This document shows, piece after piece, positions 1 to 64,000 of a stretch of 64,000 nt of DNA. The stretch covers positions 118,153-182,152 of the forward strand of contig PCYM01000001.1 of the NCBI GenBank assembly GCA_002774875.1, given 5' to 3'. Under the pieces are notes generated by a model, which saw nothing but the letters and a program-made list of their open reading frames with translations, had not been told where the DNA came from and did no database searches. This DNA comes from Candidatus Uhrbacteria bacterium CG10_big_fil_rev_8_21_14_0_10_50_16. GTDB lineage: Bacteria > Patescibacteriota > Patescibacteriia > UBA9934 > UBA11717. The translations under genes were made by a program, and so were the position numbers. The number at the start of each line of letters is the position of its first letter. The stretch's first letter is position 1.

Positions 1-153
1 ATTTAAACATGGTTGCAGATCAGATATTAGACTTTGCAAAGAGACACGGTCTTGCAGAAAATCGTGTTCTTGGTAAATTACTTGTCTATTTACAGCAGCG
101 AGATCCGGATCGATTTAAAGCGATGCAAGAGGCTGGCGTGATACCTGAATAAT
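1..153 (+). CDS. 3' end of an unidentified CDS entering from upstream (..MVADQILDFAKRHGLAENRVLGKLLVYLQQRDPDRFKAMQEAGVIPE*)
   Basis: Open frame from window edge to a TAA at 151-153; no recognisable family. Confidence 0.35.
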
Positions 154-156
154 CGT

Positions 157-1269
157 ATGACCACACAGGAACGTATTCAATCATTGTTGGAGGGAACAGA
201 TATTGTGCTCAACGGAGAGCATCTTTGGGACCCGCAAATTAAACAGGAGGGATTTTATAGGCGCGTGCTCACAAGAGCCAATCTGGGACTTGGAGAGGCG
301 TACATGGATGGTTGGTGGGAGTGCGCGCAGATTGATGAATTTATTGCGCGGTTGATGAGGATTGATATCAGGACACGGCTCAAACGCGATTGGCCAACGG
401 TGGCGATTGCCGTGGCGTCCGTGTTGATGAATCGTCAAACATCTAAACGAGCGTTTACCGTGGGAGAGGTGCATTATGACGCGGGAAATGATTTGTATCA
501 GGACATGTTGGACAAGCGTATGGTGTACACCTGTGGCTATTGGAAGAACGCTCACAATCTAGACGAGGCGCAGGAGGCGAAGTTGGATTTGGTTTGTAAG
601 AAGATTGGACTCAAAGCAGGAGACAAGGTGCTGGATATTGGATGCGGATGGGGAAGTTTTGCTAAGTATGCCGCGGAAACGTATGGCGCACATGTGGTGG
701 GCGTCACGGTTTCCAAAGAGCAGAAAGCGTTGGCAGACAAGCGCTGCGCAGGGTTGCCGGTGGAGATTCGTTTACAGGATTACAGGGAGATCAATGAACC
801 GTTTGACCATATTGTGTCGTTGGGCATGATTGAGCATGTGGGATACAAAAATTATCGAGCCTACATGGAGGTGGCGGCAAAGAATTTAAGGGAGGGTGGA
901 ATGTTTTTGCTGCACACCATCGGGTCGCTCAAGTCGGCCATCTCTACCGACCCGTGGATCGAAAAATATATTTTTCCCAACTCCATGTTGCCAAGTTTGG
1001 CACAGTTAGCAAAGGCGGTGGAGGGATTATTTGTGGTGGAGGACGTGCAGAACTTTGGAGCGGATTATGACAAAACGCTTATGGCGTGGTTTGAAAATTT
1101 CGACGCGGCCTGGCCACACATAAAGGATCAATATGACGAGCGTTTTTACCGTATGTGGAAGTACTATTTGCTCTCTTGCGCAGGGTCGTTTAGGTCACGC
1201 GATAATCAGCTTTGGCAGTTGGTGTTGAGCAAAGGGGGAGTGGAGGGTGTGTATGAGGCGGTGAGGTAG
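157..1269 (+). CDS. cfa: cyclopropane-fatty-acyl-phospholipid synthase (SAM-dependent methyltransferase)
   Basis: 370 aa; VLDIGCGWG SAM-binding motif and overall CFA-synthase-like sequence (YDAGNDLYQDMLD, MIEHVG). Confidence 0.8.
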   Translation: MTTQERIQSLLEGTDIVLNGEHLWDPQIKQEGFYRRVLTRANLGLGEAYMDGWWECAQIDEFIARLMRIDIRTRLKRDWPTVAIAVASVLMNRQTSKRAFTVGEVHYDAGNDLYQDMLDKRMVYTCGYWKNAHNLDEAQEAKLDLVCKKIGLKAGDKVLDIGCGWGSFAKYAAETYGAHVVGVTVSKEQKALADKRCAGLPVEIRLQDYREINEPFDHIVSLGMIEHVGYKNYRAYMEVAAKNLREGGMFLLHTIGSLKSAISTDPWIEKYIFPNSMLPSLAQLAKAVEGLFVVEDVQNFGADYDKTLMAWFENFDAAWPHIKDQYDERFYRMWKYYLLSCAGSFRSRDNQLWQLVLSKGGVEGVYEAVR

Positions 1270-1342
1270 GGGGATGGGGGAAGGCTGGTGCTTGAATTTT
1301 GGCTAAAAATAGGGAAATAATTGGCATAGACAGAGCGAGGGG

Positions 1343-1371
1343 TTGACAAACTCCTCGTTTTGTGTTATAAA
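1343..1371 (+). promoter_or_regulatory. sigma70-like promoter: TTGACA, 17 nt spacer, TATAAA
   Basis: TTGACA at 1343-1348, 17-nt spacer, TATAAA at 1366-1371; read directly. Confidence 0.4.
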
Positions 1372-1377
1372 GGGTCC

Positions 1378-1775
1378 ATCGCAAATGAGTGAGCCGCTCT
1401 GGCTCCCCGCGATCGACGATGGAAGAGGCACCCCGTTCGCGGGGCGTCTCACGGGGTGTTGGCGCAAGCCAGCACAGCCCAGCTAGTATTTGGAAAAATT
1501 GGAGCAATCCTAACCATTTACTAGTGATACAAAGGAAAGAAAGGAACGCGTCCGTGCTATTGGCGCGTGGGTACCTTTCCTCTGTATGGGCGATTCATAT
1601 GCGACCAATCCCTCCCATCCGATTGGGTGAGGTCGCAACACGGGGGTGTGCCGGAGGCACGCCGGCGCACCCCCTTCTTTCCTCTCACGAGGCAAGCACG
1701 TCTTATGGGGCCTGGCCATGGATTTATCCATCTGCTGGGCCTTGTTTTCGTTTTGTTGTTGTCTATGAATAAGTG
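1378..1775 (+). ncRNA. candidate structured ncRNA (~390 nt) between cfa and the rlmD-like gene; has some RNase P RNA-like motifs but is not confidently assigned
   Basis: Follows the consensus-like promoter and ends in a G+C-rich hairpin plus T-rich tract (~1718-1775). Contains strong stems (ccccgcga..tcgcgggg, gggggtgtgccgg..ccggcgcaccccc) and the motifs AGGAAAG and GGGTGA..GCGCACC. Every ORF in the interval is low-complexity Arg/Pro/Ser junk. Confidence 0.25.
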
Positions 1776-1832
1776 GCTCATTTTTTTACACAATCATTGC
1801 TATTAGAGGAAGATTTTGCTATCGTGCGGCGC

Positions 1833-3113
1833 ATGGAACCAATCAAAATAGATAAAATGGTGTTTGGCGGGCAGGGAATGGGACGCTTGGAGGACGGCCA
1901 CATTGCCTTTGTTTGGAACGCCTTGCCGGGCGAGGAGGTGGAGATGGAAGTGCTAAAAAAGAAACGTGGATTTAGAGAGGGAATCGCCCGATCCATCCTG
2001 ACCGCATCACCTGATCGTATAGACCCAGTAGAACCGGGGTCGTATTTGTCCACCTCTCCGTGGCAAATGATGACGTTTGAAGCAGAACAGCGTTACAAAG
2101 TAGAGATGGCAAAGGAGGCATTGCAAAAACTGGGTCATATTGAGACGGCCACATTGCCGATTGTGGGAGACGAGCAGGCAATGTATGGCTATCGCAATAA
2201 AATGGAATTCTCGTTCTTTACCGAAACACGCGACACACCCATGCAGTTGTGTTTTTATGCACGCGGATCTCATCAAAAAGTGGCGGTGGAGGGAAGCGCG
2301 CTTGCTGAGCCGATTATTAACGAGGTTGCACACAAGGTTCTTGATTGGCTTATTGCACAAGAGGTTAATCGCCTCGATTTAAAAACGCTTATTGTGCGCA
2401 GTGACGGACAAGGCCAGGCCATTGCGGCGTTGTTTGTAAAAGAGGCGTTAGATGTAGATGTCTACCCTGAGCTCAGTGATACCTTTAAGGGATTTCAAAT
2501 CTACTTCTCTAATCCCAAGAGTCCCGCATCGGTACCAACGGACTTGCTATTTTCTTGTGGAGATGATTCGCTCGTTGTCGATTTGAACGGTGTGCAATTG
2601 CAATGCGGACTGTTAAGTTTCTTCCAGGTGAATCAGCCGATTTTTGCTAAGACACTTACAGCTATTCAAGAGTATTTGGGACCCAATCAAGAAATCGTGG
2701 ATGTGTATTCTGGTGTTGGATCGATTGGATTGTGCCTTGCGTCGTCGGCAAAATCGGTCACGCTTGTTGAGAATAATGCCGAGGCGTGTGAGTATACGCG
2801 GCAAAATGTGTCACGAAATAAAATTAAGAACGCAACCGTTGTGGAAGCTGCCGCCGAGCATGTGGTGGAAGAGATCGTGGGAGACCGTGTGATTATTTTA
2901 GATCCGCCACGCGCGGGTGTGCACGGAGACGTGATTGATCGACTGTTGGAGGTGCTTCCACCTAAAATTGTGTACTTGTCTTGTAATATCTCCACGCAAG
3001 CGCGAGACATTCAGCTCCTTTTGGGGTCGTATCGCGTGGTGAGTGGATCTTTGTATAACTATTTCCCTCGTACACCGCATGTGGAGTCACTGATGTTTTT
3101 AGAGCGGATCTAA
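1833..3113 (+). CDS. 23S rRNA (uracil-5)-methyltransferase RlmD/RumA family, with TRAM domain
   Basis: FQVN, DVYSGVGSIGL and ILDPPRAG motifs; start taken at the ATG at 1833 inside the longer ORF. Confidence 0.8.
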   Translation: MEPIKIDKMVFGGQGMGRLEDGHIAFVWNALPGEEVEMEVLKKKRGFREGIARSILTASPDRIDPVEPGSYLSTSPWQMMTFEAEQRYKVEMAKEALQKLGHIETATLPIVGDEQAMYGYRNKMEFSFFTETRDTPMQLCFYARGSHQKVAVEGSALAEPIINEVAHKVLDWLIAQEVNRLDLKTLIVRSDGQGQAIAALFVKEALDVDVYPELSDTFKGFQIYFSNPKSPASVPTDLLFSCGDDSLVVDLNGVQLQCGLLSFFQVNQPIFAKTLTAIQEYLGPNQEIVDVYSGVGSIGLCLASSAKSVTLVENNAEACEYTRQNVSRNKIKNATVVEAAAEHVVEEIVGDRVIILDPPRAGVHGDVIDRLLEVLPPKIVYLSCNISTQARDIQLLLGSYRVVSGSLYNYFPRTPHVESLMFLERI

Positions 3114-3145
3114 CCATGCTACAATAACAGCACGTAACCGAATCT

Positions 3146-3892
3146 ATGAAAAAATCAACGTTAAAAAGTTTCTATTTGTGGGGAGGATCATTTGCTGTGT
3201 TGGCGTTACTAGTTTGGGGACTTGTGACCGTGAGCGGAGGGTACAATAGCGGAACGTTTACGGCCGTTCCATTAGATTTGTCTTCTGCCGCGGCATTTGA
3301 GCACACCAAAGGCCCTGAGGATGCGGCGATAACAATCGTGGAGTATTCTGATTTCCAATGTCCGTATTGTAAACAAGCTGTACCAGTGGTGGAGCAAATT
3401 TTGGCAGAATATCCGGATTCGGTTCGACTTATCTATCGTCATTACCCATTGCGACAGGTGCATCAACAAACACAACTCGCAGCAGAGTCGGCAGAAGCGG
3501 CGGGACGACAAGATAAATTTTGGGAGATGCATGATGTCCTCTTTGCAAATCAAGAACAGTGGTCTGGAAACTTGGGTGCCCGCGGGATTTTTGAGTCGTA
3601 TGCAGAAGCGCTTGGGCTAGACGTAGATCTCTTTAAAACAGACCTGCAGGATCGTGCGTTGGCTGAGAAAATTCAAAACGATTACGCAAGTGGTAACGAT
3701 GCAGGTGTACAGGGAACCCCAACGTTCTTTATTAACGGTGTTCAATTAAAGGCTTCGAGCTATTCAGGATTTGTGGCAGCGATTAATGCGGAACTCGCTC
3801 GGCTCGAGGAGGTTGCTGCAGCGACTGTGGATGCGGGTGCAAGCGCTGAAGATCCAGATACCGTAGGCACGGAACCAGTGACCGCGGAATAA
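3146..3892 (+). CDS. DsbA-family thiol:disulfide oxidoreductase, membrane-anchored or secreted
   Basis: N-terminal TM/signal segment; thioredoxin CPYC active site; DsbA-like fold signature (GTPTFFINGV). Confidence 0.8.
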   Translation: MKKSTLKSFYLWGGSFAVLALLVWGLVTVSGGYNSGTFTAVPLDLSSAAAFEHTKGPEDAAITIVEYSDFQCPYCKQAVPVVEQILAEYPDSVRLIYRHYPLRQVHQQTQLAAESAEAAGRQDKFWEMHDVLFANQEQWSGNLGARGIFESYAEALGLDVDLFKTDLQDRALAEKIQNDYASGNDAGVQGTPTFFINGVQLKASSYSGFVAAINAELARLEEVAAATVDAGASAEDPDTVGTEPVTAE

Positions 3893-3893
3893 C

Positions 3894-4331
3894 ATGTCAT
3901 CAAAATTCACAACGTGGATTTCCCGAGGCCTCCTTGTGGTGGGGGCTCTTGGGTTCATGGACGCCACGTACCTCACGTTGAAGCATTACGCGGGGGAGGT
4001 GGTTGGCTGCACCATTACGCAGGGCTGTGAGATTGTGACAACGAGTGTATATTCGCAGTTTTATGGAATCCCAGTGGCGTTGTTCGGCGCACTCTACTAC
4101 TTGACAATCGTTGTATTGATGATTGCGTATTTTGATCGAAAGAACGAGGTATTGCTGCGCATTGGCGCTTGGCTGACGTTTACAGGACTCGTCGCATCCT
4201 TGTATTTTGTGGGTGTTCAGGCCTTTATTTTGCATGCGTGGTGCCAGTACTGTATCGGATCGGCGATCTCGTCGTCCGTATTGTTCTTGCTTGGCATAAC
4301 GTATCTTCTAAAACAAAAATCAACTTCTTAA
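3894..4331 (+). CDS. vitamin K epoxide reductase (VKOR) family membrane protein, a DsbB analogue
   Basis: Polytopic 145 aa; CxxC pair (GCTITQGC and WCQYC) typical of bacterial VKOR; adjacent to dsbA with 1-nt spacing. Confidence 0.8.
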   Translation: MSSKFTTWISRGLLVVGALGFMDATYLTLKHYAGEVVGCTITQGCEIVTTSVYSQFYGIPVALFGALYYLTIVVLMIAYFDRKNEVLLRIGAWLTFTGLVASLYFVGVQAFILHAWCQYCIGSAISSSVLFLLGITYLLKQKSTS

Positions 4332-4333
4332 TT

Positions 4334-4504
4334 ATGTTGTGGTATTGGATCCTGGGCGCATTGCTGGTCGTTATCCTTATGCTTGCCGTTGGTGCAGTGA
4401 TGGCCAAAAAAACGGAATCTGTTTTGGTTGGGGAAGTGTGGGCTGTTTTTTCTCTCATTGTGTTTGTGGGCGTGTATTTTTTGATTGGCGCCTTGTTGCG
4501 CTAG
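4334..4504 (+). CDS. small hydrophobic protein (56 aa, 2 predicted TM)
   Basis: ATG at 4334 directly after the VKOR stop; MLWYWILGALLVVILMLAVGAV..; same strand and operon. Confidence 0.4.
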   Translation: MLWYWILGALLVVILMLAVGAVMAKKTESVLVGEVWAVFSLIVFVGVYFLIGALLR

Positions 4505-4551
4505 CTGTCCACAGGGGGATTACAGATACATGGTCGAATTCGCTATACTAG

Positions 4552-5634
4552 ATGCATAAATCTTGTATTTTTTTTATGGCTTATAACATTCCAAGTGGGC
4601 CGATCGGGCAAATGAATTCCGGTGGCGGACCGATGCGTACAAAGAAACAACCAAACATTTTGCAGGCGATTGCAGGTGCATTTATTGGCGTATTGCTCGT
4701 GTTGGGATCACCTGTTGCCATGTGGATGGCGGGGTCACAACATCGCGCCAAGGATTTTCAAGTGGCACAGCAGGTTGATTTGGATACGGTCGCGTCGGGT
4801 TATGTGACGTTCCGTGGTGCTCCGGAGTTGGTCACGAAAACAGCAAAAACTTGTTTTGACAGTGACTGTATCTATGAGCATGAAAGCGTCGAACGACTCG
4901 AGACGAAGCAGAGTTTAGAGTGTTCCAAGGACATTAAACAAGATGAGATGACACGCATCCTCTACCAGGACGGATCGGAATATAACGACGAAACCGGAGA
5001 GACCGTTCCGTGTTACCAGGTGGAACGTGATAGTTGGGTCGTAAAGACGGAGCATGTGATTGCTAACGATGTAATGGTTGGTTCCTTTACTATTACGCCA
5101 AACGAACGTGCAGAATACTTGGAGACCGTAGAGACGATCGATGAAACAGAGTTTGATCTTAACGACAAAGCGATAGCTCGAAGCGTATACACCACATTCC
5201 GTACGCCGGATATGCTTCTTGTTGCGGGTGAGTCGAGTGATGGTCGCGTTGTCATGCCAGAGAAGCGGACGTATGTGTTCTCGCAATATGATCATCCATT
5301 AACTCTGCAGAAACTCCGAGATATTGATAAAGAAAGTCGCATGATCTTGTGGCTCGTTACGTTTGCCATGATCTTTATTGGATATAGTATGATTTTTGGG
5401 CCGATTCAGTCATTGGCGCGTATAGCGCTCCATATTCCAGGGTTGGCACCAGTGGGACGAGCGATTGCACAAGGATCGCGTGCAATGATCGGTGTCCTGT
5501 CGTTTATCCTTGCGGTGGTGACGTGGGCGATTGTGTGGTTCTTTGTGACGATCATTCAGGTTTGGTGGCTGGGATTGATCGTAGTGGTATTACTGGGACT
5601 TCTTGGATGGTGGCTCTCAAAGCGTAAGAAGTAA
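4552..5634 (+). CDS. hypothetical membrane protein: N-terminal TM, ~200-aa Cys-containing extracytoplasmic domain, C-terminal TM bundle
   Basis: 360 aa; hydrophobic segments at aa ~35-60 and ~285-355; Cys pairs CFDSDC, ECSKD, PCYQ; last gene of the dsbA-vkor operon. Confidence 0.5.
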   Translation: MHKSCIFFMAYNIPSGPIGQMNSGGGPMRTKKQPNILQAIAGAFIGVLLVLGSPVAMWMAGSQHRAKDFQVAQQVDLDTVASGYVTFRGAPELVTKTAKTCFDSDCIYEHESVERLETKQSLECSKDIKQDEMTRILYQDGSEYNDETGETVPCYQVERDSWVVKTEHVIANDVMVGSFTITPNERAEYLETVETIDETEFDLNDKAIARSVYTTFRTPDMLLVAGESSDGRVVMPEKRTYVFSQYDHPLTLQKLRDIDKESRMILWLVTFAMIFIGYSMIFGPIQSLARIALHIPGLAPVGRAIAQGSRAMIGVLSFILAVVTWAIVWFFVTIIQVWWLGLIVVVLLGLLGWWLSKRKK

Positions 5635-5642
5635 GAAACAAT

Positions 5643-5672
5643 AAAAAACAGCCCATTCGGGCTGTTTTTTAT
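5643..5672. terminator. bidirectional intrinsic terminator (acagcccattcgggctgt flanked by A-run and T-run)
   Basis: Perfect 7-bp stem with 4-nt loop between convergent genes. Confidence 0.6.
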
Positions 5673-6379
5673 TTAAAGAGCTGTGTATCGTCGCCGAGGA
5701 GTTTAAACAAGGTAGACTTTTCTTTATTGGAAAGCGGTCGTGCTTGACCTTGTTTAAGGTGACCAAGTTTGATGTTCATGACGCGCGTGCGTTTGAGAGA
5801 GGTAACCTCATTGCCGAGTGTCTCAACCATTTTGCGAATTTGACGATTACGACCCTCAGTAATAACGATTTTAAACGCGTTCTTATTCTGTCGCTCTACC
5901 GTTGCTGCTCGTGTTGGTCGTCCATCGATAGGTACACCTGCGGCAATCTTTTCAAGAAAATCTTTTGTTAGTGGTCGTCGTACGTGAACGAGATATTCTT
6001 TTTCGTGACCTCCGATTGGTTTAAGAATCTTGTTCACAATATCCCCATCGTTTGTAACGAGGAGCAGGCCGGATGAATCTTTATCAAGTCGTCCCACGGC
6101 AAACACGTGCTCATGAAGACCAAGTGCACGAGGAAGATTCTGTGCGACATCATCAGAATGTGTAACCTCTACTCCACGTGGTTTGTGATAGGCGAGATAG
6201 ATTTCATCTGTTTCTGGGTTGACGGGTGCGTTATTCGCAAAGACAATATCGTCCTCTCCAACGTCATCCCCCAAAACAGCGATGCGGTCGTTAATACGAA
6301 TAGAACCAGCCTCTATGAGTCGGTCGGCCTCGCGCCTGGAACAGACGCCGTGATTTGCTAAATACTTATTGATTCGCAT
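5669..6379 (-). CDS. rRNA pseudouridine synthase (RsuA/RluB/RluF family) with S4 RNA-binding domain
   Basis: MRINKYLANHGVCSRREADRLIEAG S4 domain; GRLDKDSSGLLL catalytic Asp motif. Confidence 0.8.
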   Translation of the reverse strand: MRINKYLANHGVCSRREADRLIEAGSIRINDRIAVLGDDVGEDDIVFANNAPVNPETDEIYLAYHKPRGVEVTHSDDVAQNLPRALGLHEHVFAVGRLDKDSSGLLLVTNDGDIVNKILKPIGGHEKEYLVHVRRPLTKDFLEKIAAGVPIDGRPTRAATVERQNKNAFKIVITEGRNRQIRKMVETLGNEVTSLKRTRVMNIKLGHLKQGQARPLSNKEKSTLFKLLGDDTQLFK

Positions 6380-6463
6380 AAGGGAAGACCCTACCTGATC
6401 GTGAATGATTTGTCAATGATAGCATGGTTCTCCTATATGCGGGGCGCGTGTTATACTGAGGCT

Positions 6464-7384
6464 ATGTCGTATCAAATTGGAATGGATATTGGTGGTAGTA
6501 AATACCATTTTCGGGCACAAACAGATCGTGGTCGTTTGGTTGATGTGGTCGTCCCTGCAAAAGGTCTTTTAACATCCTTGGAATCAAAAAAACTTGTAGC
6601 GGAAATGGATGCGGGCGTAAAACGACTCATGAGAACACTGAAAACGCGTGAAGTGCCCACGGGGGTCGCGATTGGATTGGCGGGGCTTGATTCATCGGAG
6701 ATGACACGAGTCGTATCTCGTGCGTTGATGCAGAAACGTTGGTGGAAAGATGTAGATCCAAACAAACGTCTATTAGTGAATGATGTGATTATCGGCCTGC
6801 GTGCGGGCACAGACCGTGCTGCCGCGATCGCAATCGTGTCGGGAACGGGGTCCAATGGATATGGAATTGATCCGCGAGGAGACGAAGCATGGGTGTCGGG
6901 CCGTGGGCCACTTATGGCCGATGAAGGAAGCGCGTACGAGATTGGGGTTGCCTGTTTGCGCGCGGTCAGAAAAGCAGAAGACGGGCGAGGTCCTGCAACG
7001 CACCTGCAGGCAATGGTTTTAAAAAAATTTCAGGTGTCATCTACGGCTCAGCTCGTTCCATTGATGCATCAATCAGCATTTGATCGGCAGCATGTTGCCG
7101 AGCTCGCGATTCTCGTAATGGAAGCGTCGTTGAAAGGAGATAAGGTTGCAGAAGCGATAATAGATGTAGCAGCAAACGAGTTGGCTCTGATGGCGAAAAC
7201 GCTTCACAAGCAATTACATTTTGGGGAAGACAAAGTTGATGTTGTGATGGTTGGTGGTTGTATTAATAAGAACGTAGAATTGCGGCGACTGTTTTTGCGC
7301 GCCATGAAAAAAGAATCATGGGCAAATCCGATTCCCTTGCTCGATGACCCTGTGTCGGGTGCGCTTCAACTCCTCCATTTCTAA
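6464..7384 (+). CDS. BadF/BadG/BcrA/BcrD-type ATPase, N-acetylglucosamine kinase-like
   Basis: GMDIGGSK phosphate-1 motif at the N-terminus; sugar-kinase/ASKHA-like pattern. Start placed at the ATG at 6464; the ORF is open from 6401. Confidence 0.55.
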   Translation: MSYQIGMDIGGSKYHFRAQTDRGRLVDVVVPAKGLLTSLESKKLVAEMDAGVKRLMRTLKTREVPTGVAIGLAGLDSSEMTRVVSRALMQKRWWKDVDPNKRLLVNDVIIGLRAGTDRAAAIAIVSGTGSNGYGIDPRGDEAWVSGRGPLMADEGSAYEIGVACLRAVRKAEDGRGPATHLQAMVLKKFQVSSTAQLVPLMHQSAFDRQHVAELAILVMEASLKGDKVAEAIIDVAANELALMAKTLHKQLHFGEDKVDVVMVGGCINKNVELRRLFLRAMKKESWANPIPLLDDPVSGALQLLHF

Positions 7385-7458
7385 GCCGAGCGATGTCTCG
7401 GTTTTGCGTTTATTAGAGAAATTGGATAAAGTCACCTTACTAACATCAGAAAACGCGT

Positions 7459-8973
7459 ATGAAAACTACGGTCTTACAAGGAGATATTACAACGTCCGAG
7501 GCAAATGTGTTGATCGTGGGACATTTGGAGGATGGTGGAAAGCGATTGGGGGGTGCATTGGAATCGATAGACACCGCGCTCGGCGGAGAAATTTCTGCAG
7601 CGATTACGGCAAAGGAGATAACCGGAAAACTTGCACAGATTTTGCTTGTTCGCACGCATGGTCGGATTCAACCGTCGCACGTGATCGTGGTTGGACTGGG
7701 AACAAAAAAAGAACTGACTGTGGAGCGTGTGCGCCAAGCCATGGGATCGGCTTGGTCTAGGGTCATGCAATTGAATGTCAGTTCTGTGGCGGCTGTGTTG
7801 ATGGGCGCAGGGAAGGGGGAGCAAGAGCCGCGTGCAATCGCACAGGCACTTACGGAGGCGGCACTGCTGACAAATTACAAATTTGATACGTGGAAAAAGA
7901 ACGATGACACTAAAAAGACGATCATTGCCAATTTGACGCTCGTTGAAATCCTGCCAGCTCATTGCAAGCTTGCAGTGCTTGGATGCGCGGACGGAGAGGT
8001 TTTTGCACAGGCGACGATTGTTGCGCGCGACCTTGTGAACGAGGCGCCTTCACACATGGTGCCAATGGAGCTTAAGCGAGCGGCGGAGGCGATCGCAAAA
8101 TCCTGTCCAGAGGTGTCCCTGAAGGTACTTGATCGCGCAGCAGCAAAGAAACGTGGCATGAATGCCTTCCTCGCCGTGGCTGCAGGGTCTACGACGGAAC
8201 CGTATTTCTTGCACCTCACGTATACACCAAACAAACCAACCAAAAAATCTATCGCGCTTGTCGGAAAGGGGATTACGTTTGATTCTGGTGGTTTGTCTCT
8301 CAAGCCTGCCGATGGCATGATGACCATGAAATGTGACATGGCGGGAGCGGCAACCGTACTGGGAATTTTTTCCGCATTAGGAAAGTTACAGCCAACGATG
8401 GTGGTTCACGGGTTGATTGCGGCGTGTGAAAATATGCCATCGGGCTCTGCGTATCGCCCGGGAGATGTCGTGACGGCCATGAACGGGACTACGATTGAAG
8501 TTTTAAATACGGATGCAGAAGGACGGGTCACCCTTGCCGATGCGCTCTCGTATGCCACGGAATTGCGCCCAAATGCGATCATTGATTTGGCAACACTCAC
8601 GGGTGCCTGTGTGGTGGCGTTAGGTGAGGAAATCGTTGGCGTCATGACGGACAATGAGAAGCTTGCAGAACGAGTGCTAGAAGCTTCGTATCAAGCGGGT
8701 GAGGAATTTTGGGAACTTCCCCTGTATCGAGGATACGAAGTACTGATTGAAAGTAAGGTTGCCGATGTTCAAAATATTGGGGTAAACCGATGGGGTGGAG
8801 CTTTGACGGCCGGTCTCTTCCTCAAGAAATTTGTGGACCCTGCCATTCCTTGGATGCACTTGGATATTGCCGGTCCGGCATTTGCTGAGCGTGAATACCT
8901 CTCGTATGTTCCCTATGGAGGGACGGGTGCTGGTGTTCGAACAGTATTGCAGATGCTCAAACAACGGTGGTAA
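7459..8973 (+). CDS. pepA: leucyl aminopeptidase (M17 family)
   Basis: NTDAEGRVTLADAL signature and M17 catalytic-domain pattern; 504 aa. Confidence 0.85.
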   Translation: MKTTVLQGDITTSEANVLIVGHLEDGGKRLGGALESIDTALGGEISAAITAKEITGKLAQILLVRTHGRIQPSHVIVVGLGTKKELTVERVRQAMGSAWSRVMQLNVSSVAAVLMGAGKGEQEPRAIAQALTEAALLTNYKFDTWKKNDDTKKTIIANLTLVEILPAHCKLAVLGCADGEVFAQATIVARDLVNEAPSHMVPMELKRAAEAIAKSCPEVSLKVLDRAAAKKRGMNAFLAVAAGSTTEPYFLHLTYTPNKPTKKSIALVGKGITFDSGGLSLKPADGMMTMKCDMAGAATVLGIFSALGKLQPTMVVHGLIAACENMPSGSAYRPGDVVTAMNGTTIEVLNTDAEGRVTLADALSYATELRPNAIIDLATLTGACVVALGEEIVGVMTDNEKLAERVLEASYQAGEEFWELPLYRGYEVLIESKVADVQNIGVNRWGGALTAGLFLKKFVDPAIPWMHLDIAGPAFAEREYLSYVPYGGTGAGVRTVLQMLKQRW

Positions 8974-8978
8974 AGGTT

Positions 8979-9003
8979 AACCCGCGCAATTGCGCGGGTT
9001 TTA
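8979..9003. terminator. intrinsic terminator hairpin cccgcgcaattgcgcggg plus T-run, shared by convergent genes
   Basis: Perfect palindrome followed by TTTT. Confidence 0.6.
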
Positions 9004-9645
9004 GCTGAGTCGGAAGGGTGGAGTCGCGCCAACGAGTTGCAGTAAACCGGGGTCTGTGCACATGTGGTTGGTGACGAGATCAAACGCCTCCTGAAACGTG
9101 TCGACCGCGTAGGCTTCCTCGTTCCTTAGAATTCGACGTGGACGACCGCCTTCTAGAAACAAGACGAACCCCGTCGGTCGGTAGTGCTTCTGCCTGTGCG
9201 CCCCTACGTAGAGCAGGTAGATAGGCGCTTGCGTGACGCGATCGTCGTGACGAAGATGGACACAAACCCAGAGAGCGCGAATGGCACTGTGCCGCAGATA
9301 ATTGAACATCCACTCCGCATCTACAAGCTCTGTGACTTGGTGAACATGTGTATTGCTGCTTGGCAATCGATAGGCGAGAAGTCCAAAGAGCTCCTGTCGC
9401 GCCTGGCTGTGCACGACGAGTCGAACAACGAGAACAACACACACGAGAGAACAGATAACGAATGTTCCTGCGAGATGCTGGATCTTAATCCAGTCAAAAC
9501 ACCATAGCATTCCCAGAACGATCATGACGCCGATCGCGGACAGTAATACGTCGAGCATGCCGTACAGGGCACGCGTGCTCAAGACACGTTCGCGTACTTC
9601 CTGCGTCCCCAGACAATCCAAACAGACAGGTGTCGCAATTTTCAT
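9001..9645 (-). CDS. hypothetical membrane protein with N-terminal CxxC..C zinc-ribbon-like segment, 2 TM and a C-terminal soluble domain
   Basis: Start set at the ATG at 9645 (MKIATPVCLDCLG) preceded by AGGAGG; the longer 237-aa ORF start is less likely; no family recognised. Confidence 0.4.
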   Translation of the reverse strand: MKIATPVCLDCLGTQEVRERVLSTRALYGMLDVLLSAIGVMIVLGMLWCFDWIKIQHLAGTFVICSLVCVVLVVRLVVHSQARQELFGLLAYRLPSSNTHVHQVTELVDAEWMFNYLRHSAIRALWVCVHLRHDDRVTQAPIYLLYVGAHRQKHYRPTGFVLFLEGGRPRRILRNEEAYAVDTFQEAFDLVTNHMCTDPGLLQLVGATPPFRLS

Positions 9646-9712
9646 GGGTTCCTCCAAACATGACGCCATAATTAAAGTACAAATTGAACGTCCTGTCAAT
9701 GATACGACAAAC

Positions 9713-9741
9713 AAAAAAGACGGTTATCCGTCTTTTTCTGT
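9713..9741. terminator. intrinsic terminator (aaaagacggttatccgtcttttt) downstream of the peroxiredoxin gene
   Basis: 6-bp stem, 4-nt loop, flanking A/T runs. Confidence 0.55.
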
Positions 9742-9743
9742 GT

Positions 9744-10313
9744 TTAGGCCTTTCCGAGCGTTTCTTTTCCTTGCTCCCAGTTGACGGGGCAGAGCTCACC
9801 GGTCTGTAACGCCTTGAGTACGCGGAGCGTCTCGTCGATACTACGTCCCACGTTATTACTGTGAATATTCGCGTATTGCAAGATGCCTTCTGGATCAATA
9901 ATGAAGGTTCCGCGAAGGGCAATTCCTTCTTCCTCGATCAGCACACCATAGGCCTCAGAGAGCTCATGCGTCATGTCGCTCAACAGGGGTGTTTTAAGTT
10001 CACCAAGATCCTTGAGCCACGCTTTGTGCGAATGAACCGAATCGGTAGAACACCCGTAAACGTTGGTATTCAACGCCTCGAACTCCGCGCACTGGTTAGA
10101 AAATCCTGTGATTTCCGTAGGACAGATAAACGTAAAGTCGAGCGGATAGAAAAACAGAACAGTCCATGTTTCGCGCGTTCCACCAAGAGAGATTTTGGTA
10201 AACTCACCATTGCCAAGTACAGCGTTGAGAGTGAATTCTGGAGCAGGCTCGCCAACCTTGGCCGGTTCGTAGAAATAGAAGTCCTCGTTCGTTTCTTCTT
10301 CCATAGCTTGCAT
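9744..10313 (-). CDS. 2-Cys peroxiredoxin (AhpC/Tsa family)
   Basis: FFYPLDFTFICPTE peroxidatic Cys motif and resolving Cys region (GELCPVNW). Confidence 0.85.
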   Translation of the reverse strand: MQAMEEETNEDFYFYEPAKVGEPAPEFTLNAVLGNGEFTKISLGGTRETWTVLFFYPLDFTFICPTEITGFSNQCAEFEALNTNVYGCSTDSVHSHKAWLKDLGELKTPLLSDMTHELSEAYGVLIEEEGIALRGTFIIDPEGILQYANIHSNNVGRSIDETLRVLKALQTGELCPVNWEQGKETLGKA

Positions 10314-10369
10314 TGTTAGGGTTTTTTAGGATAGCATAGGCACTATCAACATCATATTACTCTATTTGT

Positions 10370-11614
10370 ATGAATCGTTTCAAGTTATTAGGGGTAGGAA
10401 TCCTTGGCCTCGTACTATTGGGGGCAGGTTGCGGAACGTCTTCAAAGGGAGCTGTATCCGTTATTGATCAAGATCCAAACGCCACAACCACCGCGGGAGG
10501 GTATTATGAGGAGGTGCAGACTGTTAAAGGCGTTCACACGACGGTGCGACCGACAGATATTCATACGAGCGGACAAACGGCAGATACCTTTCCTATTCTG
10601 GATCACGCAGACTTTGTAACCGTGGAGGAAGCAGAGGCGGAGACAGATTATTTTGACGAGCTGTTTGGGTACGCGGTCGAGACAAACGACGGGCCACGAT
10701 TCTATTCTAGTCAGGTACTTGCTTGGCATAATATTGTCCATGATACGATTAACGGCCAGGATGCTCTTATTACGTTTAGCCCGTTGACGGGTACGGGTGG
10801 CGTCTTTGCTCGAGCAGGGGGAGAAAATTTTGCGTTCAGTGGTCTTGTTTGGAATAACGATGCGTTGTTTATGGATACGGAAACAAAATCCCTCTGGAGC
10901 GCATTGTTGGGTGAGTCGATTTACGGAAAACGTGCAGGGGAATCCCTTGTCCGTATTCCGTTTGAGGTGATGACGTGGAGTCAGTGGAAAACGGCGCATC
11001 CAGACGGTAAGGTGATGTCCGCAAACACAGGGTATGAGCGACGTTATAATTTGAGTCCGTACGGATCCTATTTGCAAACGCGATCAATTTACTTTGCGCT
11101 TTCTTCCCCTTACCAACCAGCACTTGAGCCAAAAGCGGTGATAAACGGTGTCACGATAGATGGATTCTCTAAGGCGTATCAGGAAGGGCCAATCGTCCAG
11201 GCGGCCGATCGCGTGTTGAATGACTTTATTGGAGAACATGCAGTTGTTGCGTGGGCCGACGCACAGAATGTGATTCATGTGCATGAGCGAACAGAGGAGA
11301 CAGTGTTTGTAAAGATTAAGGGAGTGGAATTGGTAGATTCAGAGGACCGTGTATGGTCACTGACCGAGAACGGCGACCTTGTAAACGGAGATCAAACGTT
11401 TGCCTCGTTAGCACCAACCAGTACGTTCTGGTTTGCTTGGAGTGCAACACATCCAGACACGGATTTATACGCATACGTCATTGGCAAGGGGCTCGTAAAT
11501 GGGCCGTATGAGTTACACGAAGGAGAGGGGGTTAACTTGGATGACGGGACAACAAAAATTGAGGTGGGAGACACATCCAAACTTGCTCCAGTAATTGAGG
11601 GAGTTTCTAACTAA
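10370..11614 (+). CDS. lipoprotein, DUF3179-like secreted protein of unknown function
   Basis: Signal peptide with lipobox LLGAGC; internal FSPLTGTGG..SGLVWNNDALFMDTETKSLWS pattern resembling DUF3179; assignment from memory. Confidence 0.45.
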   Translation: MNRFKLLGVGILGLVLLGAGCGTSSKGAVSVIDQDPNATTTAGGYYEEVQTVKGVHTTVRPTDIHTSGQTADTFPILDHADFVTVEEAEAETDYFDELFGYAVETNDGPRFYSSQVLAWHNIVHDTINGQDALITFSPLTGTGGVFARAGGENFAFSGLVWNNDALFMDTETKSLWSALLGESIYGKRAGESLVRIPFEVMTWSQWKTAHPDGKVMSANTGYERRYNLSPYGSYLQTRSIYFALSSPYQPALEPKAVINGVTIDGFSKAYQEGPIVQAADRVLNDFIGEHAVVAWADAQNVIHVHERTEETVFVKIKGVELVDSEDRVWSLTENGDLVNGDQTFASLAPTSTFWFAWSATHPDTDLYAYVIGKGLVNGPYELHEGEGVNLDDGTTKIEVGDTSKLAPVIEGVSN

Positions 11615-12282
11615 TGTCTGCAACGCTTTACATGGTTGCAACACCGATCGGGAACATGAAAGATATTTCTGATCGTACACGGTCGACGCTCTCCAGCGTC
11701 GACGTTGTGTTTGCGGAGGATACGCGTGTGGCGCAGTCGTTGTTGCAAAAACTCGATATAAACACGCCGGTTGAACGGTACGATCACCACAGCCACGATC
11801 GTCAAAGTCCTGCCGTGCTCGCATATTTACAAGGTGGAAAAGATGTTGCCTACGTGTCCGACGCAGGAACACCTGGAGTGGAGGACCCGGGCGGACGACT
11901 CGTAGAGGCCGTCACGCGTACGTTGCCAGACGTTGCTATCTCACCGATTCCAGGCCCGTCGGCGATCATGGCAGCGCTGTCCGTGAGCGGATTTCCTGCA
12001 GATAAATTTGTGGTCATGGGATTTGCTCCAAAGAAAAAAGGACGTCAAACATTTTTTGACACGCTCGCCCAAACAGAGGGGACCGTCGTCTTGTATGAGG
12101 CAACACATCGCATTCAAAAAACGATCGAGGAAATCGCAACAAGACAGCCCGATCGACCGATGTTGATTGCACGGGAGCTCACAAAAAAGTTTGAAACGCT
12201 CTTACGCGGCACGGCGCAAGAACTTGCTGTACGGTTGTCCTCAGAAAATACAAAAGGAGAATTTATCGTCGTGGTATCATAG
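11614..12282 (+). CDS. rsmI: 16S rRNA (cytidine1402-2'-O)-methyltransferase RsmI
   Basis: LYMVATPIGNMKDIS N-terminal tetrapyrrole-methylase-like motif typical of RsmI; 222 aa. Confidence 0.8.
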   Translation: MSATLYMVATPIGNMKDISDRTRSTLSSVDVVFAEDTRVAQSLLQKLDINTPVERYDHHSHDRQSPAVLAYLQGGKDVAYVSDAGTPGVEDPGGRLVEAVTRTLPDVAISPIPGPSAIMAALSVSGFPADKFVVMGFAPKKKGRQTFFDTLAQTEGTVVLYEATHRIQKTIEEIATRQPDRPMLIARELTKKFETLLRGTAQELAVRLSSENTKGEFIVVVS

Positions 12283-12289
12283 AGACGCT

Positions 12290-13813
12290 ATGAAAACGTT
12301 TTACATCACAACACCGATCTATTACGCATCAGGGGATCCACACATTGGGCATGCGTATACAAATCTTATGGCCGATATTACCGCGCGCTATCATCGCATG
12401 GCAGGTCATCCGGTCTTATTTGTGACGGGTACCGATGAACATGGAATGAAGGTACAGCAGAAGGCACAGGAAGCAGGAAAGTCACCGAAGGTTTTTGTGG
12501 ACGAGATTGCGGCAAAATTTAGGGAGCTTACTGACGTGTGGAATATCACGAATGACGATTTTATACGGACCACGGAGGATCGTCACAAAGAAACGGTTGC
12601 AGTGTTTTGGAAACGCGTTATGGACGCCGGATATATCTACAAAAAGTCTTACGGTGGTCTCTATTGTGTCGGGTGCGAAGCGTTTAAAACGGAAAAAGAT
12701 TTGGTGGAGGGAAAATGCCCAGATCACGATGCAATACCGGAGCCACTGGAGGAGGAGAACTACTTTTTTAAGCTTTCGGCATTCCAAAAACCATTAGAGA
12801 AATTATTTGATGAAGGTGATGCGTTCGTAACGCCGGTAGATAAACTTAATGAGATGCGTCAAATCCTTACCTCTGGTTTGGAAGACATATCCATCTCTCG
12901 ATCAACAGAGAAATTACAATGGGGTATTCCGGTTCCAGGTGACGAGTCACAGGTGCTGTATGTTTGGTTTGATGCGTTAGTAAACTATATCTCTGCTCTT
13001 GGATTTGGACGTGAGGAAAATCGCATGAAGGAAGCATGGCCAGCCGACATTCATTTTGTCGGTAAAGAGATTAATCGATTTCATTCTCTATTGTGGCCTG
13101 CTATGTTGTTGGCTGCCGGTTTGGAGCCACCAAAACAGATTGCCGTACACGGATGGATTACGGTGGATGGAAAGAAGATGAGTAAGACTATTGGAAACGT
13201 TCTTGACCCATTTATGCTCGTAGAGGAGCGCGGGTTGGAGGCGATTCGTTATTTTATGACGCGTGAAATTCCATTTTATCGCGATGGCGATTTTTCCTTT
13301 GCACGTTTTGAAGATCGATACAATAATGATCTCGCCAACGAACTTGGAAATCTGTTGCATCGCGCAGTTGCTATGACGGATCGCTACCTTGCGGGCGTTG
13401 TTCCGGCACGTGCAGATTATGACGTTGCGTCTCATTGGACGGCGTACCGATCGGGAATGGAGAATTTGCGATTTGATGAGGCGCTTGAGGCTGCATGGAA
13501 ATTTGTTCGAGAGCTGAATAAATATATTGATACGAAGGAACCGTGGAAGCTTGGTAAACAGGAAGATAAAACAAGCGTTTCGGAGGTTTTGTATGTATTG
13601 CTCGAGTCACTTCGACAACTGGGATGGATGCTGATGCCAATTTTGCCCGAGACGTCGATGCGGATCTTTGAGGCGGTTGGGACGAGCTTTGAGGAGCAGG
13701 CACAGTTTACGATGTCCGAGGCGGCAAAGTGGGGAGGACTCAAGCCGGGGCTTTCTGTTGTTCCGGGTGAGCCATTGTTTCCACGTCGAGAAGTCGTCGT
13801 TAATAACGCTTAG
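12290..13813 (+). CDS. metG: methionyl-tRNA synthetase (short form without C-terminal tRNA-binding domain)
   Basis: HIGH motif (PHIGHAYT) and KMSKS (KMSKTIGNV); start at the ATG at 12290 just after the rsmI stop, rather than the overlapping longer ORF. Confidence 0.9.
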   Translation: MKTFYITTPIYYASGDPHIGHAYTNLMADITARYHRMAGHPVLFVTGTDEHGMKVQQKAQEAGKSPKVFVDEIAAKFRELTDVWNITNDDFIRTTEDRHKETVAVFWKRVMDAGYIYKKSYGGLYCVGCEAFKTEKDLVEGKCPDHDAIPEPLEEENYFFKLSAFQKPLEKLFDEGDAFVTPVDKLNEMRQILTSGLEDISISRSTEKLQWGIPVPGDESQVLYVWFDALVNYISALGFGREENRMKEAWPADIHFVGKEINRFHSLLWPAMLLAAGLEPPKQIAVHGWITVDGKKMSKTIGNVLDPFMLVEERGLEAIRYFMTREIPFYRDGDFSFARFEDRYNNDLANELGNLLHRAVAMTDRYLAGVVPARADYDVASHWTAYRSGMENLRFDEALEAAWKFVRELNKYIDTKEPWKLGKQEDKTSVSEVLYVLLESLRQLGWMLMPILPETSMRIFEAVGTSFEEQAQFTMSEAAKWGGLKPGLSVVPGEPLFPRREVVVNNA

Positions 13814-13815
13814 TT

Positions 13816-14340
13816 GTGGAAAATCTTTTTGACATTGTTGTCTTGGTCGCGATTGGAGGATTTGCTCTCTATGGATTCGCCGTTGGTTTTGTACAGGCGT
13901 TGACGAGTCTTGTGGGGATGTGTTTTTCTATTCTTGTCGCCACACGAACGTACCAGGGAATAACAGCATGGATCTTGCCTGAGGCACTCTCAGATCGGTT
14001 TGGTGTGCAACTATTTGTGTTTTTTCTTATCCTCATCTTTATTACCAGTCTCGTAAATATGCTTGTACGCGTGGTGGACCGTGTGTTTCATGTGGTTGCT
14101 ATTATTCCGTTTACAAAATCATTGAATCGATTGTTGGGCCTGATTCTAGGTTTGTTAATTGGAATTTTGACGGTCACTGCGCTCGTGTTTGCCGCAACAC
14201 AGTTACCAGGATTACCGGAAGCATTTCAACAGGCATTAGATGCGTCAATAATTGCGAGGTGGTCATTCCTCTTGTCGGGGGTCTTGGTTCTGTTTTTTCC
14301 TCAGGCGATCGATCAGGCACGAGAGGCTGTGGGAGTTTAG
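13816..14340 (+). CDS. cvpA: CvpA-family membrane protein (colicin V production protein homolog)
   Basis: 174 aa, 4-5 TM, CvpA-like topology; GTG start. Confidence 0.6.
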   Translation: MENLFDIVVLVAIGGFALYGFAVGFVQALTSLVGMCFSILVATRTYQGITAWILPEALSDRFGVQLFVFFLILIFITSLVNMLVRVVDRVFHVVAIIPFTKSLNRLLGLILGLLIGILTVTALVFAATQLPGLPEAFQQALDASIIARWSFLLSGVLVLFFPQAIDQAREAVGV

Positions 14341-14402
14341 GTGTGGATAACTTGTTGACCTACCGTCAGGTTGTGGTAAGCTTCATTTGTTGAATAGCTT
14401 AT

Positions 14403-14466
14403 AGCTCCCGGCAGTTAACCGGGGTTCAACAGGGCGGCTATAGAGCACCTGGCAGTTAACCAGGGC
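14403..14466 (+). repeat. tandem pair of near-identical stem-loops (cccgg-CAGTTAA-ccggg and cctgg-CAGTTAA-ccagg)
   Basis: Two 5-bp stems with identical 7-nt loops, 41 nt apart, each preceded by agcNcc; between cvpA and tatD. Confidence 0.5.
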
Positions 14467-14469
14467 CCA

Positions 14470-14491
14470 GAACGCACAGGCGTTCTTTTTT
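14470..14491 (+). terminator. intrinsic terminator gaacgc-acag-gcgttc plus T6
   Basis: 6-bp stem, 4-nt loop, TTTTTT. Confidence 0.55.
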
Positions 14492-14508
14492 GTTATACTA
14501 AGCTACCT

Positions 14509-15366
14509 ATGATTGATACACATTGTCATGTTCATTTTCAGGCGTACGAAACGAATGGCGCCGAGGTGATAAAACGCTCTCAGGCACAAGGAGTTGAGAT
14601 GATTACCATTGGCACACAGTCCACAACATCTAAAGAGGCGATCGTAACGGCAGAGTCTCATGAGGGGATCTGGTGCACAGTCGGGTTACATCCAAGTCAC
14701 ACACACCAACACACCCTTCACACCGATCAGAATGAGGCGACTGAGGGACAGGTAGAAAATTTCAACAAGGAATATTATCGCGACCTGATTCAACGCTCAA
14801 ACAAGGTCGTTGCGATTGGGGAGGTTGGGCTAGATTATTTTCGCGTATCGGATGAGGTAGCAGCTGACGTCAAACTCACGCAAAAAATTGAGCTTTGGAA
14901 AGCTATGGAGTTGGCGACAGAGACGGATCTTCCTCTTGTTTTGCATATTCGAGATGCCCATGCAGACATGCAAGCGCTCATTCGCGCCGCACAAGAGAAG
15001 CGGATGATCTCGCGAGGGGCGGTCATTCATTGTTTTACGGGGACAACGGAGGAAGCGCGCGCGTACCATGACCTAGGAATCTACACCTCGTTTACCGGTA
15101 TCATTACGTTTAGGGATAAAAAACACCCGGATCAGCTCACGCCCCTCATGAAAACGGTGCAGGAGTTACCCTTGGAAATGATGATGATCGAGACGGATTC
15201 ACCGTATCTAGCACCAGAACCTCACCGAGGAGAGCAGAATGAGCCGTGGATGGTGCGATTTGTCGCCGAGAAAATTGCAGAATTAAAGGGAATTTCTGTG
15301 GAGGAAGTAGATCGAATCACAACAAACACAGCAAAAACATTTTTTCAACTAGCCGAAAGGTCATAA
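14509..15366 (+). CDS. tatD: TatD-family metal-dependent hydrolase/DNase
   Basis: MIDTHCHVHF N-terminal HxH motif; TatD fold pattern; conserved position downstream of metG. Confidence 0.85.
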   Translation: MIDTHCHVHFQAYETNGAEVIKRSQAQGVEMITIGTQSTTSKEAIVTAESHEGIWCTVGLHPSHTHQHTLHTDQNEATEGQVENFNKEYYRDLIQRSNKVVAIGEVGLDYFRVSDEVAADVKLTQKIELWKAMELATETDLPLVLHIRDAHADMQALIRAAQEKRMISRGAVIHCFTGTTEEARAYHDLGIYTSFTGIITFRDKKHPDQLTPLMKTVQELPLEMMMIETDSPYLAPEPHRGEQNEPWMVRFVAEKIAELKGISVEEVDRITTNTAKTFFQLAERS

Positions 15367-15394
15367 GAAATACACATGTATTGGCAAATTTCTA

Positions 15395-15423
15395 TTGACC
15401 TATTCCGGTTCGCGTAGTACAAT
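15395..15423 (+). promoter_or_regulatory. candidate atp operon promoter TTGACC, 17 nt spacer, TACAAT
   Basis: Read directly at 15395-15400 and 15418-15423. Confidence 0.45.
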
Positions 15424-15443
15424 CCGCGCGTCTTTTTAGTCAC

Positions 15444-15731
15444 ATGTGGCCAAGTCGCTGTATGGAGAGCCCGGTAAAACGTGGAAATACGCCGCCAGAT
15501 TCAAAGAAACCTGACGCCTACTACGTTCGACTCGCTCTCCGTATAGCCGCAGACTTTGGTGTCTCGATTGCCGTTCCGGCGCTTGTCGCTACATATGTTG
15601 GACAAAAATTAGACACACGGTTTCAAAGCCATCCCTGGTTATTGATTGCGTGCCTCGTTGTCGCCTTTACCCTGACGGCCCATTGGCTGGTTAAAAAGGC
15701 AAAAATCTATCAGAACATGTACGAAGCGTAG
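15444..15731 (+). CDS. ATP synthase protein I-like (AtpI/AtpZ) small membrane protein
   Basis: Small 2-TM protein immediately upstream of atpB; position-based call. Confidence 0.45.
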   Translation: MWPSRCMESPVKRGNTPPDSKKPDAYYVRLALRIAADFGVSIAVPALVATYVGQKLDTRFQSHPWLLIACLVVAFTLTAHWLVKKAKIYQNMYEA

Positions 15732-15733
15732 AT

Positions 15734-16537
15734 ATGCTACCTCCACTTTCTGCAGAACCTATTTTCTATCTTGCAAGCATGCCAATCACCAATGCGATGA
15801 TTAACGCATTAATTGGTGTTGTTTTTTTTGTGATTTTGGCGCTTGTCTTGTCTCGGAAACGATCCATGGTTCCGCGGGGCATTCAAAATGTTTTTGAGTC
15901 AATACTGGAATTGGGATTGTCGTTTGCGGAACAGGTGACCGGAAATCGAAAGACGGCAGAACGATTCTTTCCGCTCGCGATGACCTTGTTCCTGTTTATC
16001 TTATTCTCGAACTGGATTGGTTTGTTGCCTGGAACAGGATCTATTGGGGTGTTTCAGTTGCACGCAGGGGAGGTTGAATTGATTCCTTTGTTGCGTCCCG
16101 CGAGTTCGGATCTCAATATGACGCTTGCTATGGCCGCGTTATCGATTCTCATGACACATGTTTTTGGTGTGATGGCGATTGGCGTTTGGAAGCATGCGAA
16201 TAAATTCATTAATCTTCGCGGAATTTTCCATGCGTTTAAAAAAGGACCCATGGCCATTCTTGTCTCATTGATCGAGTTTGGCGTCGGGTTGATTGAGTTG
16301 GTGGGAGAGGTGGCTAAGACGCTTAGTTTGTCCTTGCGATTGTTTGGAAACGTGTTTGCGGGAGAAGTTTTGCTCACGGTGCTCGCGGGGCTGTTGGCGT
16401 TTGGATTGCCAATTCCGTTTTTGTTCCTGGAATTGCTCGTGGGTGTCATTCAAGCAACCGTGTTTGCGGTGCTTGTATTGGCATTTGGAGCGGTGGCCAC
16501 GATGTCACCACATGGAGACTCCGAGGAGGCGCATTAA
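15734..16537 (+). CDS. atpB: F0F1 ATP synthase subunit a
   Basis: LSLRLFGNVFAGE motif with the essential Arg. Confidence 0.9.
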   Translation: MLPPLSAEPIFYLASMPITNAMINALIGVVFFVILALVLSRKRSMVPRGIQNVFESILELGLSFAEQVTGNRKTAERFFPLAMTLFLFILFSNWIGLLPGTGSIGVFQLHAGEVELIPLLRPASSDLNMTLAMAALSILMTHVFGVMAIGVWKHANKFINLRGIFHAFKKGPMAILVSLIEFGVGLIELVGEVAKTLSLSLRLFGNVFAGEVLLTVLAGLLAFGLPIPFLFLELLVGVIQATVFAVLVLAFGAVATMSPHGDSEEAH

Positions 16538-16834
<297 letters not shown>

Positions 16835-16918
16835 GTGACCTCAGAGCCCGCAAGGCGGGATTCTGGGCAGAGAAAGTGACCCGTGCGCTTGTTCTGCTCA
16901 GAAGAGATAAGACTACTT

Positions 16919-17566
16919 ATGGAACTACCTATTTTACACATTATTGCAGAGACGTTTATTCAGGTGGCGCATGCGTCAACGACTGTCGCGGAATCCGCGG
17001 AGGTGTTGGATGTGGTCAACCAAGGGTTTGTAGTGGCGACAGAGGTCCCTCATATTGCAGAAGGGGATTTATTAGGATCGTTTGGGATTGACCTCAAGTT
17101 GTTTCTTGCTCAGCTCGTGAACTTTTTGGTGGTGCTGGGTGTGTTATGGATGTTTGCGTACAAACCATTGCTTAAGCTCATGAAGGAGCGCACGCAGAAA
17201 ATTGAGGAAGGTGTTAAGCGTGCGGATGAGATGGATATGCGTATGAAGGCGCTTGAATTAGAACGAGATGAAGTATTGGAAAAGGCACGTTTAGAGGCAC
17301 GAGAAGTGGTAAACGAAGCTGAGAAGTTGGCTGTAGAAAAGGCAGAAGCACTCGTGCAACGATCAAAAACGGAGGTAGGTCGCTTACTTGAAACAAGTAA
17401 GAAGCAACTTGGCGCACAAAAAGTTCAGATGATGCGAGAGGCGCAGGAGGAAATGACAGCCCTTATCCTTACCGTCGCTCAGCATGTTACCGGTGGGGCG
17501 ATCGACGAAAAGGCTGCGGCAAAACAAACAGAGAAGGCACTGACAGATGCCATGAAGAATCTATGA
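16919..17566 (+). CDS. atpF: F0F1 ATP synthase subunit b, with N-terminal extension
   Basis: TM helix followed by a long charged coiled coil (KERTQKIEEGVKRADEM..); start uncertain (16883 or 16919). Confidence 0.7.
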   Translation: MELPILHIIAETFIQVAHASTTVAESAEVLDVVNQGFVVATEVPHIAEGDLLGSFGIDLKLFLAQLVNFLVVLGVLWMFAYKPLLKLMKERTQKIEEGVKRADEMDMRMKALELERDEVLEKARLEAREVVNEAEKLAVEKAEALVQRSKTEVGRLLETSKKQLGAQKVQMMREAQEEMTALILTVAQHVTGGAIDEKAAAKQTEKALTDAMKNL

Positions 17567-17946
17567 AAGTAACTGTCGAAGATTACGGTCGTCTGGTCAT
17601 GGAAACCTGTGGAGCATCTGCTGGAACGCAGCTCGACAAACGACTTCAGGAAGTATTACAACTCATGCGGCTGCGTGGGGACGAGCACCTCACTCATCGA
17701 TTGGCAGGTGCGGTCACGCGTGCGTGGGAGCAACAAAATGGTGGCACCGTGTCCATGCAGATGGCAACAGAAGACGAGAAGCTCGTGCAATCTATTGCAA
17801 AGAAACTCAAGCGTCCCGTGGAAGACATTCGCGTGCTCATTGATCCGACGTTAATCGCTGGCGCTCTGGTACGAGTGGGAAACACGGTGATTGATGGGAC
17901 CGTCGCAGGTCAGTTCGATAAGTTGAAGCAACATCTAGCAACATAA
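17563..17946 (+). CDS. atpH: F0F1 ATP synthase delta subunit (short, 127 aa)
   Basis: Operon position between b and alpha; C-terminal OSCP-like segment (IDPTLIAGALVRVGNTVIDGTV). Confidence 0.6.
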   Translation: MKVTVEDYGRLVMETCGASAGTQLDKRLQEVLQLMRLRGDEHLTHRLAGAVTRAWEQQNGGTVSMQMATEDEKLVQSIAKKLKRPVEDIRVLIDPTLIAGALVRVGNTVIDGTVAGQFDKLKQHLAT

Positions 17947-17949
17947 GGT

Positions 17950-19461
17950 ATGGCAACGTCAAAAACGGTTATTCTCGAGTCGCTCAAAAAACAGCTTGAA
18001 GGATTTTCTCCAAGTACAGAAGCCGTGTCCGTAGGAACGGTGATTGAAGTTGGAGATGGAATCGCACGTATCTCTGGTTTAGAGGAGGCACAGGCGTCCG
18101 AGATCGTGGAGTTCCCAGGTGGAACCTATGGGGTATTGTTGAACTTGGAAGAGGATTCCGTGGGTGCGATTATTTTAGGGGCGTATCGTCATATTAAAAA
18201 AGGTGACACCGTTAAGCGCACGGAGCGTATTTTGTCGGTTCCCGTGTCTGAGGAGATGATAGGGCGTGTGGTGGATCCACTGGGAGTTCCAAAAGATGGA
18301 AAGGGTGCCTTGCCACAGGATCACTTTGAGCCGATCGAGAAAGTTGCACCGGGTGTTATGACACGTCAGTCTGTGCATGAACCGCTGCAAACAGGTATCA
18401 AGGCTATTGACGCTATGATCCCAATTGGCCGTGGCCAGCGCGAGTTGATTATTGGTGACCGTCAAACAGGAAAGACGGCTATTGCTATTGATACAATTTT
18501 GAACCAGAAGGGACAGGGCGTTGTGTGTATTTATGTGGCAATCGGACAAAAAGAGTCAAAAATTGCAAAATTGGTAAAGCGATTGGAGGACGCGGGTGCC
18601 ATGGAATACACGATCGTTGTTTTGGCGGGAGCATCTGACCCATCGGCGCTTTGGTATATTGCGCCATACGCAGGTGCGTCGATAGGAGAGTTTTTCATGA
18701 ACAAAGGCCAAGACGTGCTCGTGGTTTACGACGATTTATCTAAGCAGGCCGTGGCGTATCGAGAAATTTCTTTATTGCTACGTCGACCACCAGGACGCGA
18801 GGCCTATCCTGGAGATGTGTTTTACCTACACTCTCGTCTATTGGAGCGAGCCGCAAAGTTGAATGATAAATACGGTGGAGGATCCATGACCGCCTTGCCA
18901 ATTATTGAAACACAGGGAGGCGATGTGAGTGCCTATGTGCCTACCAATGTGATTTCTATCACGGACGGACAGATTTATTTGGAGTCGGACCTTTTTTATA
19001 AGGGTCAACGTCCTGCGTTAAACGTGGGATTGTCCGTGTCGCGTGTGGGATCGGCAGCGCAAACGAAAGCAATGAAATCCGTCGCAAAACAGCTGCGTTT
19101 GGACTTGGCACAGTATCGCGAGTTGGAAGCGTTCTCGCAGTTTGCGTCTGATTTGGATGAGCAAACACGTGCATCTATTGAACGCGGAAAGCGAACAACA
19201 GAATTGTTGAAGCAAGGACAGTATGTGCCGTTGTCCGTTCCAAGTCAGGTGATGTCTATCTTGGCCGTAACAGAAGGTTACTTGGATGCTGTTCCTGTGG
19301 AGCGTATTCAAGAATGGGAGACCGCTTTCTTGGGGTATATGTCCACCATGCACGAAGACCTTGTTGCAGAAATTGCAACCACTCTTAAGTTGGAGGATGA
19401 CGTGAAGGAAAAACTTGTTGGCATTATTGAAACATTCACTCGTGACTTTGTAAGCGCGTAA
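17950..19461 (+). CDS. atpA: F0F1 ATP synthase alpha subunit
   Basis: Walker A GDRQTGKT; 503 aa. Confidence 0.95.
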
Positions 19462-19471
19462 AGGGCCATCT

Positions 19472-21768
<2,297 letters not shown>

Positions 21769-21771
21769 TCT

Positions 21772-22194
21772 ATGGCAGCCAAGATTCAATTCTCCATTGT
21801 GACACCAGAGAAAACCGTTCATCAGGCGGAGGTTGATTCGGTTCGTGTGACCACGACCCTTGGAGAAATTGAAATACTTTCGCAGCATATTCCACTCGTG
21901 GCAGAACTCAAACCGGGTTCTGTGGCGATAACGGATGATGGTGCAGAGCGTTTGATTGCGGTCTCAACGGGATTTGTGGAGGTCCGACCAGACAATTCCG
22001 TGATTGTGCTGGCAGATACGGCAGATCGCGCAGAAGATTTGGATTTGGCGGCGATCGAGAAAGCACAAGAGGCGGCAAAACAGGTTATGGAAGAGAAACA
22101 AAATGTAGATGAGGAGGCCTATGCGCACGCGGCGGCTTCCTTGGAACGCGAGCTGGCACGGGCGCGTGTTGTAAGAAAACAGACCCGTCACTAG
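21772..22194 (+). CDS. atpC: F0F1 ATP synthase epsilon subunit
   Basis: Operon position and epsilon-like N-terminal beta-sandwich sequence. Confidence 0.85.
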   Translation: MAAKIQFSIVTPEKTVHQAEVDSVRVTTTLGEIEILSQHIPLVAELKPGSVAITDDGAERLIAVSTGFVEVRPDNSVIVLADTADRAEDLDLAAIEKAQEAAKQVMEEKQNVDEEAYAHAAASLERELARARVVRKQTRH

Positions 22195-22208
22195 GATCAA
22201 AAAGCTAA

Positions 22209-22237
22209 TAAACACGGTTGATACGCCGTGTTTTTTA
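22209..22237 (+). terminator. atp operon intrinsic terminator (aacacgg..ccgtgtt plus T6)
   Basis: Hairpin plus TTTTTT directly after atpC. Confidence 0.6.
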
Positions 22238-22373
22238 GGTATAACCTTCTTTAGTCGACAAGGTGGACAGTGGGGTTCGTTGTGACTCGGTGAAGGTTGT
22301 TCGAGGGGAGTTAGACGAGCATTTCTGTACTATGGGGTATCCGAGGCATGAGTAGGATTCTGTAGGGTACCCG

Positions 22374-22822
22374 GTGGATGACATCGCGACGCGCAACCTG
22401 GCTCAGGATGTGCACGACAAGACGGTGATGGGTGAACGGATCATGGGGTGGATCCAGGCGTGCATCCAACTGCACAGTTGTCGCCAGATCGTGATCACGC
22501 TAAACGCTGGCGACCTGAGGAGTGAGTTCCGGGCCGCGGTGCTTTTGTGAATCGTGAAACAGTTTCCTCAGCAGCTAGGCATCACTTTTGTGAGTGTGAA
22601 CGTCGGAGAATACTCGGCGTTCGAGACACGGGACGAAGAAACGCAACAGCATAAAATGGATCTTTTGCGTGCAGCCGAGCAGGTCTCACAAACATATCCT
22701 GACATGGAGGTCAATTGATTCTTGTGCACATTGAAGATGATCAAACAATCTCCTTTGAAGACGTGGGGCGAGAGTCAATAAACACCCAGTTCTCCTCCAT
22801 TCAAGATTCGATCGAAGTGTAA
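22374..22822 (+). pseudogene. decayed gene remnant of unknown family: continuous reading frame with one in-frame TGA (22548-22550) and one +1 frameshift (~22712-22716)
   Basis: Three protein-like segments in register (..IVITLNAGDLRSEFRAAVLL* IVKQFPQQLGITFVSVNVGEYSAFETRDEE..YPDMEVN then LILVHIEDDQTISFEDVGRESIN..); no ATG start; lies in the G+C-rich island. Confidence 0.4.
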
Positions 22823-22867
22823 TTACAAAGCAGGCCGAGAGGTCTGTTTTTTATAAACTCGCCGTGA

Positions 22868-22896
22868 TTGACAAGCGTGAAAGAAAAAGGTATAGA
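22868..22896 (+). promoter_or_regulatory. sigma70-like promoter TTGACA, 17 nt spacer, TATAGA, upstream of the small-ORF pair
   Basis: TTGACA 22868-22873, TATAGA 22891-22896. Confidence 0.4.
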
Positions 22897-22943
22897 AGTG
22901 GCACCCAAGCGCAACAAATGCGTATTGGAACGGTGGAGTTGCG

Positions 22944-23189
22944 ATGACACTGGGAGACTTGTTGAGGGATTTGCAGGAGATCGTGCGCCGCGTGCTCAAG
23001 AACGCAAACGCGGTGGGATCAAGGTTCACCCGGTACGCAGAACTCAAGGAGGAGCTCCTGGCAGCTCTTCGTGCGGAGCTGCGGATCGGGTCTATCCAAG
23101 AGGCACATGCGTTGCCTGTCACGACCACGCTGAGCGATCAGGTGGCCAACTTGTTTCGTTCGCTGAGTCGTTACGCTGCGGCGCTCTAG
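22944..23189 (+). CDS. small orphan ORF A (81 aa, predicted all-helical), G+C-rich
   Basis: ATG preceded by GGTGGAG; MTLGDLLRDLQEIVRRVLKNANAVGSRF..; no family recognised. Confidence 0.4.
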   Translation: MTLGDLLRDLQEIVRRVLKNANAVGSRFTRYAELKEELLAALRAELRIGSIQEAHALPVTTTLSDQVANLFRSLSRYAAAL

Positions 23190-23230
23190 AAGCAGCTCGT
23201 CCCACCCCCACCAACCGCGAAGGAGCGGAC

Positions 23231-23545
23231 ATGACAAAAATGGTAAGAGAGGCGCTGCGGCGCGCAGAACGGATTCAGGGGATCGCCACCGACTCAAGGG
23301 CAGAGATCCCGATGGGGTGGGAAGACGCGCTCGCTGGGCTGGTGGATGACCTCATGGTTGCCATCTTCCGTCAGTGTGGCGTTCGTGATGCCGACGCGTT
23401 GACGGACGACCAGCTGGGAGAACCTCTTGACGAGGACTCGAGCCTCGCGTTCGACGCGCTCGTTACCCATGGGCAGAAGGTGACGCCGAGCAGGCTCTCA
23501 CTTCTCTCGGCTCCGATCCGACCTCCCCGAGGCTGGAGGCCATGA
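23231..23545 (+). CDS. small orphan ORF B (104 aa, acidic), G+C-rich
   Basis: ATG at 23231 preceded by AAGGAG; MTKMVREALRRAERIQGIATDSRAEIPMGWEDALAGLVDDL..; the upstream part of the long 22868 ORF runs through the promoter and is not credited. Confidence 0.4.
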   Translation: MTKMVREALRRAERIQGIATDSRAEIPMGWEDALAGLVDDLMVAIFRQCGVRDADALTDDQLGEPLDEDSSLAFDALVTHGQKVTPSRLSLLSAPIRPPRGWRP

Positions 23546-23647
23546 TCAACATTGAGGCGTGCTCGCCCGACAGGTTCTCTGTCGGCTGCGAGTGCGCTCA
23601 TCTTTTTAATTGACGAGGCCCAAAATCCTCTATACACTGCCATTACT

Positions 23648-25261
23648 ATGCGTATTGGAAAAGACATTTTAAAGGAGGAGGGACAATTCTGGGGGAAAGC
23701 GATTGCGGAGGAGATTGTGCGGCAGCGTCCAGATAAGGATGTGTATGTTGTGTCCTCGGGAATTAGCCCCTCAGGGCCTATTCATTTTGGAAACTTTCGG
23801 GAAATTGTGACGCAGTTTGTGGTCAAACGAGAACTGGAGAAACTGGGTAAGCGGGTGCGATTTGTGTTTGTGTGGGATGACTTTGATGCCATGCGCAAAG
23901 TGCCGGCGGGAGTTGGAGAGGAATTTGTAGAACATATCCGTAAACCGTTGTCGCGTATCCCGTCGCCCGCAGGTGAGGGAACATGGGCGCAGATCCATGA
24001 ACAGGCATTTGAAAGAACATTACAGGAGTTTGGCATTGAGACGGAATTTTTGTATCAAACAAAAACGTACGAGCAGGGAACCTACGATACATATATCAAA
24101 ACGGCTTTGCAGAAGCGTGAGGTGATTGCGCGTATCTTGTTGCGTCACATGTCGGATAAGGCAAAAGCCACCAAGGAGATTAATGAGGATGCGTTTGTGG
24201 CGTCCTATTATCCGGTTTCCATTTTCTCTACGTGGACCGACAAAGACACGACGGAGATCCTTGATTATGATGGAGAAAATCAACTCACGTATCGCTGTTT
24301 AGAAACGGGGAACGAGGAGACGATCGATCTTACAAAACAACATCAACTCAAATTTGCTTGGAAGACCGATTGGGCCATGCGATGGGCAGTGATGGGTGTG
24401 GATTTTGAATCAGCTGGTAAAGATCATAATTCGCCAGACGGATCCTTTGACGTGAGCTCGGACATTGTGCGTGAGGTGTTTGACGCAGAGGGCCCTATTG
24501 GACTTGCGTATGAGTTTATTGGCATTCAGGGATTGGGCGCAAAAATGAGTGGATCTAAGGGGAATTCGGTGACGCCTGGTCAACTCCTTGATATTTACGA
24601 GGTTCCGTTGTTGCTGTGGTTGTATTCACGTAAGCTGCCATCACAGCGATTTGATTTAGCCTTCAACTCAGAGATTTTGCGTCAGTACAGCGAGTTCGAC
24701 AGGGAAGTAGAGTTGTTGCGAACGGGCAAACTCTCCGATGTGCGGGTGGAGGCACTGCAGATTGCCGGTGCCGATAGCGCACCTTTAAATCCTATGCCAT
24801 TGCGACAAGCAATCGCGTTGGGACAGATTGTGCAATGGGATACAGAGAAAGTTGTACATATGCTTACGGCGCTGCAGATGGTTTTTGACCGTGCGAGTAT
24901 TGAGTCGCGACTTCTTAAGGCGTGTGCGTATTTGGAGACGTACAATAGGGAGGAGATGGTTGCGCTACGTGAGGGCATGAACGAGGAATACACATTGACC
25001 TTGTCAGATGATCGAAAGGCCGTCGTTGGCCGGTTGCGAACGTTTTTGGAGAGCGGGGAAAATCGAATCTCAGCGATTGAGAAAGAAATGTATGAGATTC
25101 CAAAGCAGGAGGGAATGGATGAGAAAGCCGTAAAACTTGCCCAGCGTGCATTTTTTACGGACGTCTACAACCTGCTTATTGGAAAAGATACCGGTCCGAG
25201 ACTTTCCACGTTCCTGTGGGCGGTTGATCGGCAAAAAGTGTTAGAACTGCTAAACGTGTAG
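23648..25261 (+). CDS. lysK: class I lysyl-tRNA synthetase (LysK type)
   Basis: PSGPIHFGNFRE (HIGH-class motif) and KMSGSKGN (KMSKS-class); architecture of archaeal-type class I LysRS; start at the ATG at 23648. Confidence 0.75.
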   Translation: MRIGKDILKEEGQFWGKAIAEEIVRQRPDKDVYVVSSGISPSGPIHFGNFREIVTQFVVKRELEKLGKRVRFVFVWDDFDAMRKVPAGVGEEFVEHIRKPLSRIPSPAGEGTWAQIHEQAFERTLQEFGIETEFLYQTKTYEQGTYDTYIKTALQKREVIARILLRHMSDKAKATKEINEDAFVASYYPVSIFSTWTDKDTTEILDYDGENQLTYRCLETGNEETIDLTKQHQLKFAWKTDWAMRWAVMGVDFESAGKDHNSPDGSFDVSSDIVREVFDAEGPIGLAYEFIGIQGLGAKMSGSKGNSVTPGQLLDIYEVPLLLWLYSRKLPSQRFDLAFNSEILRQYSEFDREVELLRTGKLSDVRVEALQIAGADSAPLNPMPLRQAIALGQIVQWDTEKVVHMLTALQMVFDRASIESRLLKACAYLETYNREEMVALREGMNEEYTLTLSDDRKAVVGRLRTFLESGENRISAIEKEMYEIPKQEGMDEKAVKLAQRAFFTDVYNLLIGKDTGPRLSTFLWAVDRQKVLELLNV

Positions 25262-25449
25262 TTACCATACAAACCATAGATCGAACGTTTTGAGATTGGA
25301 GAAATGACTTACCTGCTAAGGGATCACAGTCTATGGATTAGCATGATGACCTCGCGCGTTAAGTGTATTTGATGGGAATAAAACAATGCGATAGCTTGCC
25401 CATGATCACGCACGATCATGAGGAAAGAGATTTGTGCTAAAATGGTTCT

Positions 25450-26064
25450 ATGACACGCGCGGAAAAACAAACGGCCATGGAAGTTATCCACAGGGAGATT
25501 GAATGCCTCACGGCTTCTTTTTTGTGCGAGGAGCGAATTCGCACGCAGATGCTCCCCGTAATAGGGGAGGGGTCGCTTGACGCGAGGGTGATGTTTATCG
25601 GCGAGGCACCAGGGAAAAAAGAGGCGCTTACAGGCAAGCCGTTTTGCGGTGCATCGGGAAAGGTTTTAGATCAGTTGCTCACAGATACGGGTTTATCACG
25701 TGAGTCCGTGTATATTACAAATGTTGTAAAGGATCGACCGCCAAAAAATCGCGACCCTAAGCCCGAGGAGATTGAGCTCTATGGTCCGTTCCTTGATCGT
25801 CAAATTGCGCTCATACAACCAACGGTTATTGCAACACTTGGCCGGTTTTCTATGGAATATGTGATGCGTCGTTATGGTCTTGAGGAGCGGTTGGAGACAA
25901 TCTCTGGGCTTCACGGAAAGCAACATACTCTGAAAATGGAGTTTGGTACCGTCCACATGCGCCCGCTCTACCACCCAGCTGTAGCCGTGTATAATCGAAC
26001 CAGGTACAGTGAACTCTTGGCAGACATGCAGTCACTTGCCGATTTTGAACAACCAGCAACCTGA
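25450..26064 (+). CDS. uracil-DNA glycosylase, family 4-like
   Basis: GEAPGKKE motif; Cys residues in N-terminal region; ~200 aa. Confidence 0.7.
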   Translation: MTRAEKQTAMEVIHREIECLTASFLCEERIRTQMLPVIGEGSLDARVMFIGEAPGKKEALTGKPFCGASGKVLDQLLTDTGLSRESVYITNVVKDRPPKNRDPKPEEIELYGPFLDRQIALIQPTVIATLGRFSMEYVMRRYGLEERLETISGLHGKQHTLKMEFGTVHMRPLYHPAVAVYNRTRYSELLADMQSLADFEQPAT

Positions 26065-26068
26065 AGGT

Positions 26069-26656
26069 ATGCCAAACGGATCTGTGGAAGTTATTTGTGG
26101 AGGAATGTTCTCGGGGAAAACCGAGGAATTGTTGAGGCGTATTCGTCGGGAGCAGTACGCTCGACGGAAAATTCAATTATTTAAACACGGACTAGATCAA
26201 CGCTATACGGAGGGCCATGTGGAATCACACTCTTCTTTAAAGCTTCCCTCGGAGGAGGTTGCGACAGCTCAGGATCTGATTCGGCAGGTCAAGGAGGAGA
26301 CTCGTGTTGTTGGGATCGACGAGGTGCAGTTCTTTGACGACGAGATTGTGGCGGTTGCCAATCATCTGGCGGACCGTGGGGTGCGGGTGATTGTGGCGGG
26401 CCTTGACACCGACTATAAGGGCGTGCCGTTTGGTCCCATGCCACATTTAATGGCTATCGCCGAGGATGTTACAAAAATTCGTGCCGTCTGTGTATTGTGT
26501 GGCGGGCCTGCAAGTCGATCGCATCGACTCAGCCGGGAAGGGGACCAAGTGCAGGTAGGCGCGACGGATGTTTACGAGGCGCGGTGCCGATCCTGTGACG
26601 CGCTCCATGTGTGTCCTGTTCAATCAACTACAACTTCTTATGAAACGACTCATTAG
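26069..26656 (+). CDS. tdk: thymidine kinase
   Basis: P-loop GGMFSGKTEEL; C-terminal zinc ribbon (CVLCGG..CRSCD). Confidence 0.85.
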   Translation: MPNGSVEVICGGMFSGKTEELLRRIRREQYARRKIQLFKHGLDQRYTEGHVESHSSLKLPSEEVATAQDLIRQVKEETRVVGIDEVQFFDDEIVAVANHLADRGVRVIVAGLDTDYKGVPFGPMPHLMAIAEDVTKIRAVCVLCGGPASRSHRLSREGDQVQVGATDVYEARCRSCDALHVCPVQSTTTSYETTH

Positions 26657-27164
26657 TATATTCCTGTTCATTTTCTTGTTGGGCGCTGGCTGTGTATCAC
26701 CTCCTCCAACGTCGACCGTTGCGAGATCTTCTTGGTTTTTGACGCGTGCTGACAACCAACCGCTTTATGCCTTCACACCCTATTGGCAGTCGCGTGTGGA
26801 TTTTCCTGCTTACCCAGAACGTTCGCGCGTGGATGGCAATGATCGTGTGTGGCTGCAAACAGTCCCAGAGCCCGTGCGTGTAGACAATTATACCTACAAG
26901 GAAAAATTTACGTACTATCCAGACGAGGATTGGATTGTGTTTGATACAATCATTTTTGATAAGAAGGCCACTATGCCATCCAACGCCGAATTACGACAGA
27001 TCGGCAATAACACTATTGGGGTCATTCCAAATGGCAACGGCGTGTTTACCATGTTTTTTTTACAGACAGAGTCTGGACTATTTCAAATCATCCCCTATTA
27101 TGGGTCGGACGTAACGGAGCAACAAATGGAGGAGGTGATTGGACAACTGGTGGATAACACATGA
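26640..27164 (+). CDS. hypothetical lipoprotein
   Basis: MKRLISIFLFIFLLGAGC signal peptide with lipobox; overlaps the tdk 3' end by 17 nt. Confidence 0.5.
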   Translation: MKRLISIFLFIFLLGAGCVSPPPTSTVARSSWFLTRADNQPLYAFTPYWQSRVDFPAYPERSRVDGNDRVWLQTVPEPVRVDNYTYKEKFTYYPDEDWIVFDTIIFDKKATMPSNAELRQIGNNTIGVIPNGNGVFTMFFLQTESGLFQIIPYYGSDVTEQQMEEVIGQLVDNT

Positions 27165-27643
27165 TGCTGCATTTTTTAGGGAGGCGATATGCTGTCTGTC
27201 CGCGCACAGCGTTTGATGAGCGGTATATTTGGTTAGAAGGGGAGGCGTGTCACATTGTGACGCCGGTTACACAAGAGGAGCACGTGCAGCGTTGTGTGGA
27301 TCGATGGGTGGAACGTGAGGCAAGGGTGTACCTCACGCAACGTGTGCGCGCGTTGTCGCAAGAGACGTCCTGGCATGTTAAACGGGTCTCGTTTAGACGG
27401 CAGTCGACCATTTGGGGAAGTTGCAGCAGTGCCAAGAATCTGAGCCTCAATCTGCATTTAATTCACGTCGATCCATTGTTGATTGACTATGTGTTGATTC
27501 ACGAATTGGCGCACACTGTGGAGATGAATCATTCTCGTGCGTTTTGGAGACTAGTTGGTCAGTATTGTCCAGAATATCCACAGCGGAAGCGAGAATTGGT
27601 GCGTGTTCATCGAGAAATCAAAGAGGAGGCGAACATGGTCTAA
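27161..27643 (+). CDS. YgjP/DUF45-like metal-dependent hydrolase (M48-related)
   Basis: HELAHTVEMNHSRAFW HExxH-type zinc motif near the C-terminus; ~160 aa. Confidence 0.6.
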   Translation: MMLHFLGRRYAVCPRTAFDERYIWLEGEACHIVTPVTQEEHVQRCVDRWVEREARVYLTQRVRALSQETSWHVKRVSFRRQSTIWGSCSSAKNLSLNLHLIHVDPLLIDYVLIHELAHTVEMNHSRAFWRLVGQYCPEYPQRKRELVRVHREIKEEANMV

Positions 27644-27672
27644 ATCGATCGTTCTTGTGTTAAAATAGGCCC

Positions 27673-30546
27673 ATGTCAAACGTCTTAGAGGGATTAAATG
27701 AAGAGCAAATTGCGGCGGTGACCCATGCGTCAGGGCCGTTGATGATTATTGCCGGCGCTGGAACGGGCAAGACGACCGTCATGACCCGCCGGATCGCGTG
27801 GCTCATTGAGCAGGGATTGGCGGAACCGGACCAAATTTTAGCGCTGACGTTTACGGATAAGGCAGCCGCCGAGATGGAGGAACGTGTGGATCTCCTGTTA
27901 CCGTATGGGTATGTCGACTTGTGGATTTCTACATTTCACGCGTTTTGCCAGCGGATTCTACAAGAGCACGGTCTTGATGTTGGGGTTGCGCCAGACGCCG
28001 ATCTCCTCAACGAGACGGATGCCTGGTTGTTGATGCAAAAGCACTGGGACCGATTTCATCTCACGTATTACAAACCGCTTGGCAACCCAACAAAATTTTT
28101 ACAGGCGTTGCTGCAGCATATCTCGCGATTAAAAGACGAAGGTGTGATGCCATCCGATTATCGACGACACGTTGAGTCGCTCGTGGATGTGGAGACAGAA
28201 GAAATGCGTCGACTGTTAGAGCTTGTGCATGCGTATGAGGTGTATGAGTCAATTCTTCACGAGGCACACGCGATGGATTTTGGAGGGCTGATTCTGTATG
28301 CGCTTGCATTGCTTCGTGACCGCCCGCTTGTTCTTGTGCAGTACCAACAACAGTTTCACTACATTATCGTGGATGAGTTTCAGGACACGAACTGGGCGCA
28401 GTATGAGATTGTGCGATTGCTTGCCGCCGCCAGCCAGCAAGTCGCCGTCGTGGGGGATGACGATCAAGCGATTTATCAGTTTCGCGGGGCGTCTGTCGCC
28501 AACATTTTGGCATTCGAAAAAGACTTTCCCAATACCGCTCGCGTGGTACTCACCAAAAACTATCGAACGGTGCAGCCTATTTTGGACAAAGCCTACGATT
28601 TTATTGTACAGAACAATCCGCACCGACTAGAGGTCTCTTTACAGGCGACACATGGCCTTTCAAAACAACTCATAAGCCAGGTAGGAGATGAGGGAACGGT
28701 CAAACACCTACATGCGAGAATAGTGGAAGCGGAGGTACAGATGGTGCTGCGGGAAATGCTTGCGCTCAAACAATCCACGGATTGCGATTGGAGCGACATG
28801 GCTCTTTTGGTGCGAGCGAACAGTCATGCTGAGCCGTTCTTGGAGGGGATGGACACTATTGGGATTCCGTATACGTTTTTAGCTATGCGAGGGCTGTACA
28901 GAAAACCCGTGGTCTTGGACGCCATTGCATTGTTGCGGGCGATTGACGATCCTTTTGATGCACCAAGTTTGTATCGCGTTTTCTCACATCCGGTTATTGG
29001 TATTCCTGAGCAGGACTTATTGGTACTCACGCATACGGCAAAGAAAAAAGGAATGGCAATAATGGACGTGTTGCAACTGTCAGATGTCACTATCTCGTCT
29101 GAAGGTGTTGCGCGATTGAGCGAGTGGCAGGAATTCTTTTCTTTGATTCGTGCCTCAGCAAAACGAAGAAACGCCCTGGAGGTGCTTGCCGAAGCGTTGA
29201 AGAAATCCGGCCTTTACGGATCAATCTTGCAGTTAGATGAGGCGCAGCAACTTGAGCAATCAAGCTACCTACAGCAATTCTACGAACGTGTACGGCGATT
29301 TATTCAAACGTATGCGCACGGAAGCCTTCATTTATTTCTCGAAGCATTCGCTCTTGAGCAGTTAGCAGGCGAGGAAGGGAGTCTTTCTCTGGACCTTCAG
29401 TCCGGACCCGATGAAGTTCGCGTCATGACGGTGCACGGGTCCAAGGGATTAGAGTTTAAGTCTGTATTTTTGTTAAACATGGTGGATCGAAGATTCCCGG
29501 CGCAGCATCGACAAGATTCTTTACCTATTCCCAGTGGATTGATCAAACAAGCGCAAACAGACGGTGATCCGTTTTTAGAGGAAGAACGCCGATTGTTGTA
29601 TGTGGGCATGACGCGCGCTAAGGAGCGACTGTATTTGACGTCGGCAGATGGCTATGGCGGAGCGCGGCAAAAGAAGCTTTCGCGATTTATGATGGAGATG
29701 GGGTATGAGAAGCCGGATCTTGCGCAGACATTCCATGGAGCATCCTTGGAGACTTCTCTGTCTGTAGATCATGTTTTTCTCTCGGGAGCCAATTTACCTG
29801 TTCCTTCAACGTTTTCGTTTACGCAATTGGTGGCATACAATCATTGCCCGCTGCAGTATAAGTTTGCGCATGTGTTGAACATTCCAACCTTTGGTGGACC
29901 GGCACTTAGTTTTGGAAAGACGATGCACAATACGCTTCAAACGTTTTTTGAGACGTTTCTTGCCATGGACGCGTCTGAATCGAGTTGTTTGCCGATGACG
30001 GAAGATCAACTTATAAACGTCTATAGAGAGAAGTGGATTAATGACTGGTATCAAGACGAGCGGCAGCAAGAGGGTTATCGACAGCAAGGAGAGGAGAGCC
30101 TACGGGCGTATTATCAGATCATTCAGGAACATCCACCGAGACCGCTTTTTTTGGAACGCGGATTCACCATCAAAATTGATGACATTGTGATTCGTGGTCG
30201 CGTGGATCGAATCGACGCAATTGAGGGAGGTGTAGAGATTATCGACTACAAAACAGGCACGCCAAAAACAAAAAAGGATTTGTCCGCCACGGACAAGATG
30301 CAGCTCATGCTGTATCAGTTGGCGGCAAAAGAATTGTTTGGGTTGGAGCCAAAGCAACTCACGTTTCATTATCTCCAGGACCATTCTCATGTGTCCTTTT
30401 TGGCAACCGAACAGCAACTGGATACACTTAAGCAACGAATACGAGAAGAGGTGACGCAGATTCGTGCACGGAAGTTTGACCCTACACCGGGCTTCATGTG
30501 TCAGTACTGTGACTTTAAAGATATTTGTCCATTTAAAACTCTATGA
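27673..30546 (+). CDS. UvrD/PcrA-family SF1 helicase fused to a C-terminal PD-(D/E)xK (Cas4/AddB-like) nuclease domain with Cys cluster
   Basis: Walker A GAGTGKTT; DExx (IIVDEFQD); C-terminal RGRVDRID..IDYKTG and CQYCDFKDICP. Confidence 0.8.
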   Translation: MSNVLEGLNEEQIAAVTHASGPLMIIAGAGTGKTTVMTRRIAWLIEQGLAEPDQILALTFTDKAAAEMEERVDLLLPYGYVDLWISTFHAFCQRILQEHGLDVGVAPDADLLNETDAWLLMQKHWDRFHLTYYKPLGNPTKFLQALLQHISRLKDEGVMPSDYRRHVESLVDVETEEMRRLLELVHAYEVYESILHEAHAMDFGGLILYALALLRDRPLVLVQYQQQFHYIIVDEFQDTNWAQYEIVRLLAAASQQVAVVGDDDQAIYQFRGASVANILAFEKDFPNTARVVLTKNYRTVQPILDKAYDFIVQNNPHRLEVSLQATHGLSKQLISQVGDEGTVKHLHARIVEAEVQMVLREMLALKQSTDCDWSDMALLVRANSHAEPFLEGMDTIGIPYTFLAMRGLYRKPVVLDAIALLRAIDDPFDAPSLYRVFSHPVIGIPEQDLLVLTHTAKKKGMAIMDVLQLSDVTISSEGVARLSEWQEFFSLIRASAKRRNALEVLAEALKKSGLYGSILQLDEAQQLEQSSYLQQFYERVRRFIQTYAHGSLHLFLEAFALEQLAGEEGSLSLDLQSGPDEVRVMTVHGSKGLEFKSVFLLNMVDRRFPAQHRQDSLPIPSGLIKQAQTDGDPFLEEERRLLYVGMTRAKERLYLTSADGYGGARQKKLSRFMMEMGYEKPDLAQTFHGASLETSLSVDHVFLSGANLPVPSTFSFTQLVAYNHCPLQYKFAHVLNIPTFGGPALSFGKTMHNTLQTFFETFLAMDASESSCLPMTEDQLINVYREKWINDWYQDERQQEGYRQQGEESLRAYYQIIQEHPPRPLFLERGFTIKIDDIVIRGRVDRIDAIEGGVEIIDYKTGTPKTKKDLSATDKMQLMLYQLAAKELFGLEPKQLTFHYLQDHSHVSFLATEQQLDTLKQRIREEVTQIRARKFDPTPGFMCQYCDFKDICPFKTL

Positions 30547-30887
30547 AAAAACCAGAACGGTTGCTCGGCGATTTGCTTGGTGGTGCCTTGCAACGCGCAG
30601 GGATTATGCAGCAGGTGGGCGCGGCAATTATCGTAGAAGCGGCCGATCAATCTTTGGAGGAACTCTTTGATACGGGAATTTTAGAATACGCCCGTTGCCG
30701 CGCCTATCGAGACAAGGCATTACTAATCGCCTGTCGTCATGCGGCGGTAGCTCAAGAGATCAAGCTGCGAAAAACAGATCTCATTGCCGCTATCACTCGC
30801 CGCGTGCCGCGTGCCGATGTTTTAGACGTAGAAATTGTTCATCGAACGTCGACCAATAGAAAGGCCGCGTGGTATGATTCCGAATAA
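30543..30887 (+). CDS. DUF721 (DciA-like) protein
   Basis: ~114 aa; pattern resembles DUF721; weak assignment from memory. Confidence 0.35.
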   Translation: MKKPERLLGDLLGGALQRAGIMQQVGAAIIVEAADQSLEELFDTGILEYARCRAYRDKALLIACRHAAVAQEIKLRKTDLIAAITRRVPRADVLDVEIVHRTSTNRKAAWYDSE

Positions 30888-30896
30888 ATACGACAC

Positions 30897-31280
30897 ATGC
30901 CTCTTCGCAACATCCTTTTCTTTATTGCTGTTGGATCACTCCTTGCGCTAGGAGGTCTTGTTGGGATCGTGTTTGCAGTGTCACCGTCGGATCTTGCTTG
31001 GTGGGGGATGCTTGTCTTTTATACACTTGTTTTTTTGGTTGTCTTTGGTGTTCTGACTGTTTTGGGAACCGTTGTTCGTGTAAAGATTTTTCATGCCGAA
31101 GTGCCGATTCGCCAGCTCACCCGTTCCTTTAGACAGGGAACCTTTATAGGAATATTGGTGTGTTTGGCGCTTCTTCTCTCTCATTTGCAATTGTTAACAA
31201 CGTGGAGCTTACTTCTTTTGATCCTAGCATTAGCCTTTTTGGAGCTCTTTTTCCTTACATCCCGATCGCGTGCAACATAG
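30897..31280 (+). CDS. hypothetical membrane protein (4 TM)
   Basis: Hydrophobic 127 aa, upstream of mreB. Confidence 0.4.
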   Translation: MPLRNILFFIAVGSLLALGGLVGIVFAVSPSDLAWWGMLVFYTLVFLVVFGVLTVLGTVVRVKIFHAEVPIRQLTRSFRQGTFIGILVCLALLLSHLQLLTTWSLLLLILALAFLELFFLTSRSRAT

Positions 31281-31351
31281 GGGAAGATTGTGTATACTCA
31301 GGGCTGTAAAACAACAGGGGGACGTTGTCGTTATCCCTTTTTTCGTATCTC

Positions 31352-32419
31352 ATGTTTAAGCAACTTCTTGGAAAATTTTCAAAGGATTTAGGGATTGATC
31401 TTGGCACGACCAATACGCTTGTCTATTCCCAGGAAAAGGGAATTGTTATTAATGAGCCTTCGGTTGTGGCGATGAACTCGCGTACCGGTCAGATTTTGGC
31501 CGTTGGTCGCGATGCTCGTAACATGATCGATAAAACGCCACCACATATCTCCACGGTGCGCCCTCTTGTAAAAGGGGTTATTTCTGATTTCGAGGTTACG
31601 GAGAAGATGCTTAAACATTTTATTGATGTGGTTCATTCGGAAACATTTACGTTTGTTCCCCGCCCACGTGTTGTGGTGGGTGTTCCGTTAGAAATAACGG
31701 AGGTGGAACGAAAAGCTGTTGAGGATGCGGTTTTGTCTGCGGGTGCACGTGAAGTGTTTTTGGTAGAGGCACCCATGGCGGCGGCAATTGGTGGACGTCT
31801 GCCTGTTATGGAATCCGTTGGAAGTATGCTTGTTGATTTAGGCGGGGGTACCACGGAGATTGCGGCTGTTTCCTTGGGCGGTGTCGTGACGTGGAAATCA
31901 TTGACAATAGCAGGAGAGGAATTGAACAAAAATATTGTGCAATACGCCCGTGACACGTTTAACCTTTTGATTGGCGACAAAGTGGCAGAAGAGATTAAGA
32001 TTAAAATAGGATCTGCCGCAACGCTCAGTGAGCCGTTGGTTATTCCTATGCGAGGTCGTGATCTCATATCGGGGTTACCTCGTGAGATTGTCGTGAATGA
32101 CACGCAAATCCGAGAGGCAATGAGTCGATCCATTAAATTTATCATCGATAATATTAAGGCAACGCTTGAGGTGACGCCCCCAGAGTTGGTGGCAGATATT
32201 TATGAACGTGGTCTTATCCTTGTAGGTGGTGGCGCATTACTCACAAACCTTGATGAAGCGATCGCTAAAGAAATTCAGATTCCTGTTCGCATTGCCGACG
32301 ACCCGTTAGCGTGTGTTGCGCGTGGAACGGGTGCGCTTCTCGATAATCCTGCGTTGCTTCGCGATCTTGCACTGCCTTCGGCAACAGATGATAGACGTTC
32401 CTTTCTTTCAAAAATATGA
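31352..32419 (+). CDS. mreB: rod shape-determining protein MreB
   Basis: DLGTTNTLVY actin-fold phosphate-1 motif; full MreB-like sequence. Confidence 0.9.
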   Translation: MFKQLLGKFSKDLGIDLGTTNTLVYSQEKGIVINEPSVVAMNSRTGQILAVGRDARNMIDKTPPHISTVRPLVKGVISDFEVTEKMLKHFIDVVHSETFTFVPRPRVVVGVPLEITEVERKAVEDAVLSAGAREVFLVEAPMAAAIGGRLPVMESVGSMLVDLGGGTTEIAAVSLGGVVTWKSLTIAGEELNKNIVQYARDTFNLLIGDKVAEEIKIKIGSAATLSEPLVIPMRGRDLISGLPREIVVNDTQIREAMSRSIKFIIDNIKATLEVTPPELVADIYERGLILVGGGALLTNLDEAIAKEIQIPVRIADDPLACVARGTGALLDNPALLRDLALPSATDDRRSFLSKI

Positions 32420-33222
32420 GGTCAACCTCGGTGGAATGGGGTGTACGCCTTATTTTTATCGCGGCCGTCGCCCTTGTGCTTGCGATCTTGGCTCGGACGA
32501 ATATTGTACGAGGGTCGAGTGGGCGATTTTTGAGCTGGTTAGAGTCTCCGTTTACCGTTGTCGCAGATACGGTTGGGGGGCATGGGGAAGTGATTTTTGC
32601 ATCACGTAAGGAATTGATCGCGGAGCTACAAGAGCGAGAGACACAGGTGCTGCAACTCGCAAAGACCGCATCTCAATGGGAATTGGCACAACAGGAACGG
32701 GATCAGGCGCTTGCACTACTAGGGTATTCCAAGGATGCATCAGAGGTTGTGCTTGCGGCACGCGTTCGCGTGCGATCTTCGGCGAGTGATTCAGACAGCG
32801 TCTTGATAGACAAAGGTGCCTTGGACGGCGTACAGACACAACAAGCTGTTATTACTGGGGAGGGGGCCTTCTACGGCCTCGTTGGGGAAGTCTTTGCGCA
32901 CACGGCGCGTGTTGTGCGATTAACAGACCCTTCGGTTGTTGTGGGAGGCCGCATGGTGAGCACACAGCAAACCGTTGGTGTAGTTGAAGGGGGCTATGGT
33001 CCTGTTGTTCGTATGGCTTACGTAGCACAAGACACGGACGTTCGTGTAAATGACATTGTTGTCACGTCAGGGGTCGATCCGTCTGTCCCTGCGGGGATTG
33101 TCATTGGACTGGTAAACGTGATTGAGGAAGATCAGAATGCGCCGTTTCTCACTCTCTATATAGAGCCGTTGGCACAGTTGCGACAAACACGTGTCGTGGG
33201 AATTCTGCAGTCCCCACTATGA
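32416..33222 (+). CDS. mreC: rod shape-determining protein MreC
   Basis: N-terminal TM, coiled coil, beta-rich C-terminus; operon position. Confidence 0.75.
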   Translation: MRSTSVEWGVRLIFIAAVALVLAILARTNIVRGSSGRFLSWLESPFTVVADTVGGHGEVIFASRKELIAELQERETQVLQLAKTASQWELAQQERDQALALLGYSKDASEVVLAARVRVRSSASDSDSVLIDKGALDGVQTQQAVITGEGAFYGLVGEVFAHTARVVRLTDPSVVVGGRMVSTQQTVGVVEGGYGPVVRMAYVAQDTDVRVNDIVVTSGVDPSVPAGIVIGLVNVIEEDQNAPFLTLYIEPLAQLRQTRVVGILQSPL

Positions 33223-33716
33223 TGCGGTATTTTGGTCATTTCATTTTTCTCCTAGTTTGCCTTGCACTTGAGTATGGGGCGATTCATGCGTTACCGCTCC
33301 CATGGTCATTGATACCGCTCTGCCTTTCTATTGGTGTGTTTTTTGTTTTTACGCTGCATGCAGATCTTGGTCTACTTTGGTTTGTTGGTGTTGGATTCGC
33401 GGCGGACCTGCAATCTATGCATCCAGTGGGGGAAACGGTCATTGGGGCCCTTATTGGGGGGGTTTTGATCTATATTGTGCAGCAGCATATCTCGCATAGC
33501 TCGCTCTATTCTGTCATGATTCTGGGAGGAAGTACGTCGTTAGTCTGGCTTGCCTGTGCAGAATTGCTTCGTCGCGTGACGGGCGTTTCTTCTTCATTTG
33601 GATTTGGTATGATTCTCACGGAGGCCTCTATAGCGATGATTTTGTCCGGTCTTCTCCTACTGGTTGTCCCTCGGGCAAGCAAATACTTGAGCCGCTCAAT
33701 ACGTTTTTACACATGA
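33219..33716 (+). CDS. mreD: rod shape-determining protein MreD
   Basis: Polytopic 165 aa after mreC. Confidence 0.55.
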   Translation: MMRYFGHFIFLLVCLALEYGAIHALPLPWSLIPLCLSIGVFFVFTLHADLGLLWFVGVGFAADLQSMHPVGETVIGALIGGVLIYIVQQHISHSSLYSVMILGGSTSLVWLACAELLRRVTGVSSSFGFGMILTEASIAMILSGLLLLVVPRASKYLSRSIRFYT

Positions 33717-35635
33717 ATCAGCAATCTCCATTCTCCATACAGCCGATGGATGGTCTCGGCGTTATTCCTGCGCTGCAGGAGGATATTGATTTTGAGGATA
33801 CGTTGGGACACACCTATAGAAATCGTTCCGAAGCTGATTTTATCGGAACGTCGATCACAGAAACACGGTGGAAGTGGGCGGGCATTACCATGGCGGTTCT
33901 TTTTGCGCTATTGCTTGGTCAGGCAGCACAATTACAAATCTGGCATGGAAATAGCTTTTATGCACAGGCCGAGGGAAACCGTATCCGGGACGAGGTCATT
34001 CCGGCGGATCGGGGGAGAATTTTGGATCGATCAGGAACTGTGTTGGTCAATAATATTCCCGCATTTTCTTTGTGGATCAAGCGTGATGTATTGGATGACT
34101 CGGATAAATATCTGGCAGCTATTGACCAGATGGCCCTATTGCTTAATGAGGATGTTCACGAGCTACATGATCAACTGCTTTCAAGCGACGGTTTGAGCGA
34201 TGAGCTGCTTGTGACGCATAATATGCCAACGGCTGCGGCGTTAGAAGTCCTCGCTTCTCCTGAAGCTTATGAGTATTTGCGCGTCGAGGCGGGTGTAAGA
34301 CGGTATGATGTCGACGTACAATCGCAGACACTTTCTGCGCTTCTTGGATATACAGGGTCAATGAATGAGGATGAGTATGCCGAGTATAGGCAATCTGGCT
34401 ATCAAAAAAATGAGCTCATTGGAAAGATTGGGATCGAGGAGTCGTATGAGCAAGTTTTACGAGGGTTTCCGGGGACGCGCCGAGTAGAGGTAGATGCGGT
34501 TGGTCACCCACAATCGATATTGGAAAAACGGGATGCTGTTGACGGCGCAACACTTACGCTCCATATCGACGCAGGCCTACAGGCCATGATTGAGGCCCAC
34601 CTGGCCCAGTTGGAAAATGAGCAGGGGATTCGCAACGCTTCCGTGGTTGTCATGGATCCTCGCGATGGAGGTATTCGTGCGCTTGTGTCCTATCCAGGTT
34701 TTGACAGCAATCTTTTTATGGACAAAATTGACCAAGACCAGTATCGTGCACTTCTTGAGGATCCTGCACGACCGCTCTTCTCGCGTGCGCTTTCTGGTCA
34801 GTTTCCTTCAGGATCAACATTTAAGCCTATCGTCGCGGCCGCAGCTTTGGACGCAGGCGTGATCACAGAACACACAACAGTCCTTAGTACGGGTGGAATC
34901 AGAATCGGACAATTCTTTTTCCCCGACTGGAAGGCGGGCGGACACGGCATTGTCGACGTACGCAAAGCGATCGCAGACTCGGTCAATACGTTCTTTTATA
35001 TGATTGGTGGTGGGTACCTCGACTTTGAGGGATTGGGGCTCGATCGGATGATGACTTCCGCGGCGGCATTTGGTCTCGGTCAGCCTTTAGGGATTGATGT
35101 TCCGCACGAAGCTTCTGGATTTCTTCCAAGTGCCGCTTGGAAGAATGAAGTAAAACAGGAGCCGTGGTATATTGGAGACACGTATCACGTTTCTATTGGA
35201 CAAGGAGATATTTTAGTCACGCCACTTCAAGTTGCTGCGTTTACAACGGTGTTTGCAAACGGAGGTACATTGTTTGAACCACAGGTTGTTGATCGCTATG
35301 AATCTCAGGGAAAGATACAGGACATTGCTCCACGTATTATAAACTCAGAGACGGCAAGTCCGGAGGCGATTGCGATTGTGCGTGAAGGGCTGAGACAAAC
35401 GGTTACTCAGGGTTCCGGAAGGAGGTTGAATGGGTTGCCTATTCCTGTTGCAGGAAAAACGGGAACGGCGCAATGGCACAGCACAAAAGAAAACCATGCA
35501 TGGTTTACGGGGTTTGCTCCCTACGATGATCCAGAATTAGTCGTGACTATTCTGATCGAAGAAGGAGGGGAGGGATCCGCTGTTGCCGTTCCGCTCGCTT
35601 ATGATATTTTTGATTGGTGGTTTTACAAAGAATAG
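33713..35635 (+). CDS. mrdA: penicillin-binding protein 2 (class B transpeptidase)
   Basis: SGSTFKP (SxxK), KTGTAQ (KTG) motifs; N-terminal TM; follows mreBCD. Confidence 0.85.
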   Translation: MNQQSPFSIQPMDGLGVIPALQEDIDFEDTLGHTYRNRSEADFIGTSITETRWKWAGITMAVLFALLLGQAAQLQIWHGNSFYAQAEGNRIRDEVIPADRGRILDRSGTVLVNNIPAFSLWIKRDVLDDSDKYLAAIDQMALLLNEDVHELHDQLLSSDGLSDELLVTHNMPTAAALEVLASPEAYEYLRVEAGVRRYDVDVQSQTLSALLGYTGSMNEDEYAEYRQSGYQKNELIGKIGIEESYEQVLRGFPGTRRVEVDAVGHPQSILEKRDAVDGATLTLHIDAGLQAMIEAHLAQLENEQGIRNASVVVMDPRDGGIRALVSYPGFDSNLFMDKIDQDQYRALLEDPARPLFSRALSGQFPSGSTFKPIVAAAALDAGVITEHTTVLSTGGIRIGQFFFPDWKAGGHGIVDVRKAIADSVNTFFYMIGGGYLDFEGLGLDRMMTSAAAFGLGQPLGIDVPHEASGFLPSAAWKNEVKQEPWYIGDTYHVSIGQGDILVTPLQVAAFTTVFANGGTLFEPQVVDRYESQGKIQDIAPRIINSETASPEAIAIVREGLRQTVTQGSGRRLNGLPIPVAGKTGTAQWHSTKENHAWFTGFAPYDDPELVVTILIEEGGEGSAVAVPLAYDIFDWWFYKE

Positions 35636-35636
35636 T

Positions 35637-36098
35637 ATGACAGATACACATTACATGAGTCAGGAGAAGCTTGATGAGTTGATTCAAGAACTTCAAGAAC
35701 GCAAAACGGCTGGGCGTAAAGAAATCGCCGTAACGTTAGAATACGCAAAGTCCCTCGGGGATCTCTCCGAGAATTTTGAATATCATGATGCAAAAGATCG
35801 ACAAGCAACAAATGAAAAGCGCATTATCATTCTCGAGGACATGATTAAAAATGCCGTGATTATCCAGCAACAGTCCGGTGGATCTGTTATTGATTTAGGT
35901 GTCACATTCCTTGTGGAACGCGATCAAAAGGAAATGACCTTCCAAATTGTTGGAAGCAACGAAGCAAACCCATTGGAGGGAAAGATCAGTAATGAGTCTC
36001 CCATGGGAGAGGCATTTATCGGTGCGCGTGTAGGAGAAGTTGTTGTTGTGGAGACACCTGCAGGCCATGCACAATACACCGTTAAGGCGATTCATTAG
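35637..36098 (+). CDS. greA: transcription elongation factor GreA
   Basis: N-terminal coiled coil with DLSENFEYHDAKD acidic tip and C-terminal FKBP-like domain; start is either 35637 or 35655. Confidence 0.8.
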   Translation: MTDTHYMSQEKLDELIQELQERKTAGRKEIAVTLEYAKSLGDLSENFEYHDAKDRQATNEKRIIILEDMIKNAVIIQQQSGGSVIDLGVTFLVERDQKEMTFQIVGSNEANPLEGKISNESPMGEAFIGARVGEVVVVETPAGHAQYTVKAIH

Positions 36099-36264
36099 AC
36101 TTGTGGAGAGGCCTTGACGAACCTCTCAAAGTTTCGTACGCTAGCGTCGTACTAAGGAGGTGTGCAAAATTTAGGCACGAGACCCTGGTTACTTGACAAA
36201 ATGCCTATTAAAGAGTTTAGTAGCCCCAAGAATGTTGGGGGTTGAATCGTAACAAAAACAGACT

Positions 36265-36702
36265 ATGAAGCGCGTCATGGTGTTCGGAACCTTCGATATT
36301 GTGCACGATGGACATCGTCATCTTTTGCAACAAGCGGCGGAAATGGGAGAGGAAGTAATTGTGGTTGTCTCACGAGATGAGCATGTTCTTGAGTTAAAAG
36401 GACGTCTCCCTATTAATCAGTTGGATGACCGTCTGGAAGCGATTAGTTGTGAATCAGAAGTAACACTTGCGGTTGCAGGAGATGAAGAGCTCGGTAGCTA
36501 TGGAGTTCTTACAGAGCACGAACCAGATGCGGTTCTTCTCGGTTATGACCAAGACGAGCTCAAGGATAATTTAACCTCATGGATGGAGGATCAGGAACTG
36601 CATAATATTTCTTGCACCTATGCTTCCGCGTATATGCCACATTTATTTAATACGACGCGTATTGTAGAGCAAATGCAGGATGAAGAAATGTCTGTCCTAT
36701 GA
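36265..36702 (+). CDS. cytidylyltransferase-like nucleotidyltransferase (HxGH family)
   Basis: GTFDIVHDGH motif at the N-terminus; substrate unknown. Confidence 0.6.
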   Translation: MKRVMVFGTFDIVHDGHRHLLQQAAEMGEEVIVVVSRDEHVLELKGRLPINQLDDRLEAISCESEVTLAVAGDEELGSYGVLTEHEPDAVLLGYDQDELKDNLTSWMEDQELHNISCTYASAYMPHLFNTTRIVEQMQDEEMSVL

Positions 36703-37967
36703 TCGATTTAAAGTTTCTTCAGGAGCATGGAGATGTTGTGGAGGCCAATAACGCGCGCCGAGGTGCGCGTATTGATATCTCTATCGCACAGGGACTCATT
36801 AGCCAGCGTGTAGAAGAAATGGGTCGAGTTGAAGCACTACGTCAAGAAGGGAATGAAATTGCAGCCAGGATTCCCTTTGCAGCGGATCAAGATAAACCGA
36901 CACTGATTGAAAAAGGAAAACAGATTCGAACACACGTAAAAGAACAGGAGGTTCAACTAAAAGAGATTGAAACAGCGTTAGCGCAAGAGCTCAAGCAATA
37001 CCCAAATATTTTGCGTGACGATGTTCCAGATGGTACAGATGAATCAGCAAATGAACTCGTACAAACCGTTAGTGAACCAACGACGTTTACCTTTACACCA
37101 AAAGATCACCTGGAGCTTGGGGAGGCTCTTGGTATTATTGACGTAGAACGAGCGGCAAAAGTGTCCGGCGCGCGTTTTGTCTATTTGCTAGGAGATGGGG
37201 CTCGCATGCAGTTTGCGCTCTTGAACTATGCAATGGATACGTTAGTAAAGGAACAATTTGTGCCAGCGCTGACTCCGCACATGATCAAGACGGAAATGAT
37301 GGATGCTATGGGTTATCTAAGTCATGGTGGGGAAGACGAGATCTATCATCTAAAGAATGATGACCTCGTTCTTATTGGAACGTCTGAACAATCGGTGGGG
37401 CCAATGCATAGCGGGGAAATCCTTGCGGCAGAAAAGTTACCTATGCGATACGTAGGTTACTCTCCTTGTTACCGGAGAGAGGCGGGTAGCTATGGAAAAG
37501 ATGTGCGCGGAATTTTGCGCGTGCATCAATTTGATAAGATCGAGATGTTTTCCTACGCGGACCCAGAAAATTCTGATCAGGAACATGAGTTTTTGCTCTC
37601 TATGCAAACACGACTTATGAATGGTCTTGGTTTGCCGTACCGTGTCATGAAGCTCTGTGCGATGGACACTGGCACACCTTCTGCTCGTACGTATGATATT
37701 GAGACATGGATGCCAGCACAGGGCGCATACCGAGAAACACATTCCACTTCTAACACAACGGATTTTCAAACGCGGCGTCTTCAGACACGTGTTAAGAAAG
37801 ATGGGAAGACACAGTTTGTCCATGCGCTTAATGGAACGGCCTTTGCCATTGGTCGAATATTGATTGCAATTTTGGAGAATAATCAACAAGAGGACGGAAC
37901 TATTAAAATTCCAGAAGTTCTGCGGCCCTATATGGGTGGACAAGAGGTTATTACCTCTCGGTTGTAG
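36699..37967 (+). CDS. serS: seryl-tRNA synthetase
   Basis: N-terminal coiled-coil arm; class II motifs (GYSPCYRREAGS, FDKIEMF). Confidence 0.9.
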   Translation: MIDLKFLQEHGDVVEANNARRGARIDISIAQGLISQRVEEMGRVEALRQEGNEIAARIPFAADQDKPTLIEKGKQIRTHVKEQEVQLKEIETALAQELKQYPNILRDDVPDGTDESANELVQTVSEPTTFTFTPKDHLELGEALGIIDVERAAKVSGARFVYLLGDGARMQFALLNYAMDTLVKEQFVPALTPHMIKTEMMDAMGYLSHGGEDEIYHLKNDDLVLIGTSEQSVGPMHSGEILAAEKLPMRYVGYSPCYRREAGSYGKDVRGILRVHQFDKIEMFSYADPENSDQEHEFLLSMQTRLMNGLGLPYRVMKLCAMDTGTPSARTYDIETWMPAQGAYRETHSTSNTTDFQTRRLQTRVKKDGKTQFVHALNGTAFAIGRILIAILENNQQEDGTIKIPEVLRPYMGGQEVITSRL

Positions 37968-37986
37968 TCAGTCCCTTGGGTCCTAG

Positions 37987-38832
37987 TTGACCCGTAAGTT
38001 CGTGCTTATGGCTTTCATGCAACGACGACAACGGCGAGTAAATCCTTATTTTCGCCAGAAACCAGTGGGGCCTACGCGCACAATGTTTGTACGTATTTCT
38101 ATTAGCATTGTAGGGATCGTCGTTTTTCTAGGTCTTGTATATGGTCCATTCTTTGATATTCGCACGGTACGCGTTGAGGGAGCGTCTCCAGACATTGAGA
38201 GCGCCATCTCGATACGGTCTAACGAGTGGCTACAGAAAAAACACTTCTTTGTTCTTCCGAGGAGAAATAAATATTTTGTAGGGATCGCGGGCTTGGAGTC
38301 CGTGCTGCTTGCGGAGCTTCCGTTAAATACAGTGCAAATAGAACGAGAAAAACGTGAACTTGTGGTACGCGTGAATGAGAAAATTCGTACATTTTATCTG
38401 TTAAAGGAGGATAAGCTTTATGCAGTAGACCGATTTGGTATGTTGTTGGAGCAGGTGGACGATCTTGAGCGTGCTCGTATCGTTTTAGAAATCGCATCGG
38501 GGGCAACAGTCCCTGTTATTACCGACGAGAGGGGAGTCGCTATTTTGGAGGGTCAGCCGATCATTGCTCCAGCATGGCTTGAGAATATTGTTACCTTGTT
38601 TGATGTGTTGGAGGAAAAAACAATGCTCTCGCCAAAATCTGCGACGATTGTAGATGAGGAGGGGAGGGTAGATGTGGAAACGGAATCGGGTGTGGTCCTC
38701 TATACAAATATTGAAAAAGGCATCGATACACAGATCGAGAAACTGACGGCATTGATCGATAGACGGCTTGTGGACATTGCAGAACTTTCGTATATTGACC
38801 TACGATTTACCAATAGACTCTTCTATCATTAA
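37987..38832 (+). CDS. FtsQ/DivIB-like cell division protein (TM plus POTRA)
   Basis: TM segment, then POTRA-like FDIRTVRVEGASPD..LPLNTVQIEREKRELVVRVNEKI; start uncertain. Confidence 0.5.
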   Translation: MTRKFVLMAFMQRRQRRVNPYFRQKPVGPTRTMFVRISISIVGIVVFLGLVYGPFFDIRTVRVEGASPDIESAISIRSNEWLQKKHFFVLPRRNKYFVGIAGLESVLLAELPLNTVQIEREKRELVVRVNEKIRTFYLLKEDKLYAVDRFGMLLEQVDDLERARIVLEIASGATVPVITDERGVAILEGQPIIAPAWLENIVTLFDVLEEKTMLSPKSATIVDEEGRVDVETESGVVLYTNIEKGIDTQIEKLTALIDRRLVDIAELSYIDLRFTNRLFYH

Positions 38833-38838
38833 ATTTCT

Positions 38839-39309
38839 ATGAAACTCAAATCCGTACTTGCTCTCATTGGCCTCGTTATTATCGTGTTGCTCCTCGCCTC
38901 TTGGTTTAAACAGGGCATCCCGGAGCAACAAGCAGAAGGATTTCTCCCTGACCACATTACAGAGATAGAAGGAACAACATTGCCAAGAGCTATTCAGGAG
39001 GCCAGAATACGTGGGAAGCGGTTTGTCCGTATTTCAGATCCTGACGGGAATACAATTACGGTTGATCTTGGTCAGCAGACACAAACAATCTTTACACTTT
39101 CTGACCCAGGCGAGGAACCTCTTAAGGTTCTACAATCCTATAAGGTGCCTGTAGAGAAAGCATTTGGTATTGTGGATATTCCAGGAGAGTCGTACAGCTT
39201 TTCGCTACCGGAGGTAAATTATGCACAAATCGCAAGTATCGTGTACGAGATCTCGGTCAGACTTTTCCACATAGCGTCTACTACGAACTGGGTAATTGAT
39301 ATAGAATAA
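38839..39309 (+). CDS. hypothetical membrane-anchored protein
   Basis: N-terminal TM; no family recognised. Confidence 0.4.
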   Translation: MKLKSVLALIGLVIIVLLLASWFKQGIPEQQAEGFLPDHITEIEGTTLPRAIQEARIRGKRFVRISDPDGNTITVDLGQQTQTIFTLSDPGEEPLKVLQSYKVPVEKAFGIVDIPGESYSFSLPEVNYAQIASIVYEISVRLFHIASTTNWVIDIE

Positions 39310-39338
39310 AATCATACATAAATCATAAACAAACATGT

Positions 39339-39554
39339 ATGAAGGGTTGTTGCAAGAATTCTGGAGGAATCCAGATGGTCGCCTGGGTATTAATCATCGT
39401 TGGAGCTATTAACTGGGGTCTTGTTGGAGGCTTTGGATTTAACCTTGTTAACTGGATTTTCTCATTCAGTGAGGTTGTAGAAACGATCGTTTACATCCTT
39501 GTTGGAGTCTCTGGAGTGTACGCGGTATTTACGGGGTGTCACGGTAAAAAGTAG
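39339..39554 (+). CDS. DUF378-like small membrane protein
   Basis: VAWVLIIVGAINWGLVG motif; start is either 39339 or 39375. Confidence 0.5.
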   Translation: MKGCCKNSGGIQMVAWVLIIVGAINWGLVGGFGFNLVNWIFSFSEVVETIVYILVGVSGVYAVFTGCHGKK

Positions 39555-39574
39555 GCTGCCATAATTGAGAGAGA

Positions 39575-39605
39575 AACGACCATAAACACATGGTCGTTTT
39601 GTTTT
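39575..39605 (+). terminator. intrinsic terminator (aacgaccat-aaacac-atggtcgtt plus T-run)
   Basis: 9-bp stem followed by TTTTGTTTT. Confidence 0.6.
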
Positions 39606-39795
39606 AGACAAATCCGTCTGCTACATTTTACGACACAAAGTACAAGGGAGGGGAGCGAGGGTAGAGGACTACACAGAATGAGATCGCCACATACTTACCG
39701 TTAAGATATGGGAAGTTGCTAAATACAAATAGGAATTTCCGCTACGGAGATATTTTTATTTTAACTGCAAATATTTTCAAGGTAGTCCGGGACGT

Positions 39796-39819
39796 CTCAA
39801 ATCAACACAGGTCAATTTT
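39796..39819. repeat. direct repeat copy 1: ctcaaatcaacacaggtcaatttt (24 nt, exact)
   Basis: Identical 24-mer recurs at 40239-40262. Confidence 0.7.
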
Positions 39820-40238
39820 GATTTTCATAGATTTGTGAGAGGATGTTTTATCGTGTCACAATTGGCTATCTGTACAATGTGAACATGCATCAGCGCATGG
39901 AAACGCGTTAATCGGATACAATAATAACAATCTGTAGGACGTATTAAAAAGAAAGCAATCAATAGAAGCATTAACGTATATATAGATTGACTACCAAGGA
40001 ATACGTAGTCGAATCTCCCATGAGTCGTAAAAGGTATATTGCGCGACACATAGAACAAACTGCTTCGTCACGCAAGGAGGTGCTGCACCTCGCCTGTCTT
40101 CTATCCAGATTCCTTGTGTTTAAAGGGATCTTGTTCGAATGAGTGCTTTGATACCCTATCGAACCGTATATTCTCTCCCCCTGTGTTATCTGAAGCCCCG
40201 TGTCACTACAAAAGAAAAATTAACGTGCCTTACTACCC

Positions 40239-40262
40239 CTCAAATCAACACAGGTCAATTTT
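40239..40262. repeat. direct repeat copy 2: ctcaaatcaacacaggtcaatttt (24 nt, exact)
   Basis: Identical to 39796-39819, 443 bp away, in a gene-free spacer between convergent genes. Confidence 0.7.
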
Positions 40263-40282
40263 AAGCGTTAAAACAAACGAAC

Positions 40283-41506
40283 TTATTGATTAATAAGATA
40301 TTCATAAGGGTTTACGGGAATACCATTCTCCCGAACCTCAAAGTGTAGATGTGCTCCCGTTGAAAGTCCTGCACCAGGGGTTCCTGGAATTCCACCGGTT
40401 TTACCAATTGGTTGGCCTCGCTCAACAAACTGATCGGCTCTTACGTCCATTTGCGACAAATGTGCGTAGAGCGTGGCCACGCCGTTAGCGTGGATAATCA
40501 TAATGTAGTTTCCATAGCTGCGTCCTGTGAGCGCCCAGGCGACGTATCCTGGTGCGGCGGCTCGTAGCTGTGTTCCGTATGGAACGGCCATGTCGAGTCC
40601 GGAATGCTCAAAGAGATGACGGAACGGATATGTTGGGTCGTGAAACGTTGCCGTGATGACGGGGCCTGTAACGGGCCAGGACAAAATTGTCGGTCCAATA
40701 AGCTCTTGTGCTTGCTCATCTCCCTCGTCAATTTTGCGATTAACCTCCTCCTGCAATCGGAAAATTTGTGTCTGAATATATTGGCGCTCCTCACTGAGCT
40801 CACGAAGCAGCACACCAAACTGTGCCTCTGAATTCTCCGCAGCAGCTAGGAGTGAATCCTTTGCGGCCTTCTCTTGTTCTAGGTGTAGTTTTGTCTTTTG
40901 TAATTCCTCCCGCATAGAGACAAGTCGCTCTTTTTGCTCCGTTTGCTGTTCTTGTTGTGCGGACAACTGTGCACTCAACGTCTTTACGCGTTCTAGTGTA
41001 AGGGATAGATCCTCTTGCAATGTTTCTAGGTATTGTACTTGATCAAAGAACTCCGAAAATACATCATGGCCAAAAAGAACTTCAATAGGACCTGCGTCGT
41101 CTACCTGATAAAGTTCTTTGAGGACAATACCGATCATTGTGCGTGCCTCTGTGATTTGCTGTTCCGCACTTACAATCTCCTCTCGTGTTTTGTTGATCTC
41201 TAGTTCTACCTTGTCGATCGAAAGTTGCGCAGATTGAATGTCGAGCTGTGTCTTTTTGACGCGGTTTTCTAAAATGGAGAGCTCGTTTGAAAGGCTTTTT
41301 TGTTGTTGCTCAGCCTTAACGATCTTATCCTGAAACTGATCAATCTTATTGCGGATACCGTCAATTTCTGCTTGCTTGTTCTCAATGTCCGTCGAGAGTT
41401 GATCGACTGTTGTTGCGGAGACGCTTACCACAAACGCACTTGTCGCAAAAAGCGCAAGAAGAATCGGGAAAACGACGTAACGTTGGAAAAGATTCGCTTG
41501 CTGCAT
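40283..41506 (-). CDS. M23-family peptidase with N-terminal coiled coil (EnvC/LytM-like)
   Basis: Long coiled-coil N-terminal region; C-terminal M23 motifs (HxxxD-like GIDMAVPYGT; HLHFEV). Confidence 0.8.
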   Translation of the reverse strand: MQQANLFQRYVVFPILLALFATSAFVVSVSATTVDQLSTDIENKQAEIDGIRNKIDQFQDKIVKAEQQQKSLSNELSILENRVKKTQLDIQSAQLSIDKVELEINKTREEIVSAEQQITEARTMIGIVLKELYQVDDAGPIEVLFGHDVFSEFFDQVQYLETLQEDLSLTLERVKTLSAQLSAQQEQQTEQKERLVSMREELQKTKLHLEQEKAAKDSLLAAAENSEAQFGVLLRELSEERQYIQTQIFRLQEEVNRKIDEGDEQAQELIGPTILSWPVTGPVITATFHDPTYPFRHLFEHSGLDMAVPYGTQLRAAAPGYVAWALTGRSYGNYIMIIHANGVATLYAHLSQMDVRADQFVERGQPIGKTGGIPGTPGAGLSTGAHLHFEVRENGIPVNPYEYLINQ

Positions 41507-41508
41507 AG

Positions 41509-42963
41509 TTAGCGAGAACCTTGTAGTAAGACAATGGCCATCTCCATACGGCGTAGGGACTCCTCTGCCCCAAGGGCATAAACGAGTTCAAATGGACTTG
41601 GGGAAACCTTATTACCGGACAACGCAATACGCATTGGCCACAAGATTGCGCCAGTTTGTAAATCTTGTGCCTTAATCCATTCCTTCATAGAAAGTTCAAA
41701 TTCAGAAAGGATATGCACATCCCCGTATGATCTCACATAGCCAATAGCTGCTTTAAGCATCTCGGTGGCGTCCTGTGCGTCAGAATCCTTCCAGACCAAT
41801 AGAGCGGCTTCGTAATCTGGAGGAAGAAGAAGGTCGCGCACGCGCTCAACGAGATCGACAAGTGTTACTGCGCGTGTTTTTTCTATCTCAGCAAAACGGT
41901 ATTGTTGAGGTTCCAGGACGAGACCAAAATCCTGCAGGTGCGCAGCGAGCCCTTCCCCACTCATTTGTTGAAGATACTGCTTGTTCATCCAATCAAGTTT
42001 CTCGAAGTTTACAACTGCCCCGCCCTTATTCACCTTTTTAAGGTCGAACGAGTCAATAAGCTCTTTTAAGGAATAGATCTCTCTATCCCCTGTTGGATTA
42101 AATCCAAGTGTTGCAATAAAGTTCACGAGCGTTTCTGCCAGGTAGCCCTTCTCTAGATACTGTTCCGCGCCAACATCTCCTTGTCGTTTGCTCAACTTTG
42201 AGCGATCAGCATTTAATAAGAGTGGTACATGCGCAAAACGAGGCGCCTCCCAACCCAACATCGTATAGAGCATAAGATGTTTGGGTGTTGAAGAAAGCCA
42301 TTCCTCACCACGAATAACGGTCGTAATCTCCATAAGGTGATCATCGACAACAACGGCCAGGTGATACGTTGGAAACCCGTCGGTTTTTAGGAGCACTTGA
42401 TCGTCTATTTCCTTGTGGTCGAACGTAACATCACCACGAATAATGTCGTGAATCACTGTTTTCCCTTCCGGAACGTGGAGTCGGATAACGTGAGGCGTAT
42501 TAACCTTAAGGTGCTGCTCGATCTCTGCATCGGATGCATGGAGACAGTGCCGATCATACTTAGGCTGCTCTTTATTCGCTTGCTGTTCTTTTCGCATGGC
42601 ATCAAGTCGATCACGATCACAGAAGCAACGATAGGCATGACCGTCCGCGATGAGTTGCTGCGCGTATTTTGCGTAAATAGTAAGACGTTTGGATTGTACG
42701 TACGGTCCAAAGTCCCCACGTTCGGAAAGAGAACTCCCTTGTCGGTAGACGCCTTCGTCGGGGTCAAGACCAAGCCTATGTAGGGTATCGATGATATTCT
42801 CAACACCATTTTCCACAGAACGCGCTTGATCTGTGTCCTCAATACGTAATAAAAAATCCCCTCCTGACTGTTTTGCAAGAAAGTAGGCATACAGAGCGGT
42901 ACGAACACCACCAATATGCAAGAGACCCGTTGGGCTTGGAGCGAAGCGTGTACGTTCTTTCAT
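41509..42963 (-). CDS. gltX: glutamyl-tRNA synthetase
   Basis: RFAPSPTGLLHIGG (HIGH) and KLSKRQG (KMSKS). Confidence 0.9.
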   Translation of the reverse strand: MKERTRFAPSPTGLLHIGGVRTALYAYFLAKQSGGDFLLRIEDTDQARSVENGVENIIDTLHRLGLDPDEGVYRQGSSLSERGDFGPYVQSKRLTIYAKYAQQLIADGHAYRCFCDRDRLDAMRKEQQANKEQPKYDRHCLHASDAEIEQHLKVNTPHVIRLHVPEGKTVIHDIIRGDVTFDHKEIDDQVLLKTDGFPTYHLAVVVDDHLMEITTVIRGEEWLSSTPKHLMLYTMLGWEAPRFAHVPLLLNADRSKLSKRQGDVGAEQYLEKGYLAETLVNFIATLGFNPTGDREIYSLKELIDSFDLKKVNKGGAVVNFEKLDWMNKQYLQQMSGEGLAAHLQDFGLVLEPQQYRFAEIEKTRAVTLVDLVERVRDLLLPPDYEAALLVWKDSDAQDATEMLKAAIGYVRSYGDVHILSEFELSMKEWIKAQDLQTGAILWPMRIALSGNKVSPSPFELVYALGAEESLRRMEMAIVLLQGSR

Positions 42964-42999
42964 AGGGTTTCAACGAGTCAAATACAATTAAACATGGGC

Positions 43000-43779
43000 C
43001 TAGCGATCGCCCCTGGTCGCTGTAAGTCTATCCAAAATAGCAGCGATTGGAAAGCGGATAACTGCGTCGTAAATTCGATGAATACGGCTAGGTTGTCGCA
43101 AAACGCGCCAAAGCCACTCTAAACCAATCGCACGCATCCAAATTGGTGCTCGCATTATACGGCCGGAAATCATGTCGACAGCACCGCCTACACCGATTGC
43201 GACACGTACGGAGGGAAACTGTGGCGCGTGGTCTACGATCCATCGTTCCTGTCGCGAATATCCGGCTCCACCAAGGGCGATTGCGAGTACGTCTGGAGCG
43301 AGTTGTTGAACACGAGACAGTAAGTCGCCTGGTTGATTCCACTCGTCCAAGTCCCAGTGAATACGCATATCGCTCAAGGAAGAGACGCGTAGCCCTGGAA
43401 ACGCTGTTTCTAGGATCGTACTTGCGCGTGCGGAGTCTTCTCCCCAACCGCCAATAATAAGGAGATGCATGTTTCGCTGACCTGCGAGCCGACAAATATC
43501 AAGCAATACGTCTACTCCCGGAAAACGTCGCAATGTCCCCTGCCCCGTGAGACGAGATAATAGTGACAGACCAAATCCATCTGGGATGCGCATATGCATT
43601 CGACGAAGAATACGAGCAATGTCCTCGTCCTGATGGGCTGCGAGCAACATCTCTGGGTTTGGTGTAGCGATGAGTACTTGTCCTAGCTCGTCGAGTGCTT
43701 GTGACAAACGCAATTCGAGCGTCCGTTGTGTGAGGCGATCAATAGGTATATCGAAAAAATCTATCTGTGCTGTGTTCAT
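43000..43779 (-). CDS. WecB/TagA/CpsF-family glycosyltransferase
   Basis: Characteristic TagA/WecG pattern (IGVGGAVDMISG..APIWM..GLEWLWR). Confidence 0.8.
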   Translation of the reverse strand: MNTAQIDFFDIPIDRLTQRTLELRLSQALDELGQVLIATPNPEMLLAAHQDEDIARILRRMHMRIPDGFGLSLLSRLTGQGTLRRFPGVDVLLDICRLAGQRNMHLLIIGGWGEDSARASTILETAFPGLRVSSLSDMRIHWDLDEWNQPGDLLSRVQQLAPDVLAIALGGAGYSRQERWIVDHAPQFPSVRVAIGVGGAVDMISGRIMRAPIWMRAIGLEWLWRVLRQPSRIHRIYDAVIRFPIAAILDRLTATRGDR

Positions 43780-44330
43780 GATTGCTGAAGGTCTATCGTT
43801 GCAAGAGGGACGTATCTTACCTCAGGACCAGGGATGGATTCAAATAACGTGAGAGAATGCGCCCAAAAGGTGAATTGTGGGCTGTGGATGGTTTTAAGAT
43901 CAAGTGCGAATGGACGTGTTTCGGAGCGCATGCGAGCAAGTGTGATGTGGGGTCTCCAAGGCCGGACTACTGCGGACAGGCTAAGATCGTTTAAAACAAA
44001 AGAAAGCGCTGTGTAGGTTTGAAACGCGGCAGACGTAAGATCGGCAAGTCTCATTGTGAGAGAGAATGGTGTGTTTGTGTGCGGCAGGAGCTCCAATGAC
44101 CACGTTGTAAATGAGATCGGAGGTAGCTGTAACATTTGCAAGGCCTGTACGAGTTGCGTTGTAGAATCTTCACTTACGTCTCCGAGATATTGAAGCGTGA
44201 TGTGGAATTGCTGTTCTGGTACCCAACACACGCGTTCGTCTCGTATTGCTCGCCTAAGCGTTTCTTGAATAACCCGAAAAGATGGAATTGCAGACTCCCC
44301 GATGTTGAGGGCTAGGAATAGTCGAGCCAT
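43776..44330 (-). CDS. thpR: RNA 2',3'-cyclic phosphodiesterase / 2'-5' RNA ligase family (LigT/ThpR)
   Basis: Two HxTxxx motifs (HITLQYLG, HITLARM) in a ~184-aa protein. Confidence 0.8.
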   Translation of the reverse strand: MARLFLALNIGESAIPSFRVIQETLRRAIRDERVCWVPEQQFHITLQYLGDVSEDSTTQLVQALQMLQLPPISFTTWSLELLPHTNTPFSLTMRLADLTSAAFQTYTALSFVLNDLSLSAVVRPWRPHITLARMRSETRPFALDLKTIHSPQFTFWAHSLTLFESIPGPEVRYVPLATIDLQQS

Positions 44331-44439
44331 AAGCAGAAGTGATTATCTCCATAGTAGCCGCAAAAGGGACGATTTGTCCACACGAATGCTTGACGAAACC
44401 AGACTAGCAGTCTAGAATTGAGAGTGCTAATTACACGCC

Positions 44440-47106
44440 ATGCTACCAAATAATTTCACAACAAAATCCCAGGAAGCGATTCAACGTGCGCATGCGTTTG
44501 CCGTGGAACAAGGACAACAGCAATTGGAGCCGTTGCATTTGTTTTATGCGCTTGTTTCTAACGGTGATAGCGTTGTTGTATCGTTGTTGCAAAAACTCGG
44601 ATGCGATTTATCACTTATCCGCGCAGACATTGAGCGAGAGCTTAAGGCCCTTCCCCGTGTTACAGCACCACACGCGCCCCAAGGCCAGGTATTTTTGGCG
44701 GAAGCGCTTGCACGTACGTTTCAAAACGCAGAACAGGCGGCCCGAGAATTTGGCGACGCCTATATTTCTACCGAGCATCTCTTTCTTGGGTTGATTGCGT
44801 CAAGTAAAGCGGTTGGTCGTATTTTGACGGCGCAAGGGGTGACGGACGCGTCTGTTTTTGAAACATTAAAAGCGCTGCGTGGAACCACGAAGATTGATTC
44901 GCCAGACGCAGAGGCGGGTGTAGATGCGCTAGAAAAATATACCATCAACCTCACGGATCTTGCTCGGGAGGAAAAATTAGATCCCGTGATTGGCCGCGAT
45001 GAAGAGATTCGACGCGTTATGCAGGTATTGTCACGTCGTATCAAAAATAATCCGGTGCTCATTGGAGAAGCAGGAACCGGAAAAACGGCCATCGTAGAGG
45101 CACTCGCACAACGCATTATTGCAAACGATGTTCCAGAAAGCCTTGCAGGGAAGGAATTGATCAGTTTAGACATTGGCGCACTTGTTGCGGGAACCAAGTA
45201 TCGAGGAGAGTTTGAAGATCGATTAAAGTCGATTATCCGAGAAATTGACGACGCGTCCGGCAAGTATATTTTGTTTGTCGATGAGCTACATACTCTTGTG
45301 GGTGCTGGCGCCTCTGGCGAAGGTGGTGGATTAGACGCTGCAAATATTCTCAAACCCGCACTCGCACGCGGCCAACTTAAGGCGGTTGGTGCAACAACGC
45401 TGAAGGAGTATCAAAAATACATCGAGAAAGACCCAGCACTTGAGCGTCGATTCCAGCCAATCATGGTAGAGGAACCGGATCGTGAAGATGCGATTGCTAT
45501 TTTGCGTGGTATTAAGGATAAGTATGAGCTCCATCATGGAATTCGTATTACAGACGCGGCGATCGTGTCGGCGGTTGATTTGTCGCAGCGCTATATTACA
45601 GATCGATTTTTGCCAGATAAAGCTGTTGATTTGATCGACGAGGCAGGTTCTGCTCTTCGTATGGATATCGACAGCATGCCGGAGGAGTTGAATACACTCA
45701 AAAATGACATGAAGCGTTTGGAGATTGAGAAGGCGGCATTGGAGTTGGAGAGTGATAAAAAAGCCAAGGAACGGCTCGGGATTGTGGATAAAGAGATCAA
45801 CGAGCTTGCGGAAAGTGTGAATGAACTTGAATTGCGTTGGACGGCGGAGAAGGATCAGATTACATCTATTCGTGATTTGTCTAAGCGTATCGATGCATTG
45901 CGCGCCGAGGCGGAGATTGAGGAACGTCGAGGCGATTTGCAAAAAGTGGCCGAGATTCGCTATGGTCGCATTCCGGAACTTGAGAAAGAAATGTATGAGC
46001 ACCAGGAGCGTCTTAAGCTATTGCAAACAGAGCGCGGGCTGCTTAAAGAGGAAGTAACAGAGGAAGATGTTGCACGCGTTGTGTCAAACTGGACGGGCGT
46101 ACCTGTATCAAAAATGCTCAAAAGCGAAATGGAAAAGCTCTCCAACATGGAGGATAACCTGGCACATCGTGTGATTGGTCAGGGTGAGGCGGTGCATGCA
46201 GTCTCTAACGCATTGCGACGATCCCGTGCGGGAATCTCCGAGGAAAATAGGCCTATTGGAAGTTTTATCTTTTTGGGGCCGACGGGTGTTGGAAAAACGG
46301 AGCTGGCTAAGGCGCTTGCCGAGTTTATGTTTGACGACGAGTCGAGCATTGTACGCGTAGACATGTCGGAGTACATGGAGAAGCACTCCATCTCTAAGAT
46401 GATTGGATCGCCTCCAGGGTATGTTGGACATGATGAATCTGGTCAGCTCACGGAGAAAATTCGTCGACACCCCTACTCTGTTGTGCTGTTTGATGAGATT
46501 GAGAAAGCTCATCCGGACGTTTTTAATATCATGTTGCAAATTTTGGATGATGGGCATGTAACGGACACCAAGGGGCGAAAGATCAACTTCAAAAACACCG
46601 TGATTGTCATGACGTCCAACATTGGATCAGACATTATTCTCGATTCCGGTACGCGTAGCACGATTGGCTTTAACGGAGAGAGCGACACAGTGGCAGATAC
46701 GGCAACGTCACGTCAGGACACGGAATTGCACGAAAAAATCATGCACCTTATAAAACAGCAGTTCCGACCAGAATTTCTCAACCGAATCGACGACATTATT
46801 ATTTTCCACTCACTCGGGAAAAAGGAGATTCGTAAAATCGTGGATCTGCAGGTTGCGCGCGTCGCAGAACGTGTAGAGTTACAGGGGCTGACGTTGGAAG
46901 TGAGCGATAAGGCAAAGACTTATTTGGCGGATGCAGGTTATGACCCGCTCTACGGTGCACGTCCGCTCAAACGCGTGATTCAAGACCAGATCCTAAACCC
47001 CCTCTCTATGATGATTATCAATCAGGAGGTAGAAGAAGATCACACTATTAAAATAGACGTTAAAACCAACGCACTATCATTCACGGTAACAAAAAAGAAG
47101 GCCTGA
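44440..47106 (+). CDS. clpB: ATP-dependent chaperone ClpB
   Basis: Two AAA+ modules ([16 protein letters not shown]), long middle coiled coil, 888 aa. Confidence 0.95.
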
Positions 47107-47124
47107 GAGCCTTCTTTTGCTATC
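47098..47124. terminator. bidirectional terminator gaaggc-ctgaga-gccttc plus T-run
   Basis: 6-bp stem overlapping the clpB stop; serves the convergent mazG-like gene as well. Confidence 0.5.
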
Positions 47125-47464
47125 GATTATCTCCGTTTCCATGCAAGACGCCGCGATCTTTGCGGGAGAGAAGTTTTTGTAAATTACGGTCGGCGAGTTC
47201 GTCTAATGTTATGTTGAGCTCCGTGGCTAGGTTAGAAATGTACCAAAGGACGTCTCCCAGTTCCTTTACGATTTCTTGTTGCTGTTCGTCCGTCATCTCT
47301 TCCCCGCCTCTGAGGATTTTTTTTACCTTTTCTGCCACCTCACCCGCTTCTCCTACGAGGCCGAGGGTTGGGTAGACGTAATTTGATCCTAAATCAGGGT
47401 AAATGGCCGTTGTGCGCGCTGTTGTTTGATAATCGTTGAATGTCATAGTAGGGGCAGTATACAC
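47120..47464 (-). CDS. MazG-like all-alpha nucleoside triphosphate pyrophosphohydrolase
   Basis: 114 aa; EAGEVAE..LGDVLWY pattern typical of the MazG/NTP-PPase fold. Confidence 0.65.
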   Translation of the reverse strand: MYTAPTMTFNDYQTTARTTAIYPDLGSNYVYPTLGLVGEAGEVAEKVKKILRGGEEMTDEQQQEIVKELGDVLWYISNLATELNITLDELADRNLQKLLSRKDRGVLHGNGDNR

Positions 47465-47502
47465 CCAAACGTGGAGAAAAAAATTGTGCGCCGAGCAGAG
47501 GC

Positions 47503-47913
47503 TCAGCGCAGGTCGTGTACTTCCAGCTTCATGGTGAGGCCGATCACCTCTCCAAGAGCTTTGAGTTGTGCAAAAAGCCCCAGTAGATCAATCTCGCCAC
47601 GCACGAATTCCAGGATGATCCTGTGGACGTTCTTGTACCAGTCGTTCAGGGTTCCGTCGTCCGGCAGCTTGAACGTGTCCCGGAACGCCGTCCACTGCCC
47701 CGCGGCGTCCTTGAAGAACTTGCGAGTGCCGTGCTGTTCTGGCCCGTAAGCCAGCATCCCTAGCTGCGCCGTGAGCCGACCCTGGACCGTGAGCGGATCA
47801 ATACAGTCCGATCGGAAATCGCGGGCCAGAGAGACCTCTCCCGGCTTGTCCATGCACAACATGAGCTGACGTCCGTTCCCATCCCATATCCGAATTACTG
47901 ACGTTGGTGGCAT
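47503..47913 (-). CDS. hypothetical protein, G+C-rich orphan (136 aa)
   Basis: ATG at 47913 preceded by AGGAGG (5-nt spacing); composition visibly G+C-richer than neighbours; the longer 171-aa ORF start is not favoured. Confidence 0.45.
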   Translation of the reverse strand: MPPTSVIRIWDGNGRQLMLCMDKPGEVSLARDFRSDCIDPLTVQGRLTAQLGMLAYGPEQHGTRKFFKDAAGQWTAFRDTFKLPDDGTLNDWYKNVHRIILEFVRGEIDLLGLFAQLKALGEVIGLTMKLEVHDLR

Positions 47914-48009
47914 GCGCACCTCCTTCTGCCCTAACGTATGCGATTTCCTCCCACTTGTCAATAAACGTTCGTTCTTTCTTGCAAATTTGATATCTGGTAG
48001 AATAACGCC

Positions 48010-49407
48010 ATGAGCCAATCCAAAGAGAAGAAATCTTTTAGAACACTCGGGGTCTTATGTGCGATCCTGCTCACGCCTGTATTAAGCGTGTCTGCAGCCG
48101 AGTTTGATCCCAATTTTATTATTTCCGATCGTGACATGACCAATAAGAGTGTTATGTCGTTAGACGCCGTGCAAGCATTTTTAGTAGACAAACGTGGTGC
48201 GCTTGGAAGCTATGTCGCCCAAGATTTGGACGGCGTTTCTAAACGCGCGTCAGATATTATTTATCGCGTGTCACAAGAATTTTTGTTGAATCCACGCTTT
48301 TTGCTCGTCATGCTGCAAAAGGAGCAATCACTTGTGACGGATCCCACGCCGAAACAAGGTCAATACGATTGGGCTACAGGGTATGCCGTGTGTGACGCGT
48401 GTAATGTAAATGCGAGCGGTGTCTCTCGCTACAAGGGATTTGCAAAGCAAGTAGACAGTATGGCGCAACAGTTTCGACTAGGGTATTTACCTGCGTTGGA
48501 GGAGCTCGGCGAAACACAGACACGATTAGCACCTGGCCGTGAGACAACAATCGACGGTCGCACAGTCACTCCGGTCAACAACGCCACTGCGGCTCTCTAT
48601 ACCTATACGCCTCATATTGAGGGAAACCAAAACTTTTGGCGGATTTGGAACACGTGGTTTGATACGGCGGATTATCCGTCCGGTACACTGTTGCGAGATA
48701 TTCAGGATGGATCAATATGGTTGATTAAGTTCGGCCGACGTCGACACATTGCAAGTCAGGCCATTTTAGCGTCGTTTTACGATCCGGCCTCCGTGATCGA
48801 GGTGGATCACGGTACGATTTTGGCGTACGAGGAAGGTAAGGCAATTGCGTTCCCAAATTACTCACTGGTGCGTGTTGAAACGGGTGATGTCTATTTGCTC
48901 GTTAATGATTCAAAACGACGGTTTATCTCACTGAGCGATATTGCGCGATTTGGCTATGCACCAGAGGAAGTAATTGACGCACAGGAGGCGGACCTTGCGG
49001 ATTATCAAATGGGCACATCTATCTCTTACGACACGGCGTATCCGCAAGGGGCCGTGTTACAACATCCGGAAACAAAATCCCTTTTCTATGTATTGAACGG
49101 TGTCCGTCATGCCATTGTATCCGAGGATATCCTTAAAGCACGCTATGCGAGCTGGCGTGTACGTCCATCAACGATTGAGGAACTTGCAAGTTATTCGGAG
49201 GGCGCGGCTATTACATTTCCCGATGGCACACTGGTGATGGTAGACGGTAACCCAACGGTATATGTGATCTCAGACGGCAAGCGCCGACCAATCATTAGTG
49301 AGGACACGTTCTTGGGGCTTGGCTACAAGTGGGAACATATTATTCGAACAACACCCGCTTCCGTAGAGGTACATGCGCCGGGAATGTTACTTAGTATTAC
49401 GCAGTAG
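48010..49407 (+). CDS. secreted protein with an N-terminal domain and four tandem ~60-65-aa repeats
   Basis: Signal peptide; repeats carry the motif G.(V/I)(Y/W)L(I/V)..G.RR.I(S/A)...(I/F)...GY. Confidence 0.5.
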   Translation: MSQSKEKKSFRTLGVLCAILLTPVLSVSAAEFDPNFIISDRDMTNKSVMSLDAVQAFLVDKRGALGSYVAQDLDGVSKRASDIIYRVSQEFLLNPRFLLVMLQKEQSLVTDPTPKQGQYDWATGYAVCDACNVNASGVSRYKGFAKQVDSMAQQFRLGYLPALEELGETQTRLAPGRETTIDGRTVTPVNNATAALYTYTPHIEGNQNFWRIWNTWFDTADYPSGTLLRDIQDGSIWLIKFGRRRHIASQAILASFYDPASVIEVDHGTILAYEEGKAIAFPNYSLVRVETGDVYLLVNDSKRRFISLSDIARFGYAPEEVIDAQEADLADYQMGTSISYDTAYPQGAVLQHPETKSLFYVLNGVRHAIVSEDILKARYASWRVRPSTIEELASYSEGAAITFPDGTLVMVDGNPTVYVISDGKRRPIISEDTFLGLGYKWEHIIRTTPASVEVHAPGMLLSITQ

Positions 49408-49408
49408 T

Positions 49409-50200
49409 ATGTTGAATTACGCAGCCATTATTCCCCACCCACCCTTTGCCATTGAGGGGTTAAAACAAAGTCAAACGGATGTTTTGAAGGATACGATTCA
49501 TGCCATTAAGTCAGTTGGAGAGGATCTAATGGCACTCAATATCGACACCCTTGTTTTATTAACGATTCATGGTGAACGCTATGAGCGGGCGCTTGGTATC
49601 GCATTGCATGACCCAAACGTTGCAAGTTTAAAGGAGTTTGGCGACCTGCGGGACGATGTTATTTTTCCGCCAGACATGCGCCTTGCCGACAAGATCCAAC
49701 GCGCCGTTCGCCATTCGGATTACCACTCCACAATGACCACAAACGAGACACTCGACCATGCTACATCCGTGCCACTCGTGTTGTTAAAGGAGTACGTCCA
49801 GGGCATGCGTGTTTTGCCGCTCACGGCTCCGGTAGATGAACCGCGTGCGATCGTTGGGTTAGGCGAGGTGATTCGACGTGCGATTGATGACAGCACAAAA
49901 CGTGTGGCCGTGTTGGCGGTGGCGGAGCTCTCTCAGCGTTTGTCGGAGCTTTCCCTTGGTGGAGTTCATCCGCATGCAGCGATGTTTGATGAATCTATTC
50001 GAACCGCGCTGGTTGATGGCAACTCTCTTCCCTTGTTAAAACCAACAACAAAAGAACTGGAGGAAATTGGCGGACAAGAACTTGATGCCATTCGCTTGTT
50101 CTGGGGGATCCTTGATACAACCGAATGTCGTTTTGAAGAGCGTGCCTACGAGCACCCACTTGGGGTTGGATACCTCACAATAGTTGCACACATAAAATAG
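49409..50200 (+). CDS. LigB-type extradiol dioxygenase / MEMO1-like family protein (tentative)
   Basis: YAAIIPHPP N-terminal motif and overall class-III dioxygenase-like pattern; weak. Confidence 0.4.
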   Translation: MLNYAAIIPHPPFAIEGLKQSQTDVLKDTIHAIKSVGEDLMALNIDTLVLLTIHGERYERALGIALHDPNVASLKEFGDLRDDVIFPPDMRLADKIQRAVRHSDYHSTMTTNETLDHATSVPLVLLKEYVQGMRVLPLTAPVDEPRAIVGLGEVIRRAIDDSTKRVAVLAVAELSQRLSELSLGGVHPHAAMFDESIRTALVDGNSLPLLKPTTKELEEIGGQELDAIRLFWGILDTTECRFEERAYEHPLGVGYLTIVAHIK

Positions 50201-50206
50201 TCCAGA

Positions 50207-51814
50207 ATGTACTGTAAGGTCGCACCAATCCGTCGGTTTCCGCGCTCCGTGGAGCCCTATGACTATCAAATTCCGGAGGATCTCACGGTGGACGTGGGAT
50301 CTTTTGTTGAGGTTCCGTTGCGCAATACGCCCGTGATCGGTATTGTGACGGCTATCATGGACGTGTCCGAGTTTTCTCGTGTGGCTTTTTTAACAAAAAT
50401 TTTATCGATCCCTGCTCTCTCCACAGAAGACGTGCATTTTTATCAACGCCTTGCCGTTCGCACGTATCAATCACTATCAAGTATTTTGTTTGCCGCTATC
50501 CCTTTGCCACCCAAACGCTTTATTCACAAATCGCGGCCGGTGATTGAAAGGGGTTCGTTTGGTATTACGCCACAAGAGGCATTGACTCTCAAGACCTGTC
50601 TCACGACGGTAACTGAGTCTCATCATTCCTGTCTTTGCCTGCCAAACGATCGAGTAGGGCTAGGGCTTGTGCTCGCACTTTTAAAAACAACGACGGATCC
50701 ACTTTTTGTATTGGTGCCGGATGTTCACATGGCCGAAGCGGTGTTGCGTGTCGGTACAATCGTTACAGAAGACTGTAAATTGTTTCTCGCCAAACAATCT
50801 AAGACGGAGGCCTATGAGTCTTGGTGCGCTCTGCGTGAAGGAACCTGTCGACTGATTATTTCTACGCGGTCCGGCGCACTCGTTCCCCCGCACGCGTCGA
50901 CGCGTATTGTTATGTTAGGGTCGGGTGAAGATGATTTTGCACAGTGGGATCAAAATCCGCATTATGATGCGCGATGGTGTCTTGCGACGAGACGCGATAC
51001 ACATAGTAACGCCACCGTAGAGATAGACGTGTTCCCTCGCGTGGAGGACGGAGATGTTACGCTTGATGTTTGGAAGACGCCAGATGTACAGATTGTTGAT
51101 ATGCAGACAGGTGCGCGCTTGTCGGACCATTATTTGCTATCCATCGAGGCCTTGACGCTCATTCGCACAACGGACACGACAAATGCCCCTCTCGTTATTT
51201 TTTACAATCGACTACAACGTGCCGATAATGACGCTTATGTTGGTGTAGAGGCACTCGCACAGTTGGTTCGCAAAGAATTTCCAGATAAGTTTGTGCACGT
51301 AGTCAACGCACAGACGAATATCCCGGCAAATGGAATCGTGATCGTTACACGGACATTATTGTTTCAATGGGATTATTTGGAACCGCATATGGCGGGACTT
51401 ATTGTGTTGCGTCCTGAGCATAATCTTATTTATCGTGGGTTTCGATCCTTAGAACAGGCCACGCGGGAGTTACGTCGATTGGTCTCCTTTGCGGCGTCGG
51501 CGCATGCTCCTTGTCTGATTCAGGCTCGTGAGCCACACGTAGTGGAGGAAATGTTAGGTCCCACAACGGTGATTCGATCGGAAGAGCTGCATATGCGAAA
51601 AACTCTGCACTATCCTCCTTTTGGCGACTTCCATGTGGTGCGTGCAAAGGATCAAGGCTCGCGCGAACTAATTGAATCCTACCGTGTGCAGCACGCAGGT
51701 GCCGGTTCTGGGCAAGAGTTAGTGTTGCGAACTGAACCAAACGGGTACATCCCGGAATGGTTGACATGGCCGCCATCTTGCGATATGTTCGTTTCTCCTG
51801 ATAGCATGGAGTAA
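50207..51814 (+). CDS. PriA-like primosomal protein lacking helicase catalytic motifs
   Basis: N-terminal 3'-DNA-binding-domain pattern (RSVEPYDYQIPEDLTVDVGSFVEVPLRNTPVIGIV); PriA-like LVLVPDVHMAEAV and TRSGALVPP; C-terminal YPPFGDF; no Walker A; DEEHD replaced by GSGEDD; no Cys4 zinc cluster; conserved priA-def-fmt order. Confidence 0.55.
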   Translation: MYCKVAPIRRFPRSVEPYDYQIPEDLTVDVGSFVEVPLRNTPVIGIVTAIMDVSEFSRVAFLTKILSIPALSTEDVHFYQRLAVRTYQSLSSILFAAIPLPPKRFIHKSRPVIERGSFGITPQEALTLKTCLTTVTESHHSCLCLPNDRVGLGLVLALLKTTTDPLFVLVPDVHMAEAVLRVGTIVTEDCKLFLAKQSKTEAYESWCALREGTCRLIISTRSGALVPPHASTRIVMLGSGEDDFAQWDQNPHYDARWCLATRRDTHSNATVEIDVFPRVEDGDVTLDVWKTPDVQIVDMQTGARLSDHYLLSIEALTLIRTTDTTNAPLVIFYNRLQRADNDAYVGVEALAQLVRKEFPDKFVHVVNAQTNIPANGIVIVTRTLLFQWDYLEPHMAGLIVLRPEHNLIYRGFRSLEQATRELRRLVSFAASAHAPCLIQAREPHVVEEMLGPTTVIRSEELHMRKTLHYPPFGDFHVVRAKDQGSRELIESYRVQHAGAGSGQELVLRTEPNGYIPEWLTWPPSCDMFVSPDSME

Positions 51815-51822
51815 AAGAGATA

Positions 51823-52308
51823 ATGATGTTTTGTATGACCGTTCTCACTAACCCAAATCCAGAGTTACGCAAAAAATCTCTCCTCGTGGATGAGGCGCGT
51901 TTTGGTACCGAGGAACTTGTAGCCTTTGGCGAGGAATTGAAAGGGGCCATGAAGGAAGATAACGGCATTGGCATTGCCTCGCCGCAGGTAGGCGTTCATG
52001 ACCGAATTATTGTCGTGGATTTGGACGACACGGGTCCTACGGTGTTTGTGAATCCAAAGATTGTCTCCAGATCACTCTCAAAAATATCATTTGAGGAGGG
52101 ATGTTTGTCTGTGCCTGGGATTTATGGCATGGTGGAACGTCACAAAAAAGTAAAAGTTAAAGCGCGTACAATCGATGGCCTCCCCGTAACCTTGGAGCTT
52201 AAAAATATCATGGCGGTGGTGTTCCAACATGAAATTGATCATTTGGATGGCATTTTATTTATCGACAAAGTCACCTCCTTCACCCACGGTGGGGATGTGG
52301 TTGTTTAG
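51823..52308 (+). CDS. def: peptide deformylase
   Basis: GIGIASPQVG, EGCLSVPG and HEIDHLDG motifs. Confidence 0.9.
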   Translation: MMFCMTVLTNPNPELRKKSLLVDEARFGTEELVAFGEELKGAMKEDNGIGIASPQVGVHDRIIVVDLDDTGPTVFVNPKIVSRSLSKISFEEGCLSVPGIYGMVERHKKVKVKARTIDGLPVTLELKNIMAVVFQHEIDHLDGILFIDKVTSFTHGGDVVV

Positions 52309-52311
52309 GGT

Positions 52312-52500
52312 ATGTCATTCGGTCAACAACAAGAAACAACTGATAATGTTGCAGTTCGAGGAATTTTGAAAGAGCTCACGACCTCGAATGAGCGATCAAG
52401 TCAATTAAACAAAGCAATGTTCAAGCTTACGGTTGCGATCGCGGTCCTTACTTTGGTCATAGCGGCGATTGCGATATTGACCTATCTCAAAATCAAATAA
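52312..52500 (+). CDS. small hypothetical protein with C-terminal TM (62 aa)
   Basis: ORF between def and fmt; C-terminal hydrophobic helix. Confidence 0.35.
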   Translation: MSFGQQQETTDNVAVRGILKELTTSNERSSQLNKAMFKLTVAIAVLTLVIAAIAILTYLKIK

Positions 52501-52503
52501 CCT

Positions 52504-53418
52504 ATGGTTAAAATCGTTTACTTCGGAACGCCGGAGGTATCAACTTACGGATTACAAGCGTTGGTGGACGACGCGCGTTTTGAGGTTGTCGCCGTTGTTA
52601 CGCAGCCACCAAAACCTGTCGGTCGCAGCGCAACCATTCAAACATCACCCATCCATGCGCTTGCCGGTACACTTGGAATCCGTGTTCTCACCCCAACCAA
52701 GGCTAAGGAGATCGAGCCAGAGCTTACCGAGATTGCTGCCGACCTGCACGTAGTGGTGGCGTTTGGTCAGATTTTGCCGCAATCAATCGTCGACTTACCG
52801 CCGTATGGAACGCTCAATATCCACCCTTCCCTCCTCCCGCGTTGGCGAGGAGCAGCACCTGTGCCTGCGACCATTTTAGCGGGAGACACGCTTACAGGGG
52901 TGTGTATTATGGTCATGGACGCAAAGATGGATCACGGGCCCATTTTGGACGTGTCAGAGCTACCTGTGGACTCTAAAACAACCCAGGAATTGCTGCCAGA
53001 ACTCATGAATCAGGGTGCGCAACGATTACCAGATGTTGCAAACGACTGGATTCAAGGAATCCTCACCCCACAAGACCAAGATCACGAGGCAGCCACGTTT
53101 TGCAAAATGCTCTCACGAGACGATGCACGTATTGACTGGCAACGAGGTTTTGCGTATACGGAACGTCAGGTGCGAGCCTACACGCCCTGGCCCGGTACAT
53201 GGACGGAGGTAGAAACGCCAAAGGGTTGGCAGCGGATCAAAATCCTTAAGGCGCATGTAGATGCAACGCGCGACGAGGCGATTGTGCTCACAACCACAAA
53301 TGGCCTTACGTCTATCGGTCAACTCGTATTAGATGAACTTCAATTTGAAAGCAAAACACCCGCCCTCGGGACGGATGTTGCAAAGACACAAAAGGGTCTT
53401 ACACTTCAGGTTCGGTAA
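52504..53418 (+). CDS. fmt: methionyl-tRNA formyltransferase
   Basis: Formyltransferase N-terminal domain (IVYFGTPE..; HPSLLPRWRG) and C-terminal domain. Confidence 0.9.
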   Translation: MVKIVYFGTPEVSTYGLQALVDDARFEVVAVVTQPPKPVGRSATIQTSPIHALAGTLGIRVLTPTKAKEIEPELTEIAADLHVVVAFGQILPQSIVDLPPYGTLNIHPSLLPRWRGAAPVPATILAGDTLTGVCIMVMDAKMDHGPILDVSELPVDSKTTQELLPELMNQGAQRLPDVANDWIQGILTPQDQDHEAATFCKMLSRDDARIDWQRGFAYTERQVRAYTPWPGTWTEVETPKGWQRIKILKAHVDATRDEAIVLTTTNGLTSIGQLVLDELQFESKTPALGTDVAKTQKGLTLQVR

Positions 53419-53782
53419 TAAAAATGGATTCCAATTTTTTTGCGTTCTGCTCGTCGTAGATTTGATCCGTGATCGCCTCAATCATCTCCCCTTGTAAAAA
53501 GCGAATGCGCATAGTGTGGGTGGTGATGACCTGCGCAGAGACTTGGTCTGTTCGGTCGCCAAACCCTGCGCTGTTGGATTCAAAATCCAAATACACATCC
53601 CAGCAAGACGAACACCCGCCCTGAATCGCCTCCTTAAGTTGCAAATCGTGTCCGTCAAAAAGATACGTAGGCGCTGTTGTTTCTACCCATACAGTTGCCT
53701 CGTTGACATATTTGTTGGGATTTGGCTGACATCCAGCACCTACAAGCAGCAACGCAAGTATTCCAATAAAGAATGGCTTCAT
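53399..53782 (-). CDS. hypothetical lipoprotein
   Basis: MKPFFIGILALLLVGAGC lipobox. Confidence 0.5.
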   Translation of the reverse strand: MKPFFIGILALLLVGAGCQPNPNKYVNEATVWVETTAPTYLFDGHDLQLKEAIQGGCSSCWDVYLDFESNSAGFGDRTDQVSAQVITTHTMRIRFLQGEMIEAITDQIYDEQNAKKLESIFITEPEV

Positions 53783-53783
53783 A

Positions 53784-54041
53784 CTAACTTTTACGACGTG
53801 TAATGCGTGTCACAACGATAGTGACGGCAATCACAAAAATTGTCACCACGACTGCGTAGATCAATTTTGCCAAAATAGAATCAGAGGGTGATGGAAATAT
53901 TTGCTCAATGAGTGCTTTAATCGCCTCATTCCACGCAAGACCTGCCACGAGTCCAAACGACGCAAGGACGTATCCTGCAATTTTTGTTGAAGCTTCTGCC
54001 TGAATGGCGGCAAGCTCTTCTTTTTTTTCTTGTAGCTTCAT
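53784..54041 (-). CDS. small membrane protein (tail-anchored, 85 aa)
   Basis: Two hydrophobic helices; no family recognised. Confidence 0.4.
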   Translation of the reverse strand: MKLQEKKEELAAIQAEASTKIAGYVLASFGLVAGLAWNEAIKALIEQIFPSPSDSILAKLIYAVVVTIFVIAVTIVVTRITRRKS

Positions 54042-54044
54042 AAA

Positions 54045-54434
54045 TTATTTTTGTGCGTCTTTTAATACTTGAGAGAACCAGGCGACATCTGTTATCATGC
54101 CGGACAATCGCTCCCCATCTTTATCTGCTGTCAACTTCATTGCACGAGTTACATTTGGAAAATACGCGGTTTTGTTGCTGACAACGAGGTTGTAGGCGGT
54201 AAGTGTTGGCCGCAGAAGATCCGCAACGCGCGCTCCGCCAAATGGTCCATTGGATACGCCTACTACTGCTACAGGTTTACGACGATATTCCTCGTAGGCT
54301 TGATCCATCATGAGTTTAAGCTCCCCAGGGTATCCGTGATTATATTCTGGAGTGACGACAATAAATCCATCGGCGTGACATAGACGGATCTTACGGTTAG
54401 CGTGCGTATTTGAGCGTATCGTTAGTATACAACA
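54045..54434 (-). pseudogene. N-terminally truncated NADPH-dependent FMN reductase (flavodoxin-like fold) gene
   Basis: The frame is open for 41 codons upstream of the first ATG (54311) and encodes the family motif FIVVTPEYNHGYPGELK, but has no start codon back to a TAA at 54435-54437; the N-terminal ~75 aa of the fold are absent. Confidence 0.6.
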
Positions 54435-54561
54435 TTACGGATTTGGGTAAGTGTCCGTACCAAATAGCTCGTCGACCTTTCTCCACGCCATGTCGACATT
54501 AATCGAGGCGTCTTCCCAGTCCACCTTTTCTATTATAGATTCAACAAGATCAAACAACATA

Positions 54562-56097
54562 CTAGTGATGACGTGTGGTGAGTTGCTTCATTGGTCGCAA
54601 GACAGGCATAGCCTTTATGTCCTTTGTCCGTTGTCGAGCGGCTGGATTTGTGCGTGGAACAAGAGCCACGATAATAGCGATCATCCCCCACCCGATTGGG
54701 TGATTCAAATAGGGAGAGAACATGTGCGCAATTAGTAATGCAATAAAAGAGAAGAACAATGCCATATAGAGCCAAGTGTGTGCACGGTCCTCGCGAGAGG
54801 CGTGCCACAGGTCTGCGGCGATGGCATAGAAGACATACAACAAGATTCCTGTGCCCAACAAGCCAAACTTCACAAGCAAATCAAGCCAGCCCCATTCAAA
54901 CACATAGGAGGAGACGATATTGGTTCCCTGCCCGTCAATGTAGCGTTGATCCGACGTCTCATAGACAACTTGCGTTCCAAGCCCGTGGCCCATGAGGGGC
55001 TCTTGCGCGATACTTGTGAGAAGCGGTCCTAAAAGCTTGCGACGACTGTCCAATGCAATGTCGTCTGTGCCGGTTGCGCGTGATCGCAGTAGCGATCCAA
55101 AGATGCTTGTACCAGTGGTCTGAAAAATAGGAACCGCAATAATTATCCACAACAGTGCTACGGCTCCAATCTTTGTAATGACGAGGTCTGGGACACGAGA
55201 CGCGAGGGTGCGCCATCCTTTTTGCCAAACGATATAAACAACAAATAGGAGAATTGCACATGCAAGTGCAAGCCAGAACGTGCGAGACAAACTCGCGACG
55301 ATCGCTGCAAACACAACTAGATGGACGTAACGCACGCCGTTCTCACGTGTTTTTTCTGCAAGGAGCATGTAGCTTGCCGACACAAAAAGCGCCGGAACAA
55401 GAAACCATTGTGATTGTAAGAAAATGCGGTACACATTTCCCATTTGTAGCGTAATCTCGCCAAGCCGCGTGTCACGAATCCATGTGTAGAGCGGATTTAG
55501 AGTTTTTGGGTGAAGGTGACCAAATACGAATAAGAAAAGGAGGGTTTTAAACGTAATAACGACAACGCCGGCGCCCGCGAGCTGCATGAGTCGCTTGCGA
55601 GAACGCGCGTCTTGTACCCACACAAACGCCGCCAAGAGATAGCCAATTGCCAGGTATCCGTTAGCATCAAGATACAGAATGCGCAGATCATATCCGGAGA
55701 GCAGGCCGCGAATGACACCATATAGCATTAAGCCAACAAGCAGGATTACAGGGAGACGATAGCGTTCTGGAATGGGGTTTCTCCTTGTGCGCGACAAGTG
55801 AATCAGCGTCGCGACCATGAGCACGCCAAATAATGCAATACGAAGACCAATACTAATACCCGCAAGCTCAACATTGAGGCTGTGACCGTTAGACGTAGAA
55901 ATAATCTCGGCCATGGCAATCGGAAACAGCCACTCGGGCTTCCAGACACTTACGCCAATGGCACACACAACAAAGAGACTAAATAGGATTGGTTCAGCGG
56001 CTGTATGAAGGACAAAAAAGGACAGAACATCCAAACACAGGAGTCCCGCAACGGTCCATAAGAACGCTTTTCCAGAAAATTGATCAAGAAAGGACAT
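54562..56097 (-). CDS. O-antigen ligase / Wzy_C-domain polytopic membrane protein
   Basis: ~12 TM; periplasmic loop with SRTFW-like motif (SLSRTFWLALA) typical of O-antigen ligase/polymerase family. Confidence 0.55.
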   Translation of the reverse strand: MSFLDQFSGKAFLWTVAGLLCLDVLSFFVLHTAAEPILFSLFVVCAIGVSVWKPEWLFPIAMAEIISTSNGHSLNVELAGISIGLRIALFGVLMVATLIHLSRTRRNPIPERYRLPVILLVGLMLYGVIRGLLSGYDLRILYLDANGYLAIGYLLAAFVWVQDARSRKRLMQLAGAGVVVITFKTLLFLFVFGHLHPKTLNPLYTWIRDTRLGEITLQMGNVYRIFLQSQWFLVPALFVSASYMLLAEKTRENGVRYVHLVVFAAIVASLSRTFWLALACAILLFVVYIVWQKGWRTLASRVPDLVITKIGAVALLWIIIAVPIFQTTGTSIFGSLLRSRATGTDDIALDSRRKLLGPLLTSIAQEPLMGHGLGTQVVYETSDQRYIDGQGTNIVSSYVFEWGWLDLLVKFGLLGTGILLYVFYAIAADLWHASREDRAHTWLYMALFFSFIALLIAHMFSPYLNHPIGWGMIAIIVALVPRTNPAARQRTKDIKAMPVLRPMKQLTTRHH

Positions 56098-56106
56098 AGA
56101 ATGCGA

Positions 56107-56805
56107 TCAAATGAGATGATGCTTTGCCTGAATAATACGTCTTGCCGCCTCGTAGGCCTGTACGCGCGAACGAATCCAAGGAAGCCACTTCCATGGGGCG
56201 TGGTACCAAGCTTTGGGCATCCAAGAAGAAATTCCCTTCTCCTGCGTAGAAAATCGCATAGATTCTCCCGGTACGTAGAGCCCGTGTCCCCCTTGTTCGG
56301 TGATTGTCAGCCAAAGATCCCAGTCTTGAAAACGTAATATTGCGTCGTCAAAACCAGGAAAATTCGATCGTTTGATCAATGCTGACACGTGCACAAAATT
56401 CATTTTTCGCAGACGATCCGCATCAAAAGGGCCTGTAATAAAATGCTTGAAACCATAGCGAAAATCTCCGTAAGAAAACGCTGCGTCTGAGGCTATTAGC
56501 GCATGCGAGAGTCGAACAAGCGTGTCGGGGTCCAGGTCTGCATCTGCGTCCAAAAAAATGAGTTGATCTCCTTTTGCCTCCAAAAATCCACGGTTGCGTG
56601 CAGGATTTCTCCCTTTGTTCTTTTGATGAATAACCGTTATGTTCGGTCGATCTTCATAGGCGGCAAGTAACTCACTCGTTTCATCTGTTGATCCGTCGTT
56701 TACAACAATGAGTTCAAACGCTATCCCCTCCTGTTTAAGGACGGACTCAATCGTCTCTCCAAGCGAACTTGCATGATTATAGGTTGGAATAATGACAGAA
56801 ATCAC
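56107..56805 (-). CDS. family 2 glycosyltransferase
   Basis: MISVIIPTYN..VNDGSTDET and DADAD (DxD) motifs. Confidence 0.8.
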   Translation of the reverse strand: MISVIIPTYNHASSLGETIESVLKQEGIAFELIVVNDGSTDETSELLAAYEDRPNITVIHQKNKGRNPARNRGFLEAKGDQLIFLDADADLDPDTLVRLSHALIASDAAFSYGDFRYGFKHFITGPFDADRLRKMNFVHVSALIKRSNFPGFDDAILRFQDWDLWLTITEQGGHGLYVPGESMRFSTQEKGISSWMPKAWYHAPWKWLPWIRSRVQAYEAARRIIQAKHHLI

Positions 56806-57854
56806 AGGCCGAGGTTTTGCTTCAGGTCTTCAATCATAGCACGTGAGGTTCTTACGTGCTCGCGTGCGTTATCTCCTAGTGTTTTTCGTAATTCCTCATT
56901 ATGGAATAGCGTTGTCATGGCGTCGATAAGTTCTTGATCTGAATTGACCAAAATGCCCGTCTGACCGTTAATCACTGCTTCGTCGACGCCGGGGATATTG
57001 GAAGCAATTGAAGGGATACCAAATTGCGCTGCTTCGTGATAGACAATTCCAAATCCTTCACGATCAAGCGCTGTCGTGACGGTCGGTAAGACAAATAGTT
57101 GACTCGTTTTATACGCATACTGGATTTGCTCATCCGTTGGATCAACCGTCAGCGTCACAAGATCCTCCATTCCAAGATCAATGATCATACGCTCGAGTTC
57201 TTGTTTGAATGGACCGTCTCCGCCTAGAATAGAATAATGCAGTTGATCGTGGAGGTGTGGAATCAACGTAAGAGCATTGAGGACACGCTGTATCCCCTTC
57301 CGTTCTACAAGACGACCAACGGACACAATGCTGAATGTGTTTGAAGAGATTGATTTCGCTGCTTGGACGTAGGGCTGTGGGTGCACAACAAGGGGCTCTA
57401 CATGAACAAAACGTTCTACTCGCTGTGCAAGAGCGTGTGTATTTGTCACGACCGCGCGCGCCTCTCGAAGCACCTGTCGTGTGATCCATCGTTTCCACAT
57501 ATTACGTGTGGCCAGGTCAAAATCCATCCCATGAAGGACCACAACGTACTCGGTGTTTGTGCGACGCTTATTCATTAAGCAAGCGATGCCAAGCGGTAAG
57601 ACGTGATGGGTAAATATAAGGTCAACATCACGCTTGGCTAGTTCGTGCACGGCTCCCATCCAGCGTGGCCATTTTTGTTGCATGAATTGCCTGTACTCCA
57701 CGCTAAACGTTTTGTCACAAACAGACGTTTGAACGTCACCAATATCTGCAACAACGTGCATGCTCGATCCAAAAGCCTCGCAAAATGTATCAATATAGCG
57801 TGCAACGCCGCCTGGCATTGGAAGATAGTCGATTGTAATGGTAAGAAATTTCAT
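56802..57854 (-). CDS. family 1/4 glycosyltransferase (GT-B)
   Basis: C-terminal EGFGIVYHEAAQFGIPSIASN..GQTGILV signature. Confidence 0.8.
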   Translation of the reverse strand: MKFLTITIDYLPMPGGVARYIDTFCEAFGSSMHVVADIGDVQTSVCDKTFSVEYRQFMQQKWPRWMGAVHELAKRDVDLIFTHHVLPLGIACLMNKRRTNTEYVVVLHGMDFDLATRNMWKRWITRQVLREARAVVTNTHALAQRVERFVHVEPLVVHPQPYVQAAKSISSNTFSIVSVGRLVERKGIQRVLNALTLIPHLHDQLHYSILGGDGPFKQELERMIIDLGMEDLVTLTVDPTDEQIQYAYKTSQLFVLPTVTTALDREGFGIVYHEAAQFGIPSIASNIPGVDEAVINGQTGILVNSDQELIDAMTTLFHNEELRKTLGDNAREHVRTSRAMIEDLKQNLGL

Positions 57855-59278
57855 ACGATCATTCCACGTTTTACGTTCCGAAATGATTCAAGGCTGACGG
57901 ATCGGAAAAGAAATAGACAAGTCACGTAGACAGCGCCTCCGAGTGGAATCGTAAGAATGCCAAGAACGGGTTTTGTGCTCAAAACAACGGTAGCCATACA
58001 AAGACCAGACAAAAGTACGGGCCCAATACGTGCAAGGATCGATCGTGCTTCGAGACGAAGTGTTTTACGAACAGCAAAAAGCCCGACAATAAACATGAAG
58101 GCAAAACTTAAAAGCGCGGCGGTACTCGCACCTAGAATGCCTAATCGTGGGATCAAAACGATGTTGGCGACGACATTAATAATCATTGTCCAAAACATAA
58201 TCAACGTTTTTGTCCCTTGTCGATCATCGGCATTTAAAAGTGAACCAATGGGAAAATCGAGGAAAATAAAGAGAAGAACAAATACGAGAAGTTGCAACGG
58301 TAAAATCGATCCAAAGTAGGCTGACCCGTAGACAAGTGGCACAATCAGGTCCGCCGTTGTTGCAATACCAAAGACCACTGGCACCGCAAGAAGAGACATA
58401 TACCAAAGCGCCGAGTGAAACACACTGGTAAGTTGCTCTGTGTCTTTTTTATGGACAAGTGTACTGAGCGTTGGATAAAGCGCGGCCACGAATGCCATTG
58501 GAAGGAACTGGAACGCATACGTGAGTTTGTAGGCAATACTGTAGAGCCCTACACCTTCATCGCCCAAAAACCGTTCTAACAAAATCGAGTCTGCTGTAGA
58601 ATAGACCTTTACAAAAATAGCTGCGAGCGCAAACGGAAGCGCAACACGCAATAATCGTTTAGCTTTTTGACGACTAAACGAGAGTCTAAATGGATGAATC
58701 CCCATGCGAGACAGACGCGTGGCAGCAAAAAGGACGTTCCAAAGACTTCCGCCAATTAAGGCAACAATAAGAAAGAGGAGATTTGGTGAGATAATCAAGC
58801 TCACGACTCCAATAAGAAGCGTTACGAGTTGCCCAATAAATATACCAATTGATTCTGTTCCGAGCCGGTGGTGACCTCTAAATACGCCGTAAAAGGTAAG
58901 GTGAAAGGTATCTAGGACCATTACGAGGCTCGCGGTGTACATGAGTGTCCGTGTGAGCTCGTCGTATCCAAGTGCAAACGAGAGTGCCACAACAATTGCA
59001 ACTGCCAAGAGACTTAGCCCTAGTTTGAGGCCAATCACGTGCGCCAAGAGTCCTTCTTGCTCATCTGGACGTTTGGCAATATCGCGAATAAGGACAGAAG
59101 TAAGACCAAAATCGGCAATCACACCGACCATAGTCGTGAGGGACAGTGCCAAGAAGTACTTCCCTGTAAACTCCACCCCAACCATGCGAGCAATGACGGC
59201 AAAATAAAAAAAAGCGACAATCTTTTGACCAATCGATGCGGCAGTAAGATAAGCAGTATTTTTGGCAAGTTGACTCAT
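57851..59278 (-). CDS. polysaccharide flippase (Wzx / MOP superfamily)
   Basis: 475 aa, ~12-14 TM, N-terminal pattern typical of O-unit flippases. Confidence 0.7.
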   Translation of the reverse strand: MSQLAKNTAYLTAASIGQKIVAFFYFAVIARMVGVEFTGKYFLALSLTTMVGVIADFGLTSVLIRDIAKRPDEQEGLLAHVIGLKLGLSLLAVAIVVALSFALGYDELTRTLMYTASLVMVLDTFHLTFYGVFRGHHRLGTESIGIFIGQLVTLLIGVVSLIISPNLLFLIVALIGGSLWNVLFAATRLSRMGIHPFRLSFSRQKAKRLLRVALPFALAAIFVKVYSTADSILLERFLGDEGVGLYSIAYKLTYAFQFLPMAFVAALYPTLSTLVHKKDTEQLTSVFHSALWYMSLLAVPVVFGIATTADLIVPLVYGSAYFGSILPLQLLVFVLLFIFLDFPIGSLLNADDRQGTKTLIMFWTMIINVVANIVLIPRLGILGASTAALLSFAFMFIVGLFAVRKTLRLEARSILARIGPVLLSGLCMATVVLSTKPVLGILTIPLGGAVYVTCLFLFRSVSLESFRNVKRGMIV

Positions 59279-59327
59279 GGTTGTTTCTGATTGGCTCTAT
59301 CGTACCGAACTCTGAGTAAATGAGCTA

Positions 59328-59355
59328 GCAAAAAACTGCCCGAAGGCAGTTTTTG
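59328..59355. terminator. intrinsic terminator (actgcc-cgaa-ggcagt with A/T flanks) for the rpsI-rplM operon
   Basis: Hairpin directly downstream of the rpsI stop. Confidence 0.55.
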
Positions 59356-59757
59356 TTATCGCTTTGACCACTGTGGGGCTTTGCGGGCCTTCTTGAGTCC
59401 AAATTTCTTTCGTTCTTTAACACGCGCATCTCGTGAAAGCAAACCTTCTGGCTTTAATGTCGCACGAAGATCCGCATCCATTTTGATAAGCGCACGAGCG
59501 ATTCCAAGCGAGATAGCATCTGCCTGGGCTCGGGTTCCACCTCCAAGGACGCGGACACTGATATCTGCGATATCCTTCAATCCTGCCTTGTCGAGTGCGA
59601 GGTTTACACGTTCTTGCCAGGTAAATACAGGAAGATAATCCTTCATCTCTCGGCCATTGATCGTAAACGCTCCTTTTCCTTTTGGATAGACGCGTACCTG
59701 TGCAATCGCACACTTTCGACGTCCCAATCCGTAAATATACTTGTTTTCTTCCGCCAT
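59356..59757 (-). CDS. rpsI: 30S ribosomal protein S9
   Basis: GGGTRAQADAISLGIARAL.. and the C-terminal KKAPQWSKR. Confidence 0.9.
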   Translation of the reverse strand: MAEENKYIYGLGRRKCAIAQVRVYPKGKGAFTINGREMKDYLPVFTWQERVNLALDKAGLKDIADISVRVLGGGTRAQADAISLGIARALIKMDADLRATLKPEGLLSRDARVKERKKFGLKKARKAPQWSKR

Positions 59758-59758
59758 A

Positions 59759-60115
59759 TTACTTGATGGTCAATCGTTTCATTCGTTCCGTGCGGAGTCG
59801 ATTCTTAGGCAGCATACGCAATACAGCGCGTCGCAAGACCTCTCCTGGATCTGCTGCGAACACGTCCATAAGTTTCTGCTGCTTGAGTCCACCTGGATGT
59901 CCAGAGTGACGATAATAGATCTTATCCGTCATCTTGTTTCCAGTGATCTTCATCATTTTTGCATGTTCCACATTTACGATCTCGCCTTTATCCCAGTTTG
60001 GGACATAGTCGGTACGATTCTTCCCTTGTAGAAGGATGGAAATTTCTGCAGCAAGACGACCTGGAGCTTTTCCCGAGGCGTCGATGGTATGAGTTGTTCG
60101 TTCTACCGTTTTCAT
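59759..60115 (-). CDS. rplM: 50S ribosomal protein L13
   Basis: MKTVERTTHTIDASGKAPGRLAA..; start at the ATG at 60115. Confidence 0.9.
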   Translation of the reverse strand: MKTVERTTHTIDASGKAPGRLAAEISILLQGKNRTDYVPNWDKGEIVNVEHAKMMKITGNKMTDKIYYRHSGHPGGLKQQKLMDVFAADPGEVLRRAVLRMLPKNRLRTERMKRLTIK

Positions 60116-60116
60116 A

Positions 60117-60467
60117 TTACACAAATGAGATCTCTACCATTTCGGCGCCATCTCCAAGACGACTTCCGATCTTTGTAATACGTGTGTAACCTCCTGGCCG
60201 TGTTGCGTATCGAGGTCCAATGATCTCGAGAACCTTATTCACAGCCCCTTCTGTCATAAAGAGCTTCATAAGCTCTCGTCGTGCGTGAAGGGTGCTTTCT
60301 TTCCCGCGAGTCACTGCTTTTTCTACAATTGGACGTACAACGCTTGCTTTTGCAGAAGTTGTACGCACTGTCTCGTGTAACACAATGCTTGTTGCGAGAT
60401 TACGAAGCATCGCTTCACGAGAAGCTTTCTTTCGTCCCAATGTTTTCGTCGTGTTGCGATGTCGCAT
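60117..60467 (-). CDS. rplQ: 50S ribosomal protein L17
   Basis: MRHRNTTKTLGRKKASREAMLRNL..; start at 60467. Confidence 0.85.
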   Translation of the reverse strand: MRHRNTTKTLGRKKASREAMLRNLATSIVLHETVRTTSAKASVVRPIVEKAVTRGKESTLHARRELMKLFMTEGAVNKVLEIIGPRYATRPGGYTRITKIGSRLGDGAEMVEISFV

Positions 60468-60471
60468 ATAC

Positions 60472-61194
60472 TTATTCGTTGTCAGCTCCTGTCTCAATGG
60501 CTGCGGAGGAATCTCCAGTCAACAATGAGAAGTGCTTCATCAAAATCTCCGTAGACGCCTTTACGGCCTCTTCTGGCGAGATCACGCCGTTGGTCTCAAT
60601 ATCGAGAACCACGCGATCGTAGTTTGTAATTTCACCGATACGAACAGGTTCCACGCGGAATGCAATCGCTTTTACCGGGCTGTAGAGGGCATCAAGCTTG
60701 ATCCAACCTACTTCTGTCTCTTCGCTTGAACGTTCCTCTGTTGGCACATAACCGTAACCAGTTTCTGCAAGTACTTCTAGCTCGAACGTTGTTGTGTCAT
60801 CCGTGAGTGTTGCAATAACCGCTTCTGGATTCACAATCTCTACATCCGCATTTGCCGCAAAATCCGCAGCCGTTACGGGTCCTTTTCCTTTCTTTGAGAG
60901 GCTCAGTCGTACGGGTGTGTCACTAAACACTTTAAGCGCAACCTGTTTGAGATTCATGCGAATCTCGACGCCATCCTCTTTAACGCCATTCATGGTTGTA
61001 AACTCGTGTGAAACTCCTGCGATCTTGACTCCTGTCAACGCTCCACCTGGAAGCGAGGAAAGAAGAACGCGGCGTAGGGCATTTCCAATCGTGGTTCCGT
61101 ACCCATGAAACAGCGGCTCGATCGTAAGGGTTGCACTGTGCGGCTGTTCACCGGGAACGTACGCGATGGTTGATGGATAGACAAATGTGTCCAT
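60472..61194 (-). CDS. rpoA: DNA-directed RNA polymerase alpha subunit, N-terminal domain only (240 aa; no alpha-CTD)
   Basis: NTD signature (LEPLFHGYGTTIGNALRRVLLSSLPG); protein ends about where the interdomain linker would start. Confidence 0.85.
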   Translation of the reverse strand: MDTFVYPSTIAYVPGEQPHSATLTIEPLFHGYGTTIGNALRRVLLSSLPGGALTGVKIAGVSHEFTTMNGVKEDGVEIRMNLKQVALKVFSDTPVRLSLSKKGKGPVTAADFAANADVEIVNPEAVIATLTDDTTTFELEVLAETGYGYVPTEERSSEETEVGWIKLDALYSPVKAIAFRVEPVRIGEITNYDRVVLDIETNGVISPEEAVKASTEILMKHFSLLTGDSSAAIETGADNE

Positions 61195-61203
61195 AGAGAA
61201 AGC

Positions 61204-61821
61204 TTAGCGTGAGTAGAACTCAATGATGAGTGTTGGATCGAATGGTTGGTTGAGATCGTCCCCCTCTGGCTCACTCAAAACCTGTCCAGAACCCTTTTTG
61301 ACATCTACTGACAACCAGCTAGGAACCGTAACTGTTTCTGCATGCACGAGTAAGTCGGGCATGATTTTCTTGTCTTTCTTTGTATCCTTGAACGCGACAA
61401 TGTCTCCTGATTTTACCTTGTACGATCGGATGTTGACGGGAATCCCGTTCACCGTAAAGTATTTATGGCTAACCAATTGACGTGCCTGTTGACGTGTCTT
61501 TGCAAAACCCATTTTGAGAACAACGTTTTCAAGTCGCAACTCAAGGAGGCGAATAAGGATCACTCCTGTGTCACCATCCGTGCGGATTGCTTTCTTGTAA
61601 TAGTTGCGGAATTGCTTTTCTCGGAGATCGTACAGAAGTTTTGCTTTCTGCTTCTCACGCAATTGAAGGCCGTAGGTAGAAACACGCTTGCGTGTTTGCT
61701 TTGGGCCATGCATGCCAGGACCATAAGGTCGGCGTTGCATGACCTTGGCGATACTCACACTTGGTGACAATGGAATACCTTCTCGTCGGCTCAATTTTCC
61801 TAATTTTTTCTTGATGGCCAT
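61204..61821 (-). CDS. rpsD: 30S ribosomal protein S4
   Basis: RLDNVVLKMGFAKTRQQARQLVSH S4-domain signature. Confidence 0.9.
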   Translation of the reverse strand: MAIKKKLGKLSRREGIPLSPSVSIAKVMQRRPYGPGMHGPKQTRKRVSTYGLQLREKQKAKLLYDLREKQFRNYYKKAIRTDGDTGVILIRLLELRLENVVLKMGFAKTRQQARQLVSHKYFTVNGIPVNIRSYKVKSGDIVAFKDTKKDKKIMPDLLVHAETVTVPSWLSVDVKKGSGQVLSEPEGDDLNQPFDPTLIIEFYSR

Positions 61822-61824
61822 AGG

Positions 61825-62226
61825 CTAGAGGCGTCGTGGTTTTGGCGCGCGACATCCGTTGTGCGGTGTTGGCGTTACATCCGTGACAGAGAGAATTGAG
61901 AGACCCGACGTGTTCAATGTTCGAACAGCGGAATCTCGTCCTGAACCAATTCCATTAACAGAGACATTGACTTCCTTGACGCCATAAGCAGATGCTTTCT
62001 TAACAACGTCTTCTGCGACCTGTGAGGCAGCGTAGGGAGTAGATTTCTTTGGACCTTTGAATCCAAGATGTCCAGAACTGGACCAAGCGAGCGCGTTTCC
62101 GTTCAAGTCGGCGATCGTAATGATCGTGTTGTTGTAAGAAGAGTGAATGTGCGCCTGTCCGTGAGGAACTTGACGTGCGACCTTCTTTTTAGCGCGTGAC
62201 TTTACTGATTTCTTGTTTGCAGCCAT
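61825..62226 (-). CDS. rpsK: 30S ribosomal protein S11
   Basis: [23 protein letters not shown] signature. Confidence 0.9.
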
Positions 62227-62229
62227 AGA

Positions 62230-62616
62230 CTATTTCTTTGCGACGGTTCGTCGACCACTACTTGCCGTCTTTCGTACATTTCCGCGCATGGTGCGGCTAT
62301 TGGTCTTTGTTCGCTGACCACGTAGCGGAAGACGCTTTGTGTGACGTTCACCACGGTAAGAACCAATGTCCTTTAGCCGCTTAATGTTTCCAAGAATCTC
62401 ACGACGTAAATCTCCCTCCACATGTCGGTTCTTCTCGAGAACGGTTCGAATCTTTAAAATATCCGCCTCGGCAAGGTCCTTGACACGAAGGGATTCGTCG
62501 ACTCCGGCTTCTGCCAAAATCTTTTTTGACGTTACAAGCCCCACACCAAAGATATAGGTGAGTCCGATAACGATGCGCTTCTCGCGCGGTAAGTTAACTC
62601 CTGCGATTCGTGCCAT
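62230..62616 (-). CDS. rpsM: 30S ribosomal protein S13
   Basis: [16 protein letters not shown] signature. Confidence 0.9.
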
Positions 62617-62618
62617 AG

Positions 62619-62732
62619 TTATCCTTGTCGTTGCTTATGCTTTGGATTGATACAGATTACACAAACACGGCGATTCCTTCGAATCACCTTACAATTACGG
62701 CACATCGGTTTTGTTGAGGCTCGTACTTTCAT
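62619..62732 (-). CDS. rpmJ: 50S ribosomal protein L36
   Basis: 37-aa [40 protein letters not shown] found by hand; below the ORF-track size cutoff. Confidence 0.8.
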
Positions 62733-62788
62733 AGTCTTGCTATTCAGCGAGGAATAGATTTGTTCCAAGGCATTGCCTGGGAGTTCAT

Positions 62789-63007
62789 TTAGAACCGATA
62801 GGTCAAGCGACCTTTCGAGAGATCATATGGACTCAGCTCCACTTTCACCTCGTCTCCGGGTAAAATCCGGATACGGAAGCGACGCAGTTTACCGGCAAGA
62901 TGTGCAGTGACCTCTTGGCCACTTTCGATCACCACTCGGAATTTTGCACCCGGAAGAAGTTCTTCAACAACTCCACGGACTTCAATTGCGTCATTATTCG
63001 AACCCAT
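62789..63007 (-). CDS. infA: translation initiation factor IF-1
   Basis: 72 aa from the ATG at 63007; S1-like fold sequence ([57 protein letters not shown]). Confidence 0.85.
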
Positions 63008-63144
63008 AGTTTGTAACGTGGGTGAGGTTAGCAAATTCTTAACAAATTTGCAGGTGGAGATAACGAGGGGAATTCTAAGGGTTTTCTCTAAATCTGTCAA
63101 GGACTTGACCTTTATCTGTCCACAGTGCAGTAAAAACACCTTGT

Positions 63145-64000
63145 TTATTGGGTTTTCTTACCTTCCCGAGCCTTCACGGCAGTTTTACCTATCACAGCCT
63201 TAATGCGACGAATTCCGGACGAGGAAGATTCTTCCTTCAAAATGGCAAACGCCCCCAGGTCGCCCGTGTGTTCCACATGAGGCCCGCCACAGATCTCTCG
63301 AGAGAAGACGCCCTGTTCTGCGTCACCCGCGGTATAGACCTTAATTTTGTCGCCCAAAAGCGCGTATTTATCCTCAAAAAGCCCAATTGCCCCGGCATTT
63401 TTGGCTTCCTCTACGGTCATCATCTCAAATCCCATCGGAAGATTCGCTTGAATTTGCTCGTTTACAATGCTCTCAACTTCAGCTTTTTGCGCGTCTGTAA
63501 GCTTGTCTGGATGTGAGAAATCAAACCTAAGCCTCTCAGAGGTTATGTTGCTTCCCTTTTGCTCCACATGGTCACCCAGCACCATTCTGAGCGCTTTATG
63601 AAGCAAATGTGTGGCTGTATGGAGCTTCGTGGTCTCGTCTGAGTGATCTGCCAATCCGCCAGCAAATTTCTGCTCCGCACCAGCCCGCGAGAGGTTTTGG
63701 TGGTTGGTGAATTCTGCCTGAAACGTCTCTCGATCCACCTGTTGACCCTTTTCTCGTACAAGCTCTTCTGTTAATTCGATTGGAAATCCGTAGGTTGAGT
63801 AAAGAATAAATGCCTCTTCCCCACTCACGTTTTTCCGTGCATCAAAGATTTTTTCAAATTCACGCAAACCTTTTGCAAGTGTTTTGGTAAATTTAGCTTC
63901 CTCCGCATTTATCGCATTAATGATCGCCTCGGTCTTATCCGTAAGATCGGGATAGGCGGGCTCAAGTGTATTGATCGCAACACGAGCGATCGACTCAAGA
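63145..64000 (-). CDS. alaS: alanyl-tRNA synthetase, 3' portion (gene continues beyond the window); short form lacking the C-Ala domain
   Basis: [11 protein letters not shown], editing-domain [12 protein letters not shown] and CGGPHV..GAFAI motifs; frame stays open upstream of the TTG the ORF track printed as M, to the window edge. Confidence 0.75.

Follow-up and report, generated by a model that had tools for sequence, protein, structure and literature searches.

A G+C-rich two-gene cassette and a probable operon-replacement scar between the atp operon and lysK of a Candidatus Uhrbacteria bacterium

The window analyzed here is a stretch of 64,000 nucleotides from Candidatus Uhrbacteria bacterium CG10_big_fil_rev_8_21_14_0_10_50_16 (assembly GCA_002774875.1, contig PCYM01000001.1, positions 118,153-182,152, forward strand). 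The locus of interest lies between the F-type ATPase (atp) operon and the lysyl-tRNA synthetase gene lysK and contains the following features, in window coordinates:

21772-22194, forward strand: atpC, a listed open reading frame and the last gene of the F-type ATPase operon (15444-22194)
22203-22241, forward strand: T1, intrinsic-terminator hairpin with a T-run, directly 3′ of atpC (-15.9 kcal/mol, z -4.2; inverted repeat I3)
22242-22822, forward strand: degenerate stretch specific to the window, GC 0.506, with two in-frame stops and then a frame shift
22827-22856, forward strand: T2, second terminator hairpin (-13.2 kcal/mol, z -3.5)
22868-22896, forward strand: P1, promoter-like site of the cassette, read from the sequence (TTGACA at 22868-22873, 17-nt spacer, TATAGA at 22891-22896)
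22918-22947, forward strand: leader mini-ORF encoding MRIGTVELR, whose TGA overlaps the ORF1 start codon (ATGA); repeat family D4
22944-23189, forward strand: ORF1, 81 aa, hypothetical protein PIR47919.1, basic (pI 9.5), three helices predicted
23231-23545, forward strand: ORF2, 104 aa, hypothetical protein PIR47920.1, acidic (pI 4.9), predicted helical
23553-23608, forward strand: T3, long G+C-rich terminator hairpin with a T-run that closes the cassette (-31.4 kcal/mol, z -5.1)
23610-23638, forward strand: P2, native lysK promoter (TTGACG, 17-nt spacer, TACACT), the sole site listed here by the promoter scan
23648-25261, forward strand: lysK, class I lysyl-tRNA synthetase (PF01921, E 7e-101), the right flank, outside the island

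The initial annotation described this interval as a G+C-rich island of about 1.3 kb, which computation bears out for its right-hand part only. The mean GC of the window is 0.484, with a standard deviation of 0.027 among 600-bp windows, and the window-wide maximum (0.622, z about 5) is reached in the 600-bp window starting at 22976. High GC is confined to about 22931-23560 (0.60-0.63), comprising ORF1 (0.589), the spacer between the two ORFs (0.667) and ORF2 (0.627), while 22250-22860, at 0.506, is indistinguishable from the flanks. Because these left-hand ∼600 bp have ordinary GC, the island is about 0.65 kb rather than 1.3 kb long. The GC content at third codon positions (GC3) is 0.72 in ORF1 and 0.70 in ORF2, compared with 0.485 ± 0.052 across 52 genes of the window; the G+C-rich part is non-core DNA of foreign-looking codon composition and, as had been noted, does not resemble the housekeeping genes around it. 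The interval is two unrelated things, a cassette at 22868-23608 and a window-specific segment at 22195-22860. As a type, the cassette is unremarkable; its composition is mildly unusual.

The two small ORFs had been credited with good ribosome-binding sites, and these are present, with GGTGGAG lying 5 nt before the ATG at 22944 and AAGGAG 5 nt before the ATG at 23231. Both ORFs have a counterpart in the sister genome, UBA11717 (locus L001). ORF1 is 49% identical to its counterpart, with equal length, no indels, 33/23/46 differences at the first, second and third codon positions and a dN/dS of 0.37. ORF2 is 63-64% identical, again without indels, with 19/23/49 differences and a dN/dS of 0.18. 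The lack of indels, the bias of change toward third positions and the low dN/dS values identify ORF1 and ORF2 as real protein genes. The conserved parts include an AAA[LF] C-terminus in ORF1 and a Pro/Arg-rich C-terminal tail in ORF2 (..RPPRGWR.).

The signals around these genes are also shared. The -35 hexamer of P1 and GTATAGAAG, which spans its -10 box and is identical in the sister genome, are conserved despite a diverged spacer. A consensus-like promoter had been proposed here; the hexamers, the 17-nt spacing and the retained -10 stretch agree with this, but the -10 box ends in A, without the canonical final T, which is why P1 is missing from the list of the promoter scan. At the other end, T3 is the strongest of the three hairpins and recurs, with paired changes, 3′ of the ORF2 counterpart. 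DNA homology between the window and the sister genome sets in just upstream of P1 and breaks off exactly after the T-run of T3. Taken together, the promoter-like P1, ORF1, ORF2 and T3 give 22868-23608 the make-up of a self-contained unit.

Between P1 and ORF1, the first 13 nt of the leader mini-ORF (22918-22930) are the same as the first 13 nt of lysK, and the sequence occurs nowhere else in the window; the expected number of chance recurrences of the lysK start within ±1.5 kb is 4.5e-5. In the sister genome, there is an upstream ATG in frame with the ORF1 counterpart, and the repeat is not exact. This identity with the lysK start is left unaccounted for by the explanation that we favor below.

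Profile and structure-prediction searches, which the initial annotation had suggested, were run on both proteins. There was no significant match in Pfam, PHROGs, PADLOC or NCBIfam (the best was JetA, E 0.007, 13 bits), nor in the PDB by sequence and profile searches, and AlphaFold2 without an alignment gave low-confidence models (pLDDT 58 for ORF1 and 52 for ORF2). The antisense and alternative frames, and the orphan genes of the relatives, gave nothing significant in Pfam. Both large protein-database searches used ORF2 alone as the query. Searched exhaustively with phmmer, 1.84 billion representative proteins yielded only ORF2's own cluster, as did a word-indexed search of 5.8 billion proteins, although the latter negative is weak because the 63%-identical sister protein, present in that collection, was missed. 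No match was obtained with the ORF2 alignment in JGI metagenome contigs, with ORF1 and ORF2 by tblastn in 50,697 phage records or in plasmid collections, with the ORF1 and ORF2 alignments and three of the relatives' orphans in IMG/VR pattern scans, or in an Rfam scan of 21500-24500 at E up to 1. ORF1 and ORF2 are thus without detectable relatives beyond one sister species. The suggestion that they might be toxin/antitoxin-like or phage-derived finds no counterpart in the phage, defence or toxin-antitoxin profiles.

We compared the window with the loci L001/L019 and L011-L016, all of which share the order TatD, atp, (lysK), UDG, TK, x, YgjP, UvrD. The right flank is well conserved: lysK is 80% identical to that of the sister genome, and the P2 hexamers and their spacing to the ATG are identical in 6/6 lysK-linked genomes. 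P2 lies 9 nt before the lysK ATG, which implies a nearly leaderless lysK mRNA. In outgroup Uhrbacteria, atpC is followed by UDG without lysK, and in more distant relatives lysK lies beside a class II aminoacyl-tRNA synthetase gene. The cassette is present only in the window and the sister genome and absent from the four other lysK-linked relatives (L011-L014) and two outgroups; in none of the relatives compared is the region conserved in synteny with a housekeeping function. L011, L012 and L014 carry in its place a gene for a Zn-ribbon membrane protein that is not G+C-rich, L013 has nothing in this position, and L015/L016 lack lysK. A search for remains of the Zn-ribbon gene in the window and the sister genome found no trace. 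The atpC-lysK gap varies from 418 to 2876 bp, with unrelated gene contents. As to the question raised earlier, whether the region breaks atpC-lysK synteny, gap content differs in every relative examined, and atpC-lysK synteny is itself clade-specific. Other genomes have different orphan genes in the lysK-UDG gap, which in the window is empty. Empty or near-empty gaps are not G+C-rich (0.53 for the L013 gap and 0.41 for the window's lysK-UDG gap).

The cassette is one example of unusually G+C-rich orphan genes in variable core-gene gaps of Uhrbacteria. In the class comparison, which covers eight Uhrbacteria loci, the non-backbone gap genes of the relatives have a GC of 0.60-0.67 and a GC3 of 0.61-0.91, compared with a backbone GC of 0.44-0.56; the one exception is a 90-aa ORF in L015 (GC 0.53, GC3 0.62). 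The compositional anomaly is also present in seven other genomes, in non-homologous genes at variable positions, and BLAST and shuffle tests detected no paralogy among orphan proteins from different gaps. The direction is opposite to that usual in bacteria, whose orphan and acquired genes are as a rule AT-richer than the core (PMC3514957), and plasmids likewise (bioRxiv 10.64898/2026.07.20.739530). Literature searches on G+C-rich orphan genes or islets in the Candidate Phyla Radiation turned up no relevant work.

Two further observations bear on how such genes come and go. In L012, copies of the same terminator hairpin flank an extra cassette on both sides, and the corresponding site in L014 carries one hairpin only, a chimeric one; this hairpin-bounded gain or loss is not seen at the window cassette, and the terminal hairpins differ from cassette to cassette. 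In addition, synonymous divergence (dS) is 1.2-1.3 for ORF1 and ORF2 and 2.4 or saturated for neighboring core genes, and 0.43 for the L012/L014 orphan compared with >4 for core genes. The lower dS of the orphans suggests later arrival or exchange, but could in part come from skewed base composition lowering the saturation level rather than from younger age.

The left-hand segment is a separate matter, and its inclusion in the island does not hold: it is the junction beside a swapped atp operon. The stretch 22242-22822 is absent from the sister genome, where the atpC terminator abuts P1. The frame at 22242-22718 had been read as a decayed gene, which is plausible given its two internal stops and coding-like composition (GC1/GC2/GC3 0.60/0.36/0.63), although its openness is equaled in 23% of shuffles and is not significant, and no homologue of the degenerate ORF pieces was found in Pfam, PHROGs, PADLOC or NCBIfam. 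A displaced atpC was rejected as its source, the clade AtpC protein HMM giving no match in six frames, and the genes found downstream of atpC in the outgroups did not match either. The terminator-like hairpin reported here, T2, is real, as is the atpC terminator T1. T2 differs from the L012 atpC terminator at 4/26 positions, and a DNA profile of clade atpC 3′ ends matches weakly at T2, in the stop-codon/terminator region (E 0.0018); this likeness is only suggestive because an unrelated terminator of the window is nearly as similar (5/26). T2 may be the relic terminator of a displaced atp operon.

That an operon was displaced is indicated by the flanking genes and the operon itself. The window AtpC is 58-60% identical to those of L015/L016 and 30% identical to that of the sister genome, and gene-by-gene identity to the sister drops across atpI-atpC only, both flanks being orthologous. 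AtpA and AtpD are 84-88% identical to L015/L016, and AtpD is 79-88% identical to many other Uhrbacteria. Judged by these identities, the window operon is of the “canonical Uhrbacteria” type, and its donor is known only as that type; the notion that it is simply foreign was dropped because it is the common Uhrbacteria type. The left breakpoint is bracketed to the 77-bp TatD-atpI gap (15367-15443). The direction of the swap, into the window lineage, rests on a tree in which the window and L001 are sisters with 100% bootstrap. On this basis, the whole nine-gene atp operon would have been replaced in the window lineage, and 22195-22860 would be the scar at the right-hand breakpoint, made up of T1 of the incoming operon, some 590 bp of trailing DNA undergoing decay, and T2, possibly the old terminator.

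The explanation we favor, and consider reasonably probable, is that 22868-23608 is an accessory unit from the G+C-rich orphan class that recombined into a hotspot, beside the replacement scar of the atp operon at 22195-22860. P1, a short leader, ORF1 and ORF2 with their own Shine-Dalgarno sites, and the strong T3 would form one transcription unit, which T1 and T2 would shield from the atp operon; having its own conserved promoter, P2, lysK would be insulated from the cassette. Both predicted products are small, soluble and for the most part helical, ORF1 being basic and ORF2 acidic. They may act as a pair in a non-enzymatic binding or regulatory accessory function; operon structure and opposite charge are the two features that suggest pairing, both models being of low confidence. 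The cassette would be one member of the orphan class that fills the variable gaps at the atpC / lysK / UDG junction. Most likely it arrived or was exchanged by recombination, in the ancestor shared by the window genome and UBA11717 or close to it; purifying selection would have kept it since. The initial annotation's reading as a horizontally acquired cassette or mobile-element remnant agrees with this in part: the DNA is non-core, restricted to the sister pair, located in a variable gap and foreign-looking in its codons, but no transposase, integrase or terminal inverted repeat was identified. For the window cassette itself, neither a donor nor a mobility gene nor a recombination site came to light.

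A more far-reaching proposal, which we regard as unlikely, is that Uhrbacteria hold a pool of G+C-rich cassettes swapped at a few hotspots via terminal hairpins, integron-like and without a recognizable integrase, from an essentially unsampled phage, plasmid or host gene pool, ORF1-ORF2 being one such cassette.

A toxin-antitoxin-like or other addiction or defence module, with ORF1 as a labile basic DNA-binding partner and ORF2 as the effector, or the reverse, would account for two small adjacent genes with a common promoter and terminator in a variable hotspot and for their opposite charges (pI 9.5 and 4.9). The AAA[LF] end of ORF1 is a further lead, and only a lead, since it resembles what we take to be C-terminal degradation signals. 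Such a module is nevertheless improbable: none of the four profile collections gave a significant match, the genes lie 41 nt apart with separate ribosome-binding sites rather than overlapping as is usual, P1 has no evident operator palindrome, and a known toxin fold is seen in neither of the two models, which are poor. Both genes are, in addition, syntenic and under purifying selection in two species. Purifying selection would also fit ancestral, vertically inherited genes, G+C-rich by selection and lost in the other relatives, with no horizontal acquisition. Position, promoter and terminator are the same in both sister species, and GC3 is high in both lineages at a dS of >1, where simple amelioration would have eroded it. 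This history is also hard to credit, as it must accommodate the absence of the genes from 4/4 other lysK-linked relatives and 2/2 outgroups, a dS below that of the flanking core genes, and the same composition in unrelated genes at variable positions in all eight genomes.

Less likely again is de novo birth in G+C-rich non-coding DNA that accumulated at the hotspot. Stop codons are scarce in such DNA, which leaves long open frames, and these occur across the region in several frames on both strands; the proteins are small, helical and, as predicted, partly disordered, and ORF2 has no homologue among the 1.84 billion representative proteins. De novo birth leaves the source of the G+C-rich DNA unexplained, however; empty or near-empty gaps are not G+C-rich, and the promoter, ribosome-binding sites and terminator are already complete in both species. 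The 13-nt repeat raises the case, which we think very unlikely, of a mobile-element remnant inserted at the 5′ end of lysK with a 13-bp target duplication (22918-22930 and 23648-23660). The direct repeat is exact, its copies lie 730 bp apart and bracket ORF1, ORF2 and T3, and one copy starts exactly at the lysK start codon, a coincidence not expected by chance. However, P2 lies inside the bracketed segment, and its conservation in relatives without the cassette marks it as ancestral; the repeat is reduced to ATGGC in the sister genome, homology with that genome begins upstream of the first copy, before P1, and there are no terminal inverted repeats or transposase. Finally, a structured non-coding RNA, G+C-rich through its structure and with incidental ORFs, would suit a G+C-rich island with a strong conserved hairpin (23553-23600) in a moderate-GC genome, but that hairpin is followed by a T-run and so is a terminator, Rfam has no match, and the equal-length, indel-free ORFs with their third-position substitutions effectively refute it.

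On their own, ORF1 and ORF2 are two more hypothetical proteins, already deposited as such, and it is their context that matters if the pattern holds. The bacteria concerned are ultra-small and probably host-dependent. In eight of their genomes, the hotspot genes that differ between relatives are consistently far G+C-richer than the core, and at least one such orphan has been gained or lost between two hairpin copies. Should the pattern hold, it would point either to an unsampled G+C-rich gene source or to an unusual way of creating and keeping new genes. As a side finding, the atp swap offers a clear-cut case of a whole operon exchanged in place within a reduced genome, between sister species.

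Among known systems, a prophage remnant would be expected to resemble phage proteins or genomes, and PHROGs, the phage records and the IMG/VR scans were all without a match. An insertion sequence or MITE would share the 13-bp direct repeat, but here terminal inverted repeats are lacking and the repeat brackets P2. Type II toxin-antitoxin operons are similar in having two small genes of opposite charge in a variable region, with co-transcription inferred here from the sequence, and the cassette differs from them in matching no toxin or antitoxin family, in gene spacing and in its syntenic conservation under purifying selection in two species. Integron cassettes, or clusters of attC sites without an integrase, are comparable too: the ORFs are small and mostly orphan, each is followed by an imperfect palindrome, and the L012/L014 cassette is present or absent between copies of one hairpin, with a chimeric hairpin at the empty site. 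The hairpins here, however, are terminators with T-runs that vary between cassettes, and the cassettes have their own promoters; no attC cores (RYYYAAC / GTTRRRY) were seen at the hairpins by inspection alone, and no integrase was identified, without a systematic tyrosine-recombinase scan.

The cassette shares most with genomic islets, or hotspots, an example of the concept being, reportedly, a 2017 survey of how horizontal gene transfer is organized along bacterial chromosomes. Most such hotspots between core genes lack mobility genes and probably turn over through recombination. As in these, the core flanks are syntenic and orthologous, the gap content is different in every relative, and the contents are of atypical composition (GC 0.60-0.63 compared with 0.484). 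The contents differ from those of other islets in being G+C-richer than the core by 10-15 points, with GC3 up to 0.9, and in that each unit has its own near-consensus promoter and G+C-rich terminator. The atp operon, for its part, resembles in-situ xenologous operon displacement, a concept of comparative genomics, in that the complete atpI-atpC set appears to have been replaced in place by a distant homologue between orthologous flanks.

In Candidatus Uhrbacteria bacterium CG10_big_fil_rev_8_21_14_0_10, from the Candidate Phyla Radiation, the G+C-rich island between the ATP synthase operon and lysK is an operon of two orphan genes that is restricted to its lineage and lies in a hotspot.

Features of the atpC-lysK region (window positions)
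15444-22194: nine-gene F-type ATPase operon, atpI to atpC
21772-22194: atpC, preceded by atpD, left side of the gap
22203-22241: T1, hairpin and T-run
22827-22856: T2, hairpin and T-run
22868-22896: P1, promoter-like site (TTGACA, 17 nt, TATAGA)
22944-23189: ORF1, GGAG-type ribosome-binding site 5 nt before the start
23231-23545: ORF2, GGAG-type ribosome-binding site 5 nt before the start
23553-23608: T3, hairpin and T-run (-31.4 kcal/mol, z -5.1)
23610-23638: P2, lysK promoter, found by promoter scan (TTGACG, 17 nt, TACACT)
23648-25261: lysK, class I lysyl-tRNA synthetase (Pfam PF01921, E 7e-101)
25450-26064: UDG, uracil-DNA glycosylase family gene, 3' of lysK

The initial annotation described a G+C-rich island of ~1.3 kb starting at 22250. 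Against a window mean of 0.484 (sd 0.027, 600-bp windows), G+C peaks at 0.622 in the interval starting at 22976 (z about 5), which is the maximum over the whole window. The enrichment is real for 22931-23560 (ORF1 0.589, ORF1-ORF2 spacer 0.667, ORF2 0.627), but 22250-22860 has a G+C content of 0.506, like the flanks, so the island is half the size first given. G+C is raised at all three codon positions of both ORFs and most at the third, with GC3 of 0.72 for ORF1 and 0.70 for ORF2 compared to 0.485 +/- 0.052 for 52 window genes. Elsewhere in the window, a 171-aa ORF on the minus strand (47503-48018) has the second highest GC3 (0.66) and no match in Pfam, and may be another cassette of this kind. 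A 24-bp exact direct repeat, CTCAAATCAACACAGGTCAATTTT, occurs at 39796-39819 and 40239-40262, at a convergent-gene junction; the ~420 bp of AT-rich DNA in between includes a 77-aa minus-strand ORF (39825-40058, GC 0.37), and the DNA at 39796-40262 may be a small insertion.

The closest relative found via LysK (80% identical) is the Uhrbacteria genome UBA11717 (L001), whose atpC-lysK interval carries the same P1, an 81-aa ORF1' (49% identical), a 104-aa ORF2' (63-64% identical) and a counterpart of T3 with paired changes, as well as an additional G+C-rich gene of 105 aa, ORF3', which the window lacks. DNA homology between the two extends from about 22852, just before P1, to 23606, exactly past the T3 T-run, and thus defines P1, ORF1, ORF2 and T3 as the conserved unit. 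The signals named in the initial annotation are borne out: T1 and T2 each fold far better than shuffled sequence, the P1 core is matched in L001, and both ORFs have good ribosome-binding sites. T3, an additional hairpin, likewise folds far better than shuffled sequence. Our promoter scan listed only P2, since it accepts a -10 box only if the last base is T, and that of P1 is A. Both protein alignments are free of indels, differences at codon positions 1/2/3 number 33/23/46 for ORF1 and 19/23/49 for ORF2, and dN/dS is 0.37 and 0.18, respectively. ORF1 and ORF2 are therefore protein-coding genes under purifying selection, neither incidental ORFs nor RNA; an Rfam search returned nothing. Six more ORF2-carrying contigs are identical to the window in this region and add no variation.

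Both proteins, deposited in GenBank as hypothetical (PIR47919.1 and PIR47920.1; HBU27549-51 in the sister genome), are orphans. Neither matches Pfam, PHROGs, PADLOC or NCBIfam, the PDB by sequence or profile, or phage records, plasmid records and viral contigs. An exhaustive phmmer search with ORF2 of 1.84 billion representative proteins returned its own cluster alone, JGI metagenome contigs gave no ORF2 match, and the other and antisense frames of the region matched nothing in Pfam. A word-indexed protein search missed the 63%-identical ORF2 homologue of L001, although it is in that collection, so negatives from that tool are weaker than they look. Single-sequence AlphaFold2 models, of low confidence (pLDDT 58 for ORF1 and 52 for ORF2), suggest that each protein forms three helices, with a disordered tail added in ORF2. 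We found no evidence for the mobile-element, phage-derived or toxin/antitoxin-like origins first considered, with the phage and defense profile collections all silent. ORF1 is basic (pI 9.5) and ORF2 acidic (pI 4.9). Our best guess for their role is that the two small proteins interact and serve an accessory function.

Four further relatives (L011-L014), reached via LysK homologues at 72-74% identity, share the backbone of the window (atpA-G-D-C, lysK, UDG, TK, x, YgjP, UvrD). Their atpC-lysK gaps differ: that of L013 is 418 bp long and holds no gene, L012 and L014 have as sole gene a 140-aa Zn-ribbon membrane protein that is not GC-rich, and L011 has this gene along with a 2.2-kb G+C-rich orphan-gene block. 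The small, conserved Zn-ribbon protein has two CxxC pairs, two hydrophobic segments and no Pfam match, and the stop codon of its gene shares bases with the -35 hexamer at which the lysK promoter starts.

Features in relatives (positions within each locus)
Zn-ribbon membrane protein gene, directly upstream of lysK: L011 4544-4957; L012 4544-4966; L014 4507-4929
lysK promoter sites: window 23610-23660; L001 5953-5994; L011-L014 about 4960-5003
G+C-rich orphans: L011 2228-4386, 6695-6982; L012 6700-7672; L013 6685-7110; L014 6664-7071; L015 9696-10538; L016 6855-7976, 10229-11005; L001 5596-5913, 7734-8111
Extra G+C-rich cassette: L012, ORF 7232-7672, hairpin copies 7120-7154 and 7690-7724 on either side

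In outgroup Uhrbacteria, atpC is followed by a variable gap and UDG, without lysK (L015 6847-7233; L016 6807-8026), and in genomes with 64-65% LysK identity, lysK follows a class II aminoacyl-tRNA synthetase gene (L017 and L018, about 3700-6620). ORF1 and ORF2 are absent from all of L011-L014 (0/4). The atpC-lysK adjacency, the yardstick proposed at the outset, is therefore itself clade-specific. The atpC-UDG junction is thus an insertion hotspot, into which lysK itself moved.

P2 is the native lysK promoter. Its hexamers (TTGAC[GTC], 17-nt spacer, TA[CG]ACT) lie 9 nt before the lysK ATG in all six lysK-linked genomes, none of which has a lysK ribosome-binding site, and this spacing implies that the lysK mRNA is probably nearly leaderless. 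The first 17 nt of lysK are the same in the window and L012. The first 13 nt, ATGCGTATTGGAA (23648-23660), recur exactly at 22918-22930, 3' of P1 (chance expectation 4.5e-5), where they start a mini-ORF of nine codons that ends in a TGA overlapping the ATG of ORF1. In L001 the repeat is degenerate, and the ATG upstream shares the reading frame of ORF1'. This degeneracy, and the position of the ancestral P2 inside the bracketed segment, show that it is no simple target duplication, and the repeat fits none of the models tried.

The left half of the interval has a separate history. Window and L001 are 69-74% identical in CvpA and TatD and 64-97% from ORF2 onward, while across the ATPase operon (1924-8654 in L019, the longer version of the L001 locus) identity is 30-67% (AtpB 36%, AtpA 55%, AtpG 30%, AtpD 67%, AtpC 30%), with AtpI and AtpH undetectable. 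The window operon instead matches L015 and L016 (84-88% for AtpA and AtpD) and many other Uhrbacteria (AtpD 79-88%). In a neighbour-joining tree of UDG, x and YgjP, the window pairs with L001 as its sister at 100% bootstrap, and the pair falls among L011-L014. We infer an in-place operon replacement, most parsimoniously a swap in the window lineage of the clade's divergent operon for a canonical one. The right breakpoint is between atpC and P1, where 630 bp, including T1 and a degenerate ORF, are absent in L001. This ORF, initially annotated as a decayed gene, resembles coding sequence in its base composition by codon position, but the openness of its frame is statistically ordinary and the searches found no homologue. 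T2 agrees with the L012 atpC terminator at all but 4 of 26 positions, with a DNA-profile E of 0.0018, and an unrelated window terminator is nearly as close; the resemblance is only suggestive.

In the lysK-UDG gap, L012 carries an additional cassette relative to L014 (promoter, ribosome-binding site, 146-aa ORF, hairpin), bounded by two copies of one ~38-nt terminator hairpin. L014 has a single chimeric hairpin (7080-7114), its left arm that of copy A and its right arm that of copy B, the mark that gaining or losing a cassette through recombination at the hairpin leaves behind. The neighboring orphan gene that both genomes share (L012 6700-7110, L014 6664-7071) has a dS of 0.43, compared to 2.4 for the membrane protein gene and saturation (above 4) for the adjacent UDG, a contrast that points to transfer at a later time or to strong constraint on synonymous sites. 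Between window and L001, dS is 1.2-1.3 for ORF1 and ORF2, 2.4 for LysK and saturated for UDG. These values are consistent with orphan cassettes having arrived or been exchanged later than the species split, although skewed base composition lowers the level at which dS saturates and weakens this inference.

Across eight genomes, gap genes outside the backbone have GC of 0.60-0.67 and GC3 of 0.61-0.91, compared to backbone GC of 0.44-0.56, with a 90-aa ORF of L015 (GC 0.53) as the sole exception; the pattern recurs after YgjP in L015 and L016. For the orphans tabulated above from the seven relatives, GC spans 0.56-0.67 and GC3 reaches 0.91. Compared with one another, these G+C-rich orphans show no detectable relatedness, and every one has its own G+C-rich terminator hairpin at its 3' side. 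In bacteria, orphan genes usually fall below the genome at large in both length and G+C content (PMC3514957), so a bias toward G+C, as in these Uhrbacteria gaps, is unusual. The object is of a known kind; mildly unusual are the direction in which its composition deviates and its cassette-like build.

What the first reader, a model, noticed from the sequence alone, without database searches (positions are those of the whole stretch)
22868..23545. Promoter-driven pair of small orphan ORFs (81 aa and 104 aa)
A near-consensus promoter (TTGACA, 17 nt, TATAGA) lies about 40 nt upstream of ORF A (22944-23189, basic, predicted helical). ORF B (23231-23545, acidic, AAGGAG ribosome-binding site) follows 41 nt later. 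A two-gene cassette with its own promoter inside a compositionally foreign island is a typical layout for toxin-antitoxin, anti-defence or phage-regulatory pairs. Neither protein matches a family I can recognise.
Basis: partly seen in the sequence, partly recalled or inferred. Interest (0 to 1): 0.6.

Follow-up and report, generated by a model that had tools for sequence, protein, structure and literature searches.

The report
Conserved orphan two-gene operon in Uhrbacteria
The two small ORFs are real protein-coding genes with their own promoter and terminator, kept at the same chromosomal spot in a second Uhrbacteria species. They have no detectable relatives anywhere else, and nothing links them to toxin-antitoxin, defence or phage systems.

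Summary
ORF A (22944-23189, 81 aa, pI 9.5) and ORF B (23231-23545, 104 aa, pI 4.9) lie in the most GC-rich stretch of the window, each behind a Shine-Dalgarno site. The window is Candidatus Uhrbacteria bacterium CG10 (CPR).

A second species, UBA11717 (LysK 80% identical), carries both genes at the same place, between atpC and lysK.
- The ORF lengths are identical, with no indels. Amino-acid identity is 49% (A) and 63% (B), and dN/dS is 0.37 and 0.18.
- Differences concentrate at third codon positions, and only these two frames are stop-free in both genomes.
- Both promoter hexamers are identical while the 17-nt spacer has diverged.
- A 17-pair terminator hairpin after ORF B is kept in both genomes.

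So this is a genuine, insulated bicistronic operon that is probably vertically inherited.

Its function remains unknown. An exhaustive HMMER search of the B profile against 1.84 billion representatives found only itself. Pfam, PHROGs, NCBIfam, PADLOC, PDB, phage, plasmid and viral-contig searches were all negative. AlphaFold models are low-confidence helical bundles.

The toxin-antitoxin, anti-defence and phage readings have no positive support, and single-locus synteny argues against mobility. My inference is a clade-specific complex of basic A with acidic B. Interest is modest.

The parts
22827..22852 (+). Upstream terminator-like hairpin with a T-run. It ends the preceding unit and insulates the cassette on its 5' side.
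   Evidence: The hairpin AAAGCAGGCC-GAGA-GGUCUGUUUU folds at -13.2 kcal/mol, z = -5.3, with 0 of 200 shuffles folding as well.
22868..22896 (+). Sigma-70-like promoter: -35 TTGACA (22868-22873), 17-nt spacer, -10 TATAGA (22891-22896).
   Evidence: The sequence is. Both hexamers are identical and the spacer length is kept in UBA11717, while the spacer sequence has diverged to 6/17 identity. On its own the match is no rarer than chance.
22918..22947 (+). Nine-codon upstream ORF in the leader (MRIGTVELR*). Its TGA overlaps the ORF A start codon (ATGA). Its first 13 nt are identical to the start of lysK. The significance is uncertain.
   Evidence: See (repeat D3). In UBA11717 the corresponding ATG is in frame with ORF A, and one annotation uses it as the start (89 aa). 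No Shine-Dalgarno site lies upstream of it.
22935..22938 (+). Shine-Dalgarno site (GGAG) of ORF A, 5 nt before the ATG.
   Evidence: The sequence is. UBA11717 has AAGGAG at the same spacing.
22944..23189 (+). ORF A: 81 aa, basic (pI 9.5), predicted as three helices. Annotated as hypothetical protein COV06_00765 (PIR47919.1).
   Evidence: It is 49% identical to the UBA11717 orthologue with no indels, and dN/dS is 0.37. Differences peak at codon position 3, p=0.001. It is the only frame open in both genomes. The AlphaFold2 model has helices 3-23, 31-53 and 61-80, with pLDDT 57.6.
23220..23225 (+). Shine-Dalgarno site (AAGGAG) of ORF B, 5 nt before the ATG.
   Evidence: The sequence is. UBA11717 has GAGGAG in the corresponding position.
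23231..23545 (+). ORF B: 104 aa, acidic (pI 4.9), helical, with a conserved Pro/Arg-rich C-terminal tail (AP-x-RPPRGWR). Annotated as hypothetical protein COV06_00770.
   Evidence: It is 63% identical to the UBA11717 orthologue P0003 with no indels, and dN/dS is 0.18. Differences peak at codon position 3, p=4e-6. It is the only frame open in both genomes. The AlphaFold2 model has pLDDT 53, and the tail (residues 88-104) is below 50.
23553..23607 (+). Intrinsic terminator of the A-B unit: a 17-pair hairpin (23553-23600) followed by a U-rich tail (UUUUU at 23603-23607).
   Evidence: It folds at -31.4 kcal/mol, z = -4.9, with 0 of 200 shuffles folding as well. All 17 pairs are kept in UBA11717, with 1 compensatory and 5 one-sided changes.
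23610..23638 (+). Separate promoter of the downstream lysK gene (TTGACG, 17 nt, TACACT). It marks the 3' boundary and is not part of the cassette.
   Evidence: The same hexamers occur upstream of lysK in UBA11717. The ATG lies 9 nt after the -10 hexamer with no Shine-Dalgarno site, so lysK appears to be leaderless.

Best explanation
This is a genuine, self-contained bicistronic operon in the chromosome of a Candidatus Uhrbacteria (CPR) bacterium.

The following steps are read from sequence signals conserved in two species; no expression data were examined.
- Transcription starts at a sigma-70-like promoter (22868-22896).
- It runs through ORF A and ORF B, each with its own Shine-Dalgarno site.
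- It stops at a strong hairpin terminator (23553-23607), just before the separate promoter of lysK.
- Both products are small, soluble, all-alpha proteins under purifying selection.
- They belong to two families found in only two Uhrbacteria lineages.
- In both lineages the pair sits at the same position, between the ATP synthase operon and lysK.

The following are inferences.
- The pair was already present in the common ancestor of these lineages and was inherited vertically. Its high GC content records an old acquisition or a sequence-level constraint, not a recent insertion.
- Basic A and acidic B act together as a heteromeric complex. The conserved proline/arginine-rich, probably disordered C-terminal tail of B (AP-x-RPPRGWR) is a likely docking peptide.
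- The complex serves a clade-specific cellular or regulatory role, not a mobile addiction or defence role.
For: Identity of the genome:
- The self-hits are named Candidatus Uhrbacteria bacterium CG10_big_fil_rev_8_21_14_0_10.

Orthologous locus:
- UBA11717 has the order atpC - promoter - A - B - (extra ORF C) - lysK - UDG - TK.

Coding and selection:
- There are no indels. Identity is 49% (A) and 63% (B), and dN/dS is 0.37 and 0.18.
- Differences are in excess at third codon positions.
- Only these two frames are open in both genomes.
- The codon-position GC pattern is coding-like, and the annotated frame scores best of six.

Divergence relative to neighbours:
- The neighbours are 30-86% identical at the amino-acid level.
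- pS is 0.60-0.62 for A and B, against 0.67-0.80 for neighbours. That is within roughly 2 standard errors for such short genes.

Expression signals:
- The promoter hexamers are identical while the spacer has diverged, and the Shine-Dalgarno sites are kept.
- The terminator is kept, with one compensatory change.
- A terminator lies upstream of the cassette.
- lysK has its own conserved promoter.

Restricted distribution:
- A word-indexed search of 5.8 billion proteins with the B profile found only the two orthologues.
- An exhaustive HMMER search of 1.84 billion representatives found only the family itself, plus one low-complexity artefact.

Protein properties:
- The charges are opposite: pI 9.5 (A) and 4.9 (B).
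- Both models are helical, and the tail of B has low confidence.
Against: - No expression data were examined.
- The -10 hexamer TATAGA lacks the canonical final T, and the consensus match alone is no better than chance.
- Only two lineages are available, so conservation rests on a single comparison.
- Formation of an A-B complex is inferred only from co-transcription, co-conservation and opposite charge. The structure models are of low confidence (pLDDT 53-58).
- ORF A was searched only with the word-indexed tool, which missed even its 49%-identical orthologue. More distant relatives of A may therefore exist.
- Neutral vertical inheritance does not explain why GC3 stays at 0.62-0.71 in both lineages when the genomes sit near 0.48-0.55.
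- The locus is variable. UBA11717 has ORF C, and the window has ORF58 and ORF54. This pattern is compatible with repeated insertions at the site.
Confidence: 0.7

Rival explanations
1. This is the reader's proposal: a toxin-antitoxin, anti-defence or phage-regulatory pair. For example, it could be a reverse-order type II module in which basic A is the toxin and acidic B, through its disordered C-terminal tail, is the antitoxin.
For: - Two small co-transcribed genes have their own promoter.
- The two proteins carry opposite charge.
- B has a low-confidence, probably disordered C-terminal tail, as many antitoxins do.
- The composition is atypical.
- The surrounding locus gains and loses small orphan ORFs.
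Against: - There is no significant match to any toxin, antitoxin or defence model in Pfam, NCBIfam, PADLOC or PHROGs.
- There is no PDB sequence match or fold match.
- No DNA-binding domain was detected, and neither genome has a palindromic operator at the promoter.
- Nothing matches in phage, plasmid or viral-contig collections.
- The pair is single-locus and syntenic in two species, and ORF B was found nowhere else among about 15 billion proteins. This is unlike the patchy, multi-copy spread typical of such modules.
- There are no paralogues in the 64-kb window.
Confidence: 0.12
2. The cassette is a domesticated remnant of an old horizontally acquired element. It would be moron-like: a promoter-gene-terminator unit of foreign composition, left by a phage or integrative element from a GC-richer donor. 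It would have inserted next to lysK before the two lineages split.
For: - GC is 0.59-0.63 and GC3 about 0.70, against a genome at 0.48.
- The unit is bounded by a promoter and a terminator.
- Neighbouring lineage-specific orphans are also GC-rich: ORF58 in the window, and ORF C and a 125-aa ORF in UBA11717.
- A perfect 13-nt direct repeat, ATGCGTATTGGAA, brackets 717 nt that contain A, B and the terminator. The chance probability at region level is about 0.02.
- The cassette sits at a boundary. The ATP synthase genes upstream are 30-66% identical, and the genes downstream are 67-86% identical.
Against: - There is no integrase, no tRNA and no att-like structure.
- No donor or relative appears in phage, plasmid, viral or metagenome searches.
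- Homology with UBA11717 runs straight through the left copy of the 13-nt repeat, and UBA11717 does not have the repeat.
- Six such closely spaced 13-mers occur in the window, so the repeat may be coincidence.
- This reading concerns origin and does not exclude the best explanation.
Confidence: 0.2
3. The ORFs are spurious. A GC-rich non-coding stretch, for example a structured RNA, would be open in several frames by chance.
For: - GC-rich DNA has few stop codons. A 225-aa ORF (22868-23545) and several antisense ORFs of 92-101 aa also overlap the region.
- No homologues were found in the first searches.
Against: - dN/dS is well below 1, and there are no indels across about 1.2-1.3 synonymous substitutions per site.
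- Differences are in excess at third codon positions.
- The A and B frames are the only ones stop-free in both genomes. The 225-aa frame is broken in UBA11717.
- Shine-Dalgarno sites are conserved at 5-nt spacing.
- There is no Rfam match at E<=1.
Confidence: 0.03
4. The pair encodes accessory subunits or regulators of a neighbour, either the F-type ATP synthase upstream or the class I lysyl-tRNA synthetase downstream.
For: The position between atpC and lysK is conserved in both species.
Against: - Terminators separate the cassette from atpC and from lysK, and lysK has its own conserved promoter.
- In UBA11717 an unrelated ORF C lies between B and lysK. In the window an extra 620 nt lies between atpC and the cassette.
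- The more distant Paceibacterota lysK locus (L008) has no A or B homologue.
- The only ATP-synthase-related similarity is a non-significant PDB hit (E=1.8).
Confidence: 0.05

Closest known systems
Lineage-restricted (orphan) small-protein genes of CPR/Patescibacteria genomes, annotated as 'hypothetical protein'
   Same: - The products are short soluble proteins with no Pfam or NCBIfam domain.
- They are confined to a narrow clade.
- GenBank already lists them as hypothetical proteins: COV06_00765 and COV06_00770 in this genome, DEB00_00340 and DEB00_00345 in UBA11717.
   Different: The coding status and the transcription-unit boundaries are backed here by cross-species evidence: dN/dS, a promoter footprint and a covarying terminator. 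The pair is also the sharpest GC outlier in the window.
Type II toxin-antitoxin modules with the toxin gene first (higBA, hicAB and mqsRA layout; recalled from general knowledge)
   Same: - Two small adjacent genes are co-transcribed.
- The first product is basic and the second acidic.
- The second product has a probably disordered C-terminal tail.
   Different: - No recognised toxin fold or antitoxin DNA-binding domain was found.
- There is no operator palindrome at the promoter.
- The intergenic gap is 41 nt, with independent Shine-Dalgarno sites.
- The pair is single-locus, syntenic and confined to its clade, not mobile and patchy.
Phage 'morons': autonomous promoter-gene-terminator units of deviant base composition inside prophages (recalled from general knowledge)
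   Same: The unit has its own sigma-70-type promoter and its own intrinsic terminator. Its GC content differs clearly from that of the flanking genes.
   Different: It is not embedded among phage genes. Its neighbours are ATP synthase, lysK, UDG and TK. It has no phage or viral-contig relatives.

Membership tests
Type II toxin-antitoxin module | Two small adjacent genes transcribed as one unit | tested here: met
   The layout is promoter, ORF A, a 41-nt gap, ORF B, terminator. It is conserved in two genomes.
Type II toxin-antitoxin module | The toxin belongs to a recognised toxin fold or family (RelE/ParE, MazF, PIN, HicA, Doc/Fic, HEPN, GNAT, Zeta and others) | tested here: not met
   There are no significant hits in Pfam, NCBIfam, PADLOC or PHROGs. 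The best PDB sequence hits have E>=0.013 and are unrelated helical proteins. Foldseek gives nothing at E<=0.001, but the models are of low confidence.
Type II toxin-antitoxin module | The antitoxin has a DNA-binding domain (HTH, RHH, AbrB or Phd/YefM) and a palindromic operator lies at the promoter | tested here: not met
   No DNA-binding family was detected. No inverted repeat of 8 nt or more lies within the promoter and leader region in either genome. The domain test is limited by the low-confidence structure models.
Type II toxin-antitoxin module | Patchy, often multi-copy distribution associated with mobile elements | tested here: not met
   The pair occupies a single syntenic locus in two Uhrbacteria. 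ORF B was not found elsewhere among about 15 billion proteins. There are no paralogues in the window and no plasmid, phage or viral matches. The distribution of ORF A was tested less sensitively.
Type II toxin-antitoxin module | One product is toxic and the partner neutralises it | not testable with these tools
   This needs expression of A alone, B alone and A+B in a surrogate host.
Known anti-phage defence systems (PADLOC-DB v2) | Significant match to a defence-system protein model | tested here: not met
   Only sub-threshold noise appeared for A: JetA at E=0.007 (13 bits) and pAgo at E=0.037. Nothing appeared for B or for the UBA11717 orthologues.
Phage moron / prophage gene | Autonomous promoter-gene-terminator unit with deviant base composition | tested here: met
   
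Phage moron / prophage gene | Located within a prophage, or homologous to phage genes | tested here: not met
   The neighbours are housekeeping genes. PHROGs, INPHARED and IMG/VR searches were all negative.
Structured non-coding RNA (Rfam) | Match to a covariance model, with an RNA-like and not codon-like substitution pattern | tested here: not met
   There is no Rfam hit at E<=1 across 22000-24200. The substitution pattern is codon-like.

The most novel reading that the evidence does not exclude
A and B form a previously undescribed two-protein module with new folds, confined to a small Uhrbacteria clade. It could be a new reverse-order toxin-antitoxin-like pair, or a host-interaction or regulatory complex of an episymbiotic CPR bacterium. 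In either case the conserved RPPRGW tail of B would dock onto a partner. Persistent GC enrichment would then point to selection on the sequence or the mRNA.
Probability: 0.15. Interest if true: 0.55.

Novelty: new member of a known kind. Interest (0 to 1): 0.3.

Why it matters
CPR genomes are full of small 'hypothetical' genes, and it is often doubted whether they are real. This pair shows that two such orphans are true genes under purifying selection, with conserved promoter, ribosome-binding and terminator signals.

The locus also gives a clean example of sigma-70-like promoter and intrinsic-terminator architecture in Uhrbacteria.

If the proteins turn out to form a new toxin-antitoxin-like or symbiosis-related complex, they would define two new families. 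On present evidence, though, this is an ordinary lineage-restricted operon of unknown role.

Tried and rejected
1. **Structured RNA or T-box leader upstream of lysK.** There is no Rfam hit at E<=1 and no tRNA or tmRNA. The substitution pattern is codon-like.

2. **A 717-bp insertion with a 13-bp target-site duplication** (ATGCGTATTGGAA at 22918 and 23648), with the 22868 promoter as the former lysK promoter. I rejected this as the main story for three reasons.
   - UBA11717 has the same cassette, and homology runs through the left repeat copy.
   - lysK has its own conserved promoter in both genomes.
   - Six comparably spaced 13-mers occur in the window.

3. **Finding more family members.** These searches produced the following.
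   - The word-indexed protein searches returned only self-hits for A and for B, and the B profile returned only the two orthologues.
   - Both viral-contig scans found nothing.
   - The exhaustive HMMER search of the B profile returned only itself, plus a low-complexity repeat protein, P0004, which I dismissed on inspection.

4. **Structure-based annotation.** The AlphaFold2 models have pLDDT of only 53 and 58. Foldseek against the PDB gave nothing below E=2. I did not run further fold searches because the models are too weak.

5. **A and B as tandem paralogues.** The hhalign probability is 0.9%.

6. **A remnant of UBA11717 ORF C in the window, or relatives of ORF58 and ORF54 in UBA11717.** tblastn and tblastx were negative.

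7. **Literature.** One search for small proteins in Uhrbacteria returned nothing relevant.

Full report
**What is in the sequence**

The finding lies between atpC (21772-22194) and a class I lysyl-tRNA synthetase gene, lysK (ATG at 23648, ending at 25261).
- TTGACA at 22868-22873, a 17-nt spacer, and TATAGA at 22891-22896.
- ORF A at 22944-23189 (81 aa), behind GGAG at 22935-22938.
- ORF B at 23231-23545 (104 aa), behind AAGGAG at 23220-23225.
- A 41-nt gap between the two ORFs.

A is basic (pI 9.5) and B is acidic (pI 4.9). The segment is the strongest GC outlier of the whole window. Its 300-bp peak is 0.647, against a mean of 0.484 with sd 0.035.

The promoter match on its own is not statistically remarkable. 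The window has 15 sites with at least 10 of 12 matches, against 17.7 +/- 4.1 in shuffles. TATAGA also lacks the usual terminal T, which is why the standard scan did not list it.

**Which genome this is**

Exact self-hits identify the window as Candidatus Uhrbacteria bacterium CG10_big_fil_rev_8_21_14_0_10, a member of the Candidate Phyla Radiation. The two ORFs are already annotated there as hypothetical proteins COV06_00765 and COV06_00770. Identical copies occur on several groundwater metagenome contigs from ENA, JGI and Logan, all with the same gene order.

**Are the ORFs real genes?**

Yes. Within the window, both ORFs show the codon-position GC pattern of coding DNA: 0.62/0.43/0.71 for A and 0.69/0.49/0.70 for B. 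The annotated frame scores best of all six under a codon model trained on the window's long genes.

The decisive evidence is comparative. A search with LysK retrieved Candidatus Uhrbacteria bacterium UBA11717 (locus L007; LysK 80% identical). Between its atpC and lysK, that genome carries orthologues of both ORFs in the same order and orientation. The comparison shows the following.
- ORF A is 81 aa in both genomes, 49% identical, with no indels.
- ORF B is 104 aa in both genomes, 63% identical, with no indels.
- Nei-Gojobori estimates give dN/dS of 0.37 (A) and 0.18 (B), with dS about 1.2-1.3.
- Nucleotide differences by codon position are 33/23/46 for A (p=0.001) and 19/23/49 for B (p=4e-6).
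- Of the six frames across each ORF, only the annotated one is free of stops in both genomes.
- The overlapping 225-aa ORF and the antisense ORFs listed are therefore by-products of GC-rich sequence.
- The amino-acid identities (49% and 63%) fall inside the range of the flanking core genes: atpG 30%, atpC 30%, atpA 55%, atpD 66%, UDG 68%, lysK 80%, TK 86%.

**The transcription unit**

The DNA alignment of the two loci shows a classic promoter footprint. Both hexamers, with one flanking base each (ATTGACA and GTATAGAAG), are identical. The 17-nt spacer keeps its length but is only 6/17 identical. The Shine-Dalgarno sites of both ORFs are retained at 5-nt spacing.

Directly after the ORF B stop codon there is a 17-pair hairpin (23553-23600) followed by a U-rich tail.
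- It folds at -31.4 kcal/mol with z = -4.9.
- All 17 pairs are maintained in UBA11717, through one compensatory and five one-sided changes.

Upstream, a second terminator-like hairpin (22827-22852; -13.2 kcal/mol; z = -5.3) precedes the promoter. Downstream, lysK has its own promoter (TTGACG, 17 nt, TACACT) in both genomes. The pair is therefore an insulated bicistronic operon.

**What the proteins are**

No search assigned either protein to a family.
- Pfam, PHROGs, NCBIfam and PADLOC gave only sub-threshold noise for both proteins and their orthologues.
- PDB sequence profiles gave nothing significant.
- DNA searches and tblastn against phage and plasmid collections were empty.
- Scans of IMG/VR and of JGI metagenome contigs with both alignments were also empty.
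- A profile of the two B orthologues found only those two proteins among 5.8 billion clusters.
- An exhaustive HMMER pass over 1.84 billion representatives found only the family itself, plus a low-complexity repeat protein that is clearly spurious.

The AlphaFold2 models are helical but of low confidence. A has three helices with pLDDT 57.6. B has three or four helices followed by a tail with pLDDT below 50, and its overall pLDDT is 53.4. Foldseek against the PDB returned nothing better than E=2. A and B are not paralogues of each other.

One caveat applies to ORF A. It was searched only with the word-indexed tool. That tool missed even its 49%-identical orthologue, because the two share no exact 5-residue word. 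Remote relatives of A cannot be excluded.

**Interpretation**

Shown:
- This is a real two-gene operon, insulated on both sides, that encodes two clade-restricted small proteins.
- It is conserved in synteny between two Uhrbacteria species.
- Both proteins are under purifying selection.

Inferred:
- The pair predates the split of the two lineages. pS is 0.60-0.62 for A and B against 0.67-0.80 for neighbours. That is within about two standard errors for genes this short, and it is expected to be somewhat lower with skewed GC3.
- The basic and acidic partners probably work as a complex.
- The strictly conserved C-terminal motif of B (AP-x-RPPRGWR) is a plausible docking peptide.

The toxin-antitoxin, anti-defence and phage-regulator readings rest only on layout. 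Several observations count against them.
- The pair shows no family membership and no recognisable DNA-binding domain.
- Neither genome has an operator palindrome at the promoter.
- There is no link to any mobile element.
- The phyletic distribution is narrow and syntenic, not patchy.

I put the toxin-antitoxin or defence-like reading at about 0.12.

An old horizontal origin remains possible, at about 0.2, and it does not exclude the main account. Under this reading the cassette would be a moron-like unit from a GC-richer donor. It would explain the composition, and also the other GC-rich orphans at this locus: ORF58 in the window, and ORF C and a 125-aa ORF in UBA11717.

**The 13-nt repeat**

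A perfect direct repeat, ATGCGTATTGGAA, occurs at 22918 (in the ORF A leader) and at 23648 (the start of lysK). The two copies bracket 717 nt. This looked like a target-site duplication. I now treat it as probably coincidental, for three reasons.
- Homology with UBA11717 runs uninterrupted through the left copy, and UBA11717 does not have the repeat.
- The region-level chance probability is only about 0.02 (44 of 2000 resamples).
- Six similarly spaced 13-mers occur in the window.

**Unexplained**

GC3 stays at about 0.62-0.71 in both lineages despite more than one synonymous substitution per site. The surrounding genomes sit near 0.48-0.55. Neutral amelioration should have eroded this difference. 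Selection on the mRNA or the sequence, or a more complicated transfer history, would be needed to explain it.

**Verdict**

The feature is a genuine but ordinary lineage-restricted small-protein operon of unknown role. Interest is 0.3.

Noticed in passing
window 39796-39819 and 40239-40262: There is a perfect 24-nt direct repeat, CTCAAATCAACACAGGTCAATTTT, with copies 443 nt apart. It lies inside a long AT-rich (GC about 0.40), apparently non-coding stretch at 39310-40283. It could mark a small inserted element or a regulatory repeat.
   Followed up: no
window 16883-22194 versus 23648-30546 (compared with L009): There is a sharp discontinuity in divergence from UBA11717 across the cassette. The ATP synthase genes are only 30-66% identical (atpG 30, atpC 30, atpA 55, atpD 66). 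The genes downstream are 67-86% identical (lysK 80, TK 86, UvrD 80). This suggests replacement or accelerated evolution of the atp operon in one lineage.
   Followed up: partly
window 23610-23650; L007 3955-3995: lysK appears to be leaderless in both genomes. The -10 hexamer TACACT is followed by only 9 nt before the ATG, and there is no Shine-Dalgarno sequence.
   Followed up: no
window 22240-22853: About 620 nt lie between the atpC terminator (22205-22238) and a second terminator (22827-22852). This stretch is absent from UBA11717. It holds ORF58 (22374-22550; GC 0.59, GC3 0.78, coding-like; called as a gene by JGI and ENA) and ORF54 (22554-22718). Neither has a family hit.
   Followed up: partly
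L007 3596-3913 and L009 8622-8999: UBA11717 carries two further GC-rich orphan ORFs that the window lacks. ORF C (105 aa) lies between ORF B and lysK, and a 125-aa ORF lies just after lysK. Neither has a family hit. The lysK neighbourhood seems to be a hotspot for gain and loss of small GC-rich genes.
   Followed up: partly
window 22918-22930 and 23648-23660: A perfect 13-nt direct repeat, ATGCGTATTGGAA, links the ORF A leader to the lysK start codon. The left copy opens a 9-codon upstream ORF whose TGA overlaps the ORF A ATG (ATGA). The region-level chance probability is about 0.02, and UBA11717 does not have the repeat.
   Followed up: yes
window 47461-48018 (minus strand): This is the second strongest GC peak in the window (0.613). 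It coincides with a 171-aa orphan ORF (47503-48018, minus strand) that has no Pfam hit. The ORF lies next to a MazG-like pyrophosphohydrolase gene (47120-47464, minus strand).
   Followed up: partly

Follow-up and report, generated by a model that had tools for sequence, protein, structure and literature searches.

A dif-like site with conserved satellite motifs in a gene-free gap between convergent genes of a Candidatus Uhrbacteria genome

The gap between the DUF378 and M23 peptidase genes

The DNA analysed here is one stretch of 64 kb (the window), in which a gene-free gap of 728 nt (39555-40282) separates two convergent genes. The left neighbour is an ORF coding for a DUF378 protein (PF04070), which is located on the plus strand (39339-39554) and conserved among relatives. 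It is followed by an intrinsic terminator with an 11-bp stem and a U-run (39573-39605, plus strand; fold −15.8 kcal/mol, z = −3.3). The right neighbour (40283-41506, minus strand) encodes an M23 peptidase with a coiled-coil N-terminal part, and this gene is linked class-wide to the dif-like site described below. The original prediction, made from the sequence of the window, had reported a gene-free spacer of about 720 bp, richer in AT than its surroundings and lacking a credible ORF, which agrees with our measurements. The GC content is 0.35-0.41 inside the gap vs about 0.48 in the surroundings. None of the small ORFs of the gap (40-77 aa) is conserved in the relatives, where their sole matches are islands of conserved DNA, whereas the DUF378 gene, which served as positive control for the ORF conservation test, was recovered in all relatives. 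Searches of the whole 64 kb with Rfam (gathering threshold) and ARAGORN yielded nothing beyond chance matches on the DUF378 terminator. The statement that other convergent genes are separated by 30 bp or less is roughly right: gaps of 27, 13 and −20 nt were found for convergent pairs elsewhere in the window, but also gaps of 34 and 178 nt.

The gap contains two exact copies of a 24-mer, CTCAAATCAACACAGGTCAATTTT, at 39796-39819 and 40239-40262. Coordinates and spacing were confirmed as predicted: both copies are on the plus strand, with starts 443 nt apart and an interval of 419 nt. No further copy with up to three mismatches was found on either strand of the 64 kb, and none is expected by chance (100 shuffles).

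For comparison with relatives we collected 80 loci of about 13 kb each around M23 homologues from species-representative GTDB genomes, nearly all of them Uhrbacteria/Patescibacteria. Four closer relatives with M23 identities of 88, 75, 75 and 70% were added, and the window was aligned with five closer relatives (six-genome alignment). All closer relatives keep the order M23 gene, gap, DUF378 gene, and the gap is 674-747 nt long in the five relatives. A comparison for an empty site, which had been proposed with the original prediction, turned up none: all five closer relatives carry the full-length spacer. The spacer is also found with 100% identity in seven metagenome contigs. The M23 protein of the window has 100% identity to a protein of Candidatus Uhrbacteria bacterium CG10_big_fil_rev_8_21_14_0_10. 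In the six-genome alignment it is mostly unalignable apart from a few islands, namely a left half-site with a G-rich tract, the dif-like site and an island of about 45 nt that holds copy 1 of the 24-mer.

A dif-like 28-mer and the polarity of its surroundings

When the spacer was compared with the 80 loci by BLAST, a segment at approximately 40017-40052 proved to be conserved in dozens of distant genomes. It contains a 28-mer on the plus strand (40022-40049) that sits midway between the two 24-mers and has a layout of 11-6-11 with inverted arms: GAGTCGTAAAA (40022-40032), the centre GGTATA (40033-40038) and TTGCGCGACAC (40039-40049). An iterated weight-matrix scan over the 80 loci and the 64-kb window identified one high-scoring 28-mer per locus in 61 of the 80 loci, with 26-50 bits, whereas shuffled loci reach 6.6 bits at most. 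A single 28-mer with 40.5 bits is present in the window; the next best plus strand score is 3.9 bits, and the same site reaches 13.6 bits when scored on the minus strand. The 28-mer always lies 50-900 nt downstream of the M23 stop codon between convergent genes, and it is found in either orientation relative to the M23 gene. Since every reading frame is broken by stop codons in many of the loci, the 28-mer does not code for protein. In the complete 1.003-Mb chromosome OZ246408.1 it is located at 51% of the length, reckoned on the record as deposited and not from a verified origin.

The consensus of 62 sequences is GTGTCGTATAA-GGTATA-TTGTGCGACAC, and its two arms agree in 9 of 11 positions. The consensus is identical to E. 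coli dif (GGTGCGCATAATGTATATTATGTTAAAT) at 18 and to B. subtilis dif at 15 of 28 positions (dif reference sequences from PMC3025954); shuffled versions of the consensus match E. coli dif at 8.4 positions on average, and the 99.9th percentile is 16 of 28. Kono et al. ask for more than four complementary pairs between positions 7-12 and 17-22 (PMC3025954), a criterion that had been optimised for XerCD sites from other phyla. By hand count, the consensus has three Watson-Crick pairs there and two additional T-G pairs. Its symmetry is mostly an outer one (positions 1-6 with 23-28), and the inner dyad is weaker than in classical dif.

The 28-mer coincides with a switch in the polarity of KOPS, for which the E. 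coli consensus is GGGNAGGG (PMC3384302). Left of the site the window contains seven GGGNAGGG on the plus and none on the minus strand; to the right there are none on the plus and five on the minus strand. Thus all 12 copies point toward the site, including two of the five right-hand copies that lie antisense within plus strand genes. Pooled over 62 loci, 144 copies point toward the site and eight away from it (300 nt on either side of the site were left out of this count). Even within genes whose transcription runs away from the site, copies that point toward it outnumber the others by 21:2, and therefore the polarity depends on the side rather than on transcription. Among 8-mers the skew is strongest for GCAGGGGA, CAGGGAAG, GGGAAGGG and GGGCAGGG; on the right side of the 62 loci, GCAGGGGA and GGGCAGGG in reverse complement are the commonest 8-mers, located at +200 to +240.

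The GC skew also changes at the 28-mer. On the plus strand it is between +0.06 and +0.24 in each 2-kb bin up to 40 kb (about +0.14) and approximately zero beyond the gap. Plus strand genes have a GC3 skew of +0.28 on the left and about +0.1 on the right, and minus strand genes on the right are at about zero. In the next 8.6 kb of the contig to the right, the skew has the expected sign but is weak, and additional KOPS are absent. The skew of this genome thus breaks sharply at the gap without a clean reversal; pooled over the 62 loci, the means are +0.051 left and −0.044 right of the site. A replication origin at this position is excluded, because KOPS and the G-excess would point outward from an origin and here they converge.

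Near the margins of the gap we found further elements that resemble parts of dif. A single-arm site, TGTGTCGTAAAAT (39625-39637, minus strand), has the sequence type of the left dif arm, reads away from dif and is invariant in the six-genome alignment. It is followed by a G-rich tract, GGGAGGGGAGCGAGGGTAGAGG (39647-39668, plus strand), which is KOPS-like with no exact GGGNAGGG, points toward dif and is conserved as G-rich in the relatives. On the right, a KOPS-like G-rich tract on the minus strand (reverse complement ...CAGGGGGAGAG; 40173-40199) points toward dif as well. Next to it lies a degenerate outward single-arm site, GTGTCACTACAAAA (40200-40213, plus strand), which was read by eye and is a weak call; other loci have intact half-sites there. 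Many loci show a symmetric module that consists of the stop codon of the left gene, TTTTACGACACA, a G-rich tract, about 200 nt of AT-rich DNA and dif, and continues with another 200 nt or so, a C-rich tract, TGTGTCGTAAAA and the stop codon of the right gene. The left and right module arms are imperfect inverted repeats. The sequence GTGTCGTAAAA, considered as a general promoter motif, was rejected, as it occurs at this locus only in the 64 kb.

The half-site 12-mer TGTGTCGTAAAA corresponds to the left dif arm without a partner arm, and no conserved second partial arm was seen after it on inspection of the half-site sequences. Allowing one mismatch, its density is 0.74 per kb up to 700 nt from dif and 0.05 per kb beyond, a 15-fold enrichment, and it is no general motif of the genome. 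Its preferred direction is outward from dif, with ratios of 53:11 close by and 30:2 at greater distances up to 6 kb. Inverted outward sites on both sides that stay polar over 6 kb have the geometry of a fork trap, and the half-sites, perhaps together with the 24-mer motif, could be Ter-like sites at which a terminator protein builds a compact trap around dif. We consider this unlikely: binding by the recombinase is the simpler assumption since the half-site sequence equals a dif arm, and the 24-mers are direct and not inverted repeats, with an orientation of the motif relative to dif that varies between loci (see below). The arrangement of inverted half-sites around a segment of variable orientation might also suggest an invertible switch. 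This was rejected, because the orientation is clade-stable and there is thus no active switch: all pairs with at least 75% M23 identity agree in the orientation of dif relative to the M23 gene, and the closest discordant pair has 53% identity.

Taken together, sequence, position and polarity identify 40022-40049 with fair confidence as a chromosomal dif site, and the gap is very probably the dif/terminus region. In principle a 28-bp palindrome could alternatively be an operator. The central dif-like site, which had been overlooked in the original prediction, explains why the gap exists. We infer the participation of Xer and FtsK from the sites only, because neither the window nor 1.07 Mb of related loci contains a gene for either protein; a tblastn search of the 1.07 Mb with an E. 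coli XerD query (an approximate sequence) gave no match. The site is not part of a recombinase-plus-site module, unlike those of the XerS and XerH type (PMC5357621).

The 24-mer repeats as part of a longer motif

The 24-mer is the core of a motif of about 41 nt, the A-motif, with a consensus of about GGGGTActagGATACCCCTcAAATCAACacAGcGCAtTTtAAA. In the six-genome alignment the island around copy 1 reads AGGTAt.CCAG.ACC.CTCAAATCAACACAGskCAATTTTGA, and from this island of about 45 nt and similar sequences near dif in distant loci we built a weight matrix, for which the maximum in shuffled sequences is 15.4 bits. The window contains exactly two A-motifs, both on the plus strand. Copy 1 (39780-39820, 43.7 bits) holds the first 24-mer and is conserved in all six close genomes; copy 2 (40223-40263, 46.3 bits) holds the second one and lies 20 nt from the M23 stop codon. 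Two short palindromes are found inside the motif, GGTA-N4-6-TACC and GCATTTAAATGC. A segment of the gap had suggested RNase P RNA (GGTAGTCCGGGAC); this candidate was rejected, as it gives no Rfam signal and the segment belongs to the A-motif.

Besides the clade of the window, about 30 of the 80 GTDB loci contain a match above the shuffle maximum, and about half of the dif-bearing loci have no detectable copy. All but three matches are located 110-710 nt from dif (median 256 nt). The exceptions are one match in a locus that has no dif-like site and two low-scoring matches at a distance of about 4 kb from dif. The motif accompanies the same dif arm in 28 of 31 cases, regardless of how the dif unit is oriented relative to the M23 gene; the orientation of the motif is mixed (18 same, 13 opposite). 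Normally, a locus has a single copy, about 250 nt away from a given dif arm. A metagenome scan with a degenerate core of 17 nt gave at least 120 chance matches, the core being too loose, and none of the matches listed was accompanied by a dif-like site. Collections of phages, plasmids and viruses contained no match to the motif.

The two copies in the window differ in age. Copy 1 has been kept in six genomes down to an M23 identity of 70%, although the neighbouring spacer is unalignable. Copy 2 is conserved in the 86-88% relatives only (L008 and L208) and is degenerate or absent in the three relatives at 70-75% (L209-L211). It is a full extra motif and not a 24-nt fragment, because its upstream flank, CTTACTACCCCTC, is closer to the family consensus than the flank of copy 1. 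In L008 the two copies differ at five positions; the perfect identity over 24 nt in the genome studied here may reflect constraint or gene conversion. The A-motif is most likely a previously undescribed short DNA motif that accompanies dif in many related bacteria.

Several other explanations for the repeats were weighed. The 24-mer motif or the whole module could be transcribed and act as RNA, either as a small RNA, as a 3′-UTR element or as a structured RNA of about 500 nt, in which the outer half-sites and the G- and C-rich tracts pair and the 28-mer is a hairpin. The large and conserved gap, the imperfect inverted repeats of the module arms and the location of copy 2 in the 3′ UTR of the M23 gene would fit such an RNA, as would the two palindromes of the A-motif, but RNAalifold yields 0 pairs for 28 motif copies and covariation in the GGTA...TACC hairpin is no higher than in shuffles. 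Covariance-model scans, which had been recommended in the original prediction, gave no Rfam match in the 64 kb, in the gap even at E≤10 or in 11 further loci. The motif moreover occurs in both orientations, the half-sites conserve their sequence rather than their pairing, and an RNA leaves the KOPS convergence and the skew break unexplained. An RNA is therefore improbable, and with it the earlier suggestion of one or more sRNA genes.

The original prediction had also named duplicated operator or promoter modules. Read as modules that control transcripts running into the gap or antisense to its two neighbours, this proposal is quite improbable. The −35-like TTGACC on the minus strand of each copy is indeed present, but it has no usable −10 and is replaced by TTGCGC in the relatives L209-L211. 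The gap contains five promoter-like matches vs 2.8 ± 1.6 in shuffles, and one weak match overlaps the edge of copy 1, but none of them uses TTGACC. In addition, both flanking genes point into the gap, which contains no conserved ORF or known RNA, and the motif tracks dif rather than any gene. A conserved, palindrome-containing motif of about 41 nt has the size of an operator, and the operator half of the proposal comes nearest to what we found, namely two conserved and apparently protein-binding motif copies.

That the repeats represent the two ends of a small insertion (att cores or a target duplication), a MITE-like sequence or remnants of an element integrated at dif (IMEX) is very improbable and largely refuted: exact 24-nt direct repeats do bracket 419 bp, and dif sites are known integration targets at which such events leave dif-like partial sites (PMC3025954, PMC5357621), but the bracketed segment includes the resident dif-like site, the five relatives have spacers of full length, the boundaries show no terminal inverted repeats, the repeat occurs twice in the 64 kb and nowhere else therein, phage, plasmid and viral collections gave no match, and an ancient copy 1 next to a clade-specific copy 2 argues against a single insertion as origin of the pair.

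Proposed function and comparison with known systems

We consider it probable that the locus as a whole is a dif/terminus region in which the 24-mers belong to an accessory protein-binding motif and single arms flank the site. Xer tyrosine recombinases would add a crossover at 40022-40049 and thereby resolve chromosome dimers, and the G-rich polar octamers converging from both replichores would steer FtsK to dif. The outward single dif arms (TGTGTCGTAAAA) that flank the region would probably each bind one recombinase monomer. The A-motif would be neither a gene nor the end of a mobile element but an accessory site within the dif region to which a protein binds, and the lineage of the window would have gained a second copy on the opposite side of dif. 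There is about an even chance that the motif binds a protein in this way and is functionally coupled to the adjacent dif arm, by analogy with the accessory DNA found on one side of plasmid Xer sites. Candidates for the binder would be an architectural or regulatory factor that acts with the recombinase on this arm, or a terminus-organising protein.

A wider reading is tentative and in its entirety rather doubtful. Uhrbacteria, and perhaps other CPR bacteria, might concentrate their terminus functions in a compact, conserved and gene-free module of 0.5-0.75 kb beside an M23/EnvC-like division gene. This module would comprise a near-symmetric dif, outward single arms, the first KOPS of each side and the new motif of about 41 nt bound by a protein, and it would organise dimer resolution, loading or stopping of FtsK, and unloading of SMC or formation of a boundary. 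The motif could then be the site of a new terminus-organising or Xer-regulating factor.

Chromosome maintenance is almost unstudied in CPR/Patescibacteria, because most of these organisms are uncultured, and a literature search found no published description of dif or KOPS in Patescibacteria. For one class of this group, the data presented here define a dif consensus together with a motif of the KOPS type. With them the terminus can be placed on metagenome-assembled genomes, which is useful for assembly checks, for the orientation of replichores and for estimates of replication rates. If only the dif assignment is true, this is ordinary biology in a new group. The dif itself is ordinary; what is new is that polar single arms and the 41-nt motif form a conserved module that is tightly linked to the M23 gene. 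The Uhrbacteria dif is accompanied by these conserved satellite motifs, which could bind Xer monomers and another factor, and this can be tested in vitro.

The classical dif systems (XerC/XerD, FtsK and KOPS in E. coli; SpoIIIE and SRS in B. subtilis) share with the Uhrbacteria site the length of 28 bp, the inverted 11-bp arms and the 6-bp centre. The inner arm and the centre are close to E. coli dif in sequence, and in both cases the site lies at convergent genes, with converging octamers of the GGGNAGGG type. In the sequence covered (the 64-kb window and 61 loci of about 13 kb), the Uhrbacteria site occurs once per stretch, and the GC skew changes there. Unlike classical dif, the Uhrbacteria site has far more symmetric arms, with the symmetry in the outer positions, is tightly linked to an M23 peptidase gene across the whole class, and is located inside a conserved gene-free module of 0.5-0.75 kb with extra conserved motifs.

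For the A-motif, a comparison can be made with the plasmid Xer sites cer and psi. These sites have accessory sequences of about 180 bp on the XerC side that are bound by PepA together with ArgR or ArcA, and they are independent of FtsK. Similarly, the A-motif lies a few hundred nucleotides from the core on one fixed side irrespective of the neighbouring genes, and the window contains a gene for a PepA-type M17 aminopeptidase (7459-8973). Unlike at cer and psi, the KOPS convergence suggests that the Uhrbacteria site depends on FtsK, an ArgR or ArcA box was not recognisable at the site in a non-rigorous look, and the motif is variable in distance (110-710 nt) and not fixed in orientation.

The polar half-sites, inverted on the two sides of the terminus, resemble the Ter sites of the Ter/Tus and Ter/RTP systems. 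In contrast to Ter, the Uhrbacteria half-site has the sequence of a dif arm and the 24-mers are direct repeats; to our knowledge, no replication terminator protein is known in this bacterial group.

In the archaeon Thermococcus kodakarensis, dif, which is used by XerA, is likewise located between convergent genes in an unusually large intergenic region (1.9 kb, without defined motifs), and it is the flanking intergenic sequence and not dif that has a chromosome-organising role as SMC boundary (PMC11840125). The A-motif may alternatively be related to this type of functional sequence around dif. The large gap with dif between convergent genes is common to both organisms, but one is an archaeon and the other a bacterium, and there is no sequence similarity.

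The nearest precedent for the half-sites are the XDS (Karaboja et al. [quoted passage not shown] Measured against this description, the Uhrbacteria half-sites differ in that they lack a partial second arm, are strictly polar and are crowded within a few hundred nucleotides of dif. Like the XDS, they are additional sites in the terminus that carry one recombinase-type arm instead of a full dif.

Linkage of the M23 peptidase gene to the dif-like site

The 3′ end of the gene for a coiled-coil M23 peptidase resembling EnvC and NlpD (40283-41506) is tightly linked to the dif-like site, the 28 bp site with inverted arms at 40022-40049 that is proposed as chromosomal dif. In 61 of 80 genomes (loci L008-L087, which surround M23 homologues in species-representative genomes), as in the window, this site is found 50-900 nucleotides beyond the M23 stop codon, and the M23 proteins of this set cover 37-100% identity. 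The linkage is unusually stable, and the gene linked to the dif-like site is of the cell-division type.

Architectures of the proposed dif region and motif copies

Among the loci compared, the dif region comes in two architectures. The symmetric one, seen in L024, L027, L029, L033, L035, L036, L038 and L083, has half-sites (single dif arms without a partner arm, reading outward) approximately 240 nucleotides to either side of dif, and the 41 nt dif-associated motif is not detectable there. The second architecture carries this motif (L019, L039, L053, L059, L068 and others), and TGCGTCG, with which a dif arm begins, often comes immediately after it. Elements of both are combined in the clade of the window; in the window itself, the motif is present at 39780-39820 and 40223-40263. 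Two motif copies are found in locus L009 as well, at 7885-7925 (minus strand) and 7982-8022 (plus strand); they are inverted, 97 nucleotides apart, and dif has both of them on one side. The motif has therefore been duplicated on more than one occasion. In several lineages, a short TATATAGAT(A)-type element appears to recur 40-110 nucleotides left of the dif-like site, namely in the window (39979-39987) and in L024, L027, L029, L033, L035, L036 and L038.

Among the matches listed for a degenerate 17 nt core of the 24-mer, three exact copies were found in an unrelated metagenome contig (Ga0307960_1000779, L158, 2351-2628). They are part of a degenerate tandem array with units of roughly 80 nucleotides, and this contig has no dif-like site; the copies are probably a coincidence.

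Strand asymmetry and other features of the window

Strand asymmetry about the dif-like site is lopsided (40000-64000 and positions 1-8617 of L212, the rightward extension of the window). The GC3 skew is approximately +0.28 in genes to the left of the site and just about 0 to +0.1 to the right, for genes of both strands. The right replichore near the terminus has almost no skew, yet the polarity of KOPS, the octamers pointing toward the dif-like site, is perfect there.

Downstream of the gene for ATP synthase epsilon there is a second gene-free stretch of 673 nucleotides (22195-22867), in which Rfam gave no match even with the threshold relaxed to E<=1; it is followed by an ORF of 225 amino acids (22868-23545) without Pfam match, in surroundings of locally high GC (0.54). 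Two further apparent gaps, 11615-12166 and 26657-27160, are not gene-free, being covered by ORFs of 222 (11614-12282) and 198 amino acids (26568-27164), respectively. The whole 64 kb window (1-64000) contains neither tRNA genes nor Rfam families at the gathering score.

The window also encodes a PepA-type M17 leucyl aminopeptidase (7459-8973). PepA of E. coli has a second role as accessory DNA-binding factor in Xer recombination at cer and psi.
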